Notes under the pieces: model-generated
What the model saw: only the letters and a program-made list of their open reading frames with translations
Told to the model about the DNA's origin: nothing
Database searches by the model: none
Assembly: GCA_017307915.1 (NCBI GenBank)
Contig: JAFKGG010000364.1
Location: 9,980-73,979 of the forward strand
Length of the DNA stretch: 64,000 nucleotides
DNA from: Burkholderiales bacterium
Lineage (GTDB): Bacteria > Pseudomonadota > Gammaproteobacteria > Burkholderiales > Burkholderiaceae_E
Direction of reading: 5' to 3'
In this document: positions 1 through 64,000 of the stretch, piece by piece
How the letters are laid out: the number at the start of each line of letters is the position of its first letter
Position numbering within the stretch: the stretch's first letter is position 1
Program-made: the position numbers and the translations under genes

Positions 1-1
1 C

Positions 2-295
2 GCGCTCGACGCGCTGACGCGCGACCAAATGAACGTCGAACTGCAGCGCATCTGGCTGGAAACGCGCAACACCGTCGTGTTCGTCACGCACGGCATCGCC
101 GAGGCGGTGTTCCTCGGCGACGTCGTGGTGGTGTTCTCGCCGCGCCCGGGCCGCATCGCCGCCACGCTGACGATCGACCTGCCGCGCCCGCGCCCGCTGG
201 CGGTGCGCGAATCCCCCGAGTTCGGCCACTACGTCGGCCAGATCCGCTCGCTGTTCGAGGAAATGGGCCTGATCGACGAACGGAGCCACGCATGA
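2..295 (+). CDS. NitT/TauT-family ABC transporter ATP-binding subunit, C-terminal part (5' end outside window)
   Basis: Frame open from base 2: ALDALTRDQMNVELQRIW...VVFVTHGIAEAVFLGDVVVVFSPRPGRI (D-loop tail and H-loop). Confidence 0.9.
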   Translation, partial: ALDALTRDQMNVELQRIWLETRNTVVFVTHGIAEAVFLGDVVVVFSPRPGRIAATLTIDLPRPRPLAVRESPEFGHYVGQIRSLFEEMGLIDERSHA

Positions 296-1059
296 GCACT
301 CGCCGTTCGCTGAACTCGGTGGCCGCCGGCACCATCTCGACCATCGTCTGCCTGCTGCTATGGGAAGGGCTGGGGCGCCTGACCGGCGTGCGGCCGATCA
401 TGCTGCCGCTGCCCACGCAAATCCTGCGCGAGCTGGTCACCGACTGGAACTGGTACATCGGGCATACGCTGTACACGCTGATGACCACGCTGCTTGGCTT
501 CGCGCTGTCGGTGGTCGGCGGCGTGCTGATCGGCGCGCTGGTGGTCGGCTCGCGGCTGGCCGAACGTTTCGTCTATCCGATGATCGTCGCCTTGAACAGC
601 GTGCCCAAGGTCGCCGTGGCGCCGCTGTTCGTCATCTGGCTGGGCACCGGGCCGGAACCGAAAGTGGCCATCGCGTTCCTGATCGCCGTGTTCGCGGTCA
701 TCGTCGATACGATCCACGGCCTGCGCTCGGTACCGCCCGACGTACTCGACCTGGGCCGCGTGCTGCGCGGCTCCTGGTATCACTTCTTCTTCAAGATCAA
801 GCTGCCCAGCGCGCTGTCGTCGATCGTCGCCGGCATGAAGGTGGCGATCGGCCTGGCGCTGGTCGGCGCCATCGTCGGCGAATTCGTGTCGGCGCAGCGC
901 GGACTGGGCTACGTGATCATGAGCGCGCAAGGTACTTTCGATACGCCACGCGTGTTCGCCGCCTTGTTCCTGCTGGCGCTAATGGGCATGGTGCTCTACG
1001 GCGCCCTGGTGTGGTTCGAGCGCAAGGCGATGCCCTGGCGCCCGGACACCGATCATTGA
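292..1059 (+). CDS. NitT/TauT-family ABC transporter permease
   Basis: About 6 hydrophobic segments, PKVAVAPLFVIWLG motif, EAA-loop region; 4-bp overlap with the ATPase. Confidence 0.92.
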   Translation: MSTRRSLNSVAAGTISTIVCLLLWEGLGRLTGVRPIMLPLPTQILRELVTDWNWYIGHTLYTLMTTLLGFALSVVGGVLIGALVVGSRLAERFVYPMIVALNSVPKVAVAPLFVIWLGTGPEPKVAIAFLIAVFAVIVDTIHGLRSVPPDVLDLGRVLRGSWYHFFFKIKLPSALSSIVAGMKVAIGLALVGAIVGEFVSAQRGLGYVIMSAQGTFDTPRVFAALFLLALMGMVLYGALVWFERKAMPWRPDTDH

Positions 1060-1076
1060 AAACGGAGAACCGACGC

Positions 1077-1691
1077 ATGCGCGCATTGCTGGCGCTGTCG
1101 CGGGCGATCGACGCCGTCAATACGGCGATCGGCCGCAGCGTGATCTGGATCACCCTGATCGTGGCGCTGATCAGCAGCGCCAACGCGATCAGCCGCAAGT
1201 TCCTGCACTCGAGTTCCAACGCCTGGCTCGAACTGCAGTGGTATCTGTTCGGTGCGCTGTTTCTGCTGGCCTCGGGATACACGCTGCTGAAGAACGGCCA
1301 CGTGCGCGTCGACATTCTGTCGCAGAAGCTGCCGCGACGCTGGCAGATCGCGATCGAGATCTTCGGCGTGCTGTTCTTCCTGATGCCGGCCTGCTGGCTG
1401 ATCATGTGGCTGGCCTGGCCGATGTTCTGGGAATCCTGGGTCAGCGGCGAAGTGTCGTCCAACTCCGGGGGTCTGATCCGCTGGCCGGTCAAGCTACTGA
1501 TCCCGATCGGCTTCGCGCTGCTGATCGCCGCCGGCATCTCGCACCTGATCAAGTGCATCGGTTTTCTCACCGGCCACTGCGCCGATCCGCTGCAGCCCGT
1601 ATCGACCAAGACCGATGAACAGAAACTCGCCGACGAACTGGCGCGGCGGCTGCAAGCCGAGCAAGCCGGCACCGGAGAGCCGCGCCGATGA
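1077..1691 (+). CDS. TRAP transporter small permease (DctQ-like)
   Basis: ATG at 1077 after GGAG; MRALLALSRAIDAVN..., ELQWYLF, HVRVDIL motifs; 4 TM segments. Confidence 0.9.
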   Translation: MRALLALSRAIDAVNTAIGRSVIWITLIVALISSANAISRKFLHSSSNAWLELQWYLFGALFLLASGYTLLKNGHVRVDILSQKLPRRWQIAIEIFGVLFFLMPACWLIMWLAWPMFWESWVSGEVSSNSGGLIRWPVKLLIPIGFALLIAAGISHLIKCIGFLTGHCADPLQPVSTKTDEQKLADELARRLQAEQAGTGEPRR

Positions 1692-3349
1692 CTGAATTCC
1701 TGATCGCCAACATGGCGCCGCTGATGTTCGCGACGCTGATCGTGTTCCTGCTGCTCGGTTTTCCGGTGGCATTCGCGCTGGCCGCCAACGGGATCGTGTT
1801 CGGGCTGCTCGGCATCGAACTGGGATTGCTCACGCCCGCGCTGTTCCAGGCACTGCCGCAGCGCGTGCTGGGCGTGGTGATGAACGATGCGCTGCTGGCG
1901 CTGCCGTTCTTCACGCTGATGGGCTTGATCCTGGAACGATCGGGCATGGCCGAAGACCTGCTCGAAACGATCGGCCAGTTGTTCGGCCCGATGCGCGGCG
2001 GGCTGGCGTTCGCGGTGGTCGCGGTCGGTGCCTTGCTGGCGGCCACCACCGGCGTGGTGTCGGCATCGGTGATCTCGATGGGGCTGATCTCTCTGCCGAT
2101 CATGCTGCGCTATGGCTACGATCGCCGCCTGGCCAGCGGCGTCATCGCCGCTTCGGGCACCTTGTCGCAGATCATCCCGCCGTCGCTGACGCTGATCATC
2201 CTGGCCGACCAGCTTGGCCGGTCGGTGGGCGACATGTATCTGGGCGCGATCCTGCCGGGCTTGATACTCACCGGCCTTTACATGCTCTACGTGGCGTTCC
2301 TGACGCTGACGCAGCCCAAGATGGTGCCGGCGCTGCCGGCCGAAGCACGCACCTTCGTCGAGCCCAATGGCGGCCACGGCGTGCCGTCGCTGGCCTTGAT
2401 GATGAGCATCGCCGCCGTCATCGCCATCGTGATCGACCGGCAGGTAGTGCCTGAAGGCACGTCGATCGACGCGCGTTGCGTCATCGGTATCCTGGTCTGG
2501 GGCGCGGCGGCATTCTGCATGGCCGTGGTGAACAAGCTGCTCGGCCTGGGTCTGCTGTCACGCATCAGCGAGCGCGTCACCTTCGTGATGATTCCGCCGC
2601 TGACACTGGTGTTTCTGGTGCTCGGCACGATCTTTCTCGGCGTGGCCACGCCGACCGAAGGCGGTGCGATGGGCGCGGTGGGCGCGCTGATCATGGCGCT
2701 GTCGCGCCAACGCTTGACGCTCCCCTTGCTGCGCCAGGCGATGGAGTCCACCACGCGCCTGACCTGCTTCGCCATCTTCATCCTGATCGGTTCGACGGTG
2801 TTCAGCCTGACCTTTCGCGCCGTCAACGGCGACCTGTGGGTCGAGCATCTGCTGGTCAGGCTGCCCGGCGGCGAAATGGGCTTCCTGATCTTCGTCAGCG
2901 TGTTCGTATTCGTGGCGGCGTTCTTTCTCGATTTCTTCGAGCTGGCGTTCATCATCGTGCCGCTGCTCGGGCCGATCGCCGACAAGATGGGCATCGACCT
3001 GATCTGGTTCGGCGTGCTGCTGGCGGTGAACATGCAGACTTCGTTCATGCACCCGCCGTTCGGCCTGGCGCTGTTCTACCTGCGCTCGGTAGCGCCCGAC
3101 CAGGACTACGACGATCGCGTCACCGGCCGGCGCATCGCGCGCATCACTACCGGGCAGATCTATCGCGGCTCGATTCCGTTCATCCTGATCCAGCTGGTGA
3201 TGATAGGCATCGTGATGGCCTTCCCCAACATGGTCACGCATTACAAAGACGACGCAGCCAAGGCCGGGCCTGGATCGATCAACCTGCAGATCGAAGGGGG
3301 CTACGGCAATAGCGGCTACGACGCGCAGGAGAATTCGCCGTTCAAGTGA
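1688..3349 (+). CDS. TRAP transporter large permease (DctM-like)
   Basis: LLALPFFTLMG, GTLSQIIPPS, TPTEGGAMG and QTSFMHPPFG motifs; overlaps dctQ stop. Confidence 0.93.
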   Translation: MTEFLIANMAPLMFATLIVFLLLGFPVAFALAANGIVFGLLGIELGLLTPALFQALPQRVLGVVMNDALLALPFFTLMGLILERSGMAEDLLETIGQLFGPMRGGLAFAVVAVGALLAATTGVVSASVISMGLISLPIMLRYGYDRRLASGVIAASGTLSQIIPPSLTLIILADQLGRSVGDMYLGAILPGLILTGLYMLYVAFLTLTQPKMVPALPAEARTFVEPNGGHGVPSLALMMSIAAVIAIVIDRQVVPEGTSIDARCVIGILVWGAAAFCMAVVNKLLGLGLLSRISERVTFVMIPPLTLVFLVLGTIFLGVATPTEGGAMGAVGALIMALSRQRLTLPLLRQAMESTTRLTCFAIFILIGSTVFSLTFRAVNGDLWVEHLLVRLPGGEMGFLIFVSVFVFVAAFFLDFFELAFIIVPLLGPIADKMGIDLIWFGVLLAVNMQTSFMHPPFGLALFYLRSVAPDQDYDDRVTGRRIARITTGQIYRGSIPFILIQLVMIGIVMAFPNMVTHYKDDAAKAGPGSINLQIEGGYGNSGYDAQENSPFK

Positions 3350-3416
3350 GACGGGCAGCGGGCTCGATCGCCCGCCGATAAAGCGTTAGGATTGCCGGTT
3401 CACACCGAGCACATCC

Positions 3417-4370
3417 ATGAAACGCATTGCCCTTCTCGATGATTACCAAGGCGTGGCGCTGGACGCCGCGCCGTGGCAGCGGCTGGCCGGCCGCGCCCAG
3501 GTCGATGCCATCCGCGAGCACATCGATGGCACGGCCGCATTGGCGGCGCGGCTGGCGCCCTACCACGTGCTGGTCGCCAACCGCGAGCGCACGCAGATCA
3601 GCGCCGAGCTGATCGCCGCGCTGCCCAATCTCGAACTGATCGTCACCTTCGGCAAGGCCAATACGTCGATCGACATAGCCGCCGCGGCCGCGCGCGGCAT
3701 CGTCGTCTGCGGCACCAGCGGCCTGGGCACCCCCACGACCGAACTCACCTGGGGGCTGATCCTGGCGCATGCACGCCATCTGCCGACCGAGATCAACGCC
3801 ATGCGCAGCGGCGGCTGGCAACGCACCGTGGGCACCGGTCTGGCCGACAAGACGCTGGGCGTGCTCGGTTTCGGGCGGCTGGGCTCGGCAGTGGCGCGCA
3901 TCGGCGTCGCCTTCGGCATGAAGGTGCTGGCCTGGTCGCGCAGCATGACCGACGAACGCGCCGCCGCCATCGGCGCGCAGGCCGCCACCAAGGACGACAT
4001 GCTCAGCCAGGCCGACGTCGTGTCGCTGCACCTGACGCTGAACGCCGGCACGCGCGGCCTGCTGGGCGCGCGCGAGCTGGGCCTGATGAAGCCGGGCGCG
4101 CTATTGGTGAACACCTCGCGCGGCCCGCTGGTCGATGAAGCCGCGCTGCTCGACGCGCTGCGGCAGCGGCGCATCTACGCCGCGCTCGACGTGTTCGACC
4201 GTGAGCCGCTACCCGACGATCATCCGCTGCGCACGCTCGACCATGCGCTGCTGACGCCGCACCTGGGCTACGTGATCGCCGAGAACTACCAGGTGATGTT
4301 TGGCGATGCGCTGGCCGACGTCGAGGCGTGGCTGGACGGCAAGCCGATCAGGGTGGTCAAGGCGCCCTGA
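3417..4370 (+). CDS. D-isomer-specific 2-hydroxyacid dehydrogenase family protein
   Basis: GVLGFGRLG Rossmann motif, NTSRG, ALDVF, LTPHLG. Confidence 0.92.
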   Translation: MKRIALLDDYQGVALDAAPWQRLAGRAQVDAIREHIDGTAALAARLAPYHVLVANRERTQISAELIAALPNLELIVTFGKANTSIDIAAAAARGIVVCGTSGLGTPTTELTWGLILAHARHLPTEINAMRSGGWQRTVGTGLADKTLGVLGFGRLGSAVARIGVAFGMKVLAWSRSMTDERAAAIGAQAATKDDMLSQADVVSLHLTLNAGTRGLLGARELGLMKPGALLVNTSRGPLVDEAALLDALRQRRIYAALDVFDREPLPDDHPLRTLDHALLTPHLGYVIAENYQVMFGDALADVEAWLDGKPIRVVKAP

Positions 4371-4389
4371 GCGGGGCTTCGGGGATCGA

Positions 4390-5142
4390 TCAGCTCCGAA
4401 GCTGCCGCTGCCGGTACGCCAGCACCCGCTCCTTGAGCCCCGGTCGCGCCGCCGAGCGCACCAGCGCGGCGAGATCGGCATCGGCCGCGCCATCATCGAG
4501 CGCGCCGCGCAGCAGGCGATAAGTGCTGCGATCGACGGCCAACACCGGCAGCACGCCCAAAGCGTCTTCCGATAGCGGGTCGATCACGTCGGGCAGCAGT
4601 TCGCCGGCCAGCCCCGACGAGATCGCCAGCGCCGCGTCGATCGTCGTGCCTTCGCTGACCCAGCGCAGCGCACGATCGGCGCCGACGCGCGCAGCAAGGC
4701 GGCGCGTGCCCAGCACCAGGCCGAAGCCGGCACCAGGAAAACGCAGGCTGGCCGCCGAGGCAAGCAAGCGATGATCGCAGGCGGCGAACACGTCGGCGCC
4801 GGCGCCCATGATGCGGCCGTGGCCGAGCGCAACCGTGCGCAGCGGCGCGCGCCAGAGGGCATCGAGCATCTGTTCGATGCGCACGACGCGCGCCAGCAGC
4901 GTCGCGTCGGTTTCATCGGCCAGCTCGCCCAGATCCAGGCCGGTGCAGAAATGCCGGCCGGCGCCGCGCAGCACCAGCGTATGCACCGCCGGGTCGGCCG
5001 CGGCGCATTCGATGGCAGCCAGCAGCGCTTCGACCAAAGCGGCCGACAAGGCATTGCCGCGCTCAGGGCGATCGAAGGTGAAAACAGCGCAACCGTCGCC
5101 GCGAACCTCGAGTTGCTGCGGCTTGCTGATCGTGGTCGTCAT
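4390..5142 (-). CDS. Enoyl-CoA hydratase/isomerase (crotonase) family protein with atypical catalytic residues
   Basis: DRPERGNAL, FCTGLDL oxyanion motif; GAGAD replaces GGGxE and FPGAGFG lacks the second Glu. Confidence 0.85.
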   Translation of the reverse strand: MTTTISKPQQLEVRGDGCAVFTFDRPERGNALSAALVEALLAAIECAAADPAVHTLVLRGAGRHFCTGLDLGELADETDATLLARVVRIEQMLDALWRAPLRTVALGHGRIMGAGADVFAACDHRLLASAASLRFPGAGFGLVLGTRRLAARVGADRALRWVSEGTTIDAALAISSGLAGELLPDVIDPLSEDALGVLPVLAVDRSTYRLLRGALDDGAADADLAALVRSAARPGLKERVLAYRQRQLRS

Positions 5143-5182
5143 CGTGAACTCCTCATCGTCGCCTTGGGCCGGCCTCGGTCAC

Positions 5183-5809
5183 TCAGTCAGCCACGGTGGC
5201 GCGCACCGCCGCCGAGCGATCCCACAAGTTGGGCACCACCGGCGACGAATAGCCGGACACGAACGGCTTGGCTTCGCCGCTGCGTTCATCGAACACGTGG
5301 CGCACTACGGCGCCGATGTTGGCGCCGTAGACATGAATGCTGATCGACGGCTGGTCTGCGATCGCGTTGGCCACCAGATGGATGTCGCCCACGGTGGGTG
5401 AGACCGCCTCGACGTCGCCCGGCTCCAGCAGTGCGCCCGCCTCGTCGAGCGGCAGCAGACGCCCGTCAGCCTCGCGCCGATAGCGGATGCCGCGTTCGGC
5501 CCCGCGCAGCATGCCGATCAAGCCCCACACCGTGTGGTCGTGGATCGGCGTGCGCTGGCCCGGCCCCCACACGAAGCTGACCACCGAGAAGCGCCCCAGC
5601 GGATCGGCATGCAGCAGATACTGCTGATAGAACTGCGGGTGCGGCTGCGCGAACGCCTCGGGCAGCCAGTCATCGCGCGCGATCAGCTGTGCCAGCAAAG
5701 TGCGGCCTTCGCGCAGCAAGGTGGCTTCTTCGCTGCTGCGGCCCACCAGTTGCGTCATCGCGACGATGAAATCGCGCAGCGGCGCGATGCGATCAGTGGC
5801 GGTATCCAT
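5183..5809 (-). CDS. Thiol dioxygenase (cysteine dioxygenase family), Gln-type, 3-mercaptopropionate dioxygenase-like
   Basis: YQQYLLHADP, TPIHDHTVWG, IHLVAN (3-His iron site) and SIHVYG motifs. Confidence 0.88.
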   Translation of the reverse strand: MDTATDRIAPLRDFIVAMTQLVGRSSEEATLLREGRTLLAQLIARDDWLPEAFAQPHPQFYQQYLLHADPLGRFSVVSFVWGPGQRTPIHDHTVWGLIGMLRGAERGIRYRREADGRLLPLDEAGALLEPGDVEAVSPTVGDIHLVANAIADQPSISIHVYGANIGAVVRHVFDERSGEAKPFVSGYSSPVVPNLWDRSAAVRATVAD

Positions 5810-5811
5810 GC

Positions 5812-7047
5812 TCAGACCTCCAGGCCGCGCGCGGCGGCGCGCGCGCGCAAGCTCGCGCCGTGTTCATCGAGCGCCGGCGCGCGCGTATCCACCGGCACCG
5901 GCGCGCCATCGATCCACACCGGGCACACCACGGTGCGCGTGTCGGTGCCGCCCGGCATCGTCATCGGCTGCACGAGCTGCAGATGCGCGGCCTGCGGATC
6001 GGCCAGCGCGCTGTCGAAATCGTTGATCGGGGCGCACGGCACGCCGGCCTCGGCAAAGCGCGCCAGCCACTCGGCGCTGTCGCGCTGCGCAAAGCGCGCC
6101 TCCAGCAGATCCTTCAACTCAGCCTGATGACGTGCGCGCAGCGTCGTGCTGGCAAAGCGCTCGTCGGCCGCCAGCTCGGGCGTGCCCACCACCTCGCACA
6201 CCGCGCGCCACAGCCGATCGTTGCCGGCGGCAATCGCGAACCAGCCATTACCCGAACGATACGCCTGATAGGGGGCGTTGCGCGGATGCGCCGAGCCCAG
6301 CTTGCGCGGATTGCGCCCGGTGCCGAAGTATTCGCTGGTCTGCAAGGCGCCGATCGCGATCGTGGTGGCGAACATGGGTATGTCCAGCCGGCCGCCGGGA
6401 CCGCCCGCCCTGACGCGTGCCAGCATCGCGGCCACCGAGAACGCGCCGTACAGCCCGGCGGTGAAATCCGACACCGGCACACCGCATTTGACCGGCGCGC
6501 CCTCGGGCTCGCCAGTTACGCTCATCACGCCGGCGGCCGCCTGAATCGTCAGGTCGAAGCCGCCTTCGCCGGCGCGCGGGCCGCTCTGCCCATACGCCGA
6601 GATCGAGCAATACACCAGCTGCGGTTTGCGTTCGGCGAACCATTCCCAACCCAAGCCCAGGCGCTGCATCACGCCGGGCCGGTTGTTCTCCACCAGCACG
6701 TCGGCATCGAGCACCAGCGCGCGCGCCACGTCGCGGTCGGCCGGGTTCTTCAAGTCCAGCGCGATCGAGCGCTTGCCGCGGTTGAGCGAAGCGAAGTTCT
6801 CGGAGAATCCGTTGTGGATCGGCGGCCATTGCCGCAGGCCATCGCCTTCGTGCGGCTCGATCTTGATCACCTGCGCGCCGAAGTCGGCCAGCAGCATGCC
6901 GCAGAACGGCCCGGCCGCCACCTGGCAGAACTCGACGACGCGAACGCCGTGCAGCGGGCCGATCGGCGCCGACGCGCCGCTGGAAGCCGCGCCCGTGGCA
7001 GCGTTATGGGCATCGGCGCCCGAACCGGCGCCTGCTGTGCTGTGCAT
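5812..7047 (-). CDS. Class III (CaiB/BaiF) CoA-transferase
   Basis: GPFCGMLLADFGAQVIKIE, NRGKRSIALDLK, ENNRPG, catalytic Asp in GVPVSD. Confidence 0.93.
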   Translation of the reverse strand: MHSTAGAGSGADAHNAATGAASSGASAPIGPLHGVRVVEFCQVAAGPFCGMLLADFGAQVIKIEPHEGDGLRQWPPIHNGFSENFASLNRGKRSIALDLKNPADRDVARALVLDADVLVENNRPGVMQRLGLGWEWFAERKPQLVYCSISAYGQSGPRAGEGGFDLTIQAAAGVMSVTGEPEGAPVKCGVPVSDFTAGLYGAFSVAAMLARVRAGGPGGRLDIPMFATTIAIGALQTSEYFGTGRNPRKLGSAHPRNAPYQAYRSGNGWFAIAAGNDRLWRAVCEVVGTPELAADERFASTTLRARHQAELKDLLEARFAQRDSAEWLARFAEAGVPCAPINDFDSALADPQAAHLQLVQPMTMPGGTDTRTVVCPVWIDGAPVPVDTRAPALDEHGASLRARAAARGLEV

Positions 7048-7061
7048 GGATCACACCTTGT

Positions 7062-7877
7062 TCATCGATGAAGTAGATTCGAACGCGGCGCAGCGCCGGC
7101 GGACACGCGCGCAGCGACGCCCATGCCGCTGTCGCTGCCGCCGCCATAGTCGTGTTCGACCGCCGCGGCCGCCGCGATCACGTCCTGCCCGAGCGCCTTG
7201 AACAGCGACGGCCGCAGCCGTTCCGCCGGCCCTGATACGCCGATCGCGGCCACCACCCTGCCGGCCGGATCGCGGATCGGCGCCGCCACGCCGCAGACGC
7301 TCTCGCGCCATTCGCCGCGGTTCACCGCATAGCCTTGCGTCCGCACGCGTTCCATCTCGCGCAGAAACTCGCCAGCATCGACGATGCTGCGCGGCGAATG
7401 ACGCACCAGCCGCCGCGACAGCGCCTGCTGCAAGTCAGCGCTTTCGAAGGCCAGCATCGCCTTGCCGGTGGCCACGCAGCAGGCTGGCGCACGGCCGCCG
7501 ATCTGGCTGTAGGCGCGCACCGGTTCGGGGCTATCGAGTTTGTGCAGATAGACCACTTCGTCTTGATCGAGCACCGACAGGTGCACGGTTTCGCGGCTGC
7601 GCTGCAGCAGCCCCTGCATCGCCGGCGCCGCCACCTGGCGCAGATCGAGCTGGCCCAGCATGGCCGCGCCCAGCTCCCACACGCGGATCGACGCCTGGTA
7701 GGTGCCGGCCGTTTCATCGCGCCGCACGTAGCGCAATTCGGTCAGCGCCTGCAGCAATCGATGCACGTTGCTCTTGCCGATCTCGAGCCGGCGCGCCAGC
7801 TCGGTGACGCCCAGCGGACGATCGCTGCGCGCCAGCACTTCGAGCAGGGCCAGGCCTTTGACGAGCGTGTTGTTCAA
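7062..7877 (-). CDS. IclR-family transcriptional regulator (probable TTG start at 7877)
   Basis: LNNTLVKGLALLEVL HTH, CVATGKAMLA, GVAAPI; GGAG lies just upstream of TTG 7877, and the ORF-track extension runs through the AT-rich promoter. Confidence 0.9.
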   Translation of the reverse strand: MNNTLVKGLALLEVLARSDRPLGVTELARRLEIGKSNVHRLLQALTELRYVRRDETAGTYQASIRVWELGAAMLGQLDLRQVAAPAMQGLLQRSRETVHLSVLDQDEVVYLHKLDSPEPVRAYSQIGGRAPACCVATGKAMLAFESADLQQALSRRLVRHSPRSIVDAGEFLREMERVRTQGYAVNRGEWRESVCGVAAPIRDPAGRVVAAIGVSGPAERLRPSLFKALGQDVIAAAAAVEHDYGGGSDSGMGVAARVSAGAAPRSNLLHR

Positions 7878-7921
7878 GCGCTTGCTCCGCAGCGGCCGCG
7901 CGGCCGGTATGTCGGTAGTCG

Positions 7922-7946
7922 TTCCATATTTTGGAATATTAATATT
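7922..7946. promoter_or_regulatory. Probable IclR operator in the AT-rich promoter of the iclR / CoA-transferase / thiol dioxygenase / crotonase operon
   Basis: TTCCA-TATTT-TGGAA inverted repeat (7922-7936) overlapping AATATTAATATT palindrome (7935-7946). Confidence 0.6.
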
Positions 7947-8090
7947 ATAAAACAGAACCACATCGGCCGACTATCGGATACCCGCCACGACGCGCAAACC
8001 TGCTCACACCCCCCCGTCTATTGAGGTGTTGTGCGATAACAAAAACCACCAACATCATCGTCAACAATCTCGATACATCAGGAGGGGGGA

Positions 8091-8762
8091 ATGAAAATCA
8101 GAACGGCCGCGGCATTGATGGTTTCCTTGGGCATGGCAAGCTCCGCGGTTGCAGCCTCCTTTTCGTATTCGGGCCCGCCGGTTCCGATTCCCGAAGCAGC
8201 CGATTTGAGCGGCGCCAATCCGGGGGCACAGGTCGGTGCGCCGATCACGGTCAGCGGGCTTACCCAGCCCGTCGGAAAGGTGGTGATCAGCATCGATGGC
8301 ACGGCCTGCACCGATGCGCCCGGAGCCACCACCGTCGGCATCGACCATACCTTCGTCAGCGATCTCGTCCTGACCCTGCGCGCCCCGGATGGAACGGAGG
8401 TCGTCATTGGCCAGTGGGCCGACGGCGGCGGCAACAATCTCTGCCAGGTGGTGTTCGACGACGCAGAGGCCGCGCAGCTACTGACCGTTCCGTCGGTCAA
8501 TGCGCCATTCACCGGCCGCTACCGGCCCTTTTCGCCTCTTTCCGCCTTTGCGGGAAGGCCGGCCAATGGGACATGGACCTTGCTGGCGCAAGACTTCTTC
8601 AGCGAAGACACGGGATCCATTCGCGCGTGGTCGATCGACATCACGTCAGCACAGGCTAGCGCGCCCACACCCGTTCCTACCCTTTCGGAATGGGCCTTGA
8701 TCGGCCTGTCTTCCCTCATGGCCGCCATCGCGGTCGCCAGGGTGCGGCGCCGCCAGCACTGA
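8091..8762 (+). CDS. Secreted proprotein-convertase P-domain protein with IPTL-CTERM sorting signal
   Basis: Signal peptide; HTFVSDLVLTLRAPDG...GTWTLLAQD...GSIRAWSIDI (P-domain-like); C-terminal VPTLSEWALIGL + TM + RRR. Confidence 0.82.
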   Translation: MKIRTAAALMVSLGMASSAVAASFSYSGPPVPIPEAADLSGANPGAQVGAPITVSGLTQPVGKVVISIDGTACTDAPGATTVGIDHTFVSDLVLTLRAPDGTEVVIGQWADGGGNNLCQVVFDDAEAAQLLTVPSVNAPFTGRYRPFSPLSAFAGRPANGTWTLLAQDFFSEDTGSIRAWSIDITSAQASAPTPVPTLSEWALIGLSSLMAAIAVARVRRRQH

Positions 8763-8778
8763 TTCAACGCGCGGTTCG

Positions 8779-8798
8779 AGGGGCCCTCGCGGGCCCCT
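8779..8798. terminator. Hairpin between convergent genes, likely terminator
   Basis: AGGGGCCC-TCGC-GGGCCCCT, 8-bp stem; no long U-tract. Confidence 0.55.
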
Positions 8799-8800
8799 TC

Positions 8801-10033
8801 CTATTTGGTCTGCGCCATCGTCGCCCGCAGATCCTGCCGCTCGAGCAGCCATGACACGGCCAGGCCGGCCAGCAGTCCCCAGAACGGCGCGCCGATGTCC
8901 AGGATCGTCTTGTCCGACACGGTCACCAGAAAGGTGATCAGCGCACCCAGCGTGAAGCGCCCGGCAAACGCCGTCACGAACGAAGTCTGCAGCACGCGCA
9001 GCATGGCCAGACCGGCCAGCGCCGCGATGAAGGCGGGCGGCGTGGCCAGCATCAGCCGCGTGAACAAGGGCGACAGCAGGCCGAAGGCCAGTGCCAGCAG
9101 CCCCACCACCAGGCCTCCGGTGTAATGCTGCTCGCGCGGCCCCGACGACGCCAGGATCGCGTTGGTCGGGCCGGTCAGGCAGGTCGACACGGTACCGACC
9201 ATCGCGGTCAGCATCGAGCCCAGGCCACAGGCGATGGTCACCGCGTTGACCGGCGCATCGTGACCAGCCGCCTTCAACACCGCCACCCCCTGACCGTTCT
9301 GCACCACCAGCACGGTGATCGCCAAGGGCACGACCAGCTCCAGCATCGCCGGCCACGACCACTGCGGCGATTGCAGCTCGGGCCGCGCCAGCACTGCGGT
9401 GGTCGCCATGTCGGGCGCGAAGCGCCCGACCAGCACGATCGCCAGAATCCCAACCAGCATGGCGCCGATCATCGGCGGCACGCGCCGCCCCAGACTCGGC
9501 AAGGCGCTGAGCACGATGAACACCAGCACCATCGGCACGGCGACGCCAGGGTCTTTATGCAGCGAATCGATCAGATCGGTGCCGAAGCGCAAAAAAACGC
9601 CGGCCACCATGCCCATCACGATCGGCATCGGCACCACCTGCATCGCGCGCCGCACCCATCCCGAGAAGCCCAGCAACAGCATCAACGCGCCGGTGGCAAT
9701 GAAAGCGCCGACCACTTCGCTGAACGACAGATGCCCCAGCGCCGGGCCGACCAGCACGGCGCCCGGAATCGTCCAGAAAAATGCCAGCGGCTGCCGGTAG
9801 CGCCAGCAGAACAGCAGCGTGATCAAGCCGTTCAGGAAGAACGAACCGAAGATCCACGATGCGAGCTGCGACTCCGACAACCCGCCCTGCGCACCCACCG
9901 ACAGGATCACTGCCACCGGCCCGGTGGCAGCGAAGACGAAGCCGATCAGGCCATTGACGGCGACGGTCGGGTTGAGGTCGGCGAACGCACCGGACAGCGT
10001 GGTAGGTGGGCGAGCGGCAGGTTCCAGGGGCAT
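8801..10033 (-). CDS. BenE-family benzoate/H+ symporter-like membrane protein
   Basis: AWTxPG-like FFWTIPGA, QNGQGVAVL, CLTGPTNAI and APFWGLLAG motifs; about 12 TM segments. Confidence 0.88.
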   Translation of the reverse strand: MPLEPAARPPTTLSGAFADLNPTVAVNGLIGFVFAATGPVAVILSVGAQGGLSESQLASWIFGSFFLNGLITLLFCWRYRQPLAFFWTIPGAVLVGPALGHLSFSEVVGAFIATGALMLLLGFSGWVRRAMQVVPMPIVMGMVAGVFLRFGTDLIDSLHKDPGVAVPMVLVFIVLSALPSLGRRVPPMIGAMLVGILAIVLVGRFAPDMATTAVLARPELQSPQWSWPAMLELVVPLAITVLVVQNGQGVAVLKAAGHDAPVNAVTIACGLGSMLTAMVGTVSTCLTGPTNAILASSGPREQHYTGGLVVGLLALAFGLLSPLFTRLMLATPPAFIAALAGLAMLRVLQTSFVTAFAGRFTLGALITFLVTVSDKTILDIGAPFWGLLAGLAVSWLLERQDLRATMAQTK

Positions 10034-10121
10034 GGCGGCGGTGACGATCGAGGCAGCGATGATTGAAGGAATGACTACACGGCCGACACGATACCGTGGA
10101 TGCCGCGCACGCGCGATGGCC

Positions 10122-10170
10122 CCGCCTTAGCGCCGCCTTAGCGCCGCCTTAGCGCCGCCTTGGCGCCGCC
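10122..10170. repeat. Intergenic tandem repeat, 11-bp unit, about 4.5 copies
   Basis: CCGCCTTAGCG x3, CCGCCTTGGCG, CCGCC. Confidence 0.95.
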
Positions 10171-10202
10171 GGTGGGGCCGTCGTCCGTTCGGGCCGGCGC
10201 GT

Positions 10203-11957
10203 TCAGCCCTGCGTGATGACGTTGACCAGCGCCTGGCGCCGTTCCCGCTGCACCACCTCGAGCGCGCGGCGCAGCGCCGGCAGCAACTGCGCGCGCTCGG
10301 TGACCCGCTCACCATGGCCGCCCGAGGCCTCGATGTAGCGCTCGAAATCGGGCATCGGTTCGAGCGACGACAGCGGCGAAGTGCCATGCGCCTTGGCATG
10401 CTGCGCCGCATGCTGGCCCGGATACATGCCCAGCGCCGCCTGCGACACCGCGCCCCAAGCCATGTTGTTGCACAGCACGGTCAGCACCGGCAGCTCGTGC
10501 ATCGCGGCGGCATGGTGGCATACGGCCGGATTGGCGAACAGATACGAGCCGTCGCCCAGCGCCGCGATGACCACGCGATCCGGTGCCGCCTGCTGCGCAC
10601 CCAGCGCCGCCGGCAATCCCCACCCCAGGCCTGCCGACGCCGACACGTAGAAATAGGTGCCGGGTTCGTCGAAGCACATCTGCTGCGGCGCCAGCGGGTA
10701 TTCGTTGACGACGATCGAATCGGCCGGCCGCACCGCCTGCAGACAGCGCGACAGAAAGGCCTTGGTAATCGCGCCGCCCGCCGCCTCGTCGCGCGCCACC
10801 GCCTGCTCGGTCTGCTGGCGCACCGCCCGGGCAGTGGCTTCGAGCCGCGCGCGGCGTTCGCCGGCGCGTGCCTGCGCGCCTCGCGCCTGCAATGCCCGCG
10901 CCAGCCGCTCGATCAGAGCGGCGGCGGTGGCGGTGATCGACAAATCGGATCGATGCGTACGCACCGGATAACGCGAAAACAAGGGATCGCTGCCGCCATG
11001 CGCCACGAACGCCTCGGGCGACGGCTCACTGCGCGACGGCACCCACGGCCCTTCGCATTCCAGGAACAGCAGCGCATCGGCCTGCGCGAACACCGCCTTG
11101 GTCTCATGCCCCAGGTGCAGCGGATGGCTGGCCGGAAAGTTGACGAAGCGCGCGCGCGTCTCGGCCACGCCGATGCCGAAGCGTTCAGCCAGATCGGCCA
11201 GCAGCGCCACCGTGGCCGGATCGGCACCGCTCGATTCGCAGACGATCACCGGATGACGCGCCTCGTCGAACACCTGCGCCAGCCGCGCCAGCGCCGCCTC
11301 GTCGGGCTGCGGCGCGGTCGGCACCGCCACCGGCCGGCCGGCCGCGGCGCCCGGCAGCGACTGCGCCAGCACTTCGCGCGGCAGGCTCAGATACACCGGC
11401 GCGCGTGGATGCGCCATCGCGATGCCGAACGCGCGATCGACGATCTCATCGACATTGGAACCATCGCGCAGCTCGTAGTCCCATTTGACCAGCTCGCGCA
11501 GCATCGCGCCCTGGTCGAACATCTCCTGGCCCCAATGGATCTCGCTGTTGCGCGCGCCGAGCCGGCCGTCTTCGAACAGCGGCGTGCGGCCCGCGGTGAG
11601 CAGCATCGGCACCTGGCCACGCGCCGCGTTCATCAGGCCGCAAACGGCATTGGCCGTGCCCACGCTCACGTGCAGTATCACCGCCTGCATGCGCCCCGAC
11701 ACCATGTAGTGGCCGTGCGCCATGCCGATCGCCAGGTTCTCATGCGTGGCGATCACCGGGTGCGGATACAACTGCGCCGCCGCCGCGCCCGCCTTGGCAT
11801 AGGCCTCGACGATCGGTGCCGTGTCGGTGCCCGAACCGACGTAGAAGCAATCGACGCCCTGTGCCTTCAAACGCCGCAGGAAGCGCTCGGCGGCCGAATG
11901 GCCGTCCGCTTCGCCGGCGACCGGTTGCGCCTGCATCGTCGTCATCTCGTTCTTCAT
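10203..11957 (-). CDS. Thiamine pyrophosphate-dependent enzyme (acetolactate synthase / decarboxylase superfamily)
   Basis: GSGTD, HENLAIGMAHG, TPP motif GDGSY...NN; GAGGAG SD before ATG 11957. Confidence 0.9.
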   Translation of the reverse strand: MKNEMTTMQAQPVAGEADGHSAAERFLRRLKAQGVDCFYVGSGTDTAPIVEAYAKAGAAAAQLYPHPVIATHENLAIGMAHGHYMVSGRMQAVILHVSVGTANAVCGLMNAARGQVPMLLTAGRTPLFEDGRLGARNSEIHWGQEMFDQGAMLRELVKWDYELRDGSNVDEIVDRAFGIAMAHPRAPVYLSLPREVLAQSLPGAAAGRPVAVPTAPQPDEAALARLAQVFDEARHPVIVCESSGADPATVALLADLAERFGIGVAETRARFVNFPASHPLHLGHETKAVFAQADALLFLECEGPWVPSRSEPSPEAFVAHGGSDPLFSRYPVRTHRSDLSITATAAALIERLARALQARGAQARAGERRARLEATARAVRQQTEQAVARDEAAGGAITKAFLSRCLQAVRPADSIVVNEYPLAPQQMCFDEPGTYFYVSASAGLGWGLPAALGAQQAAPDRVVIAALGDGSYLFANPAVCHHAAAMHELPVLTVLCNNMAWGAVSQAALGMYPGQHAAQHAKAHGTSPLSSLEPMPDFERYIEASGGHGERVTERAQLLPALRRALEVVQRERRQALVNVITQG

Positions 11958-12161
11958 GGGCTTGCTCCTCGTTTCGGTCCCGTTTGCGCCGGACCTGTCT
12001 CTTGTCATTGGCCACTGCTTGTCGATCAGCACGAATGATAGGCCGACTTCGGCGCACGATCATGCCGACGCGGCAAGATTGACGCGCAAATAGTTCAGAA
12101 CCTGCGGCTGGAGGGCAAAGTTCGCCACGCGGCGGCGAGCCCGCCGCTCAGGCGATCAGGC

Positions 12162-12506
12162 TCAATGACTGATCTGCCAGGGGCGGCGCCCGGTGAACGG
12201 GCGGCTGCCGTCGGCCAACCGCAGCGTGTTCTTACTGCCCTTGCCCGGCACACAGCAACTGCAGCCGCCGCCGTGCCGGCTTGCCCGGTAATCGGCCAGG
12301 CTGCGCGGCTCTGCCGCGCTGCGCTCGTTGATCGCATGCGCCTGCCGGCTTTGCGCCGACAGGCCAGCCAGCATCGGCATCGCAAAGATCTCGCGCGCCG
12401 AGGCCGTGCCGCAACTCGGGCAGGCGCAGAGCGCGTTGCGCTCGGCCAGCGGCCGGATCGCTGAAAAGCCGCCGCAGGCGGCGCATCGATAATCGTAGGT
12501 GGGCAT
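12162..12506 (-). CDS. fmdB: FmdB-family zinc-ribbon protein
   Basis: MPTYDYRCAACG...CPSCG, C-terminal RPWQISH; directly after fmdA. Confidence 0.9.
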   Translation of the reverse strand: MPTYDYRCAACGGFSAIRPLAERNALCACPSCGTASAREIFAMPMLAGLSAQSRQAHAINERSAAEPRSLADYRASRHGGGCSCCVPGKGSKNTLRLADGSRPFTGRRPWQISH

Positions 12507-12530
12507 GGCGGCGGCTTTCGGTGATGGGTA

Positions 12531-13763
12531 TCAGAGCAGATCAGGCGACATCGGTATGTCGACGCCCGGCTCGATGAACTTGACCGGCCCCGCGGAACTG
12601 GGGCGGATGTCGAAATCGAAGATCTGGGTCGGCAGCCACAGCGTCGCGCAGGCATTGGGAATGTCGACGACGCCGCTGATGTGGCCTTGCACCGGCGCGG
12701 TGCCCAGAATCGCGTACGCCTGCGCCCGCGTGTAGCCGAACTTGGTCAGATATTCGATCGCGTTCAGGCATGCCTGCCGATAGGCGACGTGTACGTCGAG
12801 ATAGTGCTGTTTGCCGTACTCGTCGACCGATATGCCTTCAAAGATCAGATAGTCGTTGTACTGCGGCGTGATCGGGCTCGGCTTGAATATCGGGTTCTTG
12901 ATGCCGTACTTGGCCATGCCGCCCTTGATCAGGTCCACCTTCATGTGTACCCAGCCGGCCATCTCGATGGCGCCGCAGAAGGTGATCTCGCCGTCGCCCT
13001 GCGAGAAGTGCAAATCGCCGACCGACAAACCGGCGCCGTCAACGTACACCGGAAAATAGATCTTCGAGCCACGCGACAGATCCTTGATGTCGCAATTGCC
13101 GCCGTGCTCACGCGGCGGCACCGTGCGCGCGCCGGAGGCGGCAGCTTGCGCCCTGGCCTCGCCCTTGAGCTTGCCCATGTGCGCGGTGCCCGCAAACGGC
13201 GGATTGGCCAGCGGCGGCACGCGCTCAGGCGCGGTGGCGATGAAGTCCACTTCGCGCTTGTTCCAGGTCTCCAGAAGCTTCGCATCCGGCAGGCAGCCGA
13301 TCAGCCCCGGATGGATCAGGCCGGCGAACTGCACGCCCGGCACGTGGCGCGAACTCGTGTACAAGCCGTGGAAATCCCAGATCGATTTCTGCGCCAGCGG
13401 AAAATGCTCGGTCAGGAAACCGCCGCCGTTCTTCTTCGAGAAAAAGCCGTTGAAGCCCCACAGGCTGTCGGGCTTGGCGCCGACGTCGAGCAGGTCGACC
13501 ACCAGCAGGTCGCCCGGCTCGGCGCCGGTCACGCCGACCGGCCCCGACAGGAAATGCACGGTGCTGAGGTCGACGTCGCGCACGTCATCGGCGCAGTCGT
13601 CGTTCTTGATATAGCCGCCGGTCCAGTCGTAGGTTTCCAGCACGAAATCGTCGCCCGGCCTGACCCAGCAGGCCATTGGAATGTCCGGGTGCCAGCGGTT
13701 GTGAATCAGCTCGTTGTCATAGGGGGATTGCTTCAGGTCGACCTTGATCAGCGTTTCAGGCAT
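12531..13763 (-). CDS. fmdA: Formamidase (acetamidase/formamidase family)
   Basis: HNRWHPDIP, PREHGGNCDIK, GDLHFSQGDGEITFCGAIE, VDIPNAC. Confidence 0.96.
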   Translation of the reverse strand: MPETLIKVDLKQSPYDNELIHNRWHPDIPMACWVRPGDDFVLETYDWTGGYIKNDDCADDVRDVDLSTVHFLSGPVGVTGAEPGDLLVVDLLDVGAKPDSLWGFNGFFSKKNGGGFLTEHFPLAQKSIWDFHGLYTSSRHVPGVQFAGLIHPGLIGCLPDAKLLETWNKREVDFIATAPERVPPLANPPFAGTAHMGKLKGEARAQAAASGARTVPPREHGGNCDIKDLSRGSKIYFPVYVDGAGLSVGDLHFSQGDGEITFCGAIEMAGWVHMKVDLIKGGMAKYGIKNPIFKPSPITPQYNDYLIFEGISVDEYGKQHYLDVHVAYRQACLNAIEYLTKFGYTRAQAYAILGTAPVQGHISGVVDIPNACATLWLPTQIFDFDIRPSSAGPVKFIEPGVDIPMSPDLL

Positions 13764-13808
13764 GGCACACCTCGGTAGGCATCGGACAGGTTTCGGAATC
13801 GATAGCGT

Positions 13809-14498
13809 TCAGACCGACAGGTACTGCTTGATTCGCGCGACGTCGGTCTGCGCGCGCGCGCTTTCATGGACCAGCCGGCCGCCTTCGATCACGAACAGCC
13901 GGTCGGCGACATCCATCGCAAAACTGAGTACCTGTTCGGAAACGACGATCGTGATCCGGCGCATCTTGCGGATCTCGTTGAGCGCGCGGGCAATGTCCTT
14001 GATGATCGACGGCTGGATGCCCTCGGTGGGCTCGTCCAGCAGCAGCACCTTCGGGTTGGTGACCAGCGCACGCGCGATGGCCAGTTGCTGCTGCTGGCCG
14101 CCCGACAGGTTGCCGCCCCGGCGGCGGCGCATGTCGAACAGCACCGGAAACAGCGCATAGATTTCGTCGGGAATGCGCTTGTCCCTCGCGTTCTCGAGCC
14201 CGGTCTGGATGTTCTCTTCGACGCTCAAGGTCGGAAAGATCATCCTGCCCTGCGGTACGTAGGCCAGCCCCGCCGCAACGCGCCGATAGCTTTCGTCGCG
14301 ACTCAGGTCGCGGCCGGCCACCTCGATGCGGCCCGACTTGACCGGCACGATGCCCATCAAGGTCTTGAACAGCGTCGTCTTGCCCATGCCGTTGCGGCCC
14401 ATGATGGCCACGGTTTCGTTGGCCTCGGCCGCGAATGAAATGCCATGCAGCACTTCGCTCTGGCCGTAGCTGGCGAACAGGTCGGTGACTTTCAGCAT
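13809..14498 (-). CDS. urtE: Urea/amide ABC transporter ATP-binding subunit
   Basis: GRNGMGKT, LSGGQQQQ, LLLDEPTEGIQPSII. Confidence 0.94.
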   Translation of the reverse strand: MLKVTDLFASYGQSEVLHGISFAAEANETVAIMGRNGMGKTTLFKTLMGIVPVKSGRIEVAGRDLSRDESYRRVAAGLAYVPQGRMIFPTLSVEENIQTGLENARDKRIPDEIYALFPVLFDMRRRRGGNLSGGQQQQLAIARALVTNPKVLLLDEPTEGIQPSIIKDIARALNEIRKMRRITIVVSEQVLSFAMDVADRLFVIEGGRLVHESARAQTDVARIKQYLSV

Positions 14499-14525
14499 CG
14501 TTCGGTCCTTCGCTCGCCGGTTCGA

Positions 14526-15269
14526 TCAGTGGCCCAGGTAGACGTCGATCACCTTCGGATCGGCCTGCACTTTTTCCATCGAGCCTTCGGCCAGGATCTT
14601 TCCCTGGTGCATGACGGTGACCTTGTGCGCGATGGCCTTGACGAAGTCCATGTCGTGCTCGATGACGATCATCGAGCGGTTCTGGCAGATGCGCCTGAGC
14701 AGGTCGGCGGTCAGCTCGCGCTCGCGCACGCTCATGCCGGCGATCGGTTCATCGAGCATCAGCAGCTCGGGGTCTTGCATCAGCAGCATGCCGATCTCCA
14801 GCCATTGCTTCTGGCCATGAGACAGCAGACCCGCTTCGGTCTGCAGTGCATCGACCAGGCCGATTTCCTCGGCCACCTGGTGCACGCGCTGCCGAACATC
14901 GTCGGTACACTTGAACGCCAGTGCGCCGAACACGCCGCGCCCGCGCGGGAACGACACCTCCAGGTTCTCGAACACATTCAGGTTCTCGTAGATCGATGGC
15001 GTCTGGAACTTGCGGCCGATGCCGGCACGCACGATCTGGTGCTCGGGCAGCTTGGTAAGCTCCAGATCATTGAAGCGAATGCGGCCGGCGCTGGCGCGCG
15101 TCTTGCCGCAGATCAGGTCCAGCAAGGTGGTCTTGCCGGCGCCGTTCGGGCCGATCACGACGCGCAGCTCGCCCTTGTCGATGTACAGGTTCAGCGCATC
15201 GATGGCCTTGAAACCGTCGAACGAGACGGTGAGGTCTTCGATGGCCAGCACCATGCCGGGGTGGGTCAT
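14526..15269 (-). CDS. urtD: Urea/amide ABC transporter ATP-binding subunit
   Basis: GPNGAGKT, GIGRKFQTP, LSHGQKQWLEIGM, EHDM. Confidence 0.94.
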   Translation of the reverse strand: MTHPGMVLAIEDLTVSFDGFKAIDALNLYIDKGELRVVIGPNGAGKTTLLDLICGKTRASAGRIRFNDLELTKLPEHQIVRAGIGRKFQTPSIYENLNVFENLEVSFPRGRGVFGALAFKCTDDVRQRVHQVAEEIGLVDALQTEAGLLSHGQKQWLEIGMLLMQDPELLMLDEPIAGMSVRERELTADLLRRICQNRSMIVIEHDMDFVKAIAHKVTVMHQGKILAEGSMEKVQADPKVIDVYLGH

Positions 15270-15270
15270 G

Positions 15271-16575
15271 TCAGGCACCTCGCGTCGAAGGCATCGAACC
15301 GATCGGCGGATTGGCACCGGTCGCCGGGCTCGACTGTGCCGCGCCAGCCGATACCGCAGAAACCGCAACCGGTGGCGGCGCAGCCTCGGCGTCAGCCGCA
15401 TTGGCACGCCGCTTCGCCAACCATGGCTTCACGTGCGATTCCCACAGCCCCGCCAACCCATTGGGGAAGGCCATCACCACACCGATGAACAGCGCCGCCA
15501 TCAGGAACAGCCACAGGTCGGGAAAGCTTTCCGAGAAATAGGTCTTGCCGAAGTTCACCAGCAGCGCACCATAGACCGCGCCGACCAGCGACATGCGCCC
15601 GCCCACCGCCGCAAAGATCACCATCTCGATCGACGGCACGATGCCGACGAACGACGGCGACATGAAGCCGACCTGCAGCGTGAACAGCGCGCCGCCGATG
15701 CCGGACAGGGCCGCCGCGAAGCAGAACACGAACACCTTGAACATCGACACGTCGTAGCCGGAAAAGCGCACGCGGTCTTCCTTGTCGCGCATCGCCAGCA
15801 GCAGCGTGCCCAGCTTGCTCTTTTGCACCCAGCGGCACAGCACGATGGCCGCCAGCAGCAGGCCGGCGCAGACGAAATACAGGATGGTGCGCGCGCCGTC
15901 GGTGCGGATGTCCCAGCCCAGCATCGTCTTCAGATCTGTGATGCCGTTGACGCCGCCCGTGTAACCCTGCTGGCCGATGATCAGCACCGACAAGATCAGC
16001 GCCACCGCCTGCGTGATGATCGCGAAATACACGCCGCCCACGCGTCGCTTGAACATCGCGTAGCCGACGATGAAGGCCAGCAGCGCCGGCACCGCCACGA
16101 CGGCGATCAGCGCCAGCGGCAGCGACTTGAACGGTTCCCACCACAGCGGCAGCGCAGTGACCTGGTTCCAGTCCATGAAGTCGGGAATGCCCGGCGTCGA
16201 CTGGATCTTCGTGCTTTCGGGGTCCGAGGCTTCCAGCTTCAGGAACATCGCCATGCAGTAGCCGCCCAGGCCGAAGAAGACGCCCTGACCGAGGCTCAGC
16301 ACGCCGCCGTAGCCCCACAGCATCACCAGGCCGATCGCCACGAAGCCGTAGGTCAGGTACTTGCCGACCAGGTTCAGCCGGAAGACGTCGAGCGTCAGCG
16401 GCAAGACGATAAGGATCACTGCCGCCAGCCCCAGCAGACTGCCGAACTCATGACGCAGCAGCCACTGCCACGGGCCAGGCCGCGCCGGGGCTGCGGCGTC
16501 CATCGTGTGCGGTGCCGCGCCCGGTGCAGGCACGGCGCCGGTTGCCGCGCTTGCGGCCTTGTCGATCGTGCTCAT
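15271..16575 (-). CDS. urtC: Urea/amide ABC transporter permease
   Basis: WGYGGVLSLGQGVFFGLGGY, RDKEDRVRFSGY, AVGGR. Confidence 0.94.
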   Translation of the reverse strand: MSTIDKAASAATGAVPAPGAAPHTMDAAAPARPGPWQWLLRHEFGSLLGLAAVILIVLPLTLDVFRLNLVGKYLTYGFVAIGLVMLWGYGGVLSLGQGVFFGLGGYCMAMFLKLEASDPESTKIQSTPGIPDFMDWNQVTALPLWWEPFKSLPLALIAVVAVPALLAFIVGYAMFKRRVGGVYFAIITQAVALILSVLIIGQQGYTGGVNGITDLKTMLGWDIRTDGARTILYFVCAGLLLAAIVLCRWVQKSKLGTLLLAMRDKEDRVRFSGYDVSMFKVFVFCFAAALSGIGGALFTLQVGFMSPSFVGIVPSIEMVIFAAVGGRMSLVGAVYGALLVNFGKTYFSESFPDLWLFLMAALFIGVVMAFPNGLAGLWESHVKPWLAKRRANAADAEAAPPPVAVSAVSAGAAQSSPATGANPPIGSMPSTRGA

Positions 16576-16606
16576 CGCCGTAGCTCCCGATTGAGTGAAA
16601 TCCTGT

Positions 16607-17521
16607 TCATCGCCGCACCTTGGCCGCGAACAAGCCCTGCGGGCGAATCATCAGAATCGTGATCACCAGCAACAAGGTCAGCACGCGCGCCATCGAGCCG
16701 GTCAGGAAGAATTCCGAGATCGATTGCGTCTGCGCAATGCCGAACGCCGACGCCACCGTGCCGAGCAGGCTGGCCGCGCCGCCGAAGGTGACGACCAGGA
16801 ACGCATCGACGATGTACAGCGAACCGCTGGTAGGCCCGGTCGAGCCGATGGTCGTGAATGCGGCGCCAGCCACGCCGGCGATGCCGCAGCCGATGGCGAA
16901 GGTCAGCCGATCGGTCTGGCGGGTATTGATGCCGGTGGCGTTGGCCATCACGCGGTTGCTGACGGTGGCGCGCACGCGCAGCCCCCAGCGCGAGCGATAC
17001 AGCGCCAGCAGCACCAGCCCGGTGACCAGCAGCGTCAACGCCATCACGAACATGCCATTGATCGGGATGTCCAGCCCCTCGGCCGGCGCCCACGAGCCCA
17101 TCAGCCAGTCGGGCAGCGTCGGGCTCACTTCCTTGGCGCCGAAAGTCGAGCGGAACACCTGCTGCATGCCCAGCGACAGGCCCCAGGTGGCCAGCAGCGT
17201 GTCGAGCGGGCGCCGGTACAAGTGGCGGATCAGCGCCCATTCGGCCAGCCAGCCGACGCAGAACGCGATCACGAACGCAACAGCGATGGCCACCGGAAAA
17301 TAGACCTGCATCAGCGCCGGCGCCAAGGTCTCGGTCAGCGTCGAGAACAGGTAGATCGTGTAGGCGCCGATCGTCATGAACTCGCCGTGCGCCATGTTGA
17401 TCACGCCCATCTGGCCGAAGATGATCGCCAGGCCCAGCCCCATCAGCAGCAACACGCTGAACAGGCTCAATCCGGCAAAGCCCTGCATCAGCGCGACGTT
17501 CATCATCTCGTTCAGTTCCAT
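16607..17521 (-). CDS. urtB: Urea/amide ABC transporter permease (short form)
   Basis: GLAIIFGQMGVINMAHGEF, RPLDTLLATWG. Confidence 0.93.
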   Translation of the reverse strand: MELNEMMNVALMQGFAGLSLFSVLLLMGLGLAIIFGQMGVINMAHGEFMTIGAYTIYLFSTLTETLAPALMQVYFPVAIAVAFVIAFCVGWLAEWALIRHLYRRPLDTLLATWGLSLGMQQVFRSTFGAKEVSPTLPDWLMGSWAPAEGLDIPINGMFVMALTLLVTGLVLLALYRSRWGLRVRATVSNRVMANATGINTRQTDRLTFAIGCGIAGVAGAAFTTIGSTGPTSGSLYIVDAFLVVTFGGAASLLGTVASAFGIAQTQSISEFFLTGSMARVLTLLLVITILMIRPQGLFAAKVRR

Positions 17522-17545
17522 CGCAGATCTCCGGCACGAAAGGCG

Positions 17546-17639
17546 CGCTCCCGAACAGGGAGCGATGCACGGAATCGGTGCGGGGCCGGTGGTGCCAAGC
17601 CGGCACCCGGCGCCGCAACGGCGGCGGCCGTGAGCCGCC
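17546..17639. other. Cluster of three short hairpins between urtA and urtB
   Basis: CGCTCCC/GGGAGCG (17546-17564), GGTGCC/GGCACC (17591-17607), GGCGGC/GCCGCC (17623-17639). Confidence 0.5.
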
Positions 17640-17704
17640 AGGCGCGGTCGCGCGCCGCTGCAGGACCGTTCCGACCCCGCGCCGATCCGGTCATGCGAGC
17701 ATGC

Positions 17705-18961
17705 TCACTGATAGCCTTTGGGGAACGGATCGGGCTCGATCAGGTTCGGCGATTCGGCCACCACCTTGAACTGCCCGTCGGGCTGCGCCAGGCCGATGCG
17801 TGTCTTGCTCCACAAGTGATGATTCTTGTGGACCTTCACGTAGCCCTCGGGCGCATCCTTGAACTCGATGTCGGGCGAGGCTGCGGCCACCTTGTCGATG
17901 TCGAAGCTGCCGGCCTTTTCCACCGTGAGCTTCCACAGCCAAGGCCCGAGATAAGCGGCCTGCGTCACGTCGCCGATCACCGCCTTCGGCCCATACTTCG
18001 CCTTGAAGGCGTCGACGAACTTCTTGTTGTTCGCGTTGTCCAGCGATTGGAAATACTTCATCGCCGCGTAGAAGCCCTGGATGTTCTCGCCGCCGATGCC
18101 CAGCACCTCGTCTTCGGTCACCGAGATGGTCAGCAGGAATTGCTTGTCGGACGTGAGACCGGCCGCCTTCAACTGCTTGTAGAACGCCACGTTCGAGCCG
18201 CCCACCACGATCGCGTAGATGCAATCGGGCTTGGCGATCTTGATCTTGTTGATCAGCGAGTTGAAGTTGGTATGGCCCAGCGGGTAGTACTCTTCACCGA
18301 CCACCTTGCCCTTCAGGAAGTTCTCGACGTGCTTGCGCGCGATCTTGTTCGAGGTGCGCGGCCAGATGTAATCCGAGCCGATCAGGAAGAAGGACTTGGC
18401 TTTCTTCTCCTTGGCGGCCCAGTCCAGCCCCCAGATGATCTGCTGCGTGGCTTCCTGGCCGGTGTAGATCACGTTCTTGGACTGTTCCAGACCTTCGTAG
18501 AAGGTCGGGTAGTACAGCATCCCGTTTTCCTTCTCGAAGATCGGCAACACGGCCTTGCGCGAGGCTGAGGTCCAGCAGCCGAACACCGCCGCCACCCGGT
18601 CGTTGACCAGCAGCTTCTTCGACTTCTCGGCGAAGGTCGGCCAATCCGACGCGCCGTCTTCCTTGATCACCTTGATTCGGCGGCCCAGCACGCCGCCGGC
18701 GGCGTTGATCTGGTCGATGGCGAGCTGCTCGGCCTGGATCGAGCCGGTTTCCGAGATCGCCATCGTGCCAGTGGCCGAATGCAGCTGGCCCACCGTCACT
18801 TCGGTATCGGTCACGGCCAGCTTGGTCGTGTTCACCTTGGCGGTGGGAAACTGCTGCGCCAGTGCCAGGCTGGACAGCCCGGCCAGCGGGACAACAGACA
18901 AGCCCTGCACCAGCCGGCGGCGGTGGGCGAAGAACGGATCGTGCGGATCGGACGGGTTCAT
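17705..18961 (-). CDS. urtA: Urea/short-chain amide ABC transporter substrate-binding protein (UrtA/FmdD-like)
   Basis: Twin-Arg-like RRRLVQG leader, LHSATGTMAISE, FGCWTSASRKAV, YPTFYEGLE, GSDYIWPR. Confidence 0.94.
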   Translation of the reverse strand: MNPSDPHDPFFAHRRRLVQGLSVVPLAGLSSLALAQQFPTAKVNTTKLAVTDTEVTVGQLHSATGTMAISETGSIQAEQLAIDQINAAGGVLGRRIKVIKEDGASDWPTFAEKSKKLLVNDRVAAVFGCWTSASRKAVLPIFEKENGMLYYPTFYEGLEQSKNVIYTGQEATQQIIWGLDWAAKEKKAKSFFLIGSDYIWPRTSNKIARKHVENFLKGKVVGEEYYPLGHTNFNSLINKIKIAKPDCIYAIVVGGSNVAFYKQLKAAGLTSDKQFLLTISVTEDEVLGIGGENIQGFYAAMKYFQSLDNANNKKFVDAFKAKYGPKAVIGDVTQAAYLGPWLWKLTVEKAGSFDIDKVAAASPDIEFKDAPEGYVKVHKNHHLWSKTRIGLAQPDGQFKVVAESPNLIEPDPFPKGYQ

Positions 18962-19058
18962 CTCGTATCTCCGGAAGCGGCGGCGTGGCCGTATGAGGTC
19001 GATGGATGGCGGCTCGGTTGTTGCAATGCATCATGCGGATCGCCGCCGCCGCGCGAAA

Positions 19059-19074
19059 TACGTCAATTGACGTA
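19059..19074. promoter_or_regulatory. Perfect 16-bp palindrome, probable operator in the urtA / sensor-kinase divergent region
   Basis: TACGTCAATTGACGTA, about 100 bp upstream of urtA ATG. Confidence 0.7.
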
Positions 19075-19244
19075 CTGCGCGGTGCGCACCGCGCTCGCAC
19101 AATCGCGAAGCCAAGTCATCGAAGGCGGGGCGGTCGGCTGCTGCGCTGACGGTGCGCATGCGGCAGTAGCAGCCTTGTCGCACTGCGTCAGGCATGGGCC
19201 TTGCGTGCCCTGCGGCCGCAACGAACCCTCAACAGGTGCGATGA

Positions 19245-22200
19245 ATGGATGCGCCGCTCGACCGCTCCAGACCGGTGCAGCGGATCATCAAGATCCGCCG
19301 CGACTACAACCGCTGGGTTGCCGACGAAACGCTCGAAGACTATGCGCTGCGTTTCACGCCGCGCAGCTTCCGCAAGTGGAGCCCCTTTCGCGTCGCCAAC
19401 ACGGCGTTCGGCGCAGTTTCGTTCCTGGCGCTGGAAGCGATCGGCGCAACCATTACGCTGAGCTACGGTTTCACCAACGCGATGTGGGCGATCGCCGTGG
19501 TGAGCCTGGTGATCTTCCTGACCGGCCTGCCGATCGCCTATCGCGCGGCGCGCCACGGGCTCGACATGGACCTGCTGGCGCGCGGCGCCGGCTTCGGCTA
19601 CCTGGGCTCGACCATCACCTCGCTGATCTACGCCAGCTTCACGTTCATCTTCTTCGCGCTCGAAGCGGCGATCATGGCGCAGGCCTTCGAGCTGTGGTTC
19701 GACGTGCCGCGCCCGGTGGGCTATCTGCTGAGCGCGCTGGCGGTGATCCCGCTGGTCACGCACGGCATCACGCTGATCTCGCGGCTGCAGCTCTGGACGC
19801 AGCCGCTGTGGCTGGTACTGATGCTGCTGCCGTTCATCGCGGTGGCCGTGAAGGATCCCGGCGCATTCGCTGAATTCGCGTCGCTGAACGGCCGCAGCGA
19901 TGAAGGCGACGGTTTTTCGTGGGTGGCGTTCGGCGCGGCCTCGGCCGTAGCCGCGGCGCTGATCGGGCAGATCGGCGAACAGGTCGATTTCCTGCGTTTC
20001 ATGCCCGAGCGCACGCCGAGTAACCGCTGGCGCTGGTGGCTGGCAGTGATCGTCGCCGGCCCGGGATGGATCGTGCCCGGCGCGCTGAAGATGGCGGGCG
20101 GCGCGCTGCTCGCATTCCTGGCCCTGCAGCACGAAATACCGGTGGAACGCGCGATCGAGCCGACGCAGATGTACCTGACCGGCTTCGAATACGCGGTCGG
20201 GCCCGGTACGGCGGCGGTGCTGCTCACCGGCATCTTCGTCATCGTGTCGCAGATCAAGATCAACGTGACCAACGCCTACGCCGGGTCGCTGGCCTGGTCG
20301 AACTTCTTCGCGCGACTTACGCACAGCCACCCGGGCCGCGTCGTCTGGCTCGGCTTCAATGTGCTGATCGCCGTCATGCTGATGGCGATGGGCGTATTCG
20401 AAGCCCTGGAGAAAGTGCTCGGTCTGTATGCGCACCTGGCGGTGGCCTGGGTCGGCGCGCTGGTCGCCGATCTGGTCATCAGCAAGCCGCTGGGGCTGTC
20501 GCCGCAGCGCATCGAGTTTCGCCGCGCTTATCTGTTCGACATCAATCCATCGGGCTTCGGTGCCATGCTGCTCGGGTCGAGCCTGTCGATCGCCGCCTAT
20601 GCCGGCCTGTTCGGCGACGCGCTGCAGGCAGCCTCGACCGCCATCGCGCTGGGCGTGCCGCTGCTGGCCGCGCCGCTGATCGCGTTGGCAACCGGCGGAC
20701 GCTGGTCGATCGCGCGCACGCCTACCGATTTCGGCGCCCGTCATCGCAGCCTGCGCTGCGTCGTCTGCCGCAACCGCTTCGAGGCCGACGACATGGCCGG
20801 CTGCCCGGCTTACGACGGCGCCATCTGCTCGCTGTGCTGCACGCTGGAAGCGCGCTGCGGCGATCGCTGCAAACCCGACACGCAGGCTTCCGAACGACTG
20901 GCGCGACTGCTGACGCGCTGGTTGCCGGCGGGCGCCACGCCGGCCATGCTGCGGCGAATCGGCCAGTTCGCATTGGTGCTGGGCGGGATGGTTACCGTGT
21001 TCAGCGCGATACTGTGGCTGCTATACGCGCAGGAACGGCTGCATCTGGAAGCCGATGCCGCGCTGCGCGTCGGCGATCTCGGCGCGATGTTCGTCAAGGT
21101 CTTCGCCGGCCTGCTGCTGCTGGCCGCGGTAGCCGCCTGGTGGCTGGTGCTGGTCAATGAAAGCCGGCGCGTGGCACAGCAGGAATCCGACCGGCAGAAC
21201 CTGTTGCTGCAAAGAGAGATCGACGCACACCGCCGCACCGATGCGCTGCTGCAGCGGGCCAAGGAGCTGGCCGAAAGCGCCAACCTGGCCAAGAGCCGCT
21301 TTCTCACCGGCATGAGCCATGAGATGCGCGCGCCGCTGAACAGCATCCTCGGCTATTCACAGCTACTGCTGCGCGACAAGACGGTGGCAAGCGGCGCGCG
21401 TGAATCGATCGACACCATCCATCGCAGCGGCCAGCACCTGGCCAGCCTGGTCGACGGCTTGCTCGAACTGTCGCGCATCGAAGCCGGCAAGTTGCGCATC
21501 GAGCAGCAACCGCTCGACTTGAACGACTTCTTCGCACAGATCGTGCGCATGTTCGAGCCGCTGGCGCGCGACAATGGCCTGTCGTTCCGCTACGAGCTGG
21601 CCGGCACCTTGCCGGCGCGCGTCAACGCCGATCCCAAGCGCCTGCGGCAGATCCTGATCAACCTGTTGGGCAATGCGATCAAGTTCACCGAACGCGGCGG
21701 CGTCTCGCTGCGCGTGCGCTATCAGCGCGAGATCGCACACATCGAAGTGGCCGACACCGGCGTGGGCATCGCCGATGCCGACCAGCCGCGCGTATTTCAG
21801 CCGTTCGAGCGGCTGTCGAATCGACCCGGCGTCGAAGGCATGGGCCTGGGGTTGACGATCACGCGGCTGCTGGTCGACCTGATGGGTGGCGACATCCGTT
21901 TGTGGAGCCGGCCCGGCGAGGGCAGCCGCTTCACCGTTCGCGTCTATCTGCCGATGTTGCCGTCGGTGAGTCTGGCGCCGCCCGAGCGCGAAATCATCGG
22001 CTACGCCGGAGCAAGGCGCGAACTGCTGGTGGTCGACGATGATCTCGATCACCGGGCGCTGATGCGCGCACGGCTCGAACCGCTGGGCTTTGCGATCAGC
22101 GAAGCCGGCAACGGCACCGCCTGCCTGGCGGCGTTGGCGCGGCAGCGGCCCGACCTGGTGCTGCTCGACATCGGCCTGCCCGACATGAGCGGCTGGGAGG

Positions 22201-22655
22201 TTTGCGAGCGGCTGCACGAGCAGGGCGCGACGGCAGCGCAACGCCCGCCGGCCATTGTCATCGTATCGGCCAACGTGCACGAGAACAACGAGGCGCAGCG
22301 CGCCCGGTTCAGCGTGCACGGCTTCATCGCCAAACCGGTCAGCGAACGCGATCTGTTCGATGCGATCCAGCAGGCGCTGAGGCTGCAGTGGCGGCGCGCG
22401 GCGCCCGAGGCGGCATCGGCGGCCCTGGCCGAGCAGGCGCAGACCAGCCCGGTGTCACCCGACGTGGCACGCGAACTGCTGGCCTTGTCGGCCGGCGGCT
22501 ATCCGCGCGCGCTGCGTGCACGCCTCGACGAACTGGGCGAAGAATCAGTGGCCGCCGCGACCTGGGTGGCCCGCCTGATCCCGCTGCTGGAAACCGACCG
22601 TGACCGCCTGCACGCCGCCTTGAACGACATCCTGCATGAACGAACCCGTGCCTGA
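19245..22655 (+). CDS. Hybrid sensor histidine kinase with N-terminal NCS1/APC-like permease domain, 8-Cys motif, HisKA, HATPase and REC
   Basis: DETLEDYALRFTP start, about 12 TM segments, SQIKINVTNAYAGSLAWSNFF; CxxC...C...CxxCC...C...C; SHEMRAPLN, NLLGNAIKFT, DTGVGI, GMGLGL; REC DD...D...K. Confidence 0.9.
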   Translation: MDAPLDRSRPVQRIIKIRRDYNRWVADETLEDYALRFTPRSFRKWSPFRVANTAFGAVSFLALEAIGATITLSYGFTNAMWAIAVVSLVIFLTGLPIAYRAARHGLDMDLLARGAGFGYLGSTITSLIYASFTFIFFALEAAIMAQAFELWFDVPRPVGYLLSALAVIPLVTHGITLISRLQLWTQPLWLVLMLLPFIAVAVKDPGAFAEFASLNGRSDEGDGFSWVAFGAASAVAAALIGQIGEQVDFLRFMPERTPSNRWRWWLAVIVAGPGWIVPGALKMAGGALLAFLALQHEIPVERAIEPTQMYLTGFEYAVGPGTAAVLLTGIFVIVSQIKINVTNAYAGSLAWSNFFARLTHSHPGRVVWLGFNVLIAVMLMAMGVFEALEKVLGLYAHLAVAWVGALVADLVISKPLGLSPQRIEFRRAYLFDINPSGFGAMLLGSSLSIAAYAGLFGDALQAASTAIALGVPLLAAPLIALATGGRWSIARTPTDFGARHRSLRCVVCRNRFEADDMAGCPAYDGAICSLCCTLEARCGDRCKPDTQASERLARLLTRWLPAGATPAMLRRIGQFALVLGGMVTVFSAILWLLYAQERLHLEADAALRVGDLGAMFVKVFAGLLLLAAVAAWWLVLVNESRRVAQQESDRQNLLLQREIDAHRRTDALLQRAKELAESANLAKSRFLTGMSHEMRAPLNSILGYSQLLLRDKTVASGARESIDTIHRSGQHLASLVDGLLELSRIEAGKLRIEQQPLDLNDFFAQIVRMFEPLARDNGLSFRYELAGTLPARVNADPKRLRQILINLLGNAIKFTERGGVSLRVRYQREIAHIEVADTGVGIADADQPRVFQPFERLSNRPGVEGMGLGLTITRLLVDLMGGDIRLWSRPGEGSRFTVRVYLPMLPSVSLAPPEREIIGYAGARRELLVVDDDLDHRALMRARLEPLGFAISEAGNGTACLAALARQRPDLVLLDIGLPDMSGWEVCERLHEQGATAAQRPPAIVIVSANVHENNEAQRARFSVHGFIAKPVSERDLFDAIQQALRLQWRRAAPEAASAALAEQAQTSPVSPDVARELLALSAGGYPRALRARLDELGEESVAAATWVARLIPLLETDRDRLHAALNDILHERTRA

Positions 22656-23445
22656 ACCGAACGCCGCATCGCGGCACAGCGGCGCGCAAAGCCCGGAGCG
22701 CGCGCTCGACGTATTGGTCGTCGACGACTGCGCCGACAGCCGCGAGCTGCTGCGCCGCGAGCTCGAAGCCACCGGCATGCGCGTGCGCACGGCCGCCGAC
22801 GGCGCAACCGCATTGCGCGAAATCGAACGCGAGCGGCCCGAGGCGCTACTGCTCGACGTGCTGATGCCCGGCCTCGACGGCTTCCAGACCTGCGAACGGC
22901 TGCGCCGCAGCGACGCCGAGCTGCCGGTCGTGTTCATGACCGGGCTGGGCGAAACCGAACACATCGTGCGTGGCTTCGAAGCCGGCGCCAACGACTATGT
23001 GACCAAGCCGGTTTCGATCCCGGAGGTGATCGCGCGCCTGGCCTCGCACGCACGCACTGCGCGCCTGGTGCGAGCCACGCGCGAAGCGCTGCATGCCGAA
23101 GACCGCGCCCTGCTCGAACTCGCGGCACGGCACGGCGCCGAGCGCGATACCGGCCTGTACGTCGTGCCGGCGAGTGGTGCGACCGGCGTAGGTGCGACCG
23201 GCGTAGGTGCGGCCGCCGTCGGCGACGGTGACGCGCCGGCCGCGGCACTGCCGATACCGCTCACCGCACGCGAAAGCGAAGTGCTGCTGTGGGTGGCGCG
23301 CGGCAAGACCAACCGCGACATCGCCGAGATCCTCGGCATGAGCCCGCGCACCGTCAACAAGCACCTGGAACACGTGTTCGAGAAACTCGGCGTGGAAACC
23401 CGCACGGCCGCCGCGGCGGCAGCGCGGCGGCTGAAGCTGGCGTGA
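22636..23445 (+). CDS. Response regulator (REC + LuxR/NarL-type HTH)
   Basis: VVDD...LLDVLMPGLDG...VTKP; LTARESEVLLWVARGKTNRDIAEILGMSPRTVNKHLEHVFEKLGV. Confidence 0.92.
   Translation: MNEPVPEPNAASRHSGAQSPERALDVLVVDDCADSRELLRRELEATGMRVRTAADGATALREIERERPEALLLDVLMPGLDGFQTCERLRRSDAELPVVFMTGLGETEHIVRGFEAGANDYVTKPVSIPEVIARLASHARTARLVRATREALHAEDRALLELAARHGAERDTGLYVVPASGATGVGATGVGAAAVGDGDAPAAALPIPLTARESEVLLWVARGKTNRDIAEILGMSPRTVNKHLEHVFEKLGVETRTAAAAAARRLKLA
23176..23220 (+). repeat. In-frame 15-bp tandem repeat in the response-regulator linker
   Basis: GGTGCGACCGGCGTA x2 + GGTGCGGCCGCCGTC, encoding GATGV-GATGV-GAAAV. Confidence 0.9.
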
Positions 23446-23461
23446 TGGGCGCTTTCCCGGC

Positions 23462-24715
23462 TCAGATCACGCCGCCATCGCGCAGCCGCGCCCGCGCCTG
23501 CTCGTCGAGCCCCAGCAGCTCGCCCAGCACGCGGTCGGTATGCTCGCCGAGCAGCGGCGGCCCCTTGTCGTGGCGCACCGGCGTGGCCGAGAGCCGCAGC
23601 GGGCTGCGCACGCTCGGGCTGGTGCTGCCGTCAGCGCGCGGCAGATCCATGCGCAGGCCGCGGTGAATCACCTGCGGTTCTTGCAGCACTTGCGAATAAT
23701 CGTTGATCGGCCCGCAGGGCACGCCTTCGCGTTCCAGCGCGGCGGTCCAGTGCGCCGTCGGCTGCGTGCGCAGATGCGCGGCAATGTCGGGAATCAGCGC
23801 GTCGCGATTCTGCGTACGGCCGCTGGTCTTGGCGAAGCGCGCGTCGGCCGCCAGATCGGCCCGCCCCAGCGCACGGCAGCAGCCCTGCCATTGCGAATCG
23901 TTGCCCACCGCCAGGATCATGTAGCCATCGGCGGTGGCGAACACGTTGTACGGCGTCACGTTCGCGTGCGCATTGCCGTAGCGCTGCGGCACCTTGCCGC
24001 TGACCATGTACGAGACGAACTGGTTGGCGCCGAAGGCCACGATCGTGTCGAGCAGCGCGATGTCGAGCCGCTGGCCTTCGCCGGTGCGCTCGGCATGGCG
24101 CAGCGCGGCCAGGATCGCGACCGTCGCATACATGCCGGTCAGCACGTCGGCCACCGCGATGCCGACCTTCTGCGGGCCGCCGCCGGGCAGGTCATCGCGC
24201 TCGCCGGTGATGCTCATCAGGCCGCCCTGGCCCTGAAAAATGAAGTCGTAGCCGGGCTTGTGCGCCTCGGGCCCGTCCTGGCCATAGCCGGTGATCGAGC
24301 AGTAGATCAGCGCCGGATTGACCTTGCGCAGGCTCTCGTAGTCGAGCCCGTAGCGCGCCAGGTCGCCGACCTTGAAATTCTCGACGAAGATCTGCGAACG
24401 CTTGGCCAGCTCGATCGCGAGCTGCCGGCCTTCGGGCTTGGATACGTCGAGCGTGATCGAGCGTTTGCCGCGATTGGCCGATGCGTAATAGGCCGAATCG
24501 TGCGTCGGCTGGCCCTGTCCGTCGGCCAGCCACGGCGGCCCCCAGCTGCGCGTGTCGTCGCCCACGCCGGGCCGTTCGACCTTGATGATCTCGGCGCCCA
24601 GGTCGCCCAGGTTCTGCGTGCACCAGGGGCCGGCCAGCACGCGCGAGAAATCGAGCACGCGCACGCCGGCCAGCGCGGTCGCCGTGCCAACGGTGGTGGA
24701 GTTGTCGGTCGTCAC
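23462..24715 (-). CDS. Class III CoA-transferase (probable GTG start 24715)
   Basis: DFSRVLAGPWCTQNLGDLGAE, NRGKRS, ENFKVG, GIAVAD. Confidence 0.92.
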   Translation of the reverse strand: MTTDNSTTVGTATALAGVRVLDFSRVLAGPWCTQNLGDLGAEIIKVERPGVGDDTRSWGPPWLADGQGQPTHDSAYYASANRGKRSITLDVSKPEGRQLAIELAKRSQIFVENFKVGDLARYGLDYESLRKVNPALIYCSITGYGQDGPEAHKPGYDFIFQGQGGLMSITGERDDLPGGGPQKVGIAVADVLTGMYATVAILAALRHAERTGEGQRLDIALLDTIVAFGANQFVSYMVSGKVPQRYGNAHANVTPYNVFATADGYMILAVGNDSQWQGCCRALGRADLAADARFAKTSGRTQNRDALIPDIAAHLRTQPTAHWTAALEREGVPCGPINDYSQVLQEPQVIHRGLRMDLPRADGSTSPSVRSPLRLSATPVRHDKGPPLLGEHTDRVLGELLGLDEQARARLRDGGVI

Positions 24716-24858
24716 GTTGAGATTCTTCGGATGAGAGTGAACTGGGTCCGCCGGCGCACGGCGCGGCGCGCTGGCAGGCAAGAGGCCCGGCGCCGCTGTG
24801 CCGGCGCCGGTGTTCGCCGGACCGCATCTTACGCCGCCGGTCCACGCGGCCGTGCCGT

Positions 24859-25434
24859 TCAGAACGGCCGCACGCCGATCAACCAGCCGTGCAGATAGAA
24901 CGCGAACACCGCCCAGGCCAGCGTACCGGCGATCAGCGTCACCACGTCGCCGCCTGGCATACCGGCCGGGTACTGCGTGCCGGCGCGCCGGTCGCGACGC
25001 CGAGCGACGGCAAAATCGGCCACCGCCCAGGCCAGAAAGGCGCCGAACAGCACGAGGTCGGCGAGCCGGCCGTTGGCCAGCAGATGCGCCAGCGCCCACA
25101 GCTTGACGCCGGCCAGCATCGGGTGGCCGATGCGCTGTTTCAGATGATTGCGCGGCACGTAGGCGGCGGCGATCAGGATGAACGACAGCAGCGTCAACAG
25201 CGATGCCAGATGGCGCGTCCACAGCGGCGGCGACCACAGGTCGACCGGCGTCATGCGCGCCTGGCCGTAGCCCCAGACGATCAGCACCAGGCCGGCCAGC
25301 GAAACCAGCGAGTACAGGCCTTTCCAGCCCTTCTCGCCGAGCCGGGCCAACTGCGCGCTGCGCCAGTCGTCGGCCACGATGCGTACCGAATGCACGCCGA
25401 GAAACAGGATCAGACCGATGATGAGCAGGGTCAT
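24859..25434 (-). CDS. NnrU-family membrane protein
   Basis: LILFLGVHS, GWKGLYSLVSLAGL, GHPML.GVKLWALAHLLANG. Confidence 0.88.
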   Translation of the reverse strand: MTLLIIGLILFLGVHSVRIVADDWRSAQLARLGEKGWKGLYSLVSLAGLVLIVWGYGQARMTPVDLWSPPLWTRHLASLLTLLSFILIAAAYVPRNHLKQRIGHPMLAGVKLWALAHLLANGRLADLVLFGAFLAWAVADFAVARRRDRRAGTQYPAGMPGGDVVTLIAGTLAWAVFAFYLHGWLIGVRPF

Positions 25435-25550
25435 GCGAAACTCCAGAGCGGTGCGCAAGCATAGCCGCTGCAGCCGCGCTCGCAAACGCCGGATGCAGTC
25501 GGCTGGACATCCGCCGTCAAGCTGTTTAGCATCGATGAATCCGCAGCACA

Positions 25551-25630
25551 GCGGTTGGCGATCACGGCGCGGCCCGTCGAAGAAGCCACGCGGCATACCC
25601 ACGGCCACTCTCAGATCCAGAGACAGCAGC
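25551..25630 (+). ncRNA. Probable singleton glycine riboswitch (variant) upstream of dadA
   Basis: P1 GCGGUUG/CAGCAGC (6 of 7 pairs), GCGA in place of GAGA, P2 ACGG/CCGU, UCGAAG...ACUCUCAGA with compensatory change, 3' AGAGAC; fitted by eye only. Confidence 0.55.
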
Positions 25631-25689
25631 AAGCGTGCCGCCGCGCGCACGTGTCGCGCCGCCATTGCCGTGGGGATCGGAATGTCTCG

Positions 25690-26994
25690 ATGAAAGCGAT
25701 CGTTCTGGGTGCCGGCGTCATCGGCGTCACATCGGCCTATTTTCTGAACCGGCTCGGCTTCGCCGTCACCGTCGTCGACCGTCAGCTCGAACCCGCCGCC
25801 GAAACCAGTTTCGCCAACGGCGGGCAGATCTCGGTCAGCCATGCCGAGCCCTGGGCCAACCCGGCAGCGCCGCTGAAGCTGCTGAAGTGGCTGACCCGCG
25901 CCGATGCGCCGCTGCTGTTCCGGCCGCGCGCCGACCTGCGGCAATGGCTGTGGTGCCTGGCGTTTCTGCGCGAGTGCACGCCGGCGCGCACGCGCGCCAA
26001 CATCGAACGCATCGTGCGGCTCGGCCTGTACAGCCGCGCCACGCTGCAGGCGCTGCGCCACGCTACCGGCATCCATTACGACGAACGCACGCGCGGCATC
26101 CTGCATTTCTATACCGATCCGGCCGAGTTCGCCGCCGCCGCCGGTCCGGCGCGGCTGATGAGCGACTTCGGCTGCGAGCGCCGCATCGTGTCGGCCGACG
26201 AAGCCGTTGCGATCGAACCCGCGCTGCGCCACGTGCACGCGCAACTGGCCGGCGCCACCTACACCGCCGCCGACGAATCGGGCGACGCGCGCCGGTTCAC
26301 GCGCGAACTGGCCGCGCTGTGCCGCGCCAACGGCGTCGAATTCCTGATGGGTCACCACGTGACCGCACTGCGTGCCGAAGGCGGGCGCCTTGCCCACGTC
26401 GAAGCCACCGATGCCGAGGGCCGCTACGTGAAGCTGACGGCCGACCGCTACGTGCTCGCGCTGGGCAGCTACAGCGCCTTGCTGGCCGCGCCGCTCGGCC
26501 TGCGATTGAAGGTCTATCCAGCCAAGGGCTATTCGGTGACGATGCCGGTGGCCGATGCGTCGCTCGCCTACGACGTTTCGCTCACCGACGACGGCTCGAA
26601 GCTGGTGTTCTCGCGGCTGGGCGATCGCCTGCGCATCGCCGGCACCGCCGAGCTGGCCGGCTATGACCGCTCATTGAACATGATGCGCTGCGAAGCCATC
26701 GTGCGCCGCACGCAGCAGCTGTTCCCCGGCGCCGGCGATACCTCGAAGGTGGAATACTGGAGCGGGCTGCGCCCGACCACGCCGTCGAACGTGCCCTACA
26801 TCGGCGCCACCCGCTATGCCAATCTGTTCCTGAACACCGGCCACGGCACGCTGGGCTGGACGCATGCCTGCGGCTCGGGGCGCGCATTGGCCGATCTGAT
26901 GGCCGGACGCGAGCCGGAAGTGGATGTGCTGCGGCGGGCCGACGGTTCGATCGGCGCCGGGCCAAGCCAGATTCAGCGGCGCGCCAGCACCTGA
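25690..26994 (+). CDS. dadA: D-amino acid dehydrogenase (DadA-like)
   Basis: GAGVIG FAD motif, ETSFANGGQIS, PAKGYSVT, GLRPTTP, NTGHGTLGWT. Confidence 0.92.
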   Translation: MKAIVLGAGVIGVTSAYFLNRLGFAVTVVDRQLEPAAETSFANGGQISVSHAEPWANPAAPLKLLKWLTRADAPLLFRPRADLRQWLWCLAFLRECTPARTRANIERIVRLGLYSRATLQALRHATGIHYDERTRGILHFYTDPAEFAAAAGPARLMSDFGCERRIVSADEAVAIEPALRHVHAQLAGATYTAADESGDARRFTRELAALCRANGVEFLMGHHVTALRAEGGRLAHVEATDAEGRYVKLTADRYVLALGSYSALLAAPLGLRLKVYPAKGYSVTMPVADASLAYDVSLTDDGSKLVFSRLGDRLRIAGTAELAGYDRSLNMMRCEAIVRRTQQLFPGAGDTSKVEYWSGLRPTTPSNVPYIGATRYANLFLNTGHGTLGWTHACGSGRALADLMAGREPEVDVLRRADGSIGAGPSQIQRRAST

Positions 26995-27544
26995 GCCCAC
27001 GCCCTAGGGCCCGTTCGCCCAGCGATGCCCATTGTCCGTCGCAATACAGCAGTGGCCGCTGCGCCGAGGAACTGGCCAGCGCACGAACGTCGCCGATCAG
27101 CAAGACATGCGTGCCGGCATCGATGGCCTGGTGCAGCGTGCAATCGAAAGTTGCCGCGGCATCGACCAGGGCGGGCGCGCCCGTCTGCAGCGCGGCCCAC
27201 TGGGCGTGCGCAAAACGGGCCTCGCCCTTGCAGGCGCCGGCGAACCGCGAGGCAATCGCCAACTGCTCATAACGCAATACGTTGACCGCGAAACTGCGCG
27301 CCTTTGCGATCAATGGATAGGCACTGGCCGTCTTGTTGACCGCCACCGCCAGCCGGGGCGGATCGGCCGACAGCGACATCACCGCCGTAGCGGTCAAGCC
27401 GCCCCTGACGCCGTCGGATTGCGCGGTGATCACGCAGACTGCGGCGGCCAAGCGCCGCATGCCGAAGCGAAAACCTTCCGGCGAAAGGTATTGTGCGGCT
27501 TCCTTCGCGGGGTCTCGATCTTCCATCATCGTCATGCCTGCCAT
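26582..27544 (-). CDS. Flavin reductase (HpaC/NtaB-like). Domain ends near 27010; frame lacks a normal stop and runs about 410 bp antisense into dadA
   Basis: FRFGMRRLAAAVCVIT, GLTATAVMSLSADPP, FAVNVL, GTHVLLIG, PLLYCDGQW. Confidence 0.85.
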   Translation of the reverse strand: MAGMTMMEDRDPAKEAAQYLSPEGFRFGMRRLAAAVCVITAQSDGVRGGLTATAVMSLSADPPRLAVAVNKTASAYPLIAKARSFAVNVLRYEQLAIASRFAGACKGEARFAHAQWAALQTGAPALVDAAATFDCTLHQAIDAGTHVLLIGDVRALASSSAQRPLLYCDGQWASLGERALGRGLRCWRAAESGLARRRSNRRPAAAHPLPARVRPSDRPMRAPSRRHASSPACRGRCSGTDWHSGWRRCRARSTAWSGAARSSIPPSRYRRRRGTAAACGARWLRSASCSMSGHSRPARRCRRCAGDRPAARTPASSRRR

Positions 27545-27553
27545 TGCCGATGA

Positions 27554-28864
27554 TCAACTCAGCAAGTTGCCGCGCAGCGTGCTGGCTTCATAGGCGGTTC
27601 GGAACACACCGCGCTTTTGCAGCAGCGGCACCACGTGGTCGACGAAATTCTCGACGCTGTCGGGATTGGTGGTGGGGCTCAGATTGAAACCCAGGCAGCC
27701 GGTTTCCCGCCAGATGCGCTCGATCTCGTCGGCAACCCGTTCGGGCGTGCCGATGATCTGCGGAATCGCCGGCGACAGCGCCCACTTCCTGGCCACTTCG
27801 CGCAAGGTGGCCGGCTCGCCCCGCTCATTGGTCATGGCCGCAGCCATCAGACCGCGCGAACCCTGCGATTCGGCACTGTCGGACAAGGGTTTGTCGGGGT
27901 CATACTGGCTCAGATCGATGCCGAACACGCCCGACATGCGCGCCAGGTTCGCTTCGAGCGGAATGCGCTCGATCAACTGCTGCGCCCGCGCCTTGGCCTC
28001 GGCGTCGGTGCTGCCGACGATGGGCTGCAATCCGAAAATGACCGGCGGCACCGCAACGCCGCAGCGCTGCGCCTCGGCCTTGAACTGCGCCATCACCTTC
28101 TTCATGCCGGCCACGTGGTTCTGGATCGAGAAGATGACTTCAGCATGCTTCATCGCGAACTGGATGCCGCGCCCCGACGAGCCGGCCTGGAACAGCACCG
28201 GACGGCCATGCGGCGAGGACAGCGTGGGGCCCACACCCTTGCACCTGAAATACTTGCCTTCGAAATCGACGAGCTTGATTCGTTCGGGGTCTGCAAACCG
28301 GCCCGATTGCCGGTCCCGCAACACCGCATCGGCCGGCACGCCATCCCATAGCTGGTAGCAGATCTCCATGAACTCGTCGGCCATGTCATAGCGCTCGTCA
28401 TGTTCGATCTGGCGGCCCAGGCCGCAGGCCAGGTGCTCGGCGCGGCTGAAGCCGGAAACGATGTTCCAGCCCACCCGGCCCTTGCTCAGATAGTTCAGCG
28501 TCGAGATGCGACGGCTGGCCAGATAGGGCGACGTGCCATTGGTCGACAGCGTCACGCACAGGCCAAGATGCCGCGTGGCCGCACTCATCACCGCCACCAG
28601 CGGCATCGGATCATGATTGGGCCAGATCACGCCCCATTGCACCGACGGCTTCACGCTGTTCATGTAGACGCCATGGGTCGCCGGGCTGTCGGCAAAGAAC
28701 ACGCCGTCGAAGCAGCCGCGCTCCAGCGTGCGGGCCATGTCCTGCCAATAAGCGTAGTCTTCGAGCCCGTCGAGCTGGCGGTCGGCCGGATCGGCCCAGG
28801 ACATCAAGGTGTGCGTGATGCCGGTGTGAAGCAGCATCTGGAACAGATGGATTTGCGACGACAT
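27554..28864 (-). CDS. NtaA/DszA/SnaA-family FMNH2-dependent monooxygenase
   Basis: FDGVFFADS, GRVGWNIVSG, HDERY..ADEF, LFQAGSSGRG, VVPLLQKRG. Confidence 0.92.
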   Translation of the reverse strand: MSSQIHLFQMLLHTGITHTLMSWADPADRQLDGLEDYAYWQDMARTLERGCFDGVFFADSPATHGVYMNSVKPSVQWGVIWPNHDPMPLVAVMSAATRHLGLCVTLSTNGTSPYLASRRISTLNYLSKGRVGWNIVSGFSRAEHLACGLGRQIEHDERYDMADEFMEICYQLWDGVPADAVLRDRQSGRFADPERIKLVDFEGKYFRCKGVGPTLSSPHGRPVLFQAGSSGRGIQFAMKHAEVIFSIQNHVAGMKKVMAQFKAEAQRCGVAVPPVIFGLQPIVGSTDAEAKARAQQLIERIPLEANLARMSGVFGIDLSQYDPDKPLSDSAESQGSRGLMAAAMTNERGEPATLREVARKWALSPAIPQIIGTPERVADEIERIWRETGCLGFNLSPTTNPDSVENFVDHVVPLLQKRGVFRTAYEASTLRGNLLS

Positions 28865-28909
28865 GCCTGGCCTCCTGCAGCGGCGATGGGCGATACGGCG
28901 CGGCCGCGC

Positions 28910-29863
28910 CTATTGCGGTTGAATGCCTGCGTTGCGGGCCGCTTCGGTCCACAAGTTCAATTGCGCCGCGACGAAATCCGGAAAACTGACGCTGCCCAGA
29001 TTGATCGGATCCAGGCCCAGCAGCTTGAACTTCTCCAGCGTGTCCGGGTCGTTTCTCGCCTTGCGCAGCCGCTCGCGAAGCCAGGTCACCGCCTCGGACG
29101 GCATGTCTTTGGGGCCGCAGACGCCGGCCCAGGCCATCACGTCGATGGCCGGCTTGCCCAGCTCGACCAGCGAAGGCACGTCCGGCAGGCTGATCGAACG
29201 CCTGGGCGCGATCACGGCCAACGCCTTGACCTTGCCGGTTCTGACCATCGGCGCGGTCACGCCGGTGTCGGTCACGCCGAACGACACGCGGTTCTGGGAA
29301 AGATCGTTCAGGCCTTCCTGCGTGGCCTTGTAGGGCACCGGCAGGGCCTTCAGGCCGATGGCCCGGGTCAGCGAAGCCGCCAGCACCTGCGCGGTCGCGT
29401 TCGAATACATGTAGCTGAGCTTGTCCGGATTGGCCGCCGAATGCCTGATCAGCTCGTCGAGCGACGTGAAGCCCAGCTCGGGCGCCGATGACACGACGTA
29501 GGTATAGGAGGCCAGCGGCTCGATGAAAGTGAAATCGCTGGTCGTGTCGTACGGCAAGGATTTCATCAGCGACGTGGCCGCCGAGTTGATCGATGCGCTG
29601 CAGATGCCGATCGTGTAGCCGTCGGCCGGGCTCTTGACCAGCGTGGTGGTGCCGATCACGCCCACCGCGCCCGGAATGTTCCGGATCACGAAGCGGGCCG
29701 AGTGCTCTCTATGGACCACATCGGTGATCACCCGGACGAGCTGGTCGGCACCCGATCCGGGTGCGTATTGAACGATGAAGCTGATCGGCCGCGACGGAAA
29801 TTCCTGGGCCGTCGCGCTCAAGGCCGCGCAACCCAGAAGCAGGGATGAAATCAAGTGGCGCAT
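28910..29863 (-). CDS. Bug/TctC tripartite tricarboxylate transporter substrate-binding protein
   Basis: Signal peptide, FPSRPISFIVQYAPGSGAD, PADGYT, PYKA. Confidence 0.9.
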   Translation of the reverse strand: MRHLISSLLLGCAALSATAQEFPSRPISFIVQYAPGSGADQLVRVITDVVHREHSARFVIRNIPGAVGVIGTTTLVKSPADGYTIGICSASINSAATSLMKSLPYDTTSDFTFIEPLASYTYVVSSAPELGFTSLDELIRHSAANPDKLSYMYSNATAQVLAASLTRAIGLKALPVPYKATQEGLNDLSQNRVSFGVTDTGVTAPMVRTGKVKALAVIAPRRSISLPDVPSLVELGKPAIDVMAWAGVCGPKDMPSEAVTWLRERLRKARNDPDTLEKFKLLGLDPINLGSVSFPDFVAAQLNLWTEAARNAGIQPQ

Positions 29864-29893
29864 GGCAGTCTCCTCGGGTTGATTTTTTGTCTG

Positions 29894-30403
29894 TCACCGG
29901 ATCAGCGATCTCACCCAGTCCTCGCCGATGCCGTTTTCCTTGCAGTGCTTCATGTAGCGATCGAGCCGCAGATAGACGTCGTCGTAGCTCGTCACGTTGC
30001 CCTGCGGATCGAGGTGAATCACGGGCCCGTAGACGTGGAACAGCGCCGTCATGTGCCCGACCTCGGGATCGATGAACAAGGTGTGGATGTGCCCCGCAGG
30101 CTCGTAGACGAAGCTGCCGGGCTTGGCGAGCCAGTCATGCTCGCGATAGCCCCAGGAACCGTCGATGGTCCATGCCGTCACCGCGGCGGCATGCCGGTGC
30201 CGCTGGATGGTTCCCTTGCCCTCGGCCTTCAGCAGGCTGACCCAGCCGCCGTTGGTGACGTCGAACAATACCGGCCGCACCATGCCGCGCAGCGGGTGCT
30301 CGTTGCCGACGTTGGGCAGCGGATACCACTTGCCGTCCATCGTCATCACGTCGGGCAGAAACATCTCGGGCCGCGTGAAAGCAGAGTTCTGAATGTTGAT
30401 CAT
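29894..30403 (-). CDS. Cupin, 2,4'-dihydroxyacetophenone dioxygenase (DAD)-like family
   Basis: RHRH...GSWGYREHDW...YEPAGHIHTL cupin His/Glu metal motifs. Confidence 0.82.
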   Translation of the reverse strand: MINIQNSAFTRPEMFLPDVMTMDGKWYPLPNVGNEHPLRGMVRPVLFDVTNGGWVSLLKAEGKGTIQRHRHAAAVTAWTIDGSWGYREHDWLAKPGSFVYEPAGHIHTLFIDPEVGHMTALFHVYGPVIHLDPQGNVTSYDDVYLRLDRYMKHCKENGIGEDWVRSLIR

Positions 30404-30428
30404 GGTGCCGCTGCTCCATTGCCAGGGT

Positions 30429-31616
30429 TCAAACGAGGCGCTTCGCTCGCCATTCGTCGATTTGCGCTTCGGTGAAGCCCGCCTTCAGCAGGCGTTGCTG
30501 CGTGTCGCGGCCCAGTACGGGCGCGGCGCGATGCACCGTCGGCGGGTCGGAACTGAACCGGATCGGCGCCCGCACCTCGCGCAGGCTGCCGAGCTTGTCG
30601 TGCTGCGTCTCGATGACCAGGCCCGGAATGCGCGCGCTGAAGAAATCCAATGAATCCTTGATGCTCAGCACCGGCGCCGCGATCACCTCATGCCGCGAGA
30701 GAATCGCCAGCCATTCGTCGCGCGGCTTGCTGCCGAAGATCGGCCGCAGCACCTCGGCCAGCGCGGCGCGGTGCTTGACGCGATCCCAGTTCTCCTTGAA
30801 GCGCGCGTCTTCGATCAGATCTAGACGTTCGATGGCAGTGCACAGCTGCCGCCACGATGCCCGGTGAAAGGCGCCGACGACCAGGTACAGGCCATCAGAA
30901 GCCTCGAACGCCTGATAGGGCGCCAGCTGCGGGTGGCCGCTGCCTTGCCGCGTGAAACGCGGGTTGCCGTTCAGCACGCTGACCAGATAGTTCGGCATCA
31001 GCGCGTAGGACGCCTCCAGCAGCGAGACCTGCACGTGCTCGCCGACGCCGGTCTGCTCGCGCTTGAACAGAGCGGCGAGAATGCCGATCGTCGACAGCAT
31101 GGCCGCCGAGGCATCGACCACCGGCGTGCCCGCCTTCGAAGGGCCGCTGTCAGGCTCGCCGGTCACGTCCATCATGCCGGAATAGGCCTGGCCGATGATG
31201 TCGTTGCCGCCGTCTTCCTCCATGCCCTGCGCGCCGCCGAACGCGGTCACCGAGCAATAGACGATGCGCGGATTGATCTTGCTGATCTGCGCATAGTCCA
31301 GTCCCCATTCGGCCATTCGATGCGAGCGGAAATTCTCGATCAGCACGTCGCAGTCGGCGGCCAGCTCACGCACGATGCGCTGGCCGACCTCGGTGCGGAT
31401 GTCGGCCGTGACGCTTTCCTTGCCGCGGTTGATGCCGAGGAAATAGCCGCTTTCGCCCTTGCCCACGTAATCGTCGGTGAAGCGGATCAGATCGCCGCGG
31501 CCCGGCTTTTCGATCTTGATCACCTGCGCGCCCATCTCGCCCAGCAGCATCGCGCTGAACGGCGCGGCCAGCGCAGAGCCCAGATCCAGAATCTTCAAAC
31601 CCGATAGATGTGACAT
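30429..31616 (-). CDS. Class III CoA-transferase
   Basis: AAPFSAMLLGEMGAQVIKIE, NRGKES, ENFR, GTPVVD. Confidence 0.92.
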   Translation of the reverse strand: MSHLSGLKILDLGSALAAPFSAMLLGEMGAQVIKIEKPGRGDLIRFTDDYVGKGESGYFLGINRGKESVTADIRTEVGQRIVRELAADCDVLIENFRSHRMAEWGLDYAQISKINPRIVYCSVTAFGGAQGMEEDGGNDIIGQAYSGMMDVTGEPDSGPSKAGTPVVDASAAMLSTIGILAALFKREQTGVGEHVQVSLLEASYALMPNYLVSVLNGNPRFTRQGSGHPQLAPYQAFEASDGLYLVVGAFHRASWRQLCTAIERLDLIEDARFKENWDRVKHRAALAEVLRPIFGSKPRDEWLAILSRHEVIAAPVLSIKDSLDFFSARIPGLVIETQHDKLGSLREVRAPIRFSSDPPTVHRAAPVLGRDTQQRLLKAGFTEAQIDEWRAKRLV

Positions 31617-31656
31617 GGCGATTCCAGGCGCTCAGGCCAGCGAGACATTGGCGTCA

Positions 31657-32517
31657 TCACGAAGAGAAATGGGCCTTGGCCCGTTGCAGGGCTTCGGCCA
31701 TTCCGTGATCGCGGGCCTGTTTGAGAAAGTTGAACTCTCCATCGCGAAAGTGCAGGTTGCTGGCCCAGGCCCCGACCGCGTTGGCCGTGGCAAAGCCCAT
31801 GCCGATCTGCATCTTTTCCAGCGAAGCGAAGACGACGTGCTTTTCGGCGACGATGGCGTCGCGCATCACCTGCGCGCAAACGCCGGCGGTCTGCGCGACG
31901 CGGGCCGACAGCTCGCCGGCGGGCACCACCTCGTCGACCAGGCCGTAGTCGCTGGCCTGCCGCGCGTTCCACGACAGCCCGAACAGCATCAGCTCCTTGG
32001 CGCGCTTGAGCCCGACCGCGGCCACCAGCAGCGAGATGTCGCCGTCGACCCCGAGATGGCGCCAGCGCGCGTTGTCGAAACGGGCGGTGTCGGCGGCCAG
32101 CACCAGGTCGCAGCACAGCGCCAGATACAGGCCGACTTCCGAACACGCACCCTGCGCCGCCAGCACGGTCACCTTGGGACAGCGCAGCAAGCGCATGTAC
32201 AGCCCGTCGGGGCCCCACCACAACTCGGACAACGCGAGCAGCCGCGCACGCTGGCTAGGCACCTTGCGGGCACGCCCACCCGGTGCGTCGCGAAAGAGGG
32301 TTTCCAGCTCGGCGGGATCGAAGCCGCAGGTCAGATCCTCGCCGGCCCCCTCGATGACGATCACCTTGATGTCATCGTCCATCGAGAACGCCTTGATCGC
32401 CTGCGCCATGGCACGCGCGATCTCGATCGAGATCAGGTTGCCCGAGCCGGCGCGATCGATCGTGATGCGGCCCAGATGCTGGTCGGATTCGCGGCGAATC
32501 CGCAGGTGGCGGGTCAT
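31657..32517 (-). CDS. Crotonase-fold protein, paralog 3 (degenerate)
   Basis: DDDIKVIVIEGAG, PKVTVLAAQGAC, CDLVLAAD, GLKRAKELM, YGLVDEVVP; no canonical Glu pair. Confidence 0.85.
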   Translation of the reverse strand: MTRHLRIRRESDQHLGRITIDRAGSGNLISIEIARAMAQAIKAFSMDDDIKVIVIEGAGEDLTCGFDPAELETLFRDAPGGRARKVPSQRARLLALSELWWGPDGLYMRLLRCPKVTVLAAQGACSEVGLYLALCCDLVLAADTARFDNARWRHLGVDGDISLLVAAVGLKRAKELMLFGLSWNARQASDYGLVDEVVPAGELSARVAQTAGVCAQVMRDAIVAEKHVVFASLEKMQIGMGFATANAVGAWASNLHFRDGEFNFLKQARDHGMAEALQRAKAHFSS

Positions 32518-33221
32518 GATGCGCCCCCGCCGGTCATCACCTGCGCGAACAGGCCGGCCGCATCGAAATCGGTGCCTGCACCCTGCGCATCGAGCAGGGC
32601 TTCGATCTGGATCTTCGACATCGCGATGCCGTCCAGCGGCGTTCTGGCAGCAGCGTGCGCCATCTGCAGGGCAAGCGCGTCGACTGCAGCCACATCCTCG
32701 ATACGGTTGACCAGGCCGCGCTCGCAAGCCTGCCGGGCGCTCCATGGCTGGCCCGCGAGCATCCATGACTTTGCCCGGTTCAGGCGGACAGTCAGCGCGG
32801 CCAATACCAGATTGGCTTCGGGCAGCCGCTCGAACGGGGAACCGAACTCGCTGTCGGCCGCGCACACCGTATGGTCGGAGCACAGCACCAGCATGCTTCC
32901 CGCGTCGTGGCATCGGCCGCGCACCGCGGTGACGACGATCTTCTTGCAGAAAGCCAGGCTCTGATACAGCCCGTTGCAAGCGGCATAGGCAGCGTGCCAC
33001 GCCGCGCCGAACGGCGGCGAGACACAGGCATCGGCGCCGAGCGGCGGCGCGAAGTCGTTTCCCGTCGAGCGCAGCACCAGCGCCTTCACCTCGTCGCTGT
33101 CGGCCAGCTCGACCACGGCATCGCGCAGGGCCGCGGCGAACGCCACGTCATGCCGGCTCAATGCGCCGTAGTCGGTTGCACTGAGCACCGCCACCGGCCC
33201 GTCGCGCTTGACGTCGATCAT
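32514..33221 (-). CDS. Crotonase-fold protein, paralog 2 (strongly degenerate, short)
   Basis: DEVKALVLRSTG, KKIVVTAVRG.C, SDHTVCA, RGLVNRI; FAPPLG replaces the FCAGAD oxyanion motif. Confidence 0.8.
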   Translation of the reverse strand: MIDVKRDGPVAVLSATDYGALSRHDVAFAAALRDAVVELADSDEVKALVLRSTGNDFAPPLGADACVSPPFGAAWHAAYAACNGLYQSLAFCKKIVVTAVRGRCHDAGSMLVLCSDHTVCAADSEFGSPFERLPEANLVLAALTVRLNRAKSWMLAGQPWSARQACERGLVNRIEDVAAVDALALQMAHAAARTPLDGIAMSKIQIEALLDAQGAGTDFDAAGLFAQVMTGGGAS

Positions 33222-34141
33222 GGCGCTGCCTCCGGGCCGGCAGCGGCCTTCGCGGCTATCGCAGCGGCCAGCCTCGCCTTGTCGGCATCCAATGCCCCCC
33301 TGACGCCGGATTGCTTCACCTGCGTCCAGAAGTGCGCCTCATCGTCGGCCGATTGCAGGAAGTGCGAGAACAGCAACCCGCAGATTTCGCGCACGTTCGT
33401 GCCGAAGACCGATTCCGCCAGGCCGGCACGCGTTTTCAGGTAGGCCAGCCGCTGCGCCGGACCATCGGCCAGCCGGCGCGCCAGCGCCTGCACGCCGGCG
33501 GCCAGTTGATCGTCGGGCAGACACTCATGGGCCAGGCCGAGCTTGCAGGCCTCGGGCCCGGTCATCGGCAGGCCGCTGTAGCCGAAGCGGCGGGCGGCCT
33601 TGGTACCCACGATGCGGTTGATGTGCACCGCCGACACGGCGCCGGCCGGACCCAGGAAGCGGGCTTCGAGCGCGCCGATCCTGGCGCTTTCGGAAACCAT
33701 CACCAGATCGCAGCGCGTGCCGATCATGAAGTACGCCGCAGCCGCGCAGTAGCCGTGCAGTTGCAGCAGCGTGACCTTGGTGCTGCGCGTCAACGCCTGG
33801 CTGAAGCCCTGCCGGCCGTAGTTGAGATCGCCGGCGTAGCGATTTGCCATCGACAGCGACATGCGCTTCTGTCCTGGCCTGCGCTGCCCCCAGTCTTCGT
33901 TGATCTCGTTGCCGCTACAGAAGGATTTGCCGTTGCCGGCGATCACGATCACGCGCAGCTCGTCGTCGGCATCGCACTGCCTGAGCAATTCCATCAGACG
34001 CAGCCGCATCGGCACCGTCATCGCGTTGTGCTTCTCGGGCCGGTTCAGCGTGATCCGCGCGATCCGGCCGTCGTCCGAACGTTCGAACAGCACCTGCCCG
34101 GTCGCCCGGGCGATGCTTTCCGGATTGCCGTAGACGTTCAT
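33218..34141 (-). CDS. Crotonase-fold protein, paralog 1
   Basis: ITLNRPEKHNAM, FCSGNE, GALE (one Glu retained), LGLAHE. Confidence 0.88.
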   Translation of the reverse strand: MNVYGNPESIARATGQVLFERSDDGRIARITLNRPEKHNAMTVPMRLRLMELLRQCDADDELRVIVIAGNGKSFCSGNEINEDWGQRRPGQKRMSLSMANRYAGDLNYGRQGFSQALTRSTKVTLLQLHGYCAAAAYFMIGTRCDLVMVSESARIGALEARFLGPAGAVSAVHINRIVGTKAARRFGYSGLPMTGPEACKLGLAHECLPDDQLAAGVQALARRLADGPAQRLAYLKTRAGLAESVFGTNVREICGLLFSHFLQSADDEAHFWTQVKQSGVRGALDADKARLAAAIAAKAAAGPEAAP

Positions 34142-35295
34142 CGAGCGGCTTCCGCCAAAGGCCGCGAGATGATCGTGTCGCCGTCGAGTTCGAACTGCGT
34201 CGCGATCTTCTGCGACGCGGTGATCTTCTTCATGTAGGCCAGCACCTCGAAGAACTCGGGCTCGTCGGTCCTGAGCAGCCGCGGCTGCGATTTCCGGTTG
34301 ATCATCGTCGGCTGCCAGCGCACGCGGGCCAGCTTGCGGTCGCTCACGTCGAGGTGAACGACCAGGCCCTTGCGCGAATCGACCGGGAACGGAAAGGTGG
34401 GATAGTCAGGATCGTGCGTCCAGCCCGGATGCAGCCGCTGCCGGCGTTCGATGCGCTCGGGCTTGTCCAGTTCGCCGGGCTGGTAATACATATCGAACGC
34501 AAAGTTGGCCATGCCGTAGAAGATCGGCCGGCCCTTGTAGATCTCGATCGGCTTCAGGATGTGCTGATGGTGGCCGAGAATGACGTCGGCACCCGCGTCG
34601 ATCGCGGCCTTTGCGTACTTCAGCTCGTAGGTGGCCAGCTCGCCTTCCCGGAAATGCAGGCCCCAGTGCATCGACACGATCACCACGTCGACCTGTTCGC
34701 GCAAGCTGCGGATGTCGGCCAGGATGTTGGCCAGGTCCTCGTCGTGCGGATAGGTCAGGATGCGCGGCGGCGTGCCCGGCTGGTCGGGTTCGAGCGTTTC
34801 GTAGATGGTGCGCGCCCGCGCCGGCGCACAGCCCGGACGATCGACGTCGGCCCAGTAACGGATCGGCAGGATCGAGCAATAGCCCAGCCAGCCGACGCGA
34901 TTGCCGTTGTGCTCGATGATCACCGGCTTGCGCGCCTCGGCCAGGTTGTCGCCGGCACCGAACAGGTGGATGCGATTGGCGCGAAAGTGCGCGATCGTGT
35001 CCTTGAACGCCGAGATGCCGTAATCCATGCAGTGATTGCTGGCAAACGACGCGATGTTGAAACCCGCCCGGCCGATGGCAGCAACGTTTTCCGGATCGCC
35101 GCGCAGCGGCGAAGAAGTGCCGCTGACGTTGACTTCGCCGAGTGTCGAATAGATGGCTTCGATCTGGCCGAAGGCGAGATCTGCCTGCTTCATCTGCGCA
35201 GACACCAGCTCGAAGATCGAGTCGGGCTCGTCCCGGTTGACCGCGATGTCGCCGACGGCAAAGATCCGCGTCGTGGAATTGGGGCGGGTGCTCAT
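34138..35295 (-). CDS. CapA/YwtB-family metallophosphoesterase-fold protein
   Basis: VGDI, DLAFGQIE, ASNHCMDYG, SMHWG, GHHQH, PIFYGMANF. Confidence 0.88.
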   Translation of the reverse strand: MSTRPNSTTRIFAVGDIAVNRDEPDSIFELVSAQMKQADLAFGQIEAIYSTLGEVNVSGTSSPLRGDPENVAAIGRAGFNIASFASNHCMDYGISAFKDTIAHFRANRIHLFGAGDNLAEARKPVIIEHNGNRVGWLGYCSILPIRYWADVDRPGCAPARARTIYETLEPDQPGTPPRILTYPHDEDLANILADIRSLREQVDVVIVSMHWGLHFREGELATYELKYAKAAIDAGADVILGHHQHILKPIEIYKGRPIFYGMANFAFDMYYQPGELDKPERIERRQRLHPGWTHDPDYPTFPFPVDSRKGLVVHLDVSDRKLARVRWQPTMINRKSQPRLLRTDEPEFFEVLAYMKKITASQKIATQFELDGDTIISRPLAEAAR

Positions 35296-35305
35296 GCTCA
35301 GGAAA

Positions 35306-36292
35306 TCACTCGGGTTGGATGTTCGCTTGCTTGACGACGCTGGCCCAGCGCCGGACTTCGGACTGCAGATAGGGATCGAATTCATCCGGACCGGCAGCAA
35401 CGACCCGCATGCCCTCGGCCGCCATGCGCTCGGTCACTTCGGGTTGCGCCAGCACTGCCGCAATGTCCTTCGCAAGCCGGTCGACGATAGGCTTGGGCGT
35501 TCCTGCACGCGTGATGATTCCGTACCAGGTCACCAGCTCGAATCCCTTCAGACCTGATTCGGCGACGGTCGGCAGCTCGGGCCACAACGGCGAACGATTG
35601 GCGCTGGTGATCGCGATCGCCTTGACGCGGCCGGACTTGGCATGCGGCAGGCCCGACAGCAGCGTGGTGAACATGAAATCGACGTCGCCGCGCATCACCG
35701 CCATCAGGGTCGGCGACCCGCCGGCATATGGAACGTGTACGGCGTCGATACCCGCCATCATGTTGAACATCACGCCGCCCAGATGGCCCGGCCCGCCCAG
35801 CCCCGGAGCGCCGAAGTTCAGGCTGCGGGTCTTGCCCAGCGCGATCAGGTCCCGCACGCTGTCAACCTTCAGGTTCGGATTCACGACCAGCAGATTGGGC
35901 GCCTCGACCATGTTGATCACGCCCGCGAAATCCTGCGGGAAGCGATAGGGCAAGGCCTTGCGCACGCTCGGATGCACGGCGTGCGAAGTGATGATGATCG
36001 CGAACGTGTAGCCGTCGGCAGGCGCCATCGTCAGCGCCTGGATGCCGATCGTGGCGTCGGCGCCGGGCTTGTTCTCGACCACCACCGGCTGTTTCCATTG
36101 CTCGGTCAGGCCCTTGCTCAACAGCCGCGCCAGCGAATCCGCGCCGCCGCCCGGCGTCCAGGAAACGATGAACCGGACGGCGTGGCCCGGAAACTCGGCC
36201 GCCCGGCCCAGACGCGGCATGGCGGCCAGCAGCGGCGCGCTCAGCGCGAGCTTGTTGAGGTGTCTGCGCGAGACCGGCATGGCTTTCCTCAT
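35306..36292 (-). CDS. Bug/TctC substrate-binding protein
   Basis: Tat-like SRRHL leader, PGGGAD, VENKPGA, PADGYT, HVPYAGG. Confidence 0.92.
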   Translation of the reverse strand: MRKAMPVSRRHLNKLALSAPLLAAMPRLGRAAEFPGHAVRFIVSWTPGGGADSLARLLSKGLTEQWKQPVVVENKPGADATIGIQALTMAPADGYTFAIIITSHAVHPSVRKALPYRFPQDFAGVINMVEAPNLLVVNPNLKVDSVRDLIALGKTRSLNFGAPGLGGPGHLGGVMFNMMAGIDAVHVPYAGGSPTLMAVMRGDVDFMFTTLLSGLPHAKSGRVKAIAITSANRSPLWPELPTVAESGLKGFELVTWYGIITRAGTPKPIVDRLAKDIAAVLAQPEVTERMAAEGMRVVAAGPDEFDPYLQSEVRRWASVVKQANIQPE

Positions 36293-37479
36293 CCTTCCTG
36301 GCTGACCGGGCCGGCGCGGTGCGGCGCTATCGCCGCGCTCGCCAATCCGCCCAGAATTTCTTGCGTGTGTTCTCCCAGCATCGGCACCTGCCGCCGCGGC
36401 GCGGTGTCCATGCCCGGCATGCGGAACGGTGCGTGCGGCACCAGGTACTCGCCGGCGCCGTCCTGCACCACGGCCATGGTTCCGCGCTGCCGGATCTGCG
36501 GGCTGCCGATGGCTTCGGCAGCGCTCAGATAGCGCGTGCAGGGCACGCCCTCATGCATCAGGCGCGCTTCGCAATCGGCGCCGCTGCGCTCGCGCGTCCA
36601 CTGCTCGATCAGGCTCATCAACTCGGACCAATGCTTCTCGCGCGAAACGGTGTCGACGAATCGCGGGTCTTGCAGCCACTGCGGGCGATCGATCACGCGC
36701 ACCAGCGCCTCGAAGTTCTTCTGGCTGGTCGGGGCGATCACGATGAAGCCGTCGGCGCATTGCAGCGGCGGATAGACGCGGTGCGCGGCCGATGACGGCG
36801 CCTGCGCCTCCTGGCATTCGGCGACCAGGATGTTCAGCATGCCGTCGAGCAGCGCGACGTCGATGTACTGGCCCTCGCCGCTGCGCTGCCGATGCAGCAG
36901 CGCCGCCTGGATCGCAGCGAAGGCCGACATGCCGCCGAACACGTCGGCGGTGTAGGTCGCCGTGTTCTGCGGCTTGCCGCCGCCTTGATATTGCATCTGG
37001 GCAAGATCGAAGCCGCTGGCGGCATGGATGATCGGCGCATACGCGGGCCGCCGCGCGTCGGGCCCATGCTGGCCGAACCCGGAAATCGAGCAATAGACGA
37101 TGTCGGGCTTGATGCGACGCACGGCCTCGTAGCCGATGCCGAGCCGATCAGCGACACCGGGCCGCCAGTTCTCCACCACCACGTCGCTGGTGGCGGCCAG
37201 CGCCAGCGCGGCCTCGATGCCTGCGCTCGACTTCAAGTCGAGCACGATGCTCTTCTTGCCGCAATTGAGATGGCCGAAGAAGCTGCTGTACCCATCGCGT
37301 ACCGGCCTGCGCCCGCGATTGTGGTCGCCGTGTTTGGGTTCGACCTTGATGACTTCGGCGCCGAGATCCGCCAGCAAGCGGGTGCAGTAAGGGCCCGACA
37401 GCATGTTGGTCAGATCAAGGACGCGCATACCCGCGAGCGGGCCCGCCGTTCCTGGCCGGGGCGCAGAAGCGGAACTCAT
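36289..37479 (-). CDS. Class III CoA-transferase
   Basis: LSGPYCTRLLADLGAEVIKVE, NCGKKS, ENWRPG, ATYTAD. Confidence 0.92.
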   Translation of the reverse strand: MSSASAPRPGTAGPLAGMRVLDLTNMLSGPYCTRLLADLGAEVIKVEPKHGDHNRGRRPVRDGYSSFFGHLNCGKKSIVLDLKSSAGIEAALALAATSDVVVENWRPGVADRLGIGYEAVRRIKPDIVYCSISGFGQHGPDARRPAYAPIIHAASGFDLAQMQYQGGGKPQNTATYTADVFGGMSAFAAIQAALLHRQRSGEGQYIDVALLDGMLNILVAECQEAQAPSSAAHRVYPPLQCADGFIVIAPTSQKNFEALVRVIDRPQWLQDPRFVDTVSREKHWSELMSLIEQWTRERSGADCEARLMHEGVPCTRYLSAAEAIGSPQIRQRGTMAVVQDGAGEYLVPHAPFRMPGMDTAPRRQVPMLGEHTQEILGGLASAAIAPHRAGPVSQEG

Positions 37480-37567
37480 CGAATCTCCTCTTGAATTCGA
37501 TGCGACTATGCGCCGCGTATTAATCTACGTAAACTTAAATTATTGGAACAACTATGCTGGTTTGCTA

Positions 37568-38449
37568 ATGAATCTCGGAGGCCGTGAAATCGATGCATTC
37601 CTGGCGCTCGCCGAAACCAAGCGCTTCGCGATCGCCGCGAAACGCTGCCATGTATCGGCCTCGGCTTTCAGCCAGATCATCAGCCGGCTGGAAGAGCAGG
37701 TCGGCGCGCGCCTGTTCGATCGCAACACCCGGCACGTATCGTTGACGCCCGAAGGCGAAGCCTTTTCGCACGGCGCCTATCGCATCGCGACCGAGCTGCG
37801 CGCCACGATCAACGAACTGCGCGAACGCGCTTCATGGCGAACCGGCCGCGTCACCGTGGCGGCAACGCCGTCGCTGGCCACCGACTGGGTGCCGCGGCGC
37901 CTGGCGATCTATCGCAAATCGTTTCCCAGCATCGCTCTTCGGCTGCACGACGTGACGTCGGAGCGCTGCCTCGTCATGATCGACCGCGGCGAAGTCGACT
38001 TCGGCTTCAATGCCCAGCGGGGCACCGATCTGGAATTCGAAAGCCACTTGCTGTTCATGGAACGCTATTACGTTCTATGCCGCAAGACAGACCCGCTGGC
38101 CAGGTTGAAAGAGATCCGGCTGAAAGACCTGAAAGACCGCGAGATCGTGAAGCTGCCGCTCACCGGCAGCGTCTATCCGCAGATGCTGCCGCTGCTGTCG
38201 TCGGCCCAGGTCAGGGACAGCGGCATGGAAGTGGCCAACTTCGGCACGCTCGCGGGACTGGTGGCGGCCGGCTTCGGCCTGGGCATCGTGCCCGAGCATG
38301 CGCTCGAATTGTGCCGGCGGCCCGGCATCGTCGGCGTTCCGATCAATGCCAATCGGGCGACGCGGCCGGTCTACATGATTCGCCGCCGCGGCCGCAGCCT
38401 TTCTGCGGCGGCGCAGGCGATGTGGGAACAGATCGCGAAAGACTTCTGA
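37568..38449 (+). CDS. LysR-family transcriptional regulator, divergent from the 27-37.5 kb operon
   Basis: FLALAETKRFAIAAKRCHVSASAFSQIISRLE...LFDRNTR.V.LT; AT-rich intergenic spacer. Confidence 0.92.
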   Translation: MNLGGREIDAFLALAETKRFAIAAKRCHVSASAFSQIISRLEEQVGARLFDRNTRHVSLTPEGEAFSHGAYRIATELRATINELRERASWRTGRVTVAATPSLATDWVPRRLAIYRKSFPSIALRLHDVTSERCLVMIDRGEVDFGFNAQRGTDLEFESHLLFMERYYVLCRKTDPLARLKEIRLKDLKDREIVKLPLTGSVYPQMLPLLSSAQVRDSGMEVANFGTLAGLVAAGFGLGIVPEHALELCRRPGIVGVPINANRATRPVYMIRRRGRSLSAAAQAMWEQIAKDF

Positions 38450-38456
38450 GGCCGCG

Positions 38457-38837
38457 TCAGGCCTTCTGCATCGGTTGCCCGTCTTCGGTGCGGGTCAGGC
38501 GATTGCGTTCGTCGACGAACACCACGCGCGGTTGATGCGTGGCCATCTCGGCTTCCGACAGCATCGCGAAGCTGGCGATGATCACCAGATCACCGGTCGA
38601 TGCGCGGCGCGCCGCCGAACCATTGATCGAGATGATGCCGCTGCCGCGCTCGGCGCGCAGCGCATAGGTGACGAAGCGCTCGCCGTTGTCGATGTTCCAG
38701 ATGTGCACCTGCTCGTTGTCGCGGATGTCGGCGGCATCGAGCAGGTCTTCGTCGATCGCGCACGAACCCACGTAGTGCAGTTCGCAATGCGTCACCTTGG
38801 CGCGATGGATCTTCGATTTCAGAAAATGACGAAACAT
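38457..38837 (-). CDS. panD: Aspartate 1-decarboxylase
   Basis: [13 protein letters not shown]|S autocleavage site, [14 protein letters not shown]. Confidence 0.95.
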
Positions 38838-38885
38838 GGTCGATACGTACTTGGCAATGAAGGATGCGGGAAGACCGCCCCGCTG

Positions 38886-39833
38886 TCACGCGGGCGGCGC
38901 GCCGGCGCCTTGCGCCAGCCAGTCGAGCATGGCCGCGTTGCAGGCCGGTGCGCTTTCGTATTGCACCCAGTGGCCGGCATCGTCGATGACCTGCGATGAA
39001 GCTTGCGGCAATACCTGATGAAATGCGTTCAGCGCCGTCTCGATGCCGCCGCTGGATGTGGCGTCGTGGCGGCCCCAGATGCCGCACACCGGCAGCGTCA
39101 CCTGCTGCAAGGCTTCGATCAGCCCCTGCCCGCGCGAGGCGCCGCGGCTGAAGAAGCGCGTGCGCGCCGCATTCTGGCACTGGATCTCGATGGCCAGATC
39201 GTCGATGCGCGCGGGATCGGCGATCATCAGCACCGCCAGGTTGTGGCGGTGCGCCGCGCGCTGCGCCTGCTCGTCGGCAAGGCCGCGCCAGCGCTGCATG
39301 GCCTGATCGCGCGCATTGCGCAGCGCGCCCAGCCCGACGGCGCCCACCAGCATCAGCCGGCGGATGCGGTCGGGGCGCCGGGCCGCCAGATGCGCCGCGA
39401 CGACGCCGCCGAACGAAAAACCGATCAGATCGACCGGCGCGTCGCCCGCGATCGCCACGTCGAGCGCCTGCGACAGCCCCTCGGCCAGTTCGGCCGGGCC
39501 GGCACCCGCCGGCGCATCGGCGGAATCGCCGTAGCCCGGCATGTCGGGCGCCCAGACCGTGTACGAAGCTGACAGCGCCTGCAAATTGAGCACCCAATGG
39601 CGCCACGAACCGGTGCCGCCATGCAGCAACAGCAGCGGCGGCCCCGCGCCCCAGCGGCGCCATACCGAGGTACCGCTGGCCGTGGGCACCTCCACCCGCT
39701 GCGCGGCGGCCTCGAGCCCGGCCAGCCATTGCGCGGGCGCAAGCCCTGTCGGGCGCTGCGCAGCCGCCCGCGCCGCACTCTGGGTGGCGGCCGGCGCGGC
39801 TTCGGCCACGTCGTTTTCGGGGTTTCGTTCCAT
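38886..39833 (-). CDS. Alpha/beta-fold hydrolase
   Basis: LHGGTG, DMPGYGDS, GFSFGG nucleophile elbow, GHW. Confidence 0.9.
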   Translation of the reverse strand: MERNPENDVAEAAPAATQSAARAAAQRPTGLAPAQWLAGLEAAAQRVEVPTASGTSVWRRWGAGPPLLLLHGGTGSWRHWVLNLQALSASYTVWAPDMPGYGDSADAPAGAGPAELAEGLSQALDVAIAGDAPVDLIGFSFGGVVAAHLAARRPDRIRRLMLVGAVGLGALRNARDQAMQRWRGLADEQAQRAAHRHNLAVLMIADPARIDDLAIEIQCQNAARTRFFSRGASRGQGLIEALQQVTLPVCGIWGRHDATSSGGIETALNAFHQVLPQASSQVIDDAGHWVQYESAPACNAAMLDWLAQGAGAPPA

Positions 39834-39979
39834 AACCGCATACTTTAACCCCTGCGCGGCGTTTGTGCCGCGGTGCAGCACGCCGGCGGCCGATCTGTGA
39901 GAGGATCGATCTTTCAGCGCGCCGCCGGCACCGCTGCCGGTGCGGCGCGTCCCGTTCGATTCATTGCGAGACCGACACC

Positions 39980-41041
39980 ATGGACACCGCTTCCGACAGC
40001 GCGCGCGGCGCCGCGCTGCGCTATCCGTTCGACGGCATCCCCGAGGCGGGCGAGGTGCGCGAGGTCGCCGACGGTGTGCTGTGGATCCGCATGCCGCTGC
40101 CGTTCACGCTCACCCACATCAACCTGTGGGCGATCGACGACGGCGACGGCTGGGCGATCGTCGATTCCGGCGTACAGACGCCCGAGACCGCCGCCGCTTG
40201 GCGCACGCTGCTGACCGGCCCGCTGGGCGGGCGCCGCGTCACGCGCGTGTTCGCCACGCACATGCATCCCGATCACATCGGCATGGCCGGCTGGCTGACG
40301 CGCCGTTTCGACTGCCGGCTGTGGATGACGCGGCTCGAATACCTGACCTGTCGCGTGCTGGTGGCCGACACCGGCCGCGCCGCGCCAGCCGACGGCCTGG
40401 CTTTCTATCGCCGCGCCGGCTGGGACGAAGTGGCGATCGAGCAATACCAGGCGCGCTTCGGCGGCTTCGGCAAGAACACCTACGCACTGCCCGACAGCTA
40501 TCACCGCATCCGCGACGGCGATCAGATCCGCATCGGCCCGCGCGACTGGCAGGTGGTGGTCGGCAGCGGTCATTCGCCGGAACACGCCTGCCTGTACTGT
40601 CCGCAATCGAAACTGCTGGTGTCGGGCGATCAGGTGCTGCCGCGCATCTCGTCGAACGTGTCGGTGTTTCCCACCGAGCCCGACGCCGACCCGCTCGCCG
40701 ACTGGCTCGATTCGCTGCGCGACATCGGCCGGCGCGTGCCCGACGATGTGCTGGTGCTGCCGGCGCACAATGAGCCGTTCTACGGCCTGCACGCCCGGCT
40801 GCGCGGGCTCGATCACGGCCATCAGCGCGCGCTCGAACGGCTCAAGCAGGCATTGGCCGAACCCAAACGCGTGGTCGACGTGTTCCGTTCGCTGTTCGCG
40901 CGCGACGTCACCACCGATGCGCACCTGATGAGCATGGCCACCGGCGAGGGCATCGCGCATCTGAACTACCTGATCGGGCGCGGCGAGGCGACCGAATCGG
41001 TCGATGCGCATGGCGTCGCCTGGTATCGCGCAACGTCGTGA
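39980..41041 (+). CDS. Metallo-beta-lactamase-fold hydrolase
   Basis: THMHPDHIG, GHSPEH, SGDQVLP, PAHN. Confidence 0.92.
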   Translation: MDTASDSARGAALRYPFDGIPEAGEVREVADGVLWIRMPLPFTLTHINLWAIDDGDGWAIVDSGVQTPETAAAWRTLLTGPLGGRRVTRVFATHMHPDHIGMAGWLTRRFDCRLWMTRLEYLTCRVLVADTGRAAPADGLAFYRRAGWDEVAIEQYQARFGGFGKNTYALPDSYHRIRDGDQIRIGPRDWQVVVGSGHSPEHACLYCPQSKLLVSGDQVLPRISSNVSVFPTEPDADPLADWLDSLRDIGRRVPDDVLVLPAHNEPFYGLHARLRGLDHGHQRALERLKQALAEPKRVVDVFRSLFARDVTTDAHLMSMATGEGIAHLNYLIGRGEATESVDAHGVAWYRATS

Positions 41042-41099
41042 AGCCGAGCTGCCGCGCGACGCAGGCAACGCACGCCCTGCGCGGCGCTGAGGCCAGACG

Positions 41100-41992
41100 A
41101 TGGATCTAGACCCGATCTCCCTGCGGCTCATCCTGCACGTCGCCGAGACGGGCACGCTGGTGGAAAGCGCCAGGCGCCTGAACATCGTTCCCTCGGCGGC
41201 CAGCAAGCGCGTGGCGATCCTGGAAAGCCAGTTGAAGACGCCGCTGCTGCGGCGGACCAATCACGGCGTGCAGTTGACCGCCGCCGGCCAGGCGCTCGAA
41301 AGCATGGCGCGCCGGGTGCTCGGCGAACTCGACAGCATCGCGCCGATGATCCGCGACTACTCGAAAGGCGTTCGCGGCCGGGTGCGCGTGCTGGCCAGCG
41401 CTTCGGCCATCTGCCTGTTCCTGCCCGACGAGCTGGCGTCGTTCCTGGCCACGCATCCGCAGATCGACGTGCACTTCGAAGAGTGCGACAGCGAACGGAT
41501 CCTCAAAGGCATCGCCGAGAACATCGCCGACATCGGCATCTCGTTCGCGATGCAACATACGTATCCGCTGGAGAGCGCGCTCTACCACCGCTATGAACTG
41601 GCCGTGCTGGTGCCCGCATCGCATGAGCTGGCGCACCGGCGTTCGGTGCCGTTCCACCAGACGCTCGACTATCCGCACGTGGGCCTGTGGGCCAGCAGCG
41701 CGGCCAACCTGTACATGAACCGCCGCGCGGCCGAATTGAACCGCGCCGTCAACTACCGGATGTACGTCGACAGCTATCACTCGATGGCGTTGATGGTGCG
41801 CTCGGCCTGGGCATCGGCATCGTGCCCAGGGGCCTAGTCAAGCCGTTCTCGCGCAACTTCGGCGCCGTCGCCGTCAAGCTCGACGAGTCCTGGGCATCGC
41901 GCGAGCTGAACATCTACTTTCCTTCCCACGATCGCTTGCAGGCGGCGCCGCGGTTGTTGCTGGAACACCTTCGGCGCACCTGCCCCGACTGA
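41100..41992 (+). pseudogene. LysR-family regulator with a 1-bp frameshift near 41804 (or sequencing error)
   Basis: Normal LysR to SMALMVRS; the expected GLGIGIVP...RELNIY...LLEHL continues in another frame to TGA 41990-41992. Confidence 0.85.
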
Positions 41993-42022
41993 GCGATCCG
42001 CGGCCCGCGTGCCGGGCCTGAT

Positions 42023-42047
42023 CCGCATTCACTTTTGGTGAATGCGG
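42023..42047. promoter_or_regulatory. Perfect 10-bp inverted repeat: candidate LysR box (T-N11-A) or terminator hairpin upstream of the bug-Rieske operon
   Basis: CCGCATTCAC-TTTTG-GTGAATGCGG. Confidence 0.55.
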
Positions 42048-42133
42048 GGCTCCGAAAAGTCGCTTTGCCCTGCATCGAGGGCTGTCTAGGATTCGTTGTG
42101 TTCGGCACAACTACAACGATCGGAGACAGTCTG

Positions 42134-43138
42134 ATGACTCGGCATATCGCGCATGCCTCGTTCTGTTCGCGCCGCCGTGCGGCACTCGCCATGCTTGCCG
42201 CCGCGGCGCTGCCCGTCGGCACGGCGAGGGCTTCGAACGGCTTTCCCAACAAACCGGTCAAGATCATCGTGCCCTCGGTCCCCGGCGGCCTGATGGACGT
42301 CTCGGCGCGCCTGATCGGCCCGAAACTCTCCGACCACTGGAAAGTGCCGGTGGTGGTGGAGAACAAGCCCGGCGGCGGCATGGCGATCGGCACCTTGCAG
42401 GCCGCCAAGAGCCCGGCCGACGGCTACACGCTGCTGCTGGCGCATGAAGGCGCCATCGTCATCAACCCGGTGATCGTGGCCAATACGCCCTACTCCGTGA
42501 AGGATTTCGTGCCGCTGGCCCAGGTCTGGGACACCAGCCTGATCCTGCTCATCAACAAGGACGTGCCGGCCGCAAACCTGAAGGAACTCGACGGCTACAT
42601 CAGGCAGAACCCGGACAAGCTCAACTACGCGGTCGCCGACATGATCGGCGAGCTGATGTCCGACATGGTCAAGCAGGCGATGGGCTGGAAGTACACGAAC
42701 ATCATGTACAAGGGCAATCCCGAGCGGGTGCGCAGCGTGATGGCCGGCGAAACGCAGATGACACTGGCCAGCGCCAGCGATGCCTTCACCGCGCTCGACA
42801 CCGGCCGCGTGCGCGCCATGGGCATTTCCTCGATGACGCGTTCGCCGCGCCTGCCGAACATTCCGACGCTGGACGAGGCCGGCATGACCGGCTTCAACCT
42901 GATGAGCTGGGGCGGCCTGTTCGTGCCCGCCGGCACGCCGCCCGACGTCGCCGCCAAGCTCAGCGCCGATGCGCGCCGCGCGCTGGCCGAACCCGACGTG
43001 GTCGAACGCATCGAAGCCGGCGGCAGCCAGGTCGGCGCCCGCATCACGGCGGAGCAGTTCCAGCAACGCATCGCCGCCGACGTCGCGCGCTGGCGCCGAC
43101 TTGCCGAAAGCCGCGGCATGCAGACCTACGACAAATAA
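42134..43138 (+). CDS. Bug/TctC substrate-binding protein
   Basis: SRRRAALAML leader, FPNKPVKIIVP..PGG, VENKPGG, PADGYT. Confidence 0.92.
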   Translation: MTRHIAHASFCSRRRAALAMLAAAALPVGTARASNGFPNKPVKIIVPSVPGGLMDVSARLIGPKLSDHWKVPVVVENKPGGGMAIGTLQAAKSPADGYTLLLAHEGAIVINPVIVANTPYSVKDFVPLAQVWDTSLILLINKDVPAANLKELDGYIRQNPDKLNYAVADMIGELMSDMVKQAMGWKYTNIMYKGNPERVRSVMAGETQMTLASASDAFTALDTGRVRAMGISSMTRSPRLPNIPTLDEAGMTGFNLMSWGGLFVPAGTPPDVAAKLSADARRALAEPDVVERIEAGGSQVGARITAEQFQQRIAADVARWRRLAESRGMQTYDK

Positions 43139-43149
43139 GGCACGACAGC

Positions 43150-44445
43150 ATGAAACGTGAAGAGAACGAACTGCTCACGCAGGTGGGCAAGGGCACGCCG
43201 ATGGGCGAGGTCATGCGGCGCTACTGGCACCCGATCTGTACGTCGGCCGAGCTGCCCACCCCCGATTGCGATCCGCTGCGCACGCGGCTGCTGGGCGAGA
43301 CCTTCGTGGTCTTTCGCGACAGCCATGGCCGCGTCGGCGTGATCGACGAACTGTGCATGCATCGCGGCGCTTCGATGGCGCTGGGGCGAGTGGAAGACGG
43401 CGGCATCCGCTGCATCTATCACGGCTGGAAGTTCGCGGTCGATGGCCGGATCATGGAAACACCCAACCATGAAGATCCCCGCCTGCGCCAGCGCCTGAAG
43501 GCGCCCTGCTATCCGGTCCACGAAAGTGCAGGACTGGTGTGGACGTATATCGGTCCCGCGGAGCATCAGCCGCCGTTCAGGCGCTTCGGCTTCGAAGACG
43601 TTCCCGACGCGAATCGGGTGGTGCTGCGCATCAACGTCAATGCCAACTACCTGCAGTGCTGGGAAGGCGGCACCGATACCTCGCACGTGACGATGCTCCA
43701 CAGCAACGTGGCGCGCCCCAACTGGGCCCTGGGCAACGGCAAAGCGGCCAGCGGCGTGGCCGACGACATGCTGGTGGAGGCCTTCAACGACACCGCGCCC
43801 AAGCTGGAGATCGAAGACACCAGCTTCGGCTTCCACTACGCCGGCATCCGCACCGCGCCGGGCGAAGAAGGCTCGCGGCGCAACGTGCGCATCGTGCCGA
43901 TCTTTCTGCCCGGCGGCCGCATCATTCCGTTCCGCGATTTCTCCACCTGGGTGTTCGAAACGCCGCAAGACGACGAGCACACCAGCACCTACATGATCGA
44001 CGCCAGCGCCACGATGCCGCTCAGCCGGCAGGCGCGGCTGAAGCGTTCCGGATTGATCGAAGAGCGCTTCTACAAGGACAACAACTTCCGCGCGAGCTGG
44101 GACGATCGCCTCGGCCAGAACCGCGATGCGATGCGCAAGCAGCAGAACTGGACCGGCTTTTCCGGCATCAGCCAGGAAGACGCCATCATCTCGACCTCGA
44201 TGGGTCCGGTCTATGACCGCACCCGCGAGCACCTGGTCGCCGCCGACGCCGCCATCGTGCGCCTGCGGCGCAGGCTGCTCGACGCGGTGCGCCTGGTCGA
44301 AGCCGGCAAGACGCCGCCGGCCGCCATGGTGGCCGACATGACGCGGATGCAGGGCTTCGACACCGATTGGGACATTACGCAACGCTGGCAGGACATCGCG
44401 CCCGAGCACCGCATGCATTTCGCCTTGGAAAAGGAACCCGCGTGA
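43150..44445 (+). CDS. Rieske non-heme iron oxygenase, phthalate-dioxygenase/LigX-like oxygenase subunit
   Basis: GTPMGEVMRRYW, CMH...CIYHGW Rieske motif, DTSHVTMLH iron site, EDAIISTSMG. Confidence 0.92.
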   Translation: MKREENELLTQVGKGTPMGEVMRRYWHPICTSAELPTPDCDPLRTRLLGETFVVFRDSHGRVGVIDELCMHRGASMALGRVEDGGIRCIYHGWKFAVDGRIMETPNHEDPRLRQRLKAPCYPVHESAGLVWTYIGPAEHQPPFRRFGFEDVPDANRVVLRINVNANYLQCWEGGTDTSHVTMLHSNVARPNWALGNGKAASGVADDMLVEAFNDTAPKLEIEDTSFGFHYAGIRTAPGEEGSRRNVRIVPIFLPGGRIIPFRDFSTWVFETPQDDEHTSTYMIDASATMPLSRQARLKRSGLIEERFYKDNNFRASWDDRLGQNRDAMRKQQNWTGFSGISQEDAIISTSMGPVYDRTREHLVAADAAIVRLRRRLLDAVRLVEAGKTPPAAMVADMTRMQGFDTDWDITQRWQDIAPEHRMHFALEKEPA

Positions 44446-45230
44446 TGGCCGGGCCAGAGCCGGGCAAACGCCAAGACGGCCGCCTGCGGGAGCGCCGCAT
44501 CGTGATCACCGGCGCGGCCTCCGGCATCGGGTTGGCGACGAGCCGGCTGTTCGCGCTCGAAGGCGCGCGGATCGCGATGATCGATCGCGATGCCGCCGCG
44601 CTGGCCGAGGCCGCCGCCGGCATCGGCCCCGCTGCGCATGCCTGCCAGGCAGACGTGGGCGACGAGGAACAGGTCGGCCGCGCCATCGAACAAGCCGCCG
44701 CCGCGATGTCGGGCATCGACGGCGTGGTCAACGCGGCCGGCGTCAGCCGCCGGCAGCCGTTCACCGAGATGAGCAAGGCCGATTGGTCACAGGTGCTGCG
44801 CGTCAATCTCGATGGCCCGTTCCACGTCTGTAGCGCGGCGCTACCGCATCTGCGCGCCGCCGGCGCCGCGACGGTGGTCAACATCGCTTCCGGCGTGGCC
44901 TTGCGGCCGATCGCCGACTGCGCCGCCTATGCGGCCTCCAAGGGCGGCCTGATCGCCTTCGGCAAGGCCCTGGCGGTCGAGCTGGCGCCCTACGGCATTC
45001 GCGTCAATACGGTGTGCCCCGGCATCGTCGAGACGCCGATGATCCGCCGCAGCATCGACAGCTACGCCGACCCCGAGGCCGTGACGCAGAAGCTGTTCGA
45101 GCGCCGGCTGCTGAAGCGCTTCGGCCAACCGCAGGAAATCGCCCACGCCGTGCTGTTCCTGAGCAACGACGAATGCGCCTACGTCACCGGCAGCGTCTTC
45201 GCCATCGACGGCGGCGGCACGATGCATTGA
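44445..45230 (+). CDS. Short-chain dehydrogenase/reductase
   Basis: TGAASGIG, VNAAG, YAASK, RVNTVCPG. Confidence 0.93.
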   Translation: MAGPEPGKRQDGRLRERRIVITGAASGIGLATSRLFALEGARIAMIDRDAAALAEAAAGIGPAAHACQADVGDEEQVGRAIEQAAAAMSGIDGVVNAAGVSRRQPFTEMSKADWSQVLRVNLDGPFHVCSAALPHLRAAGAATVVNIASGVALRPIADCAAYAASKGGLIAFGKALAVELAPYGIRVNTVCPGIVETPMIRRSIDSYADPEAVTQKLFERRLLKRFGQPQEIAHAVLFLSNDECAYVTGSVFAIDGGGTMH

Positions 45231-45256
45231 ATCTGCCGGATAGCGGAGCCCCATCG

Positions 45257-46075
45257 ATGAACATGGAAGATCCGGCAGCAGTGCCGGACTATGCGCGATT
45301 GTTGCGCCTGGACGGCAAGGGTTTCGTCGTACTCGGCGCCGGACAGGGCATCGGCCGCCAGGTGTGCCATGCGCTGTCGCAGAGCGGCGCGCAGGTGCTG
45401 TGCGTGGATCGCGACGACGCCCTGGCAAGGGCCGTCGCCGACGAGGTGGGCGGCCACGCCTGCGCGGCCGACGTGCTGCAACGCCGTGACGTGGAACGGG
45501 TCTTCGACACGGTACGCAAGACCTTGCAGCGGCCGTTCGGCATCGTCGACATCGTCGGGCGCGCCATGATCGGCCCGATCGACGGCCTCGACGACGACGC
45601 GTATCAGGCACAGCACGACATCGTCTTCAGGCACGCCTGGCTGGCGGTGCAGATCGGCGCGCCGCTGCTGGCCGAGCACGGCGGCGGTTCGATCGTCCTG
45701 GTCGGTTCGCTGTCGGGTGAAGCAGCGCTGCATCACCAGGCCTTGTACGGCTCGGCCAAGGCAGCACTGCATCATTTCGCACGCTGTGCCGCGGTCGAAT
45801 ATGCGCCGCGCGGCGTGCGCATCAACGTCGTGGCGCCCGGCCCGACCCGTACGCCGAGGCTGATGGCGCTGGTCGGCGAAGACTGGTCGGCCATCGAACG
45901 ATCGATCCCGCTGCAACAGGCCGCCGACCCGGCAGACATTGCCGGCGCCGTGCTGTTTCTGGCCAGCGACCTGGCGCGCCAGGTGACCGCGCAGCTCATC
46001 GCGGTGGACGGCGGCGCACTGGCAACCATTTCGCGGCCGTCCAGCGCGGCCATCAAACCACGAGGTCAGGCATGA
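45257..46075 (+). CDS. Short-chain dehydrogenase/reductase
   Basis: GAGQGIG, YGSAK, RINVVAPG. Confidence 0.92.
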   Translation: MNMEDPAAVPDYARLLRLDGKGFVVLGAGQGIGRQVCHALSQSGAQVLCVDRDDALARAVADEVGGHACAADVLQRRDVERVFDTVRKTLQRPFGIVDIVGRAMIGPIDGLDDDAYQAQHDIVFRHAWLAVQIGAPLLAEHGGGSIVLVGSLSGEAALHHQALYGSAKAALHHFARCAAVEYAPRGVRINVVAPGPTRTPRLMALVGEDWSAIERSIPLQQAADPADIAGAVLFLASDLARQVTAQLIAVDGGALATISRPSSAAIKPRGQA

Positions 46076-47379
46076 ACAAGGAAGACAACGAAACGCTGTG
46101 CCGCGTCGGCAAGGGAACGCCGATGGGCGAGTTGCTGCGGCGCTACTGGATTCCCGCCGCGCTTTCCGAAGACCTGCCCGAGCCCGATTGCGATCCGATC
46201 CGGGTGCGCCTGCTGGCCCAGGATTTCGTCGCGTTTCGCGACAGCGCCGGCCGCGTCGGCATTCTCGATGAGCTCTGTCCGCATCGGCGCGCTTCGTTGG
46301 TGCTCGGCCGCACCGGCCACGGCGGCATCGAGTGCCTGTACCACGGCTGGCGGTTTTCGGTGCAAGGCAAGATTCTGCAGATGGCCAATTGCGACGATGA
46401 GAAGCTTGCCGAGCGTTACCGCGCGAACGCCTATCCGGTGCATGAGGTCGGCGGCATCATCTGGGTCTATCTCGGCCCGGCGCAGCATCAGCCGGCGTTT
46501 CCCTTGCATCCGTGGATGGAGGCGGCGCCGGAACATCGCTATACCCGCATCATCGCCAGCCATTCCAACTTCGTGCAGGTGATGGAAGGACTGCTGGATT
46601 CGTCGCACCTGGGCATCCTGCATCAGGATGCACTGCCGGCCGGCGATGGCTCGCAACGCTACGATCATCCGGGCAAGACCGAGAGCTTCCGCTATCTGAC
46701 CAGCCTGCGCGCACCCAAGATCGAAGTGCACGAAACCTCGTTCGGCATGTATTACGCCGCGCTGCGCAAGGTCGTGCACGACGGCCAGCCGATGGTCGAT
46801 ACGCGCCTGACCGCATTCGTCGCGCCGTTCACAGTCTACGTCGCATTCGACCACGGCCGCGTCGCGCTGACGCTGATCCCGGTCGATGACGAACACACCT
46901 ACTTCTACAACATCACCTGGGAAGACGAACGGCCGATCAATACCGAGCCCTATCGCAGCCAGATCGATCTGGCCGGCGGCACGCTGCCCGACGTGGCGCG
47001 GCGCTGGGGCTTCGCCCGTGAAACGCACGGCCAAGCGCGCACCGCCAGCCGCCAGAACAACTGGCTGCAGGACCGCGCAGCCATGCGACGCGGCGAGACC
47101 TATACCGGGCTGCCGCCGTTCACCGCCGAAGACGCGGCCATGACCAGCTCGATGGGGCCGATCTCGGATCGGCAGGAGCTGCTGGTGCCGGCCGACCTGG
47201 CCATCGTGCGCATGCGCCGCATGATGATCGAGGCGGCACGCTCGGTCGCGGCCGGCGGCACACCGCCCGGCTATGAGACGGGGCAGCATCCCGGCGACAT
47301 CGTGCCCTGGGCAAGAAAGCTCAGCCCGGGCGTCGACTGGCGCAGCATGCTGCCCGGAATGGAATCCGTGTCGGCCTAG
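46072..47379 (+). CDS. Second Rieske oxygenase, phthalate-dioxygenase/LigX-like
   Basis: GTPMGELLRRYW, CPH...CLYHGW, DSSHLGILH, EDAAMTSSMG. Confidence 0.92.
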   Translation: MNKEDNETLCRVGKGTPMGELLRRYWIPAALSEDLPEPDCDPIRVRLLAQDFVAFRDSAGRVGILDELCPHRRASLVLGRTGHGGIECLYHGWRFSVQGKILQMANCDDEKLAERYRANAYPVHEVGGIIWVYLGPAQHQPAFPLHPWMEAAPEHRYTRIIASHSNFVQVMEGLLDSSHLGILHQDALPAGDGSQRYDHPGKTESFRYLTSLRAPKIEVHETSFGMYYAALRKVVHDGQPMVDTRLTAFVAPFTVYVAFDHGRVALTLIPVDDEHTYFYNITWEDERPINTEPYRSQIDLAGGTLPDVARRWGFARETHGQARTASRQNNWLQDRAAMRRGETYTGLPPFTAEDAAMTSSMGPISDRQELLVPADLAIVRMRRMMIEAARSVAAGGTPPGYETGQHPGDIVPWARKLSPGVDWRSMLPGMESVSA

Positions 47380-47412
47380 CGTGCCGGCATCGCAGCCGCC
47401 CACAGCGACGAC

Positions 47413-48213
47413 ATGCCGCAGCGCCCTCGCCTGAGCTTCAGTCTGGCCGTGTCGCCGGGCATCAGTGCCCTGTTCGCCGAATGGCCGATGCCCGAGCGTC
47501 TTGCCCGGGCACGCGCCTGCGGCTTCGACGGCATCGAAGGGCCGCCGCCCAGCGATCCGGCGGCGCTGCGCGCCCGCCTCGATGCGCTCGGCATGTCGTT
47601 CACCTGCATGTCGTTCGCGCGCGGCGCCGCTGAGCGGGGCGAGCTGGGCATTGCGTGCCTAGCCGGCCGCTCGCAAGACTTCAAGGATGAACTGGCCCGC
47701 ACCATCGACACCGCCGCCATGCTGGGGTGCAAGCAGCTGCATCCGATGGCCGGCCTGGTGCCCGATGCGTCATCGCTTGCGCGCTGCAAAGATATCTATC
47801 TGGACAATCTGCATCACGCCTGCGCCACCGCTGCGGCGGTGGGCATGCAGATCCTCATCGAACCGATCTGCGCGCAGCGCCAGCCGCGCTATCTGCTGCA
47901 GCGCGCTGCGCAAGCGCTGGAATGGATAAGCGAGATCGGAGCGTCGAACCTGTCCTTGATTCTCGACCTGTACCATACGGCCGCCGAAGGCGAATCCGCG
48001 CCGCGGATCGCCGCTGAGCACGCCGCGTCGATCGGCATCGTGCAGCTTGCGCAGTGGCCGGCGCGAACGCAGCCGGCGCAAGACGACCCGGTGCTGTGCC
48101 AGACATTGGCCGCGCTGGATGAAGCCGATTGGCATAGCTGGATCTGCGCCGAATACGTGCCGACCGGCCCGACGCTGCACTCCCTGGATTGGATACGGAA
48201 CCTGCATTCATGA
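47413..48213 (+). CDS. Hydroxypyruvate isomerase-like TIM-barrel protein
   Basis: ARACGFDGIE, LHPMAG, LIEPI, DLYH, AEYVP. Confidence 0.8.
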   Translation: MPQRPRLSFSLAVSPGISALFAEWPMPERLARARACGFDGIEGPPPSDPAALRARLDALGMSFTCMSFARGAAERGELGIACLAGRSQDFKDELARTIDTAAMLGCKQLHPMAGLVPDASSLARCKDIYLDNLHHACATAAAVGMQILIEPICAQRQPRYLLQRAAQALEWISEIGASNLSLILDLYHTAAEGESAPRIAAEHAASIGIVQLAQWPARTQPAQDDPVLCQTLAALDEADWHSWICAEYVPTGPTLHSLDWIRNLHS

Positions 48214-49076
48214 CCACGACAAGCCCAGCTTCGATCGAAGCCGCCGTGTGCGCGTTCGGTCCGCGCTTCGACTCGGACATTCTGGCGGCCACTCATGACA
48301 TCTATCGGCCGCACATTCCTGAAGGCGACGGCCCCGCGCTGGCCGACGTCAGCTATGGCCCCGATGAACGCCACCGCCTCGACGTCTACCTGCCGCACGG
48401 CGCCGTACGCGGGATCGTGATCTACGTTCACGGCGGCGGCTTCGTACGCGGCGAAAAGAATCTCGACGGCGTCTTCTATCGGAACATCGGGCAGTTCCTC
48501 GCCGGTGAGCATTTCGCCACGGTGGTTCCCAACTATCGCCGCGCGCCGCTGCACGCATGGCCCTGCGGCGCCCAAGACGTGCAGCGCACGGTGCAATGGG
48601 TACACGACAACGCGCAGCATTTCGGCGGCCGCTTGCCGCCGGTGTTCGTCATGGGCCAATCGGCCGGCGCCAGCCATGTCGCCTCGTGGTTCTTCGACGA
48701 CGAAGCCCGCGGCGGCGCGCTGCCGACCGTCAATGGCGTTCTGCTGATGAGCGGCTTCTACAAGGCTCATGCGCCGCTCGCGGAAAATATCGCCGCCTAT
48801 TTCGGCAGCGATGCGACCCTCTACGCGCAGCGCTCGCCGTTGACGCACGTGAAGTCCACGCAAACGCCGCTGTGGTTAAGCGTTGCGGAGCTGGACCCGG
48901 GCAGGATCGCTTCGCACACGTTCGAGCTGGCGCAGGCCATCACCGAGCGCAACGGCCGCAGCCCGGAGTTCGCCTGGTTGCGTGGCCACAATCACGTATC
49001 GACCGTGTTGAGCCTGGGGTCGCCGCAGACCGACGTGAGCGCGGAGATCCTGCGGTTCCTGCATGCCCATGCATAG
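48210..49076 (+). CDS. Alpha/beta hydrolase (HSL-like esterase / arylformamidase-like)
   Basis: RLDVY, VHGGGF, GQSAG, HNH. Confidence 0.88.
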   Translation: MTTTSPASIEAAVCAFGPRFDSDILAATHDIYRPHIPEGDGPALADVSYGPDERHRLDVYLPHGAVRGIVIYVHGGGFVRGEKNLDGVFYRNIGQFLAGEHFATVVPNYRRAPLHAWPCGAQDVQRTVQWVHDNAQHFGGRLPPVFVMGQSAGASHVASWFFDDEARGGALPTVNGVLLMSGFYKAHAPLAENIAAYFGSDATLYAQRSPLTHVKSTQTPLWLSVAELDPGRIASHTFELAQAITERNGRSPEFAWLRGHNHVSTVLSLGSPQTDVSAEILRFLHAHA

Positions 49077-49099
49077 CGCGGCCGCGCAGCCGCCGAGCC

Positions 49100-49909
49100 T
49101 TACCCGCCCTGATCGCCGCGCGGCATCGTCGCCCGAATCTGCTCGGCCGCCCGCCGCAGCGGCACCAGGAACCGCCTGACCGCTTCCTTCTCATCGCACG
49201 TGCCGGCGATCAGACTCACATTGATGGCGGCGATCGGTTGCCCCGAGGCGTCGCGCACCGGCACCCCGATGCCGGCAATCGCCGGATCGAGCACACCGTC
49301 GATCCAGGCATAGCCGTCGCGCTGGATGCGGTCGAGATGCTCGCGCAGTTCGCGCGCCCATACACCGGCCTTGACGGGGCCGGCACGCGGCGCGGCCGCT
49401 TGCACATAGTCGCGCCAGGCGGCCTCGGGCAAGGCCGCCAGCAACACCCGCCCGATCGAGACCAGATGGGCCGGCAGGCGGCTGCCGACGCTCAGGTTGG
49501 TCGCCAGGATGCGTTGCGACGGAATGCGCAGCACGTAGACGATCTCGGTGCCGTGCAGCACCCCCATCGAACACGATTCGCCGACGTGGCTGCGCAATTC
49601 TTCGAGCGCCGGCTGCGCGACCGGCCAATACGGCTGCGTGTACAGATACGACAGGCCCAGCGACAGCACCTTCGGCGTCAACGCGAACGATTTGCCGTCG
49701 GTTTCGGCGTATTCCTGCTCGCACAGCGTCAGCAGCAGCCGCTTGGCCACGCTGCGCGGCAATGCGCTGGCATCGGCGATCTGCGCGATGGTCTTGCGGC
49801 GCGAACCCTTGCCCATCGCATCGATGACGGAAAGCCCGCGAGCAAAGGCGCGGACGAACGATTCGGAGTCTGTATTGCTCACGGCTGGTTCATGAGTGGA
49901 TGGCATCAC
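49100..49909 (-). CDS. IclR-family regulator, PcaR/PobR-like
   Basis: FVRAFARGLSVI, LTPKVLSLG, GSRLPAH..SIGRVLLA. Confidence 0.92.
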   Translation of the reverse strand: MMPSTHEPAVSNTDSESFVRAFARGLSVIDAMGKGSRRKTIAQIADASALPRSVAKRLLLTLCEQEYAETDGKSFALTPKVLSLGLSYLYTQPYWPVAQPALEELRSHVGESCSMGVLHGTEIVYVLRIPSQRILATNLSVGSRLPAHLVSIGRVLLAALPEAAWRDYVQAAAPRAGPVKAGVWARELREHLDRIQRDGYAWIDGVLDPAIAGIGVPVRDASGQPIAAINVSLIAGTCDEKEAVRRFLVPLRRAAEQIRATMPRGDQGG

Positions 49910-49970
49910 TCGCCAAGGCTACCCGATCCGCGCGGCGCCGAGACGCGCTTGACAGAACGTCGGCCAGAAG

Positions 49971-50014
49971 TTTAATGTGGATTAAATCGGTGACATTCGT
50001 TCGCCTGGCGGTTA
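49971..50014. promoter_or_regulatory. Candidate operators in the iclR / bug divergent promoter
   Basis: TTTAAT-GTGG-ATTAAA (49971-49986) and CGTTCGCCTGGCGGTTA (49998-50014). Confidence 0.45.
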
Positions 50015-50084
50015 TCAAAGAAAACCCCTCCTCAGACGCGATCCCACCGGCCGGAATCGCAGCCCATCCACTCGGAGACAACTC

Positions 50085-51050
50085 ATGAATCCTCTGTTTC
50101 GCGCCGCGCTCGTCGCTGCCGGCATGGCCGCCGCCGCCATGGTTCAAGCGCAGAACTTTCCCAGCCAATCGGTGCGTATGATCGTTCCGTTCCCGCCCGG
50201 CGGCACCACCGACATCCTGGCGCGCGACGTCGCAGCCCAGTTGAGCACGCGCTGGAACGTGGCGGTCGTCGTCGACAACAAGGGGGGTGCCAGCGGCACG
50301 ATCGGATCGGAACAACTGGTGCGCTCGGCGCCCGACGGCTACACGCTGATGGTCACGGCCACGCACCACGTCATCAACCCGAGCTTGATGAAGAAGCTGC
50401 CGTACGACACGAAGCGCGATTTCACGCCGATCGCGCAGATCGCGCTGGTTCCCAACGTGCTGGTGGTGCACCCCAGCGTGCCGGCCAAGTCGGTGGCTGA
50501 ACTGATCCAGCTAGCCAAGGCCAAGCCGGGTTCGCTGAGCTTCGGCTCGGCCGGCATCGGCGGCGCCAATCATCTGTCGGGCGAACTGTTCAAGGCCATG
50601 GCCAACGTCGACATGGTGCACATCCCCTACAAGGGCGCGGCGCCGTCGCTGAACGACCTGCTGGGCGGCCAGATTCCGATGATGTTCGATTCGGTGCCCG
50701 GCGTGATCCAGCACATCCGCGACGGCAGGCTGCGCGCGCTCGGCGTCACGTCGATCCGCCGCGTTCCCAGCCTGCCGAATGTGCCCACCATCGACGAAGC
50801 CGGCGTGAAAGGCTTCGAGGCGACCGCCTGGTTCGGCATGTACGCACCGCCCAACATGTCGCCCGCGCTGGCCGCGCGCATCGCCGGCGACGTGGCCGAG
50901 GTGCTGAAGTCACCGGCCATCCAGGATCGCTTCGAGAAGTTCAGCGCCGTCAGCACGCCGATGACGCAGCCGCAGTTCGTCGATTTCGTGAACAAGGAAA
51001 TCGACAAGTGGGCCGACGTCGTCAAGCGCGCCAAGATCGAGGCGCAGTGA
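50085..51050 (+). CDS. Bug/TctC substrate-binding protein
   Basis: Signal peptide, PFPPGGTTD, DNKGGASG, PDGYT, HIPYKGAA. Confidence 0.94.
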   Translation: MNPLFRAALVAAGMAAAAMVQAQNFPSQSVRMIVPFPPGGTTDILARDVAAQLSTRWNVAVVVDNKGGASGTIGSEQLVRSAPDGYTLMVTATHHVINPSLMKKLPYDTKRDFTPIAQIALVPNVLVVHPSVPAKSVAELIQLAKAKPGSLSFGSAGIGGANHLSGELFKAMANVDMVHIPYKGAAPSLNDLLGGQIPMMFDSVPGVIQHIRDGRLRALGVTSIRRVPSLPNVPTIDEAGVKGFEATAWFGMYAPPNMSPALAARIAGDVAEVLKSPAIQDRFEKFSAVSTPMTQPQFVDFVNKEIDKWADVVKRAKIEAQ

Positions 51051-51055
51051 TCGCT

Positions 51056-51090
51056 GCATGGGGCACGCCGCATGCCGGCCTGCCCCATGC
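51056..51090. terminator. Hairpin between convergent genes
   Basis: GCATGGGGCA...TGCCCCATGC, 10-bp stem; no U-tract. Confidence 0.45.
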
Positions 51091-51147
51091 CGTGGCATGG
51101 ACTGCGCGGCCCGGCCCGTATAGGGCGCGGCGCCGCGCGCAGACCGC

Positions 51148-52416
51148 TCAGATCGCCCCGCGAGCACGCATCGCAGCGATCTCGCTGTCGTCCTTCCCCA
51201 GCACTTCGCGCAGCACGGCCTCGGTATCCTGCCCCAGCACCGGCGGCGCGCGATCGTAGACCGGCGGCGTGGCCGCCAGCCGCAAGGGGCTGGCGATCGT
51301 GCCGGCCATCGCGCCATCGGCGCGCGGCACGTCCACGCGCAGCCCGCGGTGACGAACCTGCGGATCCTCGAAGGTCTGCCGGTAGTCGTTGACCGGCCCG
51401 CAGGGCACGCCGACCGCTTCGAGCCGTTCGATCCAGCAGGCCGTGGTCTGCGTGCGCATCGTGCGGGCCAGCTCATCGACCAGCGCCTCGCGCCCCAGGA
51501 TGCGGCCGGTGACCGTCACGTAGCGCGGATCGGCCGCCAGGTCGTCGCGGCCGATCGCCTCGCAGTAGCGCTGCCACTGCGCATCGTTGCCGACCGCCAC
51601 GATCACCTCGCCATCAGACGAAGCGAAGGTCTGATAAGGCACCAGGCTGGCATGCGCATTGCCGTAGCGGTGCGGCACCTTGCCGCTGGCGAAGTAGCCG
51701 GTGACCTGGTTGCCGCCCAGCGCAACCACGCAATCGAGCAGCGCCATGTCGATGTACTGCCCCACGCCGGTGACGCTGCGCGAGTTCAGCGCGGACAGGA
51801 TCGCGATCGTGGCATACATGCCGGTGAGCACGTCGGCGATCGCGATGCCCACCTTCTGCGGCCCGCCGCCCGGCGCATCGTCGCGCTCGCCGGTGATGCT
51901 CATCAGCCCGCCCAGGCCCTGGAACACGAAATCGTAGCCGGGCTTGTGCGCCGATGGGCCGCTCTGCCCATAGCCGGTGATCGAGCAATAGACGAGACCC
52001 GGATTGATCTCGCGCAGTTGCTCGTAGCCGAGCCCATAGCGGACCAGATCGCCGACCTTGTAGTTCTCGATCAGCACGTCGGACTTGGCCACCAACTGCC
52101 TGATCAGCGCCTGCCCTTCGGGCCCGGCGATGTCCACCGTCATCGACTTCTTGCCGCGATTGGCCGCTGCGAAGTAGGTGGAATCGCCGCTGTCCTTGCC
52201 GTCCGCGTCTTTCAGCCATGGCGGCCCCCAGCGACGCGTATCGTCACCGACGCCCGGGCGCTCGATCTTGATCACCTCGGCGCCCATGTCGGCGAGATTC
52301 TGCGTGCACCACGGCCCGGCCAGGATTCGCGACAGATCCAGAACACGAATGTGCGACAGCGCACCGCGTTGCCTGCTCGAGTCCACGCTCACGCCTCCAT
52401 CGGACATGCGATTCAA
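51148..52416 (-). CDS. Class III CoA-transferase (close paralog of 23462..24715)
   Basis: DLSRILAGPWCTQNLADMGAE, NRGKKS, ENYKVG, GIAIAD. Confidence 0.93.
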   Translation of the reverse strand: MNRMSDGGVSVDSSRQRGALSHIRVLDLSRILAGPWCTQNLADMGAEVIKIERPGVGDDTRRWGPPWLKDADGKDSGDSTYFAAANRGKKSMTVDIAGPEGQALIRQLVAKSDVLIENYKVGDLVRYGLGYEQLREINPGLVYCSITGYGQSGPSAHKPGYDFVFQGLGGLMSITGERDDAPGGGPQKVGIAIADVLTGMYATIAILSALNSRSVTGVGQYIDMALLDCVVALGGNQVTGYFASGKVPHRYGNAHASLVPYQTFASSDGEVIVAVGNDAQWQRYCEAIGRDDLAADPRYVTVTGRILGREALVDELARTMRTQTTACWIERLEAVGVPCGPVNDYRQTFEDPQVRHRGLRVDVPRADGAMAGTIASPLRLAATPPVYDRAPPVLGQDTEAVLREVLGKDDSEIAAMRARGAI

Positions 52417-52862
52417 CGACCCGCCGAAATCGGCAGCTCGACCATCGCTTCGCCGGTGGCGACCACTTCATCGCGCTGGTTCTTCACCTGGATGTCGAGC
52501 AGCGCATAGCAGGCGCTGTCGGTACGCTTGAGCGACGACACCGTGCCGTGCGGGCGGATCGTGTCGCCGGGCTTGACCGGCACGCGCCAGCGCGTCTCCA
52601 GCCGGCGATGGATACCGCCGATCGGCAACAGCCAATCGGTCAGCATCCGGCTGATGATGCCGAAGTTGGTCATGCCGTGCATGATGATGCCGCCGAACTG
52701 GGTCTTGCCGAAGCTGCCCTTCATGTAGTTGTCGTCGAGATGCAGCGGATTGAAGTCCAGCGAGGCTTCGCAGAACTCGCGGATCGTTTCGCGCGTCGGC
52801 GAAAACGGCTGGCCCTGGATCTGAAAGCCCGGGCGGATGTCGGTATTGGCGGAGCTGGTCAT
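52413..52862 (-). CDS. MaoC-family (hot-dog) R-specific hydratase subunit
   Basis: SLDFNPLHLD, GIIMHGM, PVKPGDTI. Confidence 0.88.
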   Translation of the reverse strand: MTSSANTDIRPGFQIQGQPFSPTRETIREFCEASLDFNPLHLDDNYMKGSFGKTQFGGIIMHGMTNFGIISRMLTDWLLPIGGIHRRLETRWRVPVKPGDTIRPHGTVSSLKRTDSACYALLDIQVKNQRDEVVATGEAMVELPISAGR

Positions 52863-52872
52863 GTCGGTTTCC

Positions 52873-53352
52873 TCAGGCCGGGCGAATCGTCCAGCCGCGG
52901 CCGGAGCAGATCACTTCGTCGTTCTGGTTGAAGAACACGTTGTCGTGGATCACGAACAAACGGTCTTTCTTGATGAACTTGTCGAGCGCCCGCGCTTGCA
53001 GGCGGATCATGTCGCCCGGGCGCGCCGGAATGTTGTAGCTCCAGGACTGGCCTGCGTTCACCGTGCCCGGGCTGCGCATCCAGTCATCGGTGGGCGTGCA
53101 CGAGAACATCAACAGGATGTGGATCGACGGCGGCGCGATCAGCCCGCCATAGCGTGAACGCCGGGCATATTCCTCGTCGAAGTACAGCGGGTTCAGGTCG
53201 TTGACCGAACGGCAGTACTTCTGGATCGCCTCCAGCGTCAGCAGGTAGGGAATCGTCGGCCGCGGCTCGCCGGGCACGATCTGGTCCCAGGTCTTGCGCT
53301 GCGCGTTGTCTTTCCAGAAATCGGTTTCGAACTCTTGCGTCGTTTGCGTCAT
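52873..53352 (-). CDS. MaoC/FAS1-like dehydratase N-terminal-type subunit
   Basis: VNDLNPLYFDEEYA, GLIAPP, PARPGDMI. Confidence 0.85.
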   Translation of the reverse strand: MTQTTQEFETDFWKDNAQRKTWDQIVPGEPRPTIPYLLTLEAIQKYCRSVNDLNPLYFDEEYARRSRYGGLIAPPSIHILLMFSCTPTDDWMRSPGTVNAGQSWSYNIPARPGDMIRLQARALDKFIKKDRLFVIHDNVFFNQNDEVICSGRGWTIRPA

Positions 53353-53382
53353 GAAGGAGCCCTTCGGATCAGGGGATTCGTT

Positions 53383-55125
53383 TCAAAGAGGTACCGCGCA
53401 GGCGCCATGTGCGACGCCCAGAATGCGGTGGAAGCTATCAGCCAGCATGGCGGCACCTTCGCCGTTGCGGCCGGCGGCCAGCCGGCGCGCGATGAAGCCG
53501 TCGGGCCGGATCAGGAAGGCATCCGACGGATCGGCGCCGTACAGATGTGAGAACTTGTCGTCTTCGGGCACATAGGCGCCGCTCTCGCCGACGAACAGCA
53601 CCGACAAGGGCACGCCGAGCTCATCGATGACCTGCTGTGCCGCCTTTGCCCAGACGTCGGCCTTCTCCTGGATCAGCAGGGTGAAGCCGGGCCCCCACAG
53701 ATCGACGATCGAGACGCGCCGGCCTTCGGCGTTGCGCAGCCAGACATGCGGCGCGCGCGCGCCGGGCAGCGTGGTCTCGACGTAGTCGGCCAAGGTAGGC
53801 GGCGGCGGTGCGCTGCACTCATCGCGGATGATCGCCGCCGACTCGTACACCGTGCCGAGCTGATAGCCCGTGTGCAACACGCTGTTGTCGCCATGCGCCT
53901 GCGCATGCTGGCGAAGAAAGCGCAGCCCGACGTCGCTGATCGTCCCTTTGGTGAACAGATCGGGCTCGCCGATCAGCGCGGCCGTCACGATCGAGCGGAA
54001 GTTCATCGAGTTGTAGGTCGCCGACTTCACGGTCAGCAGCCCCTTGGCCTTGCGCTCGGGTTCGTACGTGTCGAGCAGGGCCGATGCCGCAATGCCCTTG
54101 ACCACCAGCCCCAGCTTCCATGCCAGGTTGTTCACGTCTTGGATGCCCGAGTTCATGCCGAACCCGCCCCAGGGCGAATGCCAATGCGCCGCGTCGCCGG
54201 CAAACAGCACATTGCCTTCGCGCCACTTACGCAGCAGCCCGGTGGTGTAGTCGAAACGATAGAGCTGCACGATCTCGATCGGCAGTTCCGGCATGCCCAG
54301 TGCCCCACGCAGCCGCTCGAGCACCACGTCTTCATCGGGCAGCGTTTCTTCGTCGTGGCCGAAGCTGTAGCGCCACAGCCCGGTTTCGGGGTGCTGGCTG
54401 CCGAACCAGCCCGCATAACGCGGATCGAGAATGAACGAGTGGAAGAAGCCGTCGCGGCCCAGCGTGTCTTCCAGATCGGCGCGGAACTCGACCAGGATCT
54501 GGTTGCCGAACGTCGGGCCATGATCCTGCCCGTTGGCGATACGGCCGCGGATGAAACTGTGCGCGCCATCGCAGGCCACCAAGTAGCGGCTGCGCACTTC
54601 GGTCACGGCCTGGGAATCGATCTGCTGCACCTTCAGACGAACCGCGTCATCGCCGCTGTCCACGTCGATGACGCGCGTGGCGAAGTGCAGCCCCACATTG
54701 GGCCATTGATCAGCCTGCCGGCAGATCGCAGCCTCGTATTCCGAGGCCGGCACCTTGCGCGGATAAGCGGGGCTCAGGTGCTCCCACTTCTTCATGTAAT
54801 TGAAATCGGAACCGCTCGATTGCCGGATCTCGGCAACCGGCCCCTTGGCCACGTTCAGATAAAAACCCTGGCCATTGGAACGCGCGATCGACCAGCCGGC
54901 CTTCTCCAGCCGGTTCCACACGCCCCATTGCCGGAACAATTCGCCGGTCGAGGCATGCACGTACTGCCCCTTGGGCAGCGTCGTGGTGCTGGCGCGCTTT
55001 TCGAACAAGGCCACGCTCAAGCCGGCGCGCCCGAGCAGGTAGGCGCAAGCCAGGCCCGACGGGCCGCCACCGCAGATCGCGACGTCGACCGAGTAATCCG
55101 CGTCCTTCTTCGACAGGGCGTTCAT
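53383..55125 (-). CDS. FAD-dependent aromatic monooxygenase (PheA/TfdB-like, class A)
   Basis: GGGPSG, ACDGAHS, AGDAAH..SPWGGFGMNSGIQDVNNLAWKL, C-terminal LIRPDG. Confidence 0.92.
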   Translation of the reverse strand: MNALSKKDADYSVDVAICGGGPSGLACAYLLGRAGLSVALFEKRASTTTLPKGQYVHASTGELFRQWGVWNRLEKAGWSIARSNGQGFYLNVAKGPVAEIRQSSGSDFNYMKKWEHLSPAYPRKVPASEYEAAICRQADQWPNVGLHFATRVIDVDSGDDAVRLKVQQIDSQAVTEVRSRYLVACDGAHSFIRGRIANGQDHGPTFGNQILVEFRADLEDTLGRDGFFHSFILDPRYAGWFGSQHPETGLWRYSFGHDEETLPDEDVVLERLRGALGMPELPIEIVQLYRFDYTTGLLRKWREGNVLFAGDAAHWHSPWGGFGMNSGIQDVNNLAWKLGLVVKGIAASALLDTYEPERKAKGLLTVKSATYNSMNFRSIVTAALIGEPDLFTKGTISDVGLRFLRQHAQAHGDNSVLHTGYQLGTVYESAAIIRDECSAPPPPTLADYVETTLPGARAPHVWLRNAEGRRVSIVDLWGPGFTLLIQEKADVWAKAAQQVIDELGVPLSVLFVGESGAYVPEDDKFSHLYGADPSDAFLIRPDGFIARRLAAGRNGEGAAMLADSFHRILGVAHGACAVPL

Positions 55126-55964
55126 ACGGCGATCCTTTTCGTGTCGCTGCGCGCCATCCGCGCCGGCGATTTGTTCCATTCCGACCATGAACCGACGAAC
55201 AGCCGCGGCCGGGTGCCGAGCGATGACAGAGTCAACACCAGCAGCGCCGACAGCACGCCGCCGCCGCAATACACGACCACGTCGCGTTGCGGCGATACGC
55301 CGGCGTCGGCATAGATCTGCGAGATCTCGCGGATCGTGCGCAGCGTCGCGCCCGGCGTCCATTGATCGGCGGCAGGCAGATTGATCGCACGCGGGATGGC
55401 GCCGGCCTGGAACGAGCCCTCGTCGCGCGCATCGATCAGCAGCGCGTCTTCAGGCAGCGTCTCGACTTCCTGCACATCGATCGACGGCAGCTGGCCCGGC
55501 TGCAGCACCAGCGGCACGCCGCTGGCCTGCAGCCGCGGATGCGAATCGCCGCGCGCCACCGGTCCGCCGTTGTTGATCCAGGCTTTCATGCCGCCGTCGA
55601 GCACCTTCACGTCTTTCAGGCCAGCCCACTTCAGCACCCACCAGCCGCGCGCTGCCAGGGCTGCCGATGGGCCGTAGGTCACTACTTCGGTCTCGCCGTC
55701 GACCCCCCAACCCAGCAGCGTCTGGCGCAGGCGGTCGATGTCGGGCAGCGGCAGGTTGCCGCTGTCGGCCGACGGCTCTGCGGCGAAGACCTCGCGAATC
55801 TGCGCATGAACGGCGCCGAGGATGTGGCAGTCGAGAAAGCTCTCGTACTCTTCGTCGGGCTCGCCGAGCCGCACATCGATGAACAAGCGGTTGCGCGAAG
55901 GTGCCGCCAGCAGATCGGCGGCCTGGACGAGATCCTGCGAGACGGATGACAACAAGTGCTTCAT
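55122..55964 (-). CDS. Tandem-domain rhodanese / sulfurtransferase (MST-like)
   Basis: HILGAV, ARGWWVLKWAG..DVKVLDGG, IDAR, YCGGGV active loop, GSWSEW. Confidence 0.88.
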   Translation of the reverse strand: MKHLLSSVSQDLVQAADLLAAPSRNRLFIDVRLGEPDEEYESFLDCHILGAVHAQIREVFAAEPSADSGNLPLPDIDRLRQTLLGWGVDGETEVVTYGPSAALAARGWWVLKWAGLKDVKVLDGGMKAWINNGGPVARGDSHPRLQASGVPLVLQPGQLPSIDVQEVETLPEDALLIDARDEGSFQAGAIPRAINLPAADQWTPGATLRTIREISQIYADAGVSPQRDVVVYCGGGVLSALLVLTLSSLGTRPRLFVGSWSEWNKSPARMARSDTKRIAV

Positions 55965-55995
55965 CGGAGCCCTCGATGCGTACGTGGATGAAGGC

Positions 55996-56979
55996 TCAAT
56001 TGCCGCCGGTCAGGTTCTTCTCCTTGACCAGTCGCCGCCACGACTTCGTTTCGGCAGCGATCACTTCCTGCAAGGCCGCCATGCTGGTGTCGGGAATCTC
56101 GGCGCCCCACCCCATCGCGGTCTCGATCACGGCCGGATCGGCGGCGATCGCCTGGATCTGCGTCGACAGGCTCTTCACCACGGCGGGATCCATGTTCTTC
56201 GGGCCGAACAGCGCGATCCATGCGCCCATCGACGGAATGCCGCCGATGCCGGCCTCTTTCAGCGTGGGCACCTTGGGCAGCGTCTTGCTGCGCGTGGTGG
56301 TGCTTACCGCCAGCGCGTCGAGCGTGCCGGCCTTGATCTGCGGCCATGCCGTGACCAGCGAGATGATCGCCACTTCCACGTCACCGCTGAGCAGCCCCTG
56401 CAATTGCCGTGACCCGGTGGCATACGGGATGTGCACCATGTCGATGTTGGCGTTGATGTTGATCAGCTCGCCGAGGAAGTGCATGCCGGTGCCGACGCCG
56501 GCCGACGCGAAATTCGTCTTGCCGGGCCGCGCGCGAGCGCTGGCCAGGAAGTCACTGATGCTCGCGTACTTGCCTGCCTTAGCGACGATCACGTAGGGCG
56601 TGGTCACCAGTTGCGCGATCGGCTGCAACTCTTTGTCCGGATCGACGTTCTTTTCGTCCATCACGGTGCGAATCGCGATCGACGAGCCGGTGCCCAGCAG
56701 CGTGTAGCCGTCTTTCGGCGCGGGCACCACCACCTTGGCAGCCACTTCGCCGCCGGCGCCGGGCCTGACCTCGACCACCATCGGCTGCTTGTAGCGCTCG
56801 GCGAGCCGGTCGGAATACAGGCGCACCGAGCTGGCAGGAAAGCCGTCGGCCCAGGGCATGATGATCTTCACCGGCTTGTCGGGGTAGCTCTGTGCCAGGG
56901 CAAGGCCGCCGGTTGCAGACAGAACGATGGCGGCAACGCCGGCCCTGGCCAGCGCCGAAGCGCGGTTGAGAATTTGCAT
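55996..56979 (-). CDS. Bug/TctC substrate-binding protein
   Basis: YPDKPVKIIMP, EVRPGAGG, PKDGYT, HIPY. Confidence 0.9.
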   Translation of the reverse strand: MQILNRASALARAGVAAIVLSATGGLALAQSYPDKPVKIIMPWADGFPASSVRLYSDRLAERYKQPMVVEVRPGAGGEVAAKVVVPAPKDGYTLLGTGSSIAIRTVMDEKNVDPDKELQPIAQLVTTPYVIVAKAGKYASISDFLASARARPGKTNFASAGVGTGMHFLGELININANIDMVHIPYATGSRQLQGLLSGDVEVAIISLVTAWPQIKAGTLDALAVSTTTRSKTLPKVPTLKEAGIGGIPSMGAWIALFGPKNMDPAVVKSLSTQIQAIAADPAVIETAMGWGAEIPDTSMAALQEVIAAETKSWRRLVKEKNLTGGN

Positions 56980-57093
56980 GGTCCGTTCCTTTGCCTTGAA
57001 GGATGACCGAGGCGCGGGTGGGCCGCGACCGGTGTGGGTGTCTCCGGAACTCCGGGTTTTTCGTTGACTCCCCCGAGCAGGGAGAATCCTTTA

Positions 57094-57131
57094 TGACCGC
57101 AGAGCGGTTATTGATGACCGTTCTGCGACTA
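57094..57131. promoter_or_regulatory. Tandem candidate operators upstream of the bug / rhodanese / monooxygenase operon
   Basis: TGACCGC-AGA-GCGGTTA (57094-57110) and TGACCGTTCTGCGACTA (57115-57131), 21-bp spacing. Confidence 0.5.
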
Positions 57132-57416
57132 TTATGGCGCGAATGGCGGCTCTGTCAAGACGCACGCGCGCAGGCCCGGCGCCCGTAGGAACGCAGAGCA
57201 ACTCAACAATGAGATTCAGGCGCAAGGCATTGCCCTGCCCGTCGGCGCGGGCCGAGGCACGAGGTGATCTCGACCGGCAAGATCGAGATCGAAACGTCGC
57301 GTGAAGAAACGCGGAGAAGCGCTAAGAAGATCGGGCAGCAGCCGACCGCCGCTCAGGTGTCGCGGCAGTCGTCGCCCTCGGGGTGATCGCGGCGAATGCG
57401 GCGGGCGCCGCTTCGC

Positions 57417-57710
57417 TCACACCCCTTCGATGATGCGGATCTCGCGCTCGACGGCGTCGGGCCCCAGGGCCGCCAGCGCCTCACGGTATGCCGGGCTGTC
57501 GTAGGCCGCCAGCGCTGCTTGCAGACTGTCGAACTCGACCAGCACGGTTCTCTGCATCACGCCGTGTTCCTTCACAGCGGCCGGCGAGCCGCGCGCGATG
57601 AAGCGGCCGCCGGCCGCGGCCAGGGCCGGGCCGGCCAGCTTTGCATAGGCGGCAAGCGCATCATCGTCCTTGACGACGCGGTAGACGCTCACCCAATAGG
57701 CTTTGGGCAT
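57417..57710 (-). CDS. DUF1330-family protein
   Basis: MPKAYW, GGRFIARG, VLVEFDSLQAALAAYDSPAY..AL, REIRIIEG. Confidence 0.88.
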   Translation of the reverse strand: MPKAYWVSVYRVVKDDDALAAYAKLAGPALAAAGGRFIARGSPAAVKEHGVMQRTVLVEFDSLQAALAAYDSPAYREALAALGPDAVEREIRIIEGV

Positions 57711-57757
57711 TGATGTTTTTCCATGGAAGTTGCGAACGGCGATCGCACGGCGACCGT

Positions 57758-57825
57758 TCAAGCGATTGTATTTGCCGGCCGGCCCAGCATGTCGATCTCC
57801 AGCTCGACGCGGTCGCCGGCCTGCG
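57758..57825 (-). pseudogene. Possible 3' remnant of a fumarylacetoacetate-hydrolase-family gene
   Basis: QAGDRVELEIDMLGRPANTIA* resembles the FAH-family terminus (LxPGDxVExEIxxxGxLxNxV); no upstream domain. Confidence 0.45.
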
Positions 57826-57844
57826 GGTGCCGCGCGTCAAACGG

Positions 57845-57860
57845 CGTAATCATCCGTAAT
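57845..57860 (+). promoter_or_regulatory. Direct repeat, OmpR/CpxR-type box upstream of the EF-hand gene
   Basis: CGTAAT-CATC-CGTAAT (GTAAT-N5-GTAAT). Confidence 0.45.
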
Positions 57861-58006
57861 GCATCGGCACGTTCATCGGTTCCGCTGCCATTGATCGCTC
57901 CATCTTCGCAAGGCAGACCGGGTGATTCTGCAGGCGGGGACATCCCGTCCCTGCCTGCCCGCCGGGCCGTTACGCCCCAAGGCAGGATCACCTCGATGAC
58001 GGAGCA

Positions 58007-58747
58007 ATGATCATGAGTTCGATCGGTTCGATCGGCATGCGCGACCCGACTGCGATGCAGGCGATGCGCTCGCGGATCTTCAAGACCGCCGACCAGGACA
58101 GCAGCGGCGGGCTGAACCTGGAAGAGTTCCAGGCGCTAGCCTCCAAGAGTCCGACCGGTGGCCTGCCGGGCGGCGCCTCGGTGGATGACAGCTTCAAGTC
58201 GTTCGATGCCGACGGCGACGGCAGCCTCTCGCAGGACGAGCTCGACACCGGCATGAAGTCGCTGTTCGAGGCTTCGTTCCCCAATACGGTGTCGTTCGCC
58301 AAAGGCAGCCAGACTGCCAATCTCTCGGTCGAGGAGCTGCTGAGCGCGCTCGATGGCGACGGCGACGGCTCGCTGTCGAAGGACGAGCTGCAATCCGCGC
58401 TCGACTCGGTCGGCAGCAACAGCACGCTGTCGTTCGCGCGTCGTTCATGCGGCGGCGACGGGTCGTTCGGGATGGAAGGGATGCAGGGCGGGGGCGGCAT
58501 GCGAGGCATGCGTCCCGACGGGCCGCCACCCGGGCCTCCGCCTGGCGGCATGCGCGGAGCGTCCGACGGCCAGACGTCGGCGAGCAGCAGCACCTCGACC
58601 ACGGCCAGCAGCAGCGCATCCTCGGATGATTCGTCCACCAGCAGCACGGCGACCGACACCGAGTCGGTACGCTCGCGTTCGCTGGCCGCACTGCTGCAGG
58701 CGTTGACCTCCTATCGACAATCCGCGAGCGCCACGGCAACAGCGTGA
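58007..58747 (+). CDS. EF-hand calcium-binding protein with Gly/Pro- and Ser/Thr-rich tail
   Basis: Three 12-residue loops: DQDSSGGLNLEE, DADGDGSLSQDE, DGDGDGSLSKDE; no hydrophobic signal peptide. Confidence 0.88.
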   Translation: MIMSSIGSIGMRDPTAMQAMRSRIFKTADQDSSGGLNLEEFQALASKSPTGGLPGGASVDDSFKSFDADGDGSLSQDELDTGMKSLFEASFPNTVSFAKGSQTANLSVEELLSALDGDGDGSLSKDELQSALDSVGSNSTLSFARRSCGGDGSFGMEGMQGGGGMRGMRPDGPPPGPPPGGMRGASDGQTSASSSTSTTASSSASSDDSSTSSTATDTESVRSRSLAALLQALTSYRQSASATATA

Positions 58748-58790
58748 GCGAGCCGACCGGCGGCAGTTCCCGCAGGTCTGCGCAGCCGGG

Positions 58791-60203
58791 TCAGGCCGAT
58801 AGCGGCAGGCTGACGCCGATGCCGAACCGGCCGCCCGGCTCGCGGCGGTCGATCACCCGCCCGCCATGGCGCTCGGCGATCTGCGTCACGATCGCCAGTC
58901 CCAGCCCGGTATGTCCCAGCGCCGGGTCGGATCTGCCCAGTTTCACGAACGGTGACGCCGCCGCCTCGAAATCGCTTTCGGGGATGCCTTTACCGTGGTC
59001 ATAGACGATCAACTCCAGCCGCTCGCCGGCTTGCGACAGCTCGACCTCGACCGGCGGCTGTCCGTGGTCCAGCGCATTGTCGATCAGGTTCGACAATATC
59101 CGGCGCAGCGCCAGCTCGGGAAACGGCCGATCGATGCCCGACAGCCCGGCTACCGCCACCGGCTGGCCGACCTCGCGATACTCGTCGACCACCGACGCCA
59201 CCATCGCCATCAGCGACTCCTCGACGCCGTCGTCGACCGCGGCGAGTTCGCCCTGCGTGTAGGCCAGGAACTGGCTGATCATGCGTTCGAACGCCTGGAA
59301 ATCCGGTTCCGCGCGCTCGAGCACGCCTTCCGGGCATTCGAGTTCCACGCGCAACCGCAACCGCGCCAGCGGCGTGCGCAGATCGTGCGACAGGCCGGCG
59401 AGCATGTTGCGCTGGTTGGCCTGGGCCGCCTGCAAGGCGCGAACGAGCTGATTGAACGCACGCACCACGTCGCGCACTTCGCGGCCGGCGCCCTCGGGAT
59501 CGACGATCGGCTCCAGCCGCTTGCGGCGCTCGAGCATCGCCGCCGACAGATTCGATAGCGGCCGCGCGATCGAGCGCACGCCCAGCACGATCGCCAAAGC
59601 CGCCGCGATCGCGACGAAGCCGAAAGCGCCCACCAGCGGCCAGGTGATTTCGCGTTGCGGCGGCGCCGGCAGCGGAAAGTCGAGCTGCCACCATTCGCCT
59701 TGCGCATCGAGCGCCAGGCTCATCATGTGCCGCCCCGGCTCGCGTTCGGCGCCCCGGTTCTGCATCGCATCGCCGACCAGGCGCACGCCATTGCCCAGGC
59801 GCGACATGACGTCGGCGGCCATCGGATCGAACGGCGGCGGCTCGCGCCCGCCGGGCAGCGGCAAACCGAAGGGCAGGAGCGGCCTCGGCGGCGGCGCATT
59901 CAACGTGCCGGGCGGCGGCAAGCGCATCGGCCCCAGCGCCGCCGGTTCGCCTTCGAAGCGCTTCAACGGCAGGCCCTCGGCGGTCAACAACTCGGCCAGT
60001 TCGCCGCGTTGCGCGGACGGCGTCGTGTTCAACACCCGGCGCACCAGGTCGACCTCGAGCGCGATCATGCGGGCGAAGCGATTTTCCTTGGGCCTGATCG
60101 CCGTGGCGATCATCACGCCGTGCATCAGCAGCGACAACAGGCTGACGCCCAGAACCAGCAGCGTGATGCGACCGACGATCGTGTACGAACGGCGCCGGCT
60201 CAT
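58791..60203 (-). CDS. EnvZ-like sensor histidine kinase
   Basis: 2 TM segments + HAMP, SHDLRTP, NLIDNA, DHGKGI, GLGL. Confidence 0.93.
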   Translation of the reverse strand: MSRRRSYTIVGRITLLVLGVSLLSLLMHGVMIATAIRPKENRFARMIALEVDLVRRVLNTTPSAQRGELAELLTAEGLPLKRFEGEPAALGPMRLPPPGTLNAPPPRPLLPFGLPLPGGREPPPFDPMAADVMSRLGNGVRLVGDAMQNRGAEREPGRHMMSLALDAQGEWWQLDFPLPAPPQREITWPLVGAFGFVAIAAALAIVLGVRSIARPLSNLSAAMLERRKRLEPIVDPEGAGREVRDVVRAFNQLVRALQAAQANQRNMLAGLSHDLRTPLARLRLRVELECPEGVLERAEPDFQAFERMISQFLAYTQGELAAVDDGVEESLMAMVASVVDEYREVGQPVAVAGLSGIDRPFPELALRRILSNLIDNALDHGQPPVEVELSQAGERLELIVYDHGKGIPESDFEAAASPFVKLGRSDPALGHTGLGLAIVTQIAERHGGRVIDRREPGGRFGIGVSLPLSA

Positions 60204-60937
60204 GCCGCGCGCCCTTGGCCGGCGCCAAAGGGCACGAACATGTATCCGTGGCCACGCACGGTCTGGATGTAGCGCGGTTCGGCCGGATCGGGCTCGATCA
60301 CCTTGCGCAGCCGCATGATCGCGGCATCGATCGCGCGCAGCAGCACCGTGTCTTGCCGCTTGTGCGAGGCCGCCAGCAAGCGTTCGCGCGAGATCGCCAC
60401 GCCGGGGTTGGCGGTCAGCTCGGCCAGCAGCGCGTATTCGACGGTCCTCAGCATCCGCACCTCGTCGCCCTGGCGCAGGCAGCGGCCGTTCGGGTCGAAC
60501 AGGTATTCGCCGAGCCTGACGCTTTCGGCACGATCCGCCGAGGGTGCACCGGGCACGAAAGCGGTCCGGCGCAGTACCGCATTGACGCGCGCCAGCAATT
60601 CGCGCGCCGAGAACGGTTTGCCCAGGTAGTCATCGGCGCCCATCTCCAGGCCCAGCACGCGATCGATCTCTTCGCTGCGCGCCGTCAGCAGCACGATGGG
60701 AATGCGATCGCCGTCGGCACGCAGCTTCTGGCAAGCCTGCAAGCCACTGATGCCGGGAAGCCCGACGTCCAGCACGATCAGGTCGGGGCGCAGCCGGTCG
60801 ATCCGGTGCAGCATGTCTTCGGCGCTGCGCATCGTCGTGACCGCGAAGCCGTGTTTCTCGAAATAGCTGGCGAGCATGTCGCGCAGTGCCGGGTCGTCTT
60901 CGACCACGTACAGGTGGTGGCGTATCGGCTCGTTCAT
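60200..60937 (-). CDS. OmpR-family response regulator
   Basis: VVEDD, LDVGLPG, GADDYLGKPF, winged helix IQTVRGHGY. Confidence 0.94.
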   Translation of the reverse strand: MNEPIRHHLYVVEDDPALRDMLASYFEKHGFAVTTMRSAEDMLHRIDRLRPDLIVLDVGLPGISGLQACQKLRADGDRIPIVLLTARSEEIDRVLGLEMGADDYLGKPFSARELLARVNAVLRRTAFVPGAPSADRAESVRLGEYLFDPNGRCLRQGDEVRMLRTVEYALLAELTANPGVAISRERLLAASHKRQDTVLLRAIDAAIMRLRKVIEPDPAEPRYIQTVRGHGYMFVPFGAGQGRAA

Positions 60938-61068
60938 CAGGCCGGCTGTTCCTCTGGCTGCCGCTGGCATGTGCACATCAGCGTGACATGCGATGACGCA
61001 ATGATCACGACACGGCATCGCGACAGGCCGCCGGATCAGTGACGGCATATTCGGGCGGGTCGCGATTC

Positions 61069-61086
61069 GTCACATTGCATCACATT
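61069..61086 (-). promoter_or_regulatory. Direct repeat upstream of the response regulator (possible autoregulation)
   Basis: CACATT-GCAT-CACATT; on the minus strand GTGAT-N5-GTGAC. Confidence 0.45.
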
Positions 61087-61159
61087 CGCTCGACGAACCA
61101 CCACGCCGAGGAAGTGCGGGCCGCCGGCGGACCCTCTGTGCGGCTTCCCGGAAAGACGG

Positions 61160-61978
61160 CTAGAGCTTGGGCGCCTTGCCCTGACCTTGACGATTCCGAA
61201 CCGCCTCGGCTTTCAGTTGCTCCACCCATTGCGCCGACTTGCGGCTGGCGGCAATCATGCCGCCTTGATCCACCAGCCAGGCTTCAAAACTGCGAACCGG
61301 TTCGCTTCCCCATTCATAGCGCAAGACGGTGCCGCACTTTGAAACGTCCGGGGAAGCCCCCAGGGCTTCGCGCAGCACGCCCTGACGGGCGTATTGCTCG
61401 AGAATCCTGACCGCGTTAGGCACGACAAGGGTTCCCATGGCATTGGGCGAAGGCACCCTCTGGCCACTGCGTTCTTTCGTCACGGTGCACTGCGCCTTGC
61501 CCTCCTCGTCCCAATGCACGGTGGCGCCGCCTCCCGGCCGTGGAATGGAACGGACATTGAATGGACCGTGCTTGGCGGTCAGCGCGGATAGCATCTGGTC
61601 ACTACTCGGCGGCTGCGCCGGGCCGCCTCGGCGAACGACGGCAAACACTCGCGGCTCGGAGGGGGGACTGGTGAACCACACGCCAACCCCCTCGTCCACC
61701 ATGCGAAAGCCCAGGTGATCCAGGAATTCCGGTGTTTGCAGCGAGTTGACGCCGTCGAAGTACGGAAAGCTGGCAATGGACCGCTTGGTAATCTTGGCGC
61801 TCGCATCGAACGCCTGGATGGCCTTGACGACCTCGGCCTCGGTCATGCCGATTCGCACGCCGGCAATGCTCATCCTGGCCAGAGGAGTGGTGGCATTCTG
61901 CGCCGAGGCGGGTGTCACCCAAGCGAGCGCTGCGGCCAGAAAGACGGTACGGCCAAGCACGGTTCTTTTCATGCGCAT
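61160..61978 (-). CDS. Secreted hypothetical protein
   Basis: Signal peptide ending ASA|Q, two Cys, C-terminal APKL; family not recognised. Confidence 0.8.
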   Translation of the reverse strand: MRMKRTVLGRTVFLAAALAWVTPASAQNATTPLARMSIAGVRIGMTEAEVVKAIQAFDASAKITKRSIASFPYFDGVNSLQTPEFLDHLGFRMVDEGVGVWFTSPPSEPRVFAVVRRGGPAQPPSSDQMLSALTAKHGPFNVRSIPRPGGGATVHWDEEGKAQCTVTKERSGQRVPSPNAMGTLVVPNAVRILEQYARQGVLREALGASPDVSKCGTVLRYEWGSEPVRSFEAWLVDQGGMIAASRKSAQWVEQLKAEAVRNRQGQGKAPKL

Positions 61979-62042
61979 CCTGTTGGTTATTGGTCGGAAA
62001 CCTCTTTCTCGATGGTAAAGAGCGCATGACGAAGAATTCGTC

Positions 62043-62054
62043 CCCTAAATAGGG
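62043..62054. promoter_or_regulatory. Palindrome in the divergent spacer, candidate operator of the adjacent LuxR-type regulator
   Basis: CCCTA-AA-TAGGG within TCCCCTAAATAGGGTA (62041-62056). Confidence 0.45.
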
Positions 62055-62066
62055 TAGAAATCAGGC

Positions 62067-63209
62067 ATGGAATCATCCGAAGTCCAGGAATCCCGCCTCT
62101 CAGGGCTCATCGCGCATCTCTACGATGCAGCGATGGATGGTGCGTTGTGGCCCGGAACCGCGACGCGCATCGCGCAGGCCTTCGGTTCGACCAGCTCCGT
62201 GGTCAAACTGCACGGCGACCGCGGACGGGTGAACCTGCTGGAATGCACCGGCAACCTGGTGATATCCGGACGGGACCAGGCATGGGCCGACGATTGGCAC
62301 CGCCGCGACTTGTGGGTGGAGCGCTCCGTCGCTTACGGCATGTCGCGCATCATCACCGACGAGGATCTGGTGACGCGCGACGAACAAGCGCACAGCGGCT
62401 TCTATCAGGAGTGGCTGCGTCACCTCGATATCCACCACATGCTGGGGGCCGTGTTTACCGCGGCGGACGGCGCGGTCGGCGTGCTCGGCATCCATCGTCC
62501 GCGTGACGCCGGGCCCTATGCCAAGCAGGAGCGCCGGCGGGCCGCGCTGGTTTTGCCGCACTTGCAGCGCGCGCTTCGGCTCGGTCAGCGCTTCACGGCG
62601 ATCGCCCAGCAGCATGCGGCCGCATTGCAGGCGCTCGACCGGTTCGATACCGGTGTCCTGGTGGTGGATGGTGCCTGCCGCATTCTCCATGCGAGTGCGA
62701 TGGGCGAGGCCCTGCTGCGTGGCAACGCGCAGCTTGTCGTCATCGGCGGGCGTCTGTCGCTTCACCCGCCCGCGCTCCGTGACAGGCTATCGTCGCTGGT
62801 GCGCGCCGCGATGAACAGCGCGAGCGGCAGGCTGGCAAAGCCCGGGTCGGCACTCCTGGTCCCACGGCGTCACCGGATGCCGTTGACGCTGGAGCTTGCC
62901 CCCTTGCGACCCGCCGTCTCCGCCTTCGGAGAGGAACGGCCCGCCGTGCTGGTGTTCATCCGCGATCCCGAAGCACCGATTGCGGTGGCACAGCTACGCG
63001 AACTGTTTGGTTTCACGCGCACGGAAGCCGCCGTGGCCGCAGCCCTGGGGCAGGGACAGTCGCTCGAGGACATCGCGACAGACATGGGCATCAGCCTTGC
63101 GACGGTGCGCACCCACCTCAAGCGCATCCTTGCCAAGACCGGCACACATCGGCAAGCGCAAGCCGTGGCCTTGCTGGCTCGCAGCGTGGCCACGGGGATC
63201 GCTCACTGA
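62067..63209 (+). CDS. LuxR-type HTH regulator with N-terminal GAF/PAS-like sensory region
   Basis: LYDAAMD...W, LPHLQRAL, PAS-like GVLVVDG...HAS, FGFTRTEA...ATVRTHLKRILAKTGTHRQ. Confidence 0.88.
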   Translation: MESSEVQESRLSGLIAHLYDAAMDGALWPGTATRIAQAFGSTSSVVKLHGDRGRVNLLECTGNLVISGRDQAWADDWHRRDLWVERSVAYGMSRIITDEDLVTRDEQAHSGFYQEWLRHLDIHHMLGAVFTAADGAVGVLGIHRPRDAGPYAKQERRRAALVLPHLQRALRLGQRFTAIAQQHAAALQALDRFDTGVLVVDGACRILHASAMGEALLRGNAQLVVIGGRLSLHPPALRDRLSSLVRAAMNSASGRLAKPGSALLVPRRHRMPLTLELAPLRPAVSAFGEERPAVLVFIRDPEAPIAVAQLRELFGFTRTEAAVAAALGQGQSLEDIATDMGISLATVRTHLKRILAKTGTHRQAQAVALLARSVATGIAH

Positions 63210-63279
63210 TGAACACGTGTACTCGCCGAAGTCTTCCCGCCCGGCGAGCGCCTGCGAGAGGCACTCGAAGCGCGGCCTT

Positions 63280-63999
63280 TCAGACATGCAACGCACGGCC
63301 ATCGGCCGCCAGTGCTGCTTCGTGCAGCATCTCCGACAACGTAGGATGGGGCAAGACGCTGTTTTGCAGCTCCTGCAACGTAGCTTCGGCCTGCATGCCG
63401 ATCACGAAACCATGGATCAGCTCGGTGACGCCGTTACCGATCAGATGCGCTCCGAGCAGTTCGCCGCTGTCGGCGTCGAATAGCAGCTTGACGAGCCCCT
63501 GCTCCGTTCCTTGCGCCAGGGCCTTGCCGTTCGCCGCAAAGGGATAGCGCCCGATCCTGACGTTCCGGCCCAGCGCGCGGGCACGCTGTTCGTTGAGCCC
63601 TACGCTGGCGACCTGCGGCGTCGCATAGATGCAGCCCGGAATGCGCGCCCGATCCAGCGGATGCAGCCCCGGCAGCCCGGACAAGTGTTCAGCCACCAGT
63701 ACCCCTTCGTGGCTGGCTTTGTGCGCCAGCCAGGGTGCCGCCGCAACATCGCCGATGGCGTATACGCCAGGCTCATCCGTGCGGCACCATTCGTCGACCG
63801 CGATGTGCCCCTGCTCGACGCGCACCTGCGTGCCCGCCAAACCCAGATCCTCCACGTTGCCGACCACGCCCATCGCAGCGATGGCCGCCTCCGCTTCCAG
63901 CACGGGGGCACCAGCCGGCCCGTCCAGCGCCACCTGTATGCCCTGGGCTGCATACTGCACGGCACGGGCACGGTGCCCGGTCAGCACGCGGATGCCGCG
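63280..63999 (-). CDS. lpdA: Dihydrolipoyl dehydrogenase, C-terminal part (5' end outside window)
   Basis: VYAIGDV, LAHKASHEG, PGCIYATPQVASVG, HPTLSE. Confidence 0.92.
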   Translation of the reverse strand, partial: RGIRVLTGHRARAVQYAAQGIQVALDGPAGAPVLEAEAAIAAMGVVGNVEDLGLAGTQVRVEQGHIAVDEWCRTDEPGVYAIGDVAAAPWLAHKASHEGVLVAEHLSGLPGLHPLDRARIPGCIYATPQVASVGLNEQRARALGRNVRIGRYPFAANGKALAQGTEQGLVKLLFDADSGELLGAHLIGNGVTELIHGFVIGMQAEATLQELQNSVLPHPTLSEMLHEAALAADGRALHV

Positions 64000-64000
64000 C

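Follow-up and report, generated by a model that had tools for sequence, protein, structure and literature searches.

3-Mercaptopropionate is a common natural thiol, formed in the breakdown of DMSP and of methionine and homocysteine. In the known pathway it is oxidised to 3-sulfinopropionate, which is activated to the CoA ester and then converted to propionyl-CoA and sulfite. The route runs through Mdo, Act and AcdA in Variovorax paradoxus TBEA6 and through Mdo, SucCD and Acd in Advenella mimigardefordensis DPN7. The desulfination of 3-sulfinopropionyl-CoA is served by Acd (PMC5373536, PMC6370202), and in the literature that we found the sole described catabolic route for 3-mercaptopropionate ends with this desulfinase. 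The compound is also a building block of bacterial polythioesters (PMC6370202).

The window analysed here is a stretch of 64,000 nucleotides (64 kb) of Burkholderiales DNA, in which four genes at 4390–7877 on the minus strand form a genuine regulated operon (Table 1). The operon resembles the Mdo–Act–AcdA route in combining a Gln-type thiol dioxygenase with a class III CoA-transferase, but a crotonase-fold protein holds the place of the ACAD-fold desulfinase in the gene order. The layout differs as well, with the three genes in one compact IclR-controlled operon in the window, whereas mdo lies far from act and acdA in TBEA6, as judged from locus tags (PMC6370202). All four genes, and the palindrome in front of them, were found where the original prediction had placed them, by a Pfam profile search of the ORFs, alignments and a motif scan. 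The CoA-transferase starts 14 nt past the iclR stop codon, and the dioxygenase 2 nt past that of the CoA-transferase. The statement that the window encodes no Acd also holds, in that there is no acyl-CoA dehydrogenase gene among the Pfam-scanned ORFs up to 41 kb.

Table 1. Genes of the operon and elements of its promoter region, with positions counted from the first nucleotide of the window.
Feature	Position	Strand	Remarks
iclR	7062–7877	-	operon gene 1; HTH_IclR 64.6 bits, IclR_C 148.8 bits (Pfam)
class III (CaiB/BaiF) CoA-transferase	5812–7047	-	CoA_transf_3 (PF02515) 419.7 bits, full length
Gln-type thiol dioxygenase (3-mercaptopropionate dioxygenase type)	5183–5809	-	CDO_I 23.7 bits (Pfam)
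atypical crotonase	4390–5142	-	last gene of the operon; ECH_1 86.4 bits, ECH_2 64.3 bits (Pfam)
candidate palindromic operator TTCCATATTTTGGAA (TTCCA-N5-TGGAA)	7922–7936	strandless	sole exact match in the 64 kb window
TATAAT hexamer, possible -10 box	7944–7949	-	read directly off the sequence

The dioxygenase scores 238–268 bits against three solved Gln-type enzymes (4qma, E = 6e-79; the Azotobacter MDO 6xb9, E = 5e-74; the Pseudomonas MDO 4tlf, E = 7e-70), two of which were deposited as 3-mercaptopropionate dioxygenases. The scores against the assayed 3-mercaptopropionate dioxygenases are 251.5 bits (6xb9) and 238.1 bits (4tlf), compared with only 40.1 bits against the mercaptosuccinate dioxygenase 8vni and only about 30 bits against Arg-type cysteine dioxygenases (mammalian CDO). 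The three-histidine iron site is kept, as H90 and H92 (HDH, 90–92) and H144 (GDIHLV, 141–146) align to the metal histidines of 4tlf, 6xb9 and 4qma. The motifs YQQYLL (61–66) and SISIHVYG (155–162) are identical or conservative relative to 4tlf and 6xb9, with the Gln of YQQ and the Ser-His-Tyr stretch retained; we take the roles of these residues, including that of the Gln in place of the substrate-carboxylate Arg of eukaryotic CDO, to be established from solved structures.

The CoA-transferase covers positions 1–365 of the 366 in the PF02515 profile, and its best solved relative is 4ed9 (E = 2e-82). Its active-site Asp is kept, D194 in VSDFTAG (192–198) aligning to the Asp of 4ed9; this Asp is the residue known from Frc to form the anhydride intermediate. 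The protein is 67% identical to a transferase that adjoins a genuine Acd (NF042439, 658 bits) in genome G191, but only 34% identical to the transferase adjoining Acd in genome G023.

The crotonase departs from the familiar members of its superfamily at the catalytic positions. In an alignment to the 3-hydroxypropionyl-CoA dehydratase 5zai, the two catalytic Glu positions are occupied, in this order, by Asp117 (GAGADVF) and Gly137 (RFPGAGFG), and both residues are invariant across 26 members of the family. The oxyanion-hole loops FCTG (65–68) and GAG (113–115) align to those of solved crotonases, and the family looks catalytic, to judge from this intact framework and its many invariant polar residues. 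The protein is not a canonical enoyl-CoA hydratase (EC 4.2.1.17), whose Glu pair (Glu144 and Glu164 in the rat enzyme) is replaced by Asp117 and Gly137, and it falls far under the cut-off of every NCBIfam hydratase equivalog. Its closest solved relative is 3isa (150.8 bits, E = 4e-43), a putative enoyl-CoA hydratase/isomerase of Bordetella parapertussis that has the same GAGxD, FPGxxFG and C-terminal DLAALxRSAAxPG helix; being an uncharacterised structural-genomics entry, it gives the fold and not the function. We found no paper on this Asp/Gly crotonase. DmdD, the methylthioacryloyl-CoA hydratase of DMSP demethylation (4izb, 4izc and 4izd, deposited as enoyl-CoA hydratase/isomerase family protein), likewise has a crotonase fold and releases a sulfur compound from the CoA ester of a C3 acid, but its similarity to the window protein is only distant (53 bits). 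DmdD also differs in retaining the two catalytic Glu residues, in depending on a preceding ACAD step and in releasing methanethiol through hydration.

As the criterion for Acd we used NCBIfam NF042439 (3-sulfinopropanoyl-CoA desulfinase, ACAD fold), with a cut-off of 600 bits; the crotonase, with its different fold, is not an Acd of this type. The genome to which the window belongs has no equivalog at or above 600 bits (best match C113:1320-2438, 311 bits), although at 94% completeness absence from the genome is unproven. The genome has 71 ACAD matches, all of them outside C70, the contig of the window. Two ACADs that lack both catalytic bases, on contigs C119 and C211, are closer to ordinary ACADs than to 5af7. 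The search for acd homologues in carriers of the gene trio, proposed with the original prediction, also found none in 84 crotonase loci, where the top Acd-like score is 144 bits; the five ORFs that pass the cut-off have Acd-like scores of 461–898 bits.

Among 301 genomes of the order, with 6–8 candidates scored per genome and related genomes not being independent, the dioxygenase occurs in 49, the crotonase in 35 and Acd in 5, which makes Acd seven times rarer than the crotonase. The dioxygenase is found in 30 of the 35 crotonase genomes. Of the 49 dioxygenase genomes, 29 have only the crotonase and 3 only Acd, so that the distribution of the two is largely complementary. The alternation is also seen inside genera. 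In genus g51, G048 carries the trio and G191 has Acd beside a transferase 67% identical to those of G048 and the window; in genus g26, Acd occurs in G023 and G296 and the crotonase in G215; and in genus g72, Acd occurs in G257 and the trio in G129. Counted against a replacement of Acd by the crotonase are the one of the 49 dioxygenase genomes with both enzymes (G289), the 16 with neither, and the five crotonase genomes from which the dioxygenase is absent altogether.

Conservation of the gene trio had been named in advance as a test of the prediction, and the trio is conserved: transferase, dioxygenase and crotonase are all present in 44 of 80 loci from other species, on one strand and in a common order in 43 of the 44. 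The trio also occurs in Xanthobacter, on Bradyrhizobium symbiosis plasmids and on a Cupriavidus replicon filed as a plasmid. The crotonase adjoins the dioxygenase in 58 of the 80 loci, and adjoins or is fused to the transferase in 56. The fusion is a single ORF in 5 loci and is represented by 16 protein clusters of 649–695 aa; the neighbours of the fused forms are aminotransferase, BisC-type S-oxide reductase and sulfatase genes, not the dioxygenase. The underlying crotonase search returned 1913 proteins at E ≤ 1e-20, some of which may fall outside the subfamily. Where a crotonase stands alone beside a LysE exporter, two genomes have the transferase–dioxygenase pair at another site and a further two have just the dioxygenase. 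A putative sulfate exporter, YeiH, adjoins the dioxygenase–crotonase genes in a genome of the same genus and elsewhere.

The conserved trio, the absence of Acd, the complementary pattern and the common transferase orthologue lend support to the idea, put forward in the original prediction, that the crotonase substitutes for the desulfinase. On this comparative evidence we assign a probability of roughly 0.5 to the operon being a variant of the known 3-mercaptopropionate pathway with the crotonase in the place of Acd. The autoregulated, IclR-controlled operon would then be a self-contained route for the removal of sulfur from 3-mercaptopropionate. The Gln-type dioxygenase would oxidise 3-mercaptopropionate to 3-sulfinopropionate, a step well supported by homology, and the class III CoA-transferase would form 3-sulfinopropionyl-CoA, as suggested by a transferase orthologue whose partner is a genuine desulfinase. 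That the crotonase then cleaves the C–S bond of this ester, as a non-orthologous replacement of the ACAD-fold Acd, has in our estimate an even chance of being correct. The ester would be bound in the oxyanion hole, and Asp117 could act as the single acid/base and take the alpha proton, whereupon the C–S bond breaks. The most plausible chemistry would be an E1cB-type beta-elimination yielding acryloyl-CoA and an oxyanion of sulfur, which finally becomes sulfite; alternatively, the products could be propionyl-CoA and sulfite, as with Acd.

The proposed chemistry has its difficulties. Crotonase chemistry stabilises an alpha-carbanion, and since the sulfinate sits on the beta and not the alpha carbon, elimination from 3-sulfinopropionyl-CoA would expel sulfoxylate, for which as a leaving group we know of no biological precedent. 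Direct loss of SO2 gets no assistance from the thioester, and crotonase chemistry does not obviously lead to the products of Acd. The substrate range may be wider than 3-sulfinopropionyl-CoA and include, for example, 3-sulfopropionyl-CoA, because the dioxygenase is not adjacent in 22 of the 80 loci and the fused forms have the neighbours described above. More tentatively, and with doubts that outweigh our confidence, the Asp/Gly crotonases could form a new class of C–S lyases, namely beta-lyases of 3-sulfinopropionyl-CoA, perhaps of 3-sulfopropionyl-CoA, which would expel the sulfur oxyanion through enolate chemistry, yield acryloyl-CoA and share a CoA-recycling loop with the transferase.

Two known pairs offer models for such recycling. 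In the CaiB/CaiD pair of Escherichia coli carnitine metabolism, a class III CoA-transferase and a crotonase likewise lie side by side; the transferase supplies the CoA ester on which the crotonase acts, and the resulting ester returns as donor, which could serve as a model for the pair in the window and for the fusions. However, the Cai substrate is a quaternary amine whereas that of the window is a sulfur acid, and CaiD is a hydratase/dehydratase, from which the window crotonase differs in its low NCBIfam equivalog scores and in having Asp and Gly at the Glu positions. In the Frc/Oxc pair of Oxalobacter, the class III transferase Frc (formyl-CoA transferase) works with an enzyme that strips off an anionic group and regenerates the donor CoA ester; the group is CO2 in that system and possibly a sulfur oxyanion in the window's. 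Oxc (oxalyl-CoA decarboxylase) is a thiamine enzyme, unlike the crotonase. By analogy with both pairs, the product ester may donate its CoA for the next round, and this could account for the tight linkage and occasional fusion of transferase and crotonase.

The crotonase could instead act before the dioxygenase, as a beta-lyase of thioether CoA esters. The transferase would activate a 3-(alkylthio)propionate (3,3'-thiodipropionate, for example), from whose CoA ester the crotonase would release 3-mercaptopropionate and leave acryloyl-CoA; the dioxygenase would then dispose of the thiol. One general base is enough for the retro-Michael loss of a thiolate, which suits Asp117 without a second Glu. 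TctC binding proteins are encoded near the crotonase in 35 of the 80 loci, and 18 of the 80 have a BisC-type S-oxide reductase in that neighbourhood; TctC proteins have been studied in TBEA6 as candidate thiodipropionate transporters (PMC8102459). In TBEA6, growth on thiodipropionate, unlike growth on 3-sulfinopropionate, requires two enoyl-CoA hydratases of the mdo/act/acdA cluster, one of which gains stability from thiodipropionyl-CoA (PMC6370202). We nevertheless consider this alternative unlikely: under it, 29 of the 30 genomes with crotonase and dioxygenase would have no desulfinase for 3-sulfinopropionate, and it does not explain the alternation with Acd inside genera. It must also accommodate a transferase orthologue that partners genuine Acd, for which the substrate is 3-sulfinopropionyl-CoA.

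It is also conceivable, though quite unlikely, that the crotonase processes just the carbon skeleton once the sulfur has been lost spontaneously or to an unrecognised enzyme, for instance by isomerising, hydrating or hydrolysing an acryloyl-, 3-hydroxypropionyl- or propionyl-type CoA ester, or that it is a CoA-ester hydrolase or carrier. Its nearest characterised solved relative is the dehydratase 5zai, and the top-ranking structure matches include mycobacterial EchA6, a non-catalytic protein. A second crotonase of complementary pattern (first Glu absent, second kept) follows in 23 of the 80 loci, and therefore further CoA-ester steps exist. However, we know of no spontaneous desulfination of 3-sulfinopropionyl-CoA, a step for which Acd exists; the minimal operon of the window offers no further candidate, the hydratase Glu pair is missing from the family, and fusion to the transferase in 16 protein clusters argues that the crotonase takes the direct product of the transferase. 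Least probable, in our view, is that the resemblance to the 3-mercaptopropionate pathway is generic and the operon acts on another thiol or sulfur acid, for instance cysteine, mercaptosuccinate or homotaurine-derived 3-sulfopropionate. Substrates are known for few bacterial Gln-type dioxygenases, and beta-elimination of sulfite from the CoA ester of a 3-sulfonate would be chemically easy. Amino-sulfonate or sulfinate inputs would fit the gene content of some related loci, where a class III aminotransferase accompanies an aldehyde dehydrogenase or a split TPP decarboxylase accompanies a TauABC-like transporter, but aminotransferase and aldehyde dehydrogenase are both absent from the operon of the window. 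The dioxygenase similarities (238–268 bits to solved Gln-type enzymes, 238–252 to the assayed 3-mercaptopropionate enzymes, 40 to 8vni and about 30 to Arg-type CDO) further disfavour a different thiol acid, which the original prediction had left as its second option.

If the crotonase does desulfinate its substrate, a heavily studied enzyme superfamily would gain a new reaction, and many genes labelled 'enoyl-CoA hydratase/isomerase family protein' a function. Many dioxygenase genomes without Acd would be accounted for, and Burkholderiales would rely on the crotonase for desulfination more often than on Acd (35 and 5 genomes, respectively, of the 301 sampled). The beta-lyase reaction suggested for the Asp/Gly proteins would be one previously unknown in the superfamily. 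The operon would also provide a compact three-gene cassette with its regulator and operator for engineering sulfur removal, or for blocking it in polythioester production.

The regulator has both IclR domains, and the promoter region of its gene contains an inverted repeat. The open frame of iclR extends to 7961, and the gene was called as 7062–7961 (minus strand), but its start is probably the TTG at 7877, with GGAG at 7885–7888, rather than the GTG at 7961. NCBIfam scores are under the cut-off for each of BhcR, KdgR and PcaR. The TATAAT hexamer is a mere lead to a promoter, because a good -35 box is missing and a consensus scan called no promoter there. The palindrome lies between the hexamer, 7 nt upstream of it, and the likely start of iclR, about 45 nt downstream. 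Near-identical palindromes, including the AT-rich centre, occur in intergenic DNA beside the module or iclR genes at other loci, among them Ramlibacter (L009), Xanthobacter (L008), Pigmentiphaga (L010) and Ottowia (L055 and L057), and further at L050, L052, L056, L064, L071 and L080. This retention in other genera speaks for the proposed role of the motif as an operator. In about 26 of the 84 loci, homologues of the regulator (200–470 bits) are encoded no more than 8 kb from the crotonase.

The iclR, CoA-transferase, dioxygenase and crotonase genes are arranged head to tail, with 14 nt between the iclR stop and the transferase, 2 nt between the transferase stop and the dioxygenase, and 40 nt between the dioxygenase stop and the crotonase, and together they form a real operon. 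The genome (G000) comprises 6.1 Mb in 521 contigs and is 94.4% complete; the window is G000:C70:9980-73979. In two studies, metatranscriptome contigs match parts of each of the four genes, and each of the three junctions is bridged by single contigs. Because contigs from RNA libraries may contain DNA, they are not counted as proof of transcription or of a single transcript. DNA that is near-identical (sharing over half of the sampled 31-letter words) occurs in aquatic, soil, bioreactor, sludge and activated-sludge metagenome runs spanning ten studies, two of which are possibly the source of the window DNA.

Features of the operon and its surroundings, in window coordinates
Feature	Position	Strand	Remarks
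2-Hydroxyacid dehydrogenase	3417-4370	+	Convergent with the operon, directly downstream
Crotonase	4390-5142	-	Pfam ECH_1, 86.4 bits
Thiol dioxygenase	5183-5809	-	Pfam CDO_I, 23.7 bits, barely above cut-off
Class III CoA-transferase	5812-7047	-	Pfam CoA_transf_3, 419.7 bits
iclR	7062-7961 (open frame)	-	Probable start TTG 7877 behind GGAG 7885-7888; Pfam HTH_IclR and IclR_C
Candidate IclR operator	7922-7936		TTCCATATTTTGGAA
Small secreted protein	8091-8762	+	Divergent from iclR; proprotein-convertase P-domain and IPTL-CTERM sorting signal
Thiamine-diphosphate enzyme	10203-12032	-	2 kb from the operon; NCBIfam PRK08327, 610 bits, above cut-off

A scan of one genome per species for the crotonase family yielded 80 loci, whose architectures were counted from domain matches in stop-to-stop open reading frames. 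The trio of transferase, dioxygenase and crotonase named in the original prediction is conserved, with all three genes present in 44 of the 80 loci and in that order on one strand in 43. Dioxygenase and crotonase without such a transferase within 4 kb account for 14 loci (some of these contigs end early, possibly hiding the transferase), transferase and crotonase without dioxygenase for 7, and a fusion of transferase and crotonase in one open reading frame for 5. The crotonase has neither neighbour in the remaining 10 loci; a LysE exporter adjoins it in five of these, and four of the five genomes with this arrangement have the dioxygenase elsewhere, in two cases within a string of PrdB-like, transferase and dioxygenase genes. 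Xanthobacter carries the trio, iclR included, in the order of the window. On Bradyrhizobium symbiosis plasmids, the genes preceding the trio encode a split TPP decarboxylase, an ABC transporter and a PrpD-like protein. The trio of Cupriavidus campinensis lies on a 2.8 Mb replicon filed as a plasmid, and the pair of transferase and crotonase is present on a Rhodococcus plasmid. Fusions of transferase and crotonase were the only type recovered in a search for longer proteins, which gave 16 clusters of 649–695 aa; these natural fusions show that the two enzymes are coupled. A distant transferase-crotonase pair (43% identity) on the Paraburkholderia graminis plasmid pPHS1_P stands in a different context: its companions are a Rieske oxygenase with reductase, a class III alcohol dehydrogenase and a TIGR00366 family protein, and a PatB C-S lyase is encoded close by.

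Downstream, a run of plus-strand genes occupying window positions 1-4370 and the adjoining part of the contig (G000:C70:1-12000) converges on the operon. It encodes DctP, a three-subunit molybdenum enzyme of the xanthine-dehydrogenase/CoxLMS type and an NMT1-type ABC binding protein with its permease, and ends with DctQ, DctM and the D-2-hydroxyacid dehydrogenase. The dehydrogenase and DctM are likewise convergent, at the same position, in the closest relative locus (L011). We do not count the dehydrogenase as a member of the module, as no more than 2 of the 80 loci have it together with the crotonase and it is part of the convergent TRAP-transporter operon. On the other side of the operon lies the thiamine-diphosphate enzyme; such enzymes are also found near the module in Hydrogenophaga, Pigmentiphaga and Bradyrhizobium, and the Variovorax TBEA6 cluster includes an ilvX-like gene (PMC6370202).

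The palindrome that was originally proposed as the operator of the operon is indeed present and is the sole exact TTCCA-N5-TGGAA in the 64 kb window; a TATAAT hexamer precedes it by 7 nt, and the iclR start follows about 45 nt further on. Four matches with one mismatch fall inside long open reading frames and were taken as chance occurrences; promoter and terminator scans gave nothing useful. The box recurs in intergenic DNA beside the module or beside homologous iclR genes in Ramlibacter, Xanthobacter, Pigmentiphaga, Ottowia and several metagenome-assembled genomes, often with a shared AT-rich centre (..TCCATATTTTGGAA..), and about 26 of 84 loci have an IclR homologue scoring 200–470 bits no more than 8 kb from the crotonase. 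The palindrome is thus a candidate IclR operator with good comparative support.

By its sequence, the window dioxygenase is a typical Gln-type 3-mercaptopropionate dioxygenase (MDO). It scores 267.7 bits against the Ralstonia eutropha homologue 4qma, 251.5 bits against the Azotobacter MDO 6xb9 and 238.1 bits against the Pseudomonas MDO 4tlf, compared to 40.1 bits against the mercaptosuccinate dioxygenase 8vni and about 30 bits against Arg-type cysteine dioxygenases. The HDH and GDIH histidines, the Gln of YQQYLL and the SISIHVYG stretch are all retained.

The crotonase had been described as atypical, with Asp at the first catalytic position and no second Glu, and alignment with the 3-hydroxypropionyl-CoA dehydratase 5zai bears this out, placing Asp117 at the first catalytic Glu and Gly137 at the second. 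In crotonases the first Glu canonically precedes the Cys of the conserved CD motif by five residues, and Asp117 stands at this distance from the Cys. The best solved relative, the uncharacterised Bordetella parapertussis protein 3isa (E = 4e-43), has the same signature. Among 26 diverse homologues, GAGAD and FPGA.FG..LG show little or no variation and a C-terminal DLAALVRSAARPGLK helix is strongly conserved, which suggests an enzyme family with an active site of its own rather than a decayed hydratase. Literature searches in a library that covers few subscription journals found no paper on this crotonase.

In the textbook 3-mercaptopropionate pathway, 3-sulfinopropionyl-CoA is desulfinated by Acd, an enzyme of the ACAD fold, and the original prediction had raised the question of acd homologues in genomes carrying the trio. 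With the NCBIfam equivalog NF042439 (cut-off 600 bits), no Acd over the cut-off was found in the 94.4% complete genome, where the best of 74 ACAD matches reached 311 bits. A genuine Acd used as query gave at best 144 bits in 84 crotonase loci (the 80 from the scan and four others, one a duplicate record) and 243 bits in the genome of the window, compared to 461–898 bits for the five open reading frames that pass the NF042439 cut-off. Two ACADs of the genome without either catalytic base were considered as hidden Acds and rejected (C119:38740-40071, 267 bits with NF042439, and C211:2910-4283, 202 bits); for both, the solved Acd 5af7 ranks only about 40th. The 311-bit ACAD (C113:1320-2438) retains a Glu in the alternative catalytic position, and a TctC gene comes after it. 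A possible second organosulfur cluster lies on another contig (G000:C278:8000-19000, at about 2585-9592 of this segment), with a LysR regulator, TctC genes, a class III CoA-transferase, an ACAD with IAPVSQ replacing the catalytic YEG motif, and a 515 aa protein that has a C-terminal alpha/beta-hydrolase domain and whose earlier part weakly matches the window dioxygenase (32% identity, E = 6e-13).

The phyletic pattern was assessed in 301 evenly drawn genomes of the same order, with 6–8 first-look candidates scored per genome. G121 and G208 are assigned to the genus of the window genome. Dioxygenase was present in 49 genomes, crotonase in 35 and Acd over the cut-off in 5, related genomes in the sample not being independent. 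Dioxygenase occurred in 30 of the 35 genomes with the crotonase compared with 19 of the 266 without it. Among the dioxygenase genomes, 29 had only the crotonase, 3 only Acd, 16 neither and one both; G289 is a genome with both Acd and crotonase. The alternation is visible even inside three genera. In g51, one genome (G048) has the trio and another (G191) has an Acd gene (658 bits), after which comes the gene of a transferase that is 67% identical to the transferases of G048 and of the window. Acd occurs in two g26 genomes (G023 and G296) and the crotonase in a third (G215), the Acd partner there being a different transferase with just 34% identity, and g72 has Acd in G257 and the trio in G129.

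The module is a widespread variant of the known 3-mercaptopropionate pathway. Judged by its orthology, the transferase that serves Acd elsewhere should make 3-sulfinopropionyl-CoA. In the window and most relatives, where Acd is missing, this transferase adjoins the crotonase and is occasionally fused to it. The simplest account of these observations is that the crotonase acts on 3-sulfinopropionyl-CoA by breaking its C-S bond, and we put the probability that it does so in place of Acd at about one half. A single carboxylate base equips a crotonase for alpha-deprotonation followed by beta-elimination, which in this case would give acryloyl-CoA and a sulfoxylate-level leaving group ending, in air, as sulfite. 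Such a leaving group is chemically unusual. Since sulfite would be easily eliminated from the sulfonate analogue, 3-sulfopropionyl-CoA may be a further, or even the main, substrate of the family. In analogy to CaiB/CaiD and Frc/Oxc, the CoA ester formed by the crotonase could act as the CoA donor of the next round; such recycling would account for the fusion and for a three-gene unit that is sufficient by itself.

The absence of the dioxygenase from a quarter of the crotonase loci counts against desulfination by the crotonase, as does the gene neighbourhood of the fused form described below. If the crotonase were instead a thioether-CoA beta-lyase acting upstream of the dioxygenase, its single base and the Variovorax genetics (PMC6370202) would both fit, but 3-sulfinopropionate would be left without an outlet and the swap with Acd would be unexplained, and we consider this scenario rather unlikely. 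A purely carbon-handling role of the crotonase is possible at still lower odds, and an operon for a different thiol acid appears the least probable of these alternatives. The operon offers a well-defined target for enzyme discovery.

Recurrent neighbours add some context. The putative sulfate exporter YeiH, found beside dioxygenase and crotonase in a genome of the same genus and at several other loci, lends supporting colour to the desulfination reading. A BisC-family molybdenum S/N-oxide reductase stands beside the module in 18 of the 80 loci, usually divergent from iclR (L021:10724-13288, with 926 bits for TIGR00509, slightly below the cut-off, and 17 others), which hints that sulfoxides may feed the pathway. 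In 23 of the 80 loci a second crotonase follows the atypical one (for example L027:2286-3023, Zeimonas arvi CC-CFT501 L016:12847-13680 and L157:6485-7225). It has the complementary pattern, with Val or Ala at the first Glu position and the second Glu kept (YPEAKLG), and NCBIfam matches it best to PRK08252 and CaiD-like models, none of which reaches its cut-off. It is CaiD-like rather than a standard hydratase; without the first Glu it was rejected as a canonical acryloyl-CoA hydratase and is not by itself a sign of acryloyl-CoA formation.

The fused form has as neighbours an IclR regulator, TctC binding proteins, the second crotonase, a class III aminotransferase, a deacetylase-family protein, a BisC-type S-oxide reductase and sulfatase genes. 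On two metagenome contigs (L164 and L165) it is part of a fixed gene string without dioxygenase, in the order sulfatase (L165 only), maturation enzyme, BisC-like reductase, IclR, TctC, fusion, second crotonase (L164), TctC, class III aminotransferase and histone-deacetylase-family protein. A PrdB/GrdB-like protein (TIGR04483, 98 bits, far under the cut-off) lies beside the module in several genera (L009:9304-10320, L008:4188-5141 and, in Burkholderiaceae bacterium FT117, L007:4219-5124), and its 46% identical homologue in the genome of the window is encoded on another contig (G000:C114, L127:2041-2805), where it adjoins a different class III CoA-transferase.

Follow-up and report, generated by a model that had tools for sequence, protein, structure and literature searches.

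To our knowledge, bacterial sensing of urea or formamide as such, as opposed to overall nitrogen status, has been little defined except in the case of AmiC/AmiR of Pseudomonas aeruginosa. In that system an amidase operon is controlled by a sensor dedicated to short-chain amides, a role like the one we propose below for the hybrid kinase P0001. The means would differ, however: AmiC, a soluble protein with the fold of periplasmic binding proteins, works by sequestering an antiterminator, and the system lacks a membrane sensor, a kinase and a DNA-binding regulator, unlike that of P0001.

In architecture, P0001 resembles another group of proteins. CbrA, CrbS (MxtR) and RpuS, described from Pseudomonas, Vibrio and Sinorhizobium, likewise carry a complete LeuT-fold transporter N-terminally to a histidine kinase, and CrbS is a hybrid kinase as well (PMC5715377, PMC9100948, PMC13022988). 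In these SLC5/STAC kinases, too, the last transporter helix leads straight into a small cytoplasmic domain; the STAC domain of CbrA docks beneath its SLC5 domain (PMC13022988). A nitrogen-compound carrier fold serving as membrane sensor, with kinase or diguanylate cyclase output, is also known from Ks-Amt5 and Sd-Amt1, which are akin to the P0001 family in this respect (PMC5764959, PMC11152129) but differ in ligand and are built on the trimeric Amt channel, a fold unrelated to LeuT. To the known sensor kinases with a fused transporter, the P0001 family adds a variant whose sensor is NCS1-like. Our literature search found no characterised member of the family and no experiment on it, in keeping with the first-pass annotation, which knew of no mechanistic study of an NCS1-type sensor kinase. 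In genome papers on Dechloromonas and Ectopseudomonas the kinase-regulator pair is placed beside urt or fmd genes, as annotation only. Two other candidates from the literature were set aside: GrtK/GrtR, the ammonia sensor of Burkholderia glumae (PMC12918730), is unrelated, its kinase being of PilS type, and the paper on the S-component transceptor does not extend to the fold at issue.

The P0001 gene lies in the window, by which we mean the whole 64-kb stretch of DNA analysed, and its open frame translates into 1136 amino acids. The parts of the gene are as follows.

19245–22655, plus strand: hybrid sensor histidine kinase gene, P0001 (open reading frame, translation, domain matches)
19383–20696, plus strand: 12-helix LeuT-fold NCS1-like sensor domain, residues 47–484 (AF2, Foldseek, hhalign, conservation)
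20748–20876, plus strand: cytoplasmic eight-Cys domain of two beta-hairpins and a short helix, residues 502–544 (conservation, secondary structure, fold matches)
20940–21287, plus strand: TM13-TM14 hairpin and linker, residues 566–681 (hydropathy, AF2)
21288–21947, plus strand: HisKA, residues 682–748, and HATPase_c, residues 796–901 (Pfam, E 8.7e-19 and 4.8e-27)
22026–22370, plus strand: fused receiver, Response_reg, residues 928–1042 (Pfam, E 3.8e-21; motif positions)
22470–22652, plus strand: conserved helical C-terminal tail, residues 1076–1136 (alignment)

The order of a permease-like membrane domain, eight cysteines, two more transmembrane segments, HisKA, HATPase and REC had been read from the letters in the first-pass annotation, and the reading frame, hydropathy and Pfam confirm it. 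Twelve hydrophobic helices fall within residues 54–484, and two further ones occupy residues 575–593 and 619–637. P0001 differs from CbrA, CrbS and RpuS in several respects. The transporter domain is NCS1-like instead of SLC5, a beta-rich domain with eight cysteines stands in place of the four-helix STAC bundle of CbrA and CrbS, an additional transmembrane hairpin follows it, and PAS is missing. No Pfam family, SLC5 (SSF) and STAC included, was detected in residues 1–500 or 480–680, and the post-transporter domain is rich in beta structure and cysteine. The linked genes differ as well, being concerned with amide and urea use in the case of P0001 and with acetate, histidine and pyruvate in the case of the SLC5/STAC kinases.

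The membrane domain escapes ordinary sequence searches. Residues 1–660 match no Pfam family at E up to 10, residues 1–500 do not match PF02133 even at that threshold, and a PDB search with the single N-terminal sequence (residues 1–660) returned zero matches; the profile-based PDB search of the same residues gave CRIPT as its sole match, at a chance-level E of 2.4, and was disregarded. The AlphaFold (AF2) model of residues 1–660, in contrast, is of high quality (pLDDT 91.1, pTM 0.90) and has the 12-helix LeuT fold of NCS1 proteins. Its TM1 is broken at residues 60–61, between modelled helices 47–59 and 62–74, a break shared with CodB (7QOA) and Mhp1 (2JLN, 4D1A, 2X79). These two proteins are also the best Foldseek matches (E 5e-10 to 1e-9, TM-score by target 0.67–0.79). 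Though Pfam is blind to residues 1–660, profile comparison by hhalign ties the N-terminus to NCS1, with 98.6% for a paralog from the same genome, which itself scores 35.4 bits on PF02133 (cut-off 23.5), and 72.5% for Escherichia coli CodB over TM1-TM6. As modelled, the N-terminal domain of P0001 has a LeuT-type transporter fold whose nearest matches are the NCS1 proteins Mhp1 and CodB. These computations support both the transporter fold and the NCS1-like assignment suggested earlier.

P0001 and CodB share LLAR-x-FG-xx-GS before TM3 and DF-x-RF after TM6, and the latter motif anchors the TM6 register of our CodB alignment. The substrate of NCS1 proteins is held in a conserved sandwich of Trp on TM3 and Phe or Trp on TM6 (PMC9379551). 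Neither of these is the rule in the family: by the alignment, CodB Trp108 corresponds to Phe136 (Phe in 52 of 66 members) and CodB Phe204 to Leu239 (Leu in 62 of 66). The Na2 site of CodB has the TM8 hydroxyl ligands Thr278 and Thr279 (PMC9379551), whose positions in a motif-based TM8 alignment (NA-x-YA...L..N), with a register uncertain by one residue, are taken by K338/I339 or I339/N340; neither register shows a Thr-Thr pair, and Lys338, which is invariant, occupies this position or the adjacent one. A TM8 alignment to CodB made by an automatic pairwise method was discarded as unreliable. Further differences from both CodB and Mhp1 are the lack of a PF02133 match, the C-terminal Cys domain and the signalling outputs. 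What the family does preserve is an invariant polar core of E140, D248, R251, K338, N340, N343 and S348.

Pfam and hydropathy reveal no other external sensor domain in P0001. Apart from the permease domain, P0001 exposes a single loop to the periplasm, the stretch of about 25 residues between TM13 and TM14; no plausible external sensor is thus left but the permease domain, and the idea that its fold acts as the receptor gains computational support. Whether the domain also transports is a separate matter. It could be an active amide or urea permease, with the kinase reading transport flux or cytoplasmic ligand, and histidine uptake by the SLC5 domain of CbrA offers a precedent (PMC7096432, PMC13022988). 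Five core residues (E140, D248, K338, N340 and N343) are identical between the fused sensors and stand-alone, probably transporting, relatives in amidase operons, which speaks for such a true transceptor. We nevertheless regard it as unlikely: the neighbouring operon already provides a high-affinity ABC importer, so that a second carrier would be unneeded, and the N-terminal module of P0001 is elsewhere fused to HK, GGDEF/EAL and SpoIIE outputs, a variety which is the behaviour of a dedicated sensor.

The cysteines of the domain following TM12 are C505, C508, C520, C528, C531, C532, C538 and C542, arranged as CVVC-x11-C-x7-CSLCC-x5-C-x3-C. The first-pass annotation had placed this motif at 20757–20876. 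Its start is right, as the C505 codon begins at nucleotide 20757; the end is not, for the C542 codon ends at 20870 and the rest encodes the K-P that follows. All eight cysteines are invariant across 79 relatives in spite of a mean column identity of only 45%, so the pattern is not due to chance, and the 11/7/5 spacing is kept in 195 of 201 family sequences. The domain is just as invariant in stand-alone permeases of about 550 amino acids, which possess neither the kinase nor the TM13-14 hairpin. In three separate clusters, such permease-plus-Cys relatives immediately precede amidase genes; five others (P0191, P0260, P0192, P0217 and P0252) lie on short contigs with uninformative context. Presence of the Cys domain in stand-alone permeases beside amidases argues that it belongs to the permease lineage, and a relay specific to the kinase is not borne out. 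Because the domain occurs where no kinase is present, it may serve the permease itself or the structure of the protein in the first place; it might dock on the permease as STAC does in CbrA.

Fold comparison of the isolated domain gave weak matches. The best by VIA is the FYVE domain 2yw8 (Z 3.6, rmsd 1.8 A over 41 residues), and the best Foldseek E-value is 0.3. Roughly eight in ten of the top weak matches are two-zinc cross-brace or treble-clef domains (FYVE, RING, LIM, PHD, ZZ); the remaining ones include ribosomal proteins and U-box domains. Of the two possibilities named at first, a Zn or an Fe-S module, the predicted fold weakly favours the former, and the domain probably binds two zinc ions. 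Eight invariant cytoplasmic cysteines including a CC pair, together with zinc-type matches no better than Z 3.6 and E 0.3, could also mean an Fe-S cluster or redox-active thiols, by which the kinase would respond to redox, oxygen or iron status along with the amide. This appears quite improbable to us, as the spacing is unlike a classical 4Fe-4S or 2Fe-2S motif, the matched folds are mostly of the zinc type, and the domain is kept in simple permease-amidase operons, where a redox input would have no obvious purpose.

Beyond the Cys domain, TM14 is modelled as one helix, residues 606–659, reaching the end of the model, and residues 660–681 join it to the DHp region. Three Pfam domains above their cut-offs, the phospho-acceptor His692 and the receiver Asp975 characterise P0001 as a hybrid histidine kinase of the HisKA type. 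N, G1 and G2 boxes are present in the HATPase_c region, and the receiver motifs are canonical (DD, Asp975, Ser, Lys1030). The H-box reads S-H692-E-M-R-A-P, and the absence of Thr remarked upon earlier is real in P0001; it is not family-wide, given that Thr occupies the fifth position in 90 of 141 H-boxes, Ser in 31 and Ala in 19. Loss of Thr as a family trait is thereby ruled out, and the Ala is, by this comparison, a lineage variant.

As a rule, hybrid kinases depend on an Hpt step. Pfam finds no Hpt domain in P0001. The C-terminal tail was considered as a degenerate Hpt and rejected, having no conserved His, no Pfam family and an hhalign probability of 0.3% against Hpt. An Hpt is fused in 5 of 60 family representatives, and the Hpt domains of this genome all sit within large proteins. 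With no fused Hpt and none on a small protein, the phosphate route to the regulator is uncertain.

Next, we consider the surroundings of the gene. These comprise a putative target operon, divergent from P0001 as described earlier, the regulator and the intervening control elements.

12162–18961, minus strand: putative target operon (Pfam, open reading frames, common gene order), consisting of the next five lines
17705–18961, minus strand: FmdD/UrtA-type binding protein (Pfam, open reading frame)
16607–17521 and 15271–16575, minus strand: permeases (Pfam, open reading frames)
14526–15407 and 13809–14498, minus strand: ATPases (Pfam, open reading frames)
12531–13763, minus strand: formamidase (Pfam, open reading frame)
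12162–12506, minus strand: FmdB zinc ribbon (Pfam, open reading frame)
19010–19025: second sigma-54-like candidate
19059–19074, no strand assigned: perfect 7-2-7 palindrome TACGTCA-AT-TGACGTA, candidate operator of P0002 (conservation)
19190–19205, plus strand: sigma-54-like GG-N10-GC element (AGGCAT-N5-TTGCG), 40 nt upstream of the start codon of P0001
22636–23445, plus strand: response regulator P0002, REC and GerE/LuxR-type HTH, with Asp74 (Pfam, E 1.9e-29 and 1.6e-18)

The start of P0002 overlaps the stop codon of the upstream kinase gene by 20 nt. With REC and GerE both above the Pfam cut-offs, P0002 is a regulator of the NarL/FixJ (LuxR) type, whose members bind inverted heptamers. The palindrome, its candidate operator, lies some 100 nt before the start codon of fmdD and is the only such site within the window. 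At least 12 of its 14 positions are matched in 28 of 30 fmdD-kinase spacers, compared with 1 of 1500 shuffles. Sigma-54-like elements scoring at least 17 are present on the kinase strand of 25 of the 30 spacers, against 20% of shuffles, most of them 35–140 nt before the kinase start. An 18-bp GC palindrome at 19077–19094 was dropped, related spacers showing no conservation of it, and so were NtrC-like GCAC-N-GTGC sites, found in only 5 of 30 spacers.

Gene context, phylogenetic profile and the conserved candidate operator all connect the kinase and the LuxR-type P0002 with the fmdD-ABC/formamidase/fmdB operon. A UrtA-type gene occurs within 10 kb in 56 of 80 related loci, identical fmdD...fmdA-fmdB order in 26 of the 80, and urease genes in 6 of the 10 remaining full-length loci. 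Among 301 sampled genomes, the sensor is present in 23 of the 24 with a formamidase ortholog. All these co-occurrence counts stem from related genomes and are not independent. The link to amide and urea genes proposed from the outset has thus proved strong.

The family itself splits into formamidase-linked clades, which include P0001, and a urea-linked clade (urt, urease). They are distinguished by Ile66, Ala271 and Ile276 in the former versus Val, Gly and Val in the latter. Members of the clade of P0001 are formamidase-linked in 17 of 17 cases, and no urease alpha gene was found in its genome (94% complete). For these two reasons, "amide" fits better than "urea" in the original notion of a membrane amide/urea sensor; comparative evidence makes formamide or another short amide the likelier ligand of P0001. 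That the ligand is instead a nucleobase, hydantoin, allantoin or a general nitrogen-status signal we consider very improbable, since, even if the nearest solved relatives transport cytosine and hydantoins and nearby Atlas clusters bear automatic names such as allantoin or purine-cytosine permease, the sandwich residues are replaced and the genes that accompany the family are those of formamidase, urt, urease and amidases instead of nucleobase or allantoin genes.

It seems likely to us that P0001 and P0002 form a two-component system inducing the divergent operon for short-chain-amide (formamide) uptake and formamidase, with a small-amide-binding NCS1-like domain as its sensor. This divergent NCS1 branch would bind, and possibly also carry, a small amide, held in a pocket to which TM1, TM3, TM6 and TM8 contribute invariant polar residues, and binding would shift the rocking-bundle equilibrium of the LeuT-fold domain. 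The eight-Cys domain, as a counterpart of STAC in CbrA, may feel the change at the cytoplasmic face of the permease, and the signal would then run through the TM13-14 hairpin, the continuous TM14 helix and the linker to His692. Phosphate would pass to Asp74 of the regulator, and Asp975 of the fused receiver could act as a sink or brake, as no Hpt domain is present. Phosphorylated P0002 would bind the 7-2-7 palindrome and activate the fmd operon. The promoter of the kinase-regulator operon is probably of the sigma-54 type, which would place it under nitrogen control.

With at least 8000 clusters at 90% identity, the family is large; of 301 genomes sampled from the phylum, 33 carry it, and it adjoins the genes of urea and amide utilisation. 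On a wider scale we would suggest, tentatively and with some doubt, that the NCS1-like domain and the two-zinc Cys domain constitute a portable small-amide sensing module, mounted on kinases, c-di-GMP enzymes and PP2C phosphatases, and that this module is the dedicated receptor for formamide and urea still missing from the picture in many Proteobacteria. Residues 66, 271 and 276 might then set formamide or urea specificity through pocket size, the Cys domain might be a zinc-based analogue of STAC, and the TM8 lysine might replace sodium. If true, the transceptor idea would embrace, beyond SLC5 and Amt folds, an NCS1-like fold that brings its own coupling domain. The formamidase- and urea-linked clades, differing in few conserved residues, offer a natural pair for the study of ligand specificity in a LeuT-fold receptor, and the set of sensor, regulator and candidate operator might serve as a urea or formamide biosensor.

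The hybrid sensor kinase P0001 (1136 aa) is encoded by the plus-strand ORF at 19245-22655. Its architecture as described in the first-pass annotation was confirmed in every item: ORF, polytopic permease-like part, eight-cysteine motif, two further TM segments, kinase and receiver domains, and divergence from the amide genes. The protein and its surroundings comprise the following features.

P0001 residues 54-484: 12 helices (hydropathy)
P0001 residues 505-542: eight cysteines, after the 12 helices
P0001 residues 575-593 and 619-637: two further helices (hydropathy)
P0001 residues 682-748: HisKA (Pfam)
P0001 residues 796-901: HATPase_c (Pfam)
P0001 residues 928-1042: receiver domain (Pfam)
22636-23445, plus strand: REC and LuxR-type regulator gene (P0002), overlapping the kinase stop codon
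Opposite strand: FmdD/UrtA-type binding protein, two permeases, two ATPases, formamidase, FmdB zinc-ribbon ORF
12162-12506, minus strand: FmdB-family zinc-ribbon ORF with N-terminal CxxC...CxxC, directly 3' of formamidase
19010-19025 and 19190-19205, kinase strand: sigma-54-like candidates
19059-19074: perfect 7-2-7 palindrome TACGTCA-N2-TGACGTA, candidate operator
19077-19094: perfect 18-bp GC-rich palindrome, two bases past the 7-2-7 operator

Residues 1-680 matched no Pfam family, even at E up to 10. The loop joining the last two helices has only about 25 residues, and P0001 therefore lacks a separate periplasmic sensor domain. Given the Arg- and Lys-rich N-terminus and the even helix number of the permease part, the cysteine segment should be cytoplasmic.

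The N-terminus had been expected to adopt a transporter fold, and structure prediction and fold search agree with this. An AlphaFold model of residues 1-660, built from an alignment of 66 relatives, reached a mean pLDDT of 91.1 and a pTM of 0.90. In a Foldseek search against the PDB, the first places were taken by Mhp1 (2jln, 4d1a, 2x79) and CodB (7qoa), with E-values of 5e-10 to 4e-8 and TM-scores by target of 0.67-0.79, followed by further LeuT-fold carriers. The bacterium's own genome also encodes a 473-aa stand-alone NCS1 paralog (L002, contig C168, 1483-2904), which passes PF02133 and matches the profile of the 66 relatives with 98.6% probability over 424 aligned columns. This paralog is 31% identical to the sensor, has no cysteine domain and has the TM8 motif Q-x-K...N-x-Y..S in common with it. 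E. coli CodB matches the sensor profile with 72.5% probability across TM1-TM6, and both contain LLAR-x-FG-xx-GS and DF-x-RF motifs.

The residues named for CodB, namely Gly29 and Phe32-Ser34 at the TM1 break, a TM3 Trp, a TM6 aromatic residue and a TM8 Thr-Thr pair (PMC9379551), were mapped onto the sensor by alignment. The TM1 break corresponds to Gly56 and Ser59-Leu61, and the TM3 Trp to Phe136. In 62 of 66 members Leu239 takes the place of the TM6 aromatic residue, which is stated to be conserved throughout NCS1 (PMC9379551). On TM8 the Thr-Thr pair of sodium ligands is lost, and an invariant Lys338 stands at or beside its position, with a TM8 register uncertain by one residue. Polar residues of the pocket helices are invariant or nearly so (Glu64, Glu140, Gln242, Glu245, Gln246, Asp248, Lys338, Asn340, Asn343). 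We read the sensor domain as a divergent branch of NCS1 whose ligand would be small, polar and non-aromatic, and which is probably not coupled to sodium. Within the NCS1 family, the metformin transporter MetT is described as forming its own clade (2026 paper, PMC13390362).

All eight cysteines, around the core ICSLCC, are invariant among 79 sequences with a mean column identity of 45%, and 195 of 201 sequences keep the same spacing. In the model the domain consists of two beta-hairpins and a short helix. Folded alone it has a pLDDT of 76, versus about 93 inside the larger model, a gap compatible with packing onto the permease. Structural matches are weak, with Foldseek E-values of at least 0.3 and VIA Z-scores of at most 3.6 (FYVE domain, rmsd 1.8 A over 41 residues). 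Two-zinc cross-brace and treble-clef domains make up about eight in ten of these weak top matches, with ribosomal proteins and U-box domains among the remainder. This module is not restricted to the kinases: relatives of roughly 520-560 aa that stand alone also have it, stop right after it and lack TM13-14. The cysteine domain is thus part of the permease lineage, and the TM13-14 hairpin is the element that accompanies signalling outputs.

Genomic context links the kinase to amide and urea genes, as had been proposed. An FmdD-type binding protein (about 80% identity), mostly divergent, is found in 34 of 80 loci, 26 of which also contain formamidase and FmdB; the FmdB ORF after formamidase is retained in 25 related formamidase-type loci. 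Downstream of fmdB, the minus strand of the window also encodes a TPP-dependent enzyme at 10203-12032 and a BenE-type transporter at 8801-10033. A true Urt system (about 42% identity) occupies another 22 loci, and the remaining loci with full flanks (n=10) include six with urease genes and one with amidase and allophanate hydrolase. Of 301 genomes sampled across the phylum, 33 carry the sensor; it is present in 23 of 24 genomes with a formamidase ortholog, and 32 of the 33 sensor genomes have a strong UrtA-type match. As the genomes are related, all these counts are purely descriptive.

A tree of 81 N-terminal modules places two formamidase-linked clades (17/17 in the window's clade, 14/16 in the second) apart from one urea-linked clade. 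Since the same bacterial families, e.g. Comamonadaceae, occur on both sides of the split, the clades are paralogous subfamilies. Only eight positions separate them cleanly (I66V, V86T, A271G, I276V, T307N, L369V, F512Y, R571G), the urea-linked clade having the smaller residue at I66V, A271G and I276V. The bacterium's own 94%-complete assembly yielded no urease alpha subunit (PF00449), although it has a Urt-like ABC system. Three stand-alone permease-plus-Cys relatives from separate clusters, 35-46% identical (P0187, P0188, P0265), have an amidase gene directly downstream and GntR, LysR or PucR regulators among their neighbours. Taken together, the locus, genome, clade, urease and stand-alone-amidase evidence favours small amides as the class of ligand and, for P0001, formamide or a short amide like it. 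Of the suggested amide/urea sensor, the amide part fits P0001 better than urea, given its uniformly formamidase-linked clade and the lack of a urease alpha hit in the 94%-complete genome.

The H-box of P0001 indeed reads HEMRAP, without Thr, as first noted. This is no family trait: among 141 H-boxes, Thr holds the fifth position in 90, Ser in 31 and Ala in 19, so the Ala form is a lineage variant. All catalytic residues are present in the fused receiver. P0001 contains no Hpt domain; its conserved helical tail (1076-1136), considered as a candidate, has neither a conserved His nor an Hpt match, and the Hpt domains of its own genome all lie within large proteins. The simplest reading is hence that phosphate would pass straight from His692 to the regulator P0002, with the fused receiver as sink or brake.

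The candidate operator, matched at 12 or more of 14 positions, recurs in 28 of 30 fmdD-kinase spacers versus 1 of 1500 shuffles, and is the sole such site within the 64-kb window. Its 7-2-7 layout of inverted heptamers corresponds to that of NarL-family sites. Some formamidase-type spacers (L021, L044, L082) carry two TACG-N8-CGTA sites at a distance of 22 bp, or roughly two turns of the helix, versus a single copy in the window. Urea-clade loci have variants upstream of urtA, e.g. TACGCCA-N2-TGGCGTA. The adjoining GC-rich palindrome did not recur in the 29 related spacers and could be a chance feature or one peculiar to this locus. On the kinase strand, a sigma-54-like GG-N10-GC element, usually 35-140 nt ahead of the start codon, occurs in 25 of 30 spacers versus 20% of shuffles; its conservation suggests that the sensor operon would be under nitrogen control.

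By mechanism, the closest known systems are the SLC5/STAC kinases CbrA, CrbS and RpuS; the STAC domain of CbrA docks beneath the transporter (PMC13022988). The Amt-fused sensors offer a further comparison (PMC5764959, PMC11152129). P0001, having no Pfam family in its N-terminal part, falls outside both groups. Full-text searches, which covered few subscription journals, found no study of the sensor family. The family is very large: at 90% clustering, all 8000 candidates that were scored matched it (at least 8000 clusters), with 1914 representatives at 50%. Among 60 representatives, the N-terminal module is joined to histidine kinase (45), receiver (37), GGDEF (6), Hpt (5), EAL (5) or SpoIIE (3) outputs, and PAS or GAF domains are also fused to it. 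One member, on a contig of a Bacteroidota-labelled bin titled Chitinophaga pinensis MAG (L060), nests in the tree among betaproteobacterial Sphaerotilaceae sequences; this contig was probably mis-binned rather than transferred across phyla.

Follow-up and report, generated by a model that had tools for sequence, protein, structure and literature searches.

The closest described counterparts of the locus reported here come from several systems. In the Cai system of E. coli (CaiB and CaiD), whose substrates are carnitine and crotonobetaine, a class III CoA-transferase shuttles CoA without ATP and works together with a crotonase whose substrate is the CoA ester of an imported acid; neither a thiolase nor a dehydrogenase is needed. 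Enzymes of the NtaA family cleave C–N and C–S bonds, and the NtaA/DmoA-family two-component systems include DmoAB, NtaAB, EmoAB, DszA, and LadA. 2,4'-Dihydroxyacetophenone dioxygenase (DAD), from Alcaligenes sp. 4HAP and Burkholderia sp. AZ11, is an iron-binding cupin (PMC4219425). In Variovorax paradoxus TBEA6, another Burkholderiales host, use of 3,3'-thiodipropionate (TDP) depends on three neighboring genes of the crotonase family, together with a class III transferase, within a cluster (VPARA_05510/05520/05530, act, mdo, acdA) devoted to one acid with a CoA-ester intermediate, and TDP-CoA binds Ech-20 (PMC6370202). The two characterized members of the PGA_cap family, the lasso-peptide epimerase MslH and PgsA/CapA of poly-γ-glutamate (PGA) synthesis, are both tied to Cα epimerization (PMC10406935), and deletion of pgsA yields L-rich PGA (PMC6029982).

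Operon Architecture

The window analyzed here is a 64,000-nucleotide stretch of DNA from a Burkholderiales bacterium. It contains eleven tightly packed genes, all on the minus strand, with a divergent LysR gene. This arrangement had been described in a sequence-only reading of the window, and it is real: Pfam and NCBIfam profile searches agree with that reading on families, and the spacing (four ATGA overlaps, with remaining gaps of 9–45 bp) agrees as well. The family calls on all eleven genes also bear out its proposal of a CoA-transferase-driven operon, and none of the genes encodes a ligase, a thiolase, or an acyl-CoA dehydrogenase.

The string had been thought to end at 27004, which is wrong for the window. 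The frame of the last gene, encoding a flavin reductase (Flavin_Reduct PF01613, E 7e-37; domain at residues 29–174), has no in-frame stop at 27004, the TAG at 27006–27004 being out of frame; it passes this point and extends to 26582 (26582..27544, minus strand), overlapping the convergent dadA. In related strains and other samples, an 11-nt insertion behind 27007 brings the TAG into frame, and the gene in the window is frameshifted at its 3' end.

The LysR-type regulator (37568..38449, plus strand; Pfam HTH_1 and LysR_substrate) most likely starts at 37568 (ATGAATC), a start picked by where the HTH domain lies and by the conserved block of alignment A1. Its orthologs (60–72% identity) divergently adjoin the operon in L001–L004 and L015. 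A block of about 50 bp in the AT-rich divergent control region (37480..37567, unstranded) is kept in six loci (alignment A1), and a sigma-70-like −35/−10 pair lies on the minus strand at 37568–37539. We infer that this region is a candidate LysR operator and operon promoter. Contigs from RNA libraries weakly suggest that the operon is transcribed.

Conservation and Modularity

Cluster conservation had been proposed as a check on the sequence-only reading, and the gene order held. Orthologous copies (50–85% identity) are collinear on about ten other independent Burkholderiales metagenome contigs, and the LysR/operon control region is conserved with them, so that a random mosaic is ruled out. 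The sequence turns up again in metagenomes from sludge and bioreactors, contigs from independent sludge DNA samples span the module junctions, and the full eleven-gene string is kept in two Ramlibacter MAGs (L002 and L004). The operon was not found in 24 genomes of the same genus; as the adjoining dadA is conserved there, unlike the CapA-like gene, the operon is an acquired island. The analysis identifies it as accessory, horizontally acquired, LysR-controlled, and catabolic.

Judged by its neighborhoods elsewhere, the operon is modular, comprising three separately conserved modules and not one indivisible pathway. Module A (LysR, Bug, the CapA-like protein, and one or more class III CoA-transferases) stands alone in one genome (L003), where it adjoins housekeeping genes. 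Module B consists of three atypical crotonases in a set order, a trio that a class III CoA-transferase always adjoins; trio and transferase were seen again in L050, L052, and L058 and in the actinobacterial-type L051 and L054–L056 (38–60% identity). The actinobacterial-type clusters carry the trio at 44–58% identity without CapA and without oxygenases, among P450s, dehydrogenases, and an enone-reductase-like gene. Module C (DAD-like cupin, Bug, NtaA/DmoA-family monooxygenase, and flavin reductase) is absent from most core loci and is found separately elsewhere. In the genome that holds L003 it lies apart from module A and is followed by another CoA-transferase (L045), in L049 it takes the form cupin-LLM-FR, and in L046 a paralogous pair is flanked by two BVMO-like genes and an SDR.

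These arrangements bear on the earlier claim of one complete linear route, in which a heteroatom-bearing xenobiotic acid would pass through uptake, hydrolysis by the CapA-like protein, C–N or C–S cleavage, CoA activation, and C–C cleavage by the cupin. Such a dedicated route would suit the single tight string, kept whole in both Ramlibacter genomes, its presence in sludge and bioreactor metagenomes, and the C–N/C–S chemistry of the monooxygenase family, for which the nearest structure is DmoA. However, the claim was not borne out, since the three modules occur apart in other genomes: L003 and L045 separate them within one genome, the oxygenase module is not part of most core loci, and the actinobacterial clusters have the trio without CapA or oxygenases. 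As for the CapA-like protein, its relatives are epimerases and not hydrolases, and we consider a single linear route unlikely.

The converse, that the string is a set of two or three catabolic cassettes, unrelated to one another, that came to lie behind one promoter, draws on the separability of the modules and on a genome rich in Bug, CoA-transferase, and crotonase genes. The genome holds no fewer than 287 candidate Bug genes and some 90 candidates for class III transferases, so neighbors of these types are common; six TctA genes are also found elsewhere in it. Mere juxtaposition is nevertheless quite unlikely given two recurrent associations. The cupin/LLM pair lies near trio-CoAT-PGA_cap in two architectures, the window type and L058, where the cupin (71% identity) and LLM (49%) are 6–8 kb away, and trio, transferase, and PGA_cap occur together in three architectures, including a 36–50% paralogous set in L050.

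The CapA-like Protein

The CapA-like gene (34138..35295, minus strand) encodes a cytoplasmic PGA_cap (CapA/PgsA/MslH family) metalloenzyme (PF09587, E 1.4e-62) that is a candidate epimerase. MslH is the only full-length structural match of its AF2 model (pLDDT 88; TM 0.78–0.80, E 7e-28), the next fold having a TM of 0.46. Residues N87, H88, D91, H210, and H245 align with N87, H88, D91, H259, and H295 of MslH, and the catalytic dyads are conserved (PMC10406935). D16 and E46 are invariant in 19–38 homologs. The MslH ligand H261 is replaced by Gly, and an extra invariant histidine, H243, could allow for another kind of metal site, a hydrolytic one. Hydrolysis, as the sequence-only reading had it, is not favored by the ties of MslH and PgsA to epimerization. 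Because the epimerase MslH is the one protein that the model matches from end to end, stereo-inversion is no less likely than hydrolysis, a reading that draws on two characterized relatives at ∼21% identity. With the MslH equivalog model, the protein reaches 86 bits (cut-off 700). It differs from MslH and PgsA in lacking a membrane anchor and in its genetic company, which includes neither capB/capC nor lasso-peptide genes but CoA-transferases and crotonases; a search of the genome found no capC.

The substrates of both characterized PGA_cap members are N-acylated residues whose α-carboxylate is free (PMC10406935, PMC6029982), and distant CapA-like genes adjoin genes for peptide or amino-acid ABC binding proteins, S15 peptidase, and MmgE/PrpD. 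These observations, the NtaA-family monooxygenase, and the wastewater habitat would fit an N-substituted amino-dicarboxylate (aminopolycarboxylate, iminodisuccinate-like, or γ-glutamyl-type) as substrate. The PGA_cap enzyme would epimerize the N-substituted α-carbon, CoA activation of the distal carboxylate would let a crotonase β-eliminate the amine, and the NtaA-family enzyme would cleave carboxymethyl arms. We regard this scheme as decidedly improbable: the monooxygenase has its closer relatives in DmoA, LadA, and DszA, with NtaA and EmoA more distant, the cupin is left without a role, and the actinobacterial neighbors of the trio point to hydrocarbon-derived acids.

Crotonases and CoA-Transferases

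All three crotonases match ECH_1 (PF00378) and are encoded on the minus strand, and each paralog carries its own set of invariant residues. Crotonase 1 (307 aa; 33218..34141; E 3.5e-28) retains an oxyanion-type motif, FCSG, and a single Glu (GALE), neither of which varies among 16 orthologs. Both canonical Glu positions are lost from the short, degenerate crotonase 2 (235 aa; 32514..33221; E 2.4e-14), which has its own invariant residues across phyla, and from the atypical crotonase 3 (286 aa; 31657..32517; E 1.4e-23), in which RW, GV.GD, and GEFN motifs are invariant. Crotonase 1 is probably the catalytic subunit; the other two probably act as partner subunits or harbor new active sites. The crotonase 3 family comprises 218 clusters at E ≤ 1e-20, almost all of them metagenomic.

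Class III CoA-transferase A (36289..37479, minus strand; CoA_transf_3 PF02515, E 2.5e-108) has formyl-CoA transferase, YfdE, and SUGCT as its nearest solved structures and scores far below the cut-off of all NCBIfam equivalogs. Class III CoA-transferase B (30429..31616, minus strand; PF02515, E 7.5e-114) is nearest to SUGCT (E 1.3e-67), and it accompanies the CapA-like gene and the crotonase trio in L003, L052, L058, and L050. In contrast to the Cai system, the operon has two transferases and three divergent crotonase paralogs in fixed order, to which it adds the PGA_cap enzyme, TTT binding proteins, and the oxygenase module. The CaiB equivalog model gives 100–115 bits against a cut-off of 413.

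The Oxygenase Module

The DAD-like non-heme-iron cupin (29894..30403, minus strand; Cupin_7; match to PDB 4p9g/5bpx, E 5e-24) aligns with DAD over its full length. The three iron-binding His and the invariant Tyr are kept, H69, H71, H107, and Y86 aligning with the DAD ligands H76, H78, H114, and Y93 (PMC4219425). Four hydrophobic pocket positions are not: W137, F148, Y153, and M156 of DAD are replaced by H130, D141, R146, and R149, which makes an aromatic substrate unlikely. Unlike the gene for DAD, that for the cupin occurs together with genes for a two-component flavin monooxygenase and a Bug protein. The latter, Bug/TctC binding protein B (28910..29863, minus strand; Sec-type leader; PF03401, E 2.9e-43), accompanies both the cupin gene and the LLM gene in L002, L004, and L045. 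In module A, the Bug/TctC periplasmic binding protein A (35306..36292, minus strand; twin-arginine-like leader; PF03401, E 4e-58) has Bug27 as its nearest solved structure.

The NtaA/DmoA-family FMNH2-dependent LLM monooxygenase (27554..28864, minus strand) scores 436 bits with TIGR03860 (cut-off 280) and has a flavin-reductase gene directly downstream. Its nearest solved structure is the dimethyl sulfide (DMS) monooxygenase DmoA (6ak1, E 2.8e-88). It matches no equivalog model, however (best relative DmoA, E 3e-88), and a conserved pairing with a DAD-like cupin is described for none of the two-component systems named above. By family likeness, the monooxygenase would cleave a bond to a heteroatom and the cupin an α-hydroxyketone.

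The kinship with a DMS monooxygenase and the needs of TBEA6 for TDP use (PMC6370202) raise the possibility of thioether acid breakdown. An organosulfur acid related to 3,3'-thiodipropionate would undergo DmoA-like C–S cleavage or crotonase-catalyzed β-elimination of a thiol, which would pass to a putative thiol-dioxygenase operon elsewhere in the window. The details of the two clusters make this unlikely. Compared with the operon's crotonases (ECH1–3) by gene descriptions, the TBEA6 trio consists of a 3-hydroxyisobutyryl-CoA-hydrolase-like protein and two hydratases, with CaiD, amid acyl-CoA dehydrogenases, and the cluster has a desulfinase; for TBEA6 there is no report of CapA-like, cupin, or LLM genes. 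Furthermore, the cupin is DAD-like and not a thiol dioxygenase, and the best 120 relatives of crotonase 3 include no Variovorax-named protein.

Proposed Mechanism

As the sequence-only reading held, no characterized pathway matching the operon was found in the literature or through NCBIfam equivalogs, all of which fall far below cut-off. Its wider statement that the operon has no recognizable precedent goes too far, as the Cai-type modules and the TBEA6 TDP cluster are precedents of the same kind. The operon is a good lead for enzyme discovery, neither a solved pathway nor a wholly new kind of one.

The explanation that we prefer, and to which we give an even chance of being correct, is an acquired three-module operon for an imported organic acid. 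Two TTT binding proteins would import two related carboxylic acids. Module C would trim a precursor oxidatively: the monooxygenase would hydroxylate the carbon beside a carbonyl or a heteroatom, after which the cupin would split the resulting α-hydroxy-carbonyl C–C bond to give a shorter acid. Against this step, the monooxygenase is closest to the C–S-cleaving DmoA and not to a ketone hydroxylase and, since most core loci do without module C, the substrate of this module may be an unrelated one. The CapA-like enzyme would invert the α-stereocenter of the free acid by metal-assisted acid/base chemistry of the MslH/PgsA type or, less likely, hydrolyze a conjugate. One CoA-transferase would load CoA from a donor thioester without ATP, the crotonase trio would hydrate, β-eliminate, or decarboxylate the CoA ester, and the second transferase would pass the CoA on in a Cai-like shuttle. 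Our best guess for the substrate is a substituted or branched (oxo-)dicarboxylic acid.

Gene Content and Limits of the Operon

ORF listing together with Pfam and NCBIfam scans bore out the sequence-only reading of the locus as eleven minus-strand genes of the families it named. In order, these encode class III CoA-transferase A (CoAT_A, 36289–37479), a Bug/TctC binding protein (BugA, 35306–36292), a CapA-like protein of the PGA_cap family (34138–35295), crotonases 1–3 (ECH1–ECH3, 33218–34141, 32514–33221, and 31657–32517), class III CoA-transferase B (CoAT_B, 30429–31616), a Cupin_7 protein (29894–30403), a second Bug/TctC protein (BugB, 28910–29863), an NtaA/DmoA-family luciferase-like monooxygenase (27554–28864), and a flavin reductase starting at 27544. 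ATGA overlaps occur at four junctions (CoAT_A/BugA, CapA/ECH1, ECH1/ECH2, and ECH2/ECH3), and the other intergenic gaps are 9–45 bp. The divergent LysR gene (37568–38449, plus strand) most likely starts at 37568. The spacer between it and the operon contains a block of ∼50 bp whose conservation extends over six loci, as well as a sigma-70-like promoter pointing toward the operon. No ligase, thiolase, or acyl-CoA dehydrogenase was detected in the scans; the earlier statement that the operon lacks a CoA ligase and the other two enzymes holds for all eleven genes.

The operon had been thought to end at 27004. The TAG at 27006–27004 is, however, out of the flavin-reductase frame, which stays open to 26582 and so reads 140 codons into the convergent dadA-like gene (window 26582–27544, site 27004–27008). 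An activated-sludge DNA contig and a contig from a biofilm RNA library both carry 11 extra bases behind 27007, which bring this TAG into frame. The window therefore carries a 3′-terminal deletion in the flavin-reductase gene, which may be a strain-level indel or may stem from the assembly; the deletion leaves the reductase domain intact.

Both CoA-transferases pass PF02515 over the whole profile (363 and 381 bits), and both fall far under the cut-offs of the substrate-level NCBIfam equivalogs (formyl-CoA, succinate-glutarate, mesaconate, oxalate, and carnitine). PDB sequence searches with the Bug proteins, crotonases, and transferases returned generic relatives only, with no hint of the substrate. 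BugA and BugB are PF03401 proteins with leader peptides, as is characteristic of the TTT (Bug/TctC) class, whose membrane parts are TctA and TctB. The six TctA genes of the genome all lie outside the operon; orphan Bug genes are usually found without TctA in the same operon. Set against these six, the genome contains at least 287 TctC/Bug candidates (150 were scored, all far over the cut-off), which is an extreme orphan binding-protein expansion, as well as about 90 class III CoA-transferase candidates. Because Bug, transferase, and crotonase genes are so abundant, the mix of families alone means little. Taken by itself, the operon has hundreds of counterparts in this genome among orphan Bug-linked catabolic operons.

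Conservation and Modularity of the Gene Cluster

Species-representative genomes were scanned with the CapA-like protein, and the hits were probed by tblastn with all operon proteins. Three Ramlibacter MAGs contain LysR, CoAT_A, Bug, CapA, ECH1, ECH2, ECH3, and CoAT_B in collinear order at 50%–85% identity. Six further loci (L005–L009 and L057) have the same core set in the same identity range, but with CoAT_B shifted upstream, and another (L015) has a partial copy. The gene order is thus conserved elsewhere and is not a random mosaic. In L057, the three-transferase core cluster is followed by a hydantoinase A/B pair (oxoprolinase/ketone-carboxylase family) and a peptide-type ABC importer (L057:12577–16291).

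The junctions between the downstream genes were a potential site of chimeric assembly. Independent contigs span each of the stretches ECH3/CoAT_B/cupin, CoAT_B/cupin/BugB, and BugB/monooxygenase/reductase, which rules out a chimera there. DNA nearly identical to the window comes from at least 12 studies of bioreactor, sludge, soil, aquatic, biofilm, and compost metagenomes. A sequence found so broadly in sludge, bioreactor, soil, and biofilm samples suggests a common acid, natural or man-made, as the probable substrate; the binding proteins and the regulator of the operon could act as sensors for it. Contigs from two metatranscriptomic libraries match parts of most operon genes at 95%–100%; this is weak evidence for transcription of the operon, because DNA carry-over is possible.

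The eleven genes do not form a single inseparable block. One genome (G426) has LysR-Bug-CapA-CoAT_B alone, followed by dus and purH (L003), and, on a separate contig, a cupin-Bug-monooxygenase set (83%, 68%, and 78% identity) with another class III transferase behind it (L045). The same genome has a paralogous set at 36%–50% identity, CoAT-ECH1-ECH2-ECH3-(NDP-forming acyl-CoA synthetase)-...-CapA-like (L050). The synthetase gene of this locus is followed by a gene for a 356-residue protein that has no Pfam match and by a small UGSC-family protein (L050:4673–6045). In two other genomes, G425 and G427, the core and the trio are present and no monooxygenase orthologue was found. A differently arranged locus (L058) has an ABC importer in place of Bug, and its cupin (71%) and monooxygenase (49%) lie 6–8 kb away from ECH1-3-CoAT-PGA_cap. 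With this locus beside the window type, the modules have been linked more than once.

The operon is a rare, laterally acquired island beside a core gene. The adjoining dadA-like gene (DAO family, 25687–26994) has orthologues at 69%–85% identity in 27 of 30 same-genus genomes and occurs in the conserved cluster of no related locus; it is a vertically conserved marker of the island's edge. Its conservation within the genus also rules out a mis-binned contig. No orthologue of the CapA-like gene above 42% identity was found in 24 same-genus genomes. In a survey of limited sensitivity, no more than 2 of the 401 genomes of the family containing Ramlibacter had a cupin orthologue, and no more than 2 had one of crotonase 3; family-level surveys scored six crotonase candidates per genome, which makes the rarity of the trio a soft statement. 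An order-level survey with up to 10 genomes per family returned no close orthologue, a result of little weight given this sampling. It is the scarcity within the family, combined with the absence of the CapA-like gene and the presence of dadA across the genus, that argues for lateral acquisition.

A Crotonase Trio Paired with a Class III CoA-Transferase

The family of crotonase 3 comprises 218 relatives at E ≤ 1e-20, and metagenomes account for nearly all of them. Each locus looked up for diverse members of this family places the same ordered trio (about 304, 235, and 290 residues) right next to a class III transferase, and the transferase plus the trio is therefore the deepest conserved unit. 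Four loci of actinobacterial type (L051, L054, L055, and L056, at about 4800–12000 in each) encode MarR, an NDP-forming acyl-CoA synthetase, the transferase, the trio (44%–58% identical to that of the window), a 186-residue protein, and a SnoaL-like protein. These clusters are flanked by two P450s, two alcohol dehydrogenases, a MimR-like activator, a glyoxalase-fold gene, and an enone-reductase-like gene; PGA_cap occurs in none of those looked up. To our knowledge, no described pathway accounts for this strongly conserved arrangement. The operon in the window holds an uncharacterized, cross-phylum enzyme unit at the core of a catabolic module.

All three crotonases pass PF00378, and each paralogue has its own invariant residues among 16–17 orthologues. 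In a motif alignment, crotonase 1 has an FCSG-type oxyanion motif and one glutamate (GALE), the second of the two canonical positions being the only one kept, and both positions are lost in crotonases 2 and 3; we take these motifs to correspond to the catalytic motifs of the rat enzyme. All three are members of the superfamily but, judged by these residues, are not canonical enoyl-CoA hydratases. A hetero-oligomer is plausible. Complex prediction with crotonases 1, 3, and 2 scored 0.68, against 0.65 for a control in which chain 1 was replaced, a difference that speaks neither for nor against a heteromer, and a literature search returned no paper on a crotonase heterotrimer with a CoA-transferase. 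A bolder proposal, which we consider rather unlikely, is that the trio would be an obligate hetero-oligomeric crotonase with one catalytic and two re-purposed subunits, forming with the class III CoA-transferase an unrecognized unit that extends from Burkholderiales to Actinobacteria and is fed in Proteobacteria by a cytoplasmic PGA_cap epimerase.

Two known systems bear comparison. Like the operon, the Cai system uses a class III transferase and a crotonase on an imported acid without ATP, and the thiodipropionate cluster of V. paradoxus TBEA6 combines adjacent crotonase-family genes with a class III transferase. TBEA6 needs these genes, and one of its hydratases binds TDP-CoA (PMC6370202). 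The operon appears to belong to neither system, because the NCBIfam equivalog models fail and the gene content of the TBEA6 cluster (Ech-20, Ech-30, and VPARA_05510 together with act, mdo, and acdA), as described in PMC6370202, differs. An apparent text match to "CapA" in the TBEA6 paper proved to be the word "capabilities". If our model holds, a function is gained for this cross-phylum crotonase trio, always paired with a class III CoA-transferase.

The CapA-like Protein Resembles the Epimerase MslH

The CapA-like protein passes PF09587 with 211.9 bits (cut-off 27) over profile positions 2–254 of 255. It has no hydrophobic N terminus and no membrane anchor, and CapC (PF14102) had no match in the 94%-complete genome in a search that matched the B. 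subtilis control. With its catabolic neighbors, these features indicate that it is not part of a poly-γ-glutamate synthetase, in which PgsA/CapA has a membrane anchor and capB/capC partners. An Atlas look-up returned "CapA family protein" clusters only.

Entries for MslH are the only solved sequence relatives (E = 8.5e-16). The AF2 model (pLDDT 88, pTM 0.90) matches MslH over its whole length (TM 0.78–0.80, E = 7e-28), and the next folds are YmdB-like phosphatases at TM 0.46. MslH is a Ca-dependent Cα epimerase with the dyads H88/D91 and H295/D11 and the ligands E44, N87, H259, and H261 (PMC10406935). N87, H88, D91, H210 (equivalent to H259), and H245 (equivalent to H295) of the CapA-like protein align with MslH and are invariant in 38 homologs at 32%–84% identity. 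D16 and E46 are also invariant, but match MslH at the motif level alone. In contrast, H261 of MslH aligns with a glycine (G212), and the CapA-like protein has an extra invariant histidine (H243); the NCBIfam MslH equivalog gives 86 bits against a cut-off of 700. PgsA, the namesake of the PGA_cap family, controls the D/L ratio of poly-γ-glutamate, which is 75/25 with pgsA and 5/95 without it (PMC6029982).

The protein had been assigned a hydrolytic step. Distant CapA-like genes (35%–47%) adjoin MmgE/PrpD proteins, a CoA mutase, and peptide or amino-acid binding proteins, and another such neighbor set comprises a class III transferase and two 2-hydroxyacyl-CoA-dehydratase-like genes. Such partners all act on carboxylic acids as stereospecific (de)hydratases or isomerases; for this reason, and because the model matches MslH throughout, we rate a candidate epimerase above a hydrolase. 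Overall, the observations of the sequence-only reading stand (gene families and gene order) apart from the end at 27004, and its interpretation stands in part, with the hydrolase role disfavored. A literature search found no paper joining PGA_cap or "CapA family protein" with a CoA-transferase. An epimerase of this family feeding the trio would, if real, be the first catabolic role of the CapA/MslH fold, on small acids and not peptides, and the model would give a function to the stand-alone cytoplasmic CapA-like proteins that are common beside acid-catabolic genes. A single Chloroflexi contig (L011 and L014) contains a row of at least five to six tandem CapA-like paralogues with 37%–46% identity to the window protein, an unexplained expansion of the family.

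The Oxygenase Module

The whole of the cupin can be aligned with 2,4′-dihydroxyacetophenone dioxygenase (DAD), which is recognized by a three-histidine iron site, the invariant Tyr93, and a hydrophobic aryl pocket (PMC4219425). The iron ligands (H69, H71, and H107) and the tyrosine (Y86) are kept, and His, Asp, Arg, and Arg occupy four pocket positions that are hydrophobic in DAD; because of these replacements, the pocket fits a substrate that would be charged and non-aromatic. The monooxygenase passes TIGR03860 (436.4 bits, cut-off 279.7) and fails the SsuD, SfnG, and RutA equivalogs of NCBIfam. Its nearest relative is the DMS monooxygenase DmoA (E = 2.8e-88), then HcbA1, LadA, DszA, and RcaE, with NtaA and EmoA further away. 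The Flavin_Reduct gene lies 9 bp downstream. No paper on DAD with an NtaA monooxygenase or a flavin reductase was found in a literature search.

The cupin-monooxygenase(-reductase) pairing recurs, often adjoining a transferase and once among Baeyer-Villiger enzymes, and this recurrence, with its neighbors, suggests hydroxylation followed by C–C cleavage: the monooxygenase would hydroxylate next to a carbonyl or heteroatom, and the cupin would then cleave the C–C bond dioxygenolytically. If this holds, the recurrent association between a DAD-like cupin and a two-component flavin monooxygenase gains a function. At L046:292–12200, a paralogous cupin-monooxygenase pair (69% and 68%) lies between two Baeyer-Villiger/FMO-like genes, with TetR, an SDR, and a Liv-type ABC importer, a setting that points to ketone or ester chemistry. 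A further cupin-monooxygenase-reductase set (L049) adjoins a tannase-like esterase, a cyclase-family hydrolase, a transferase, and an acyl-CoA dehydrogenase.
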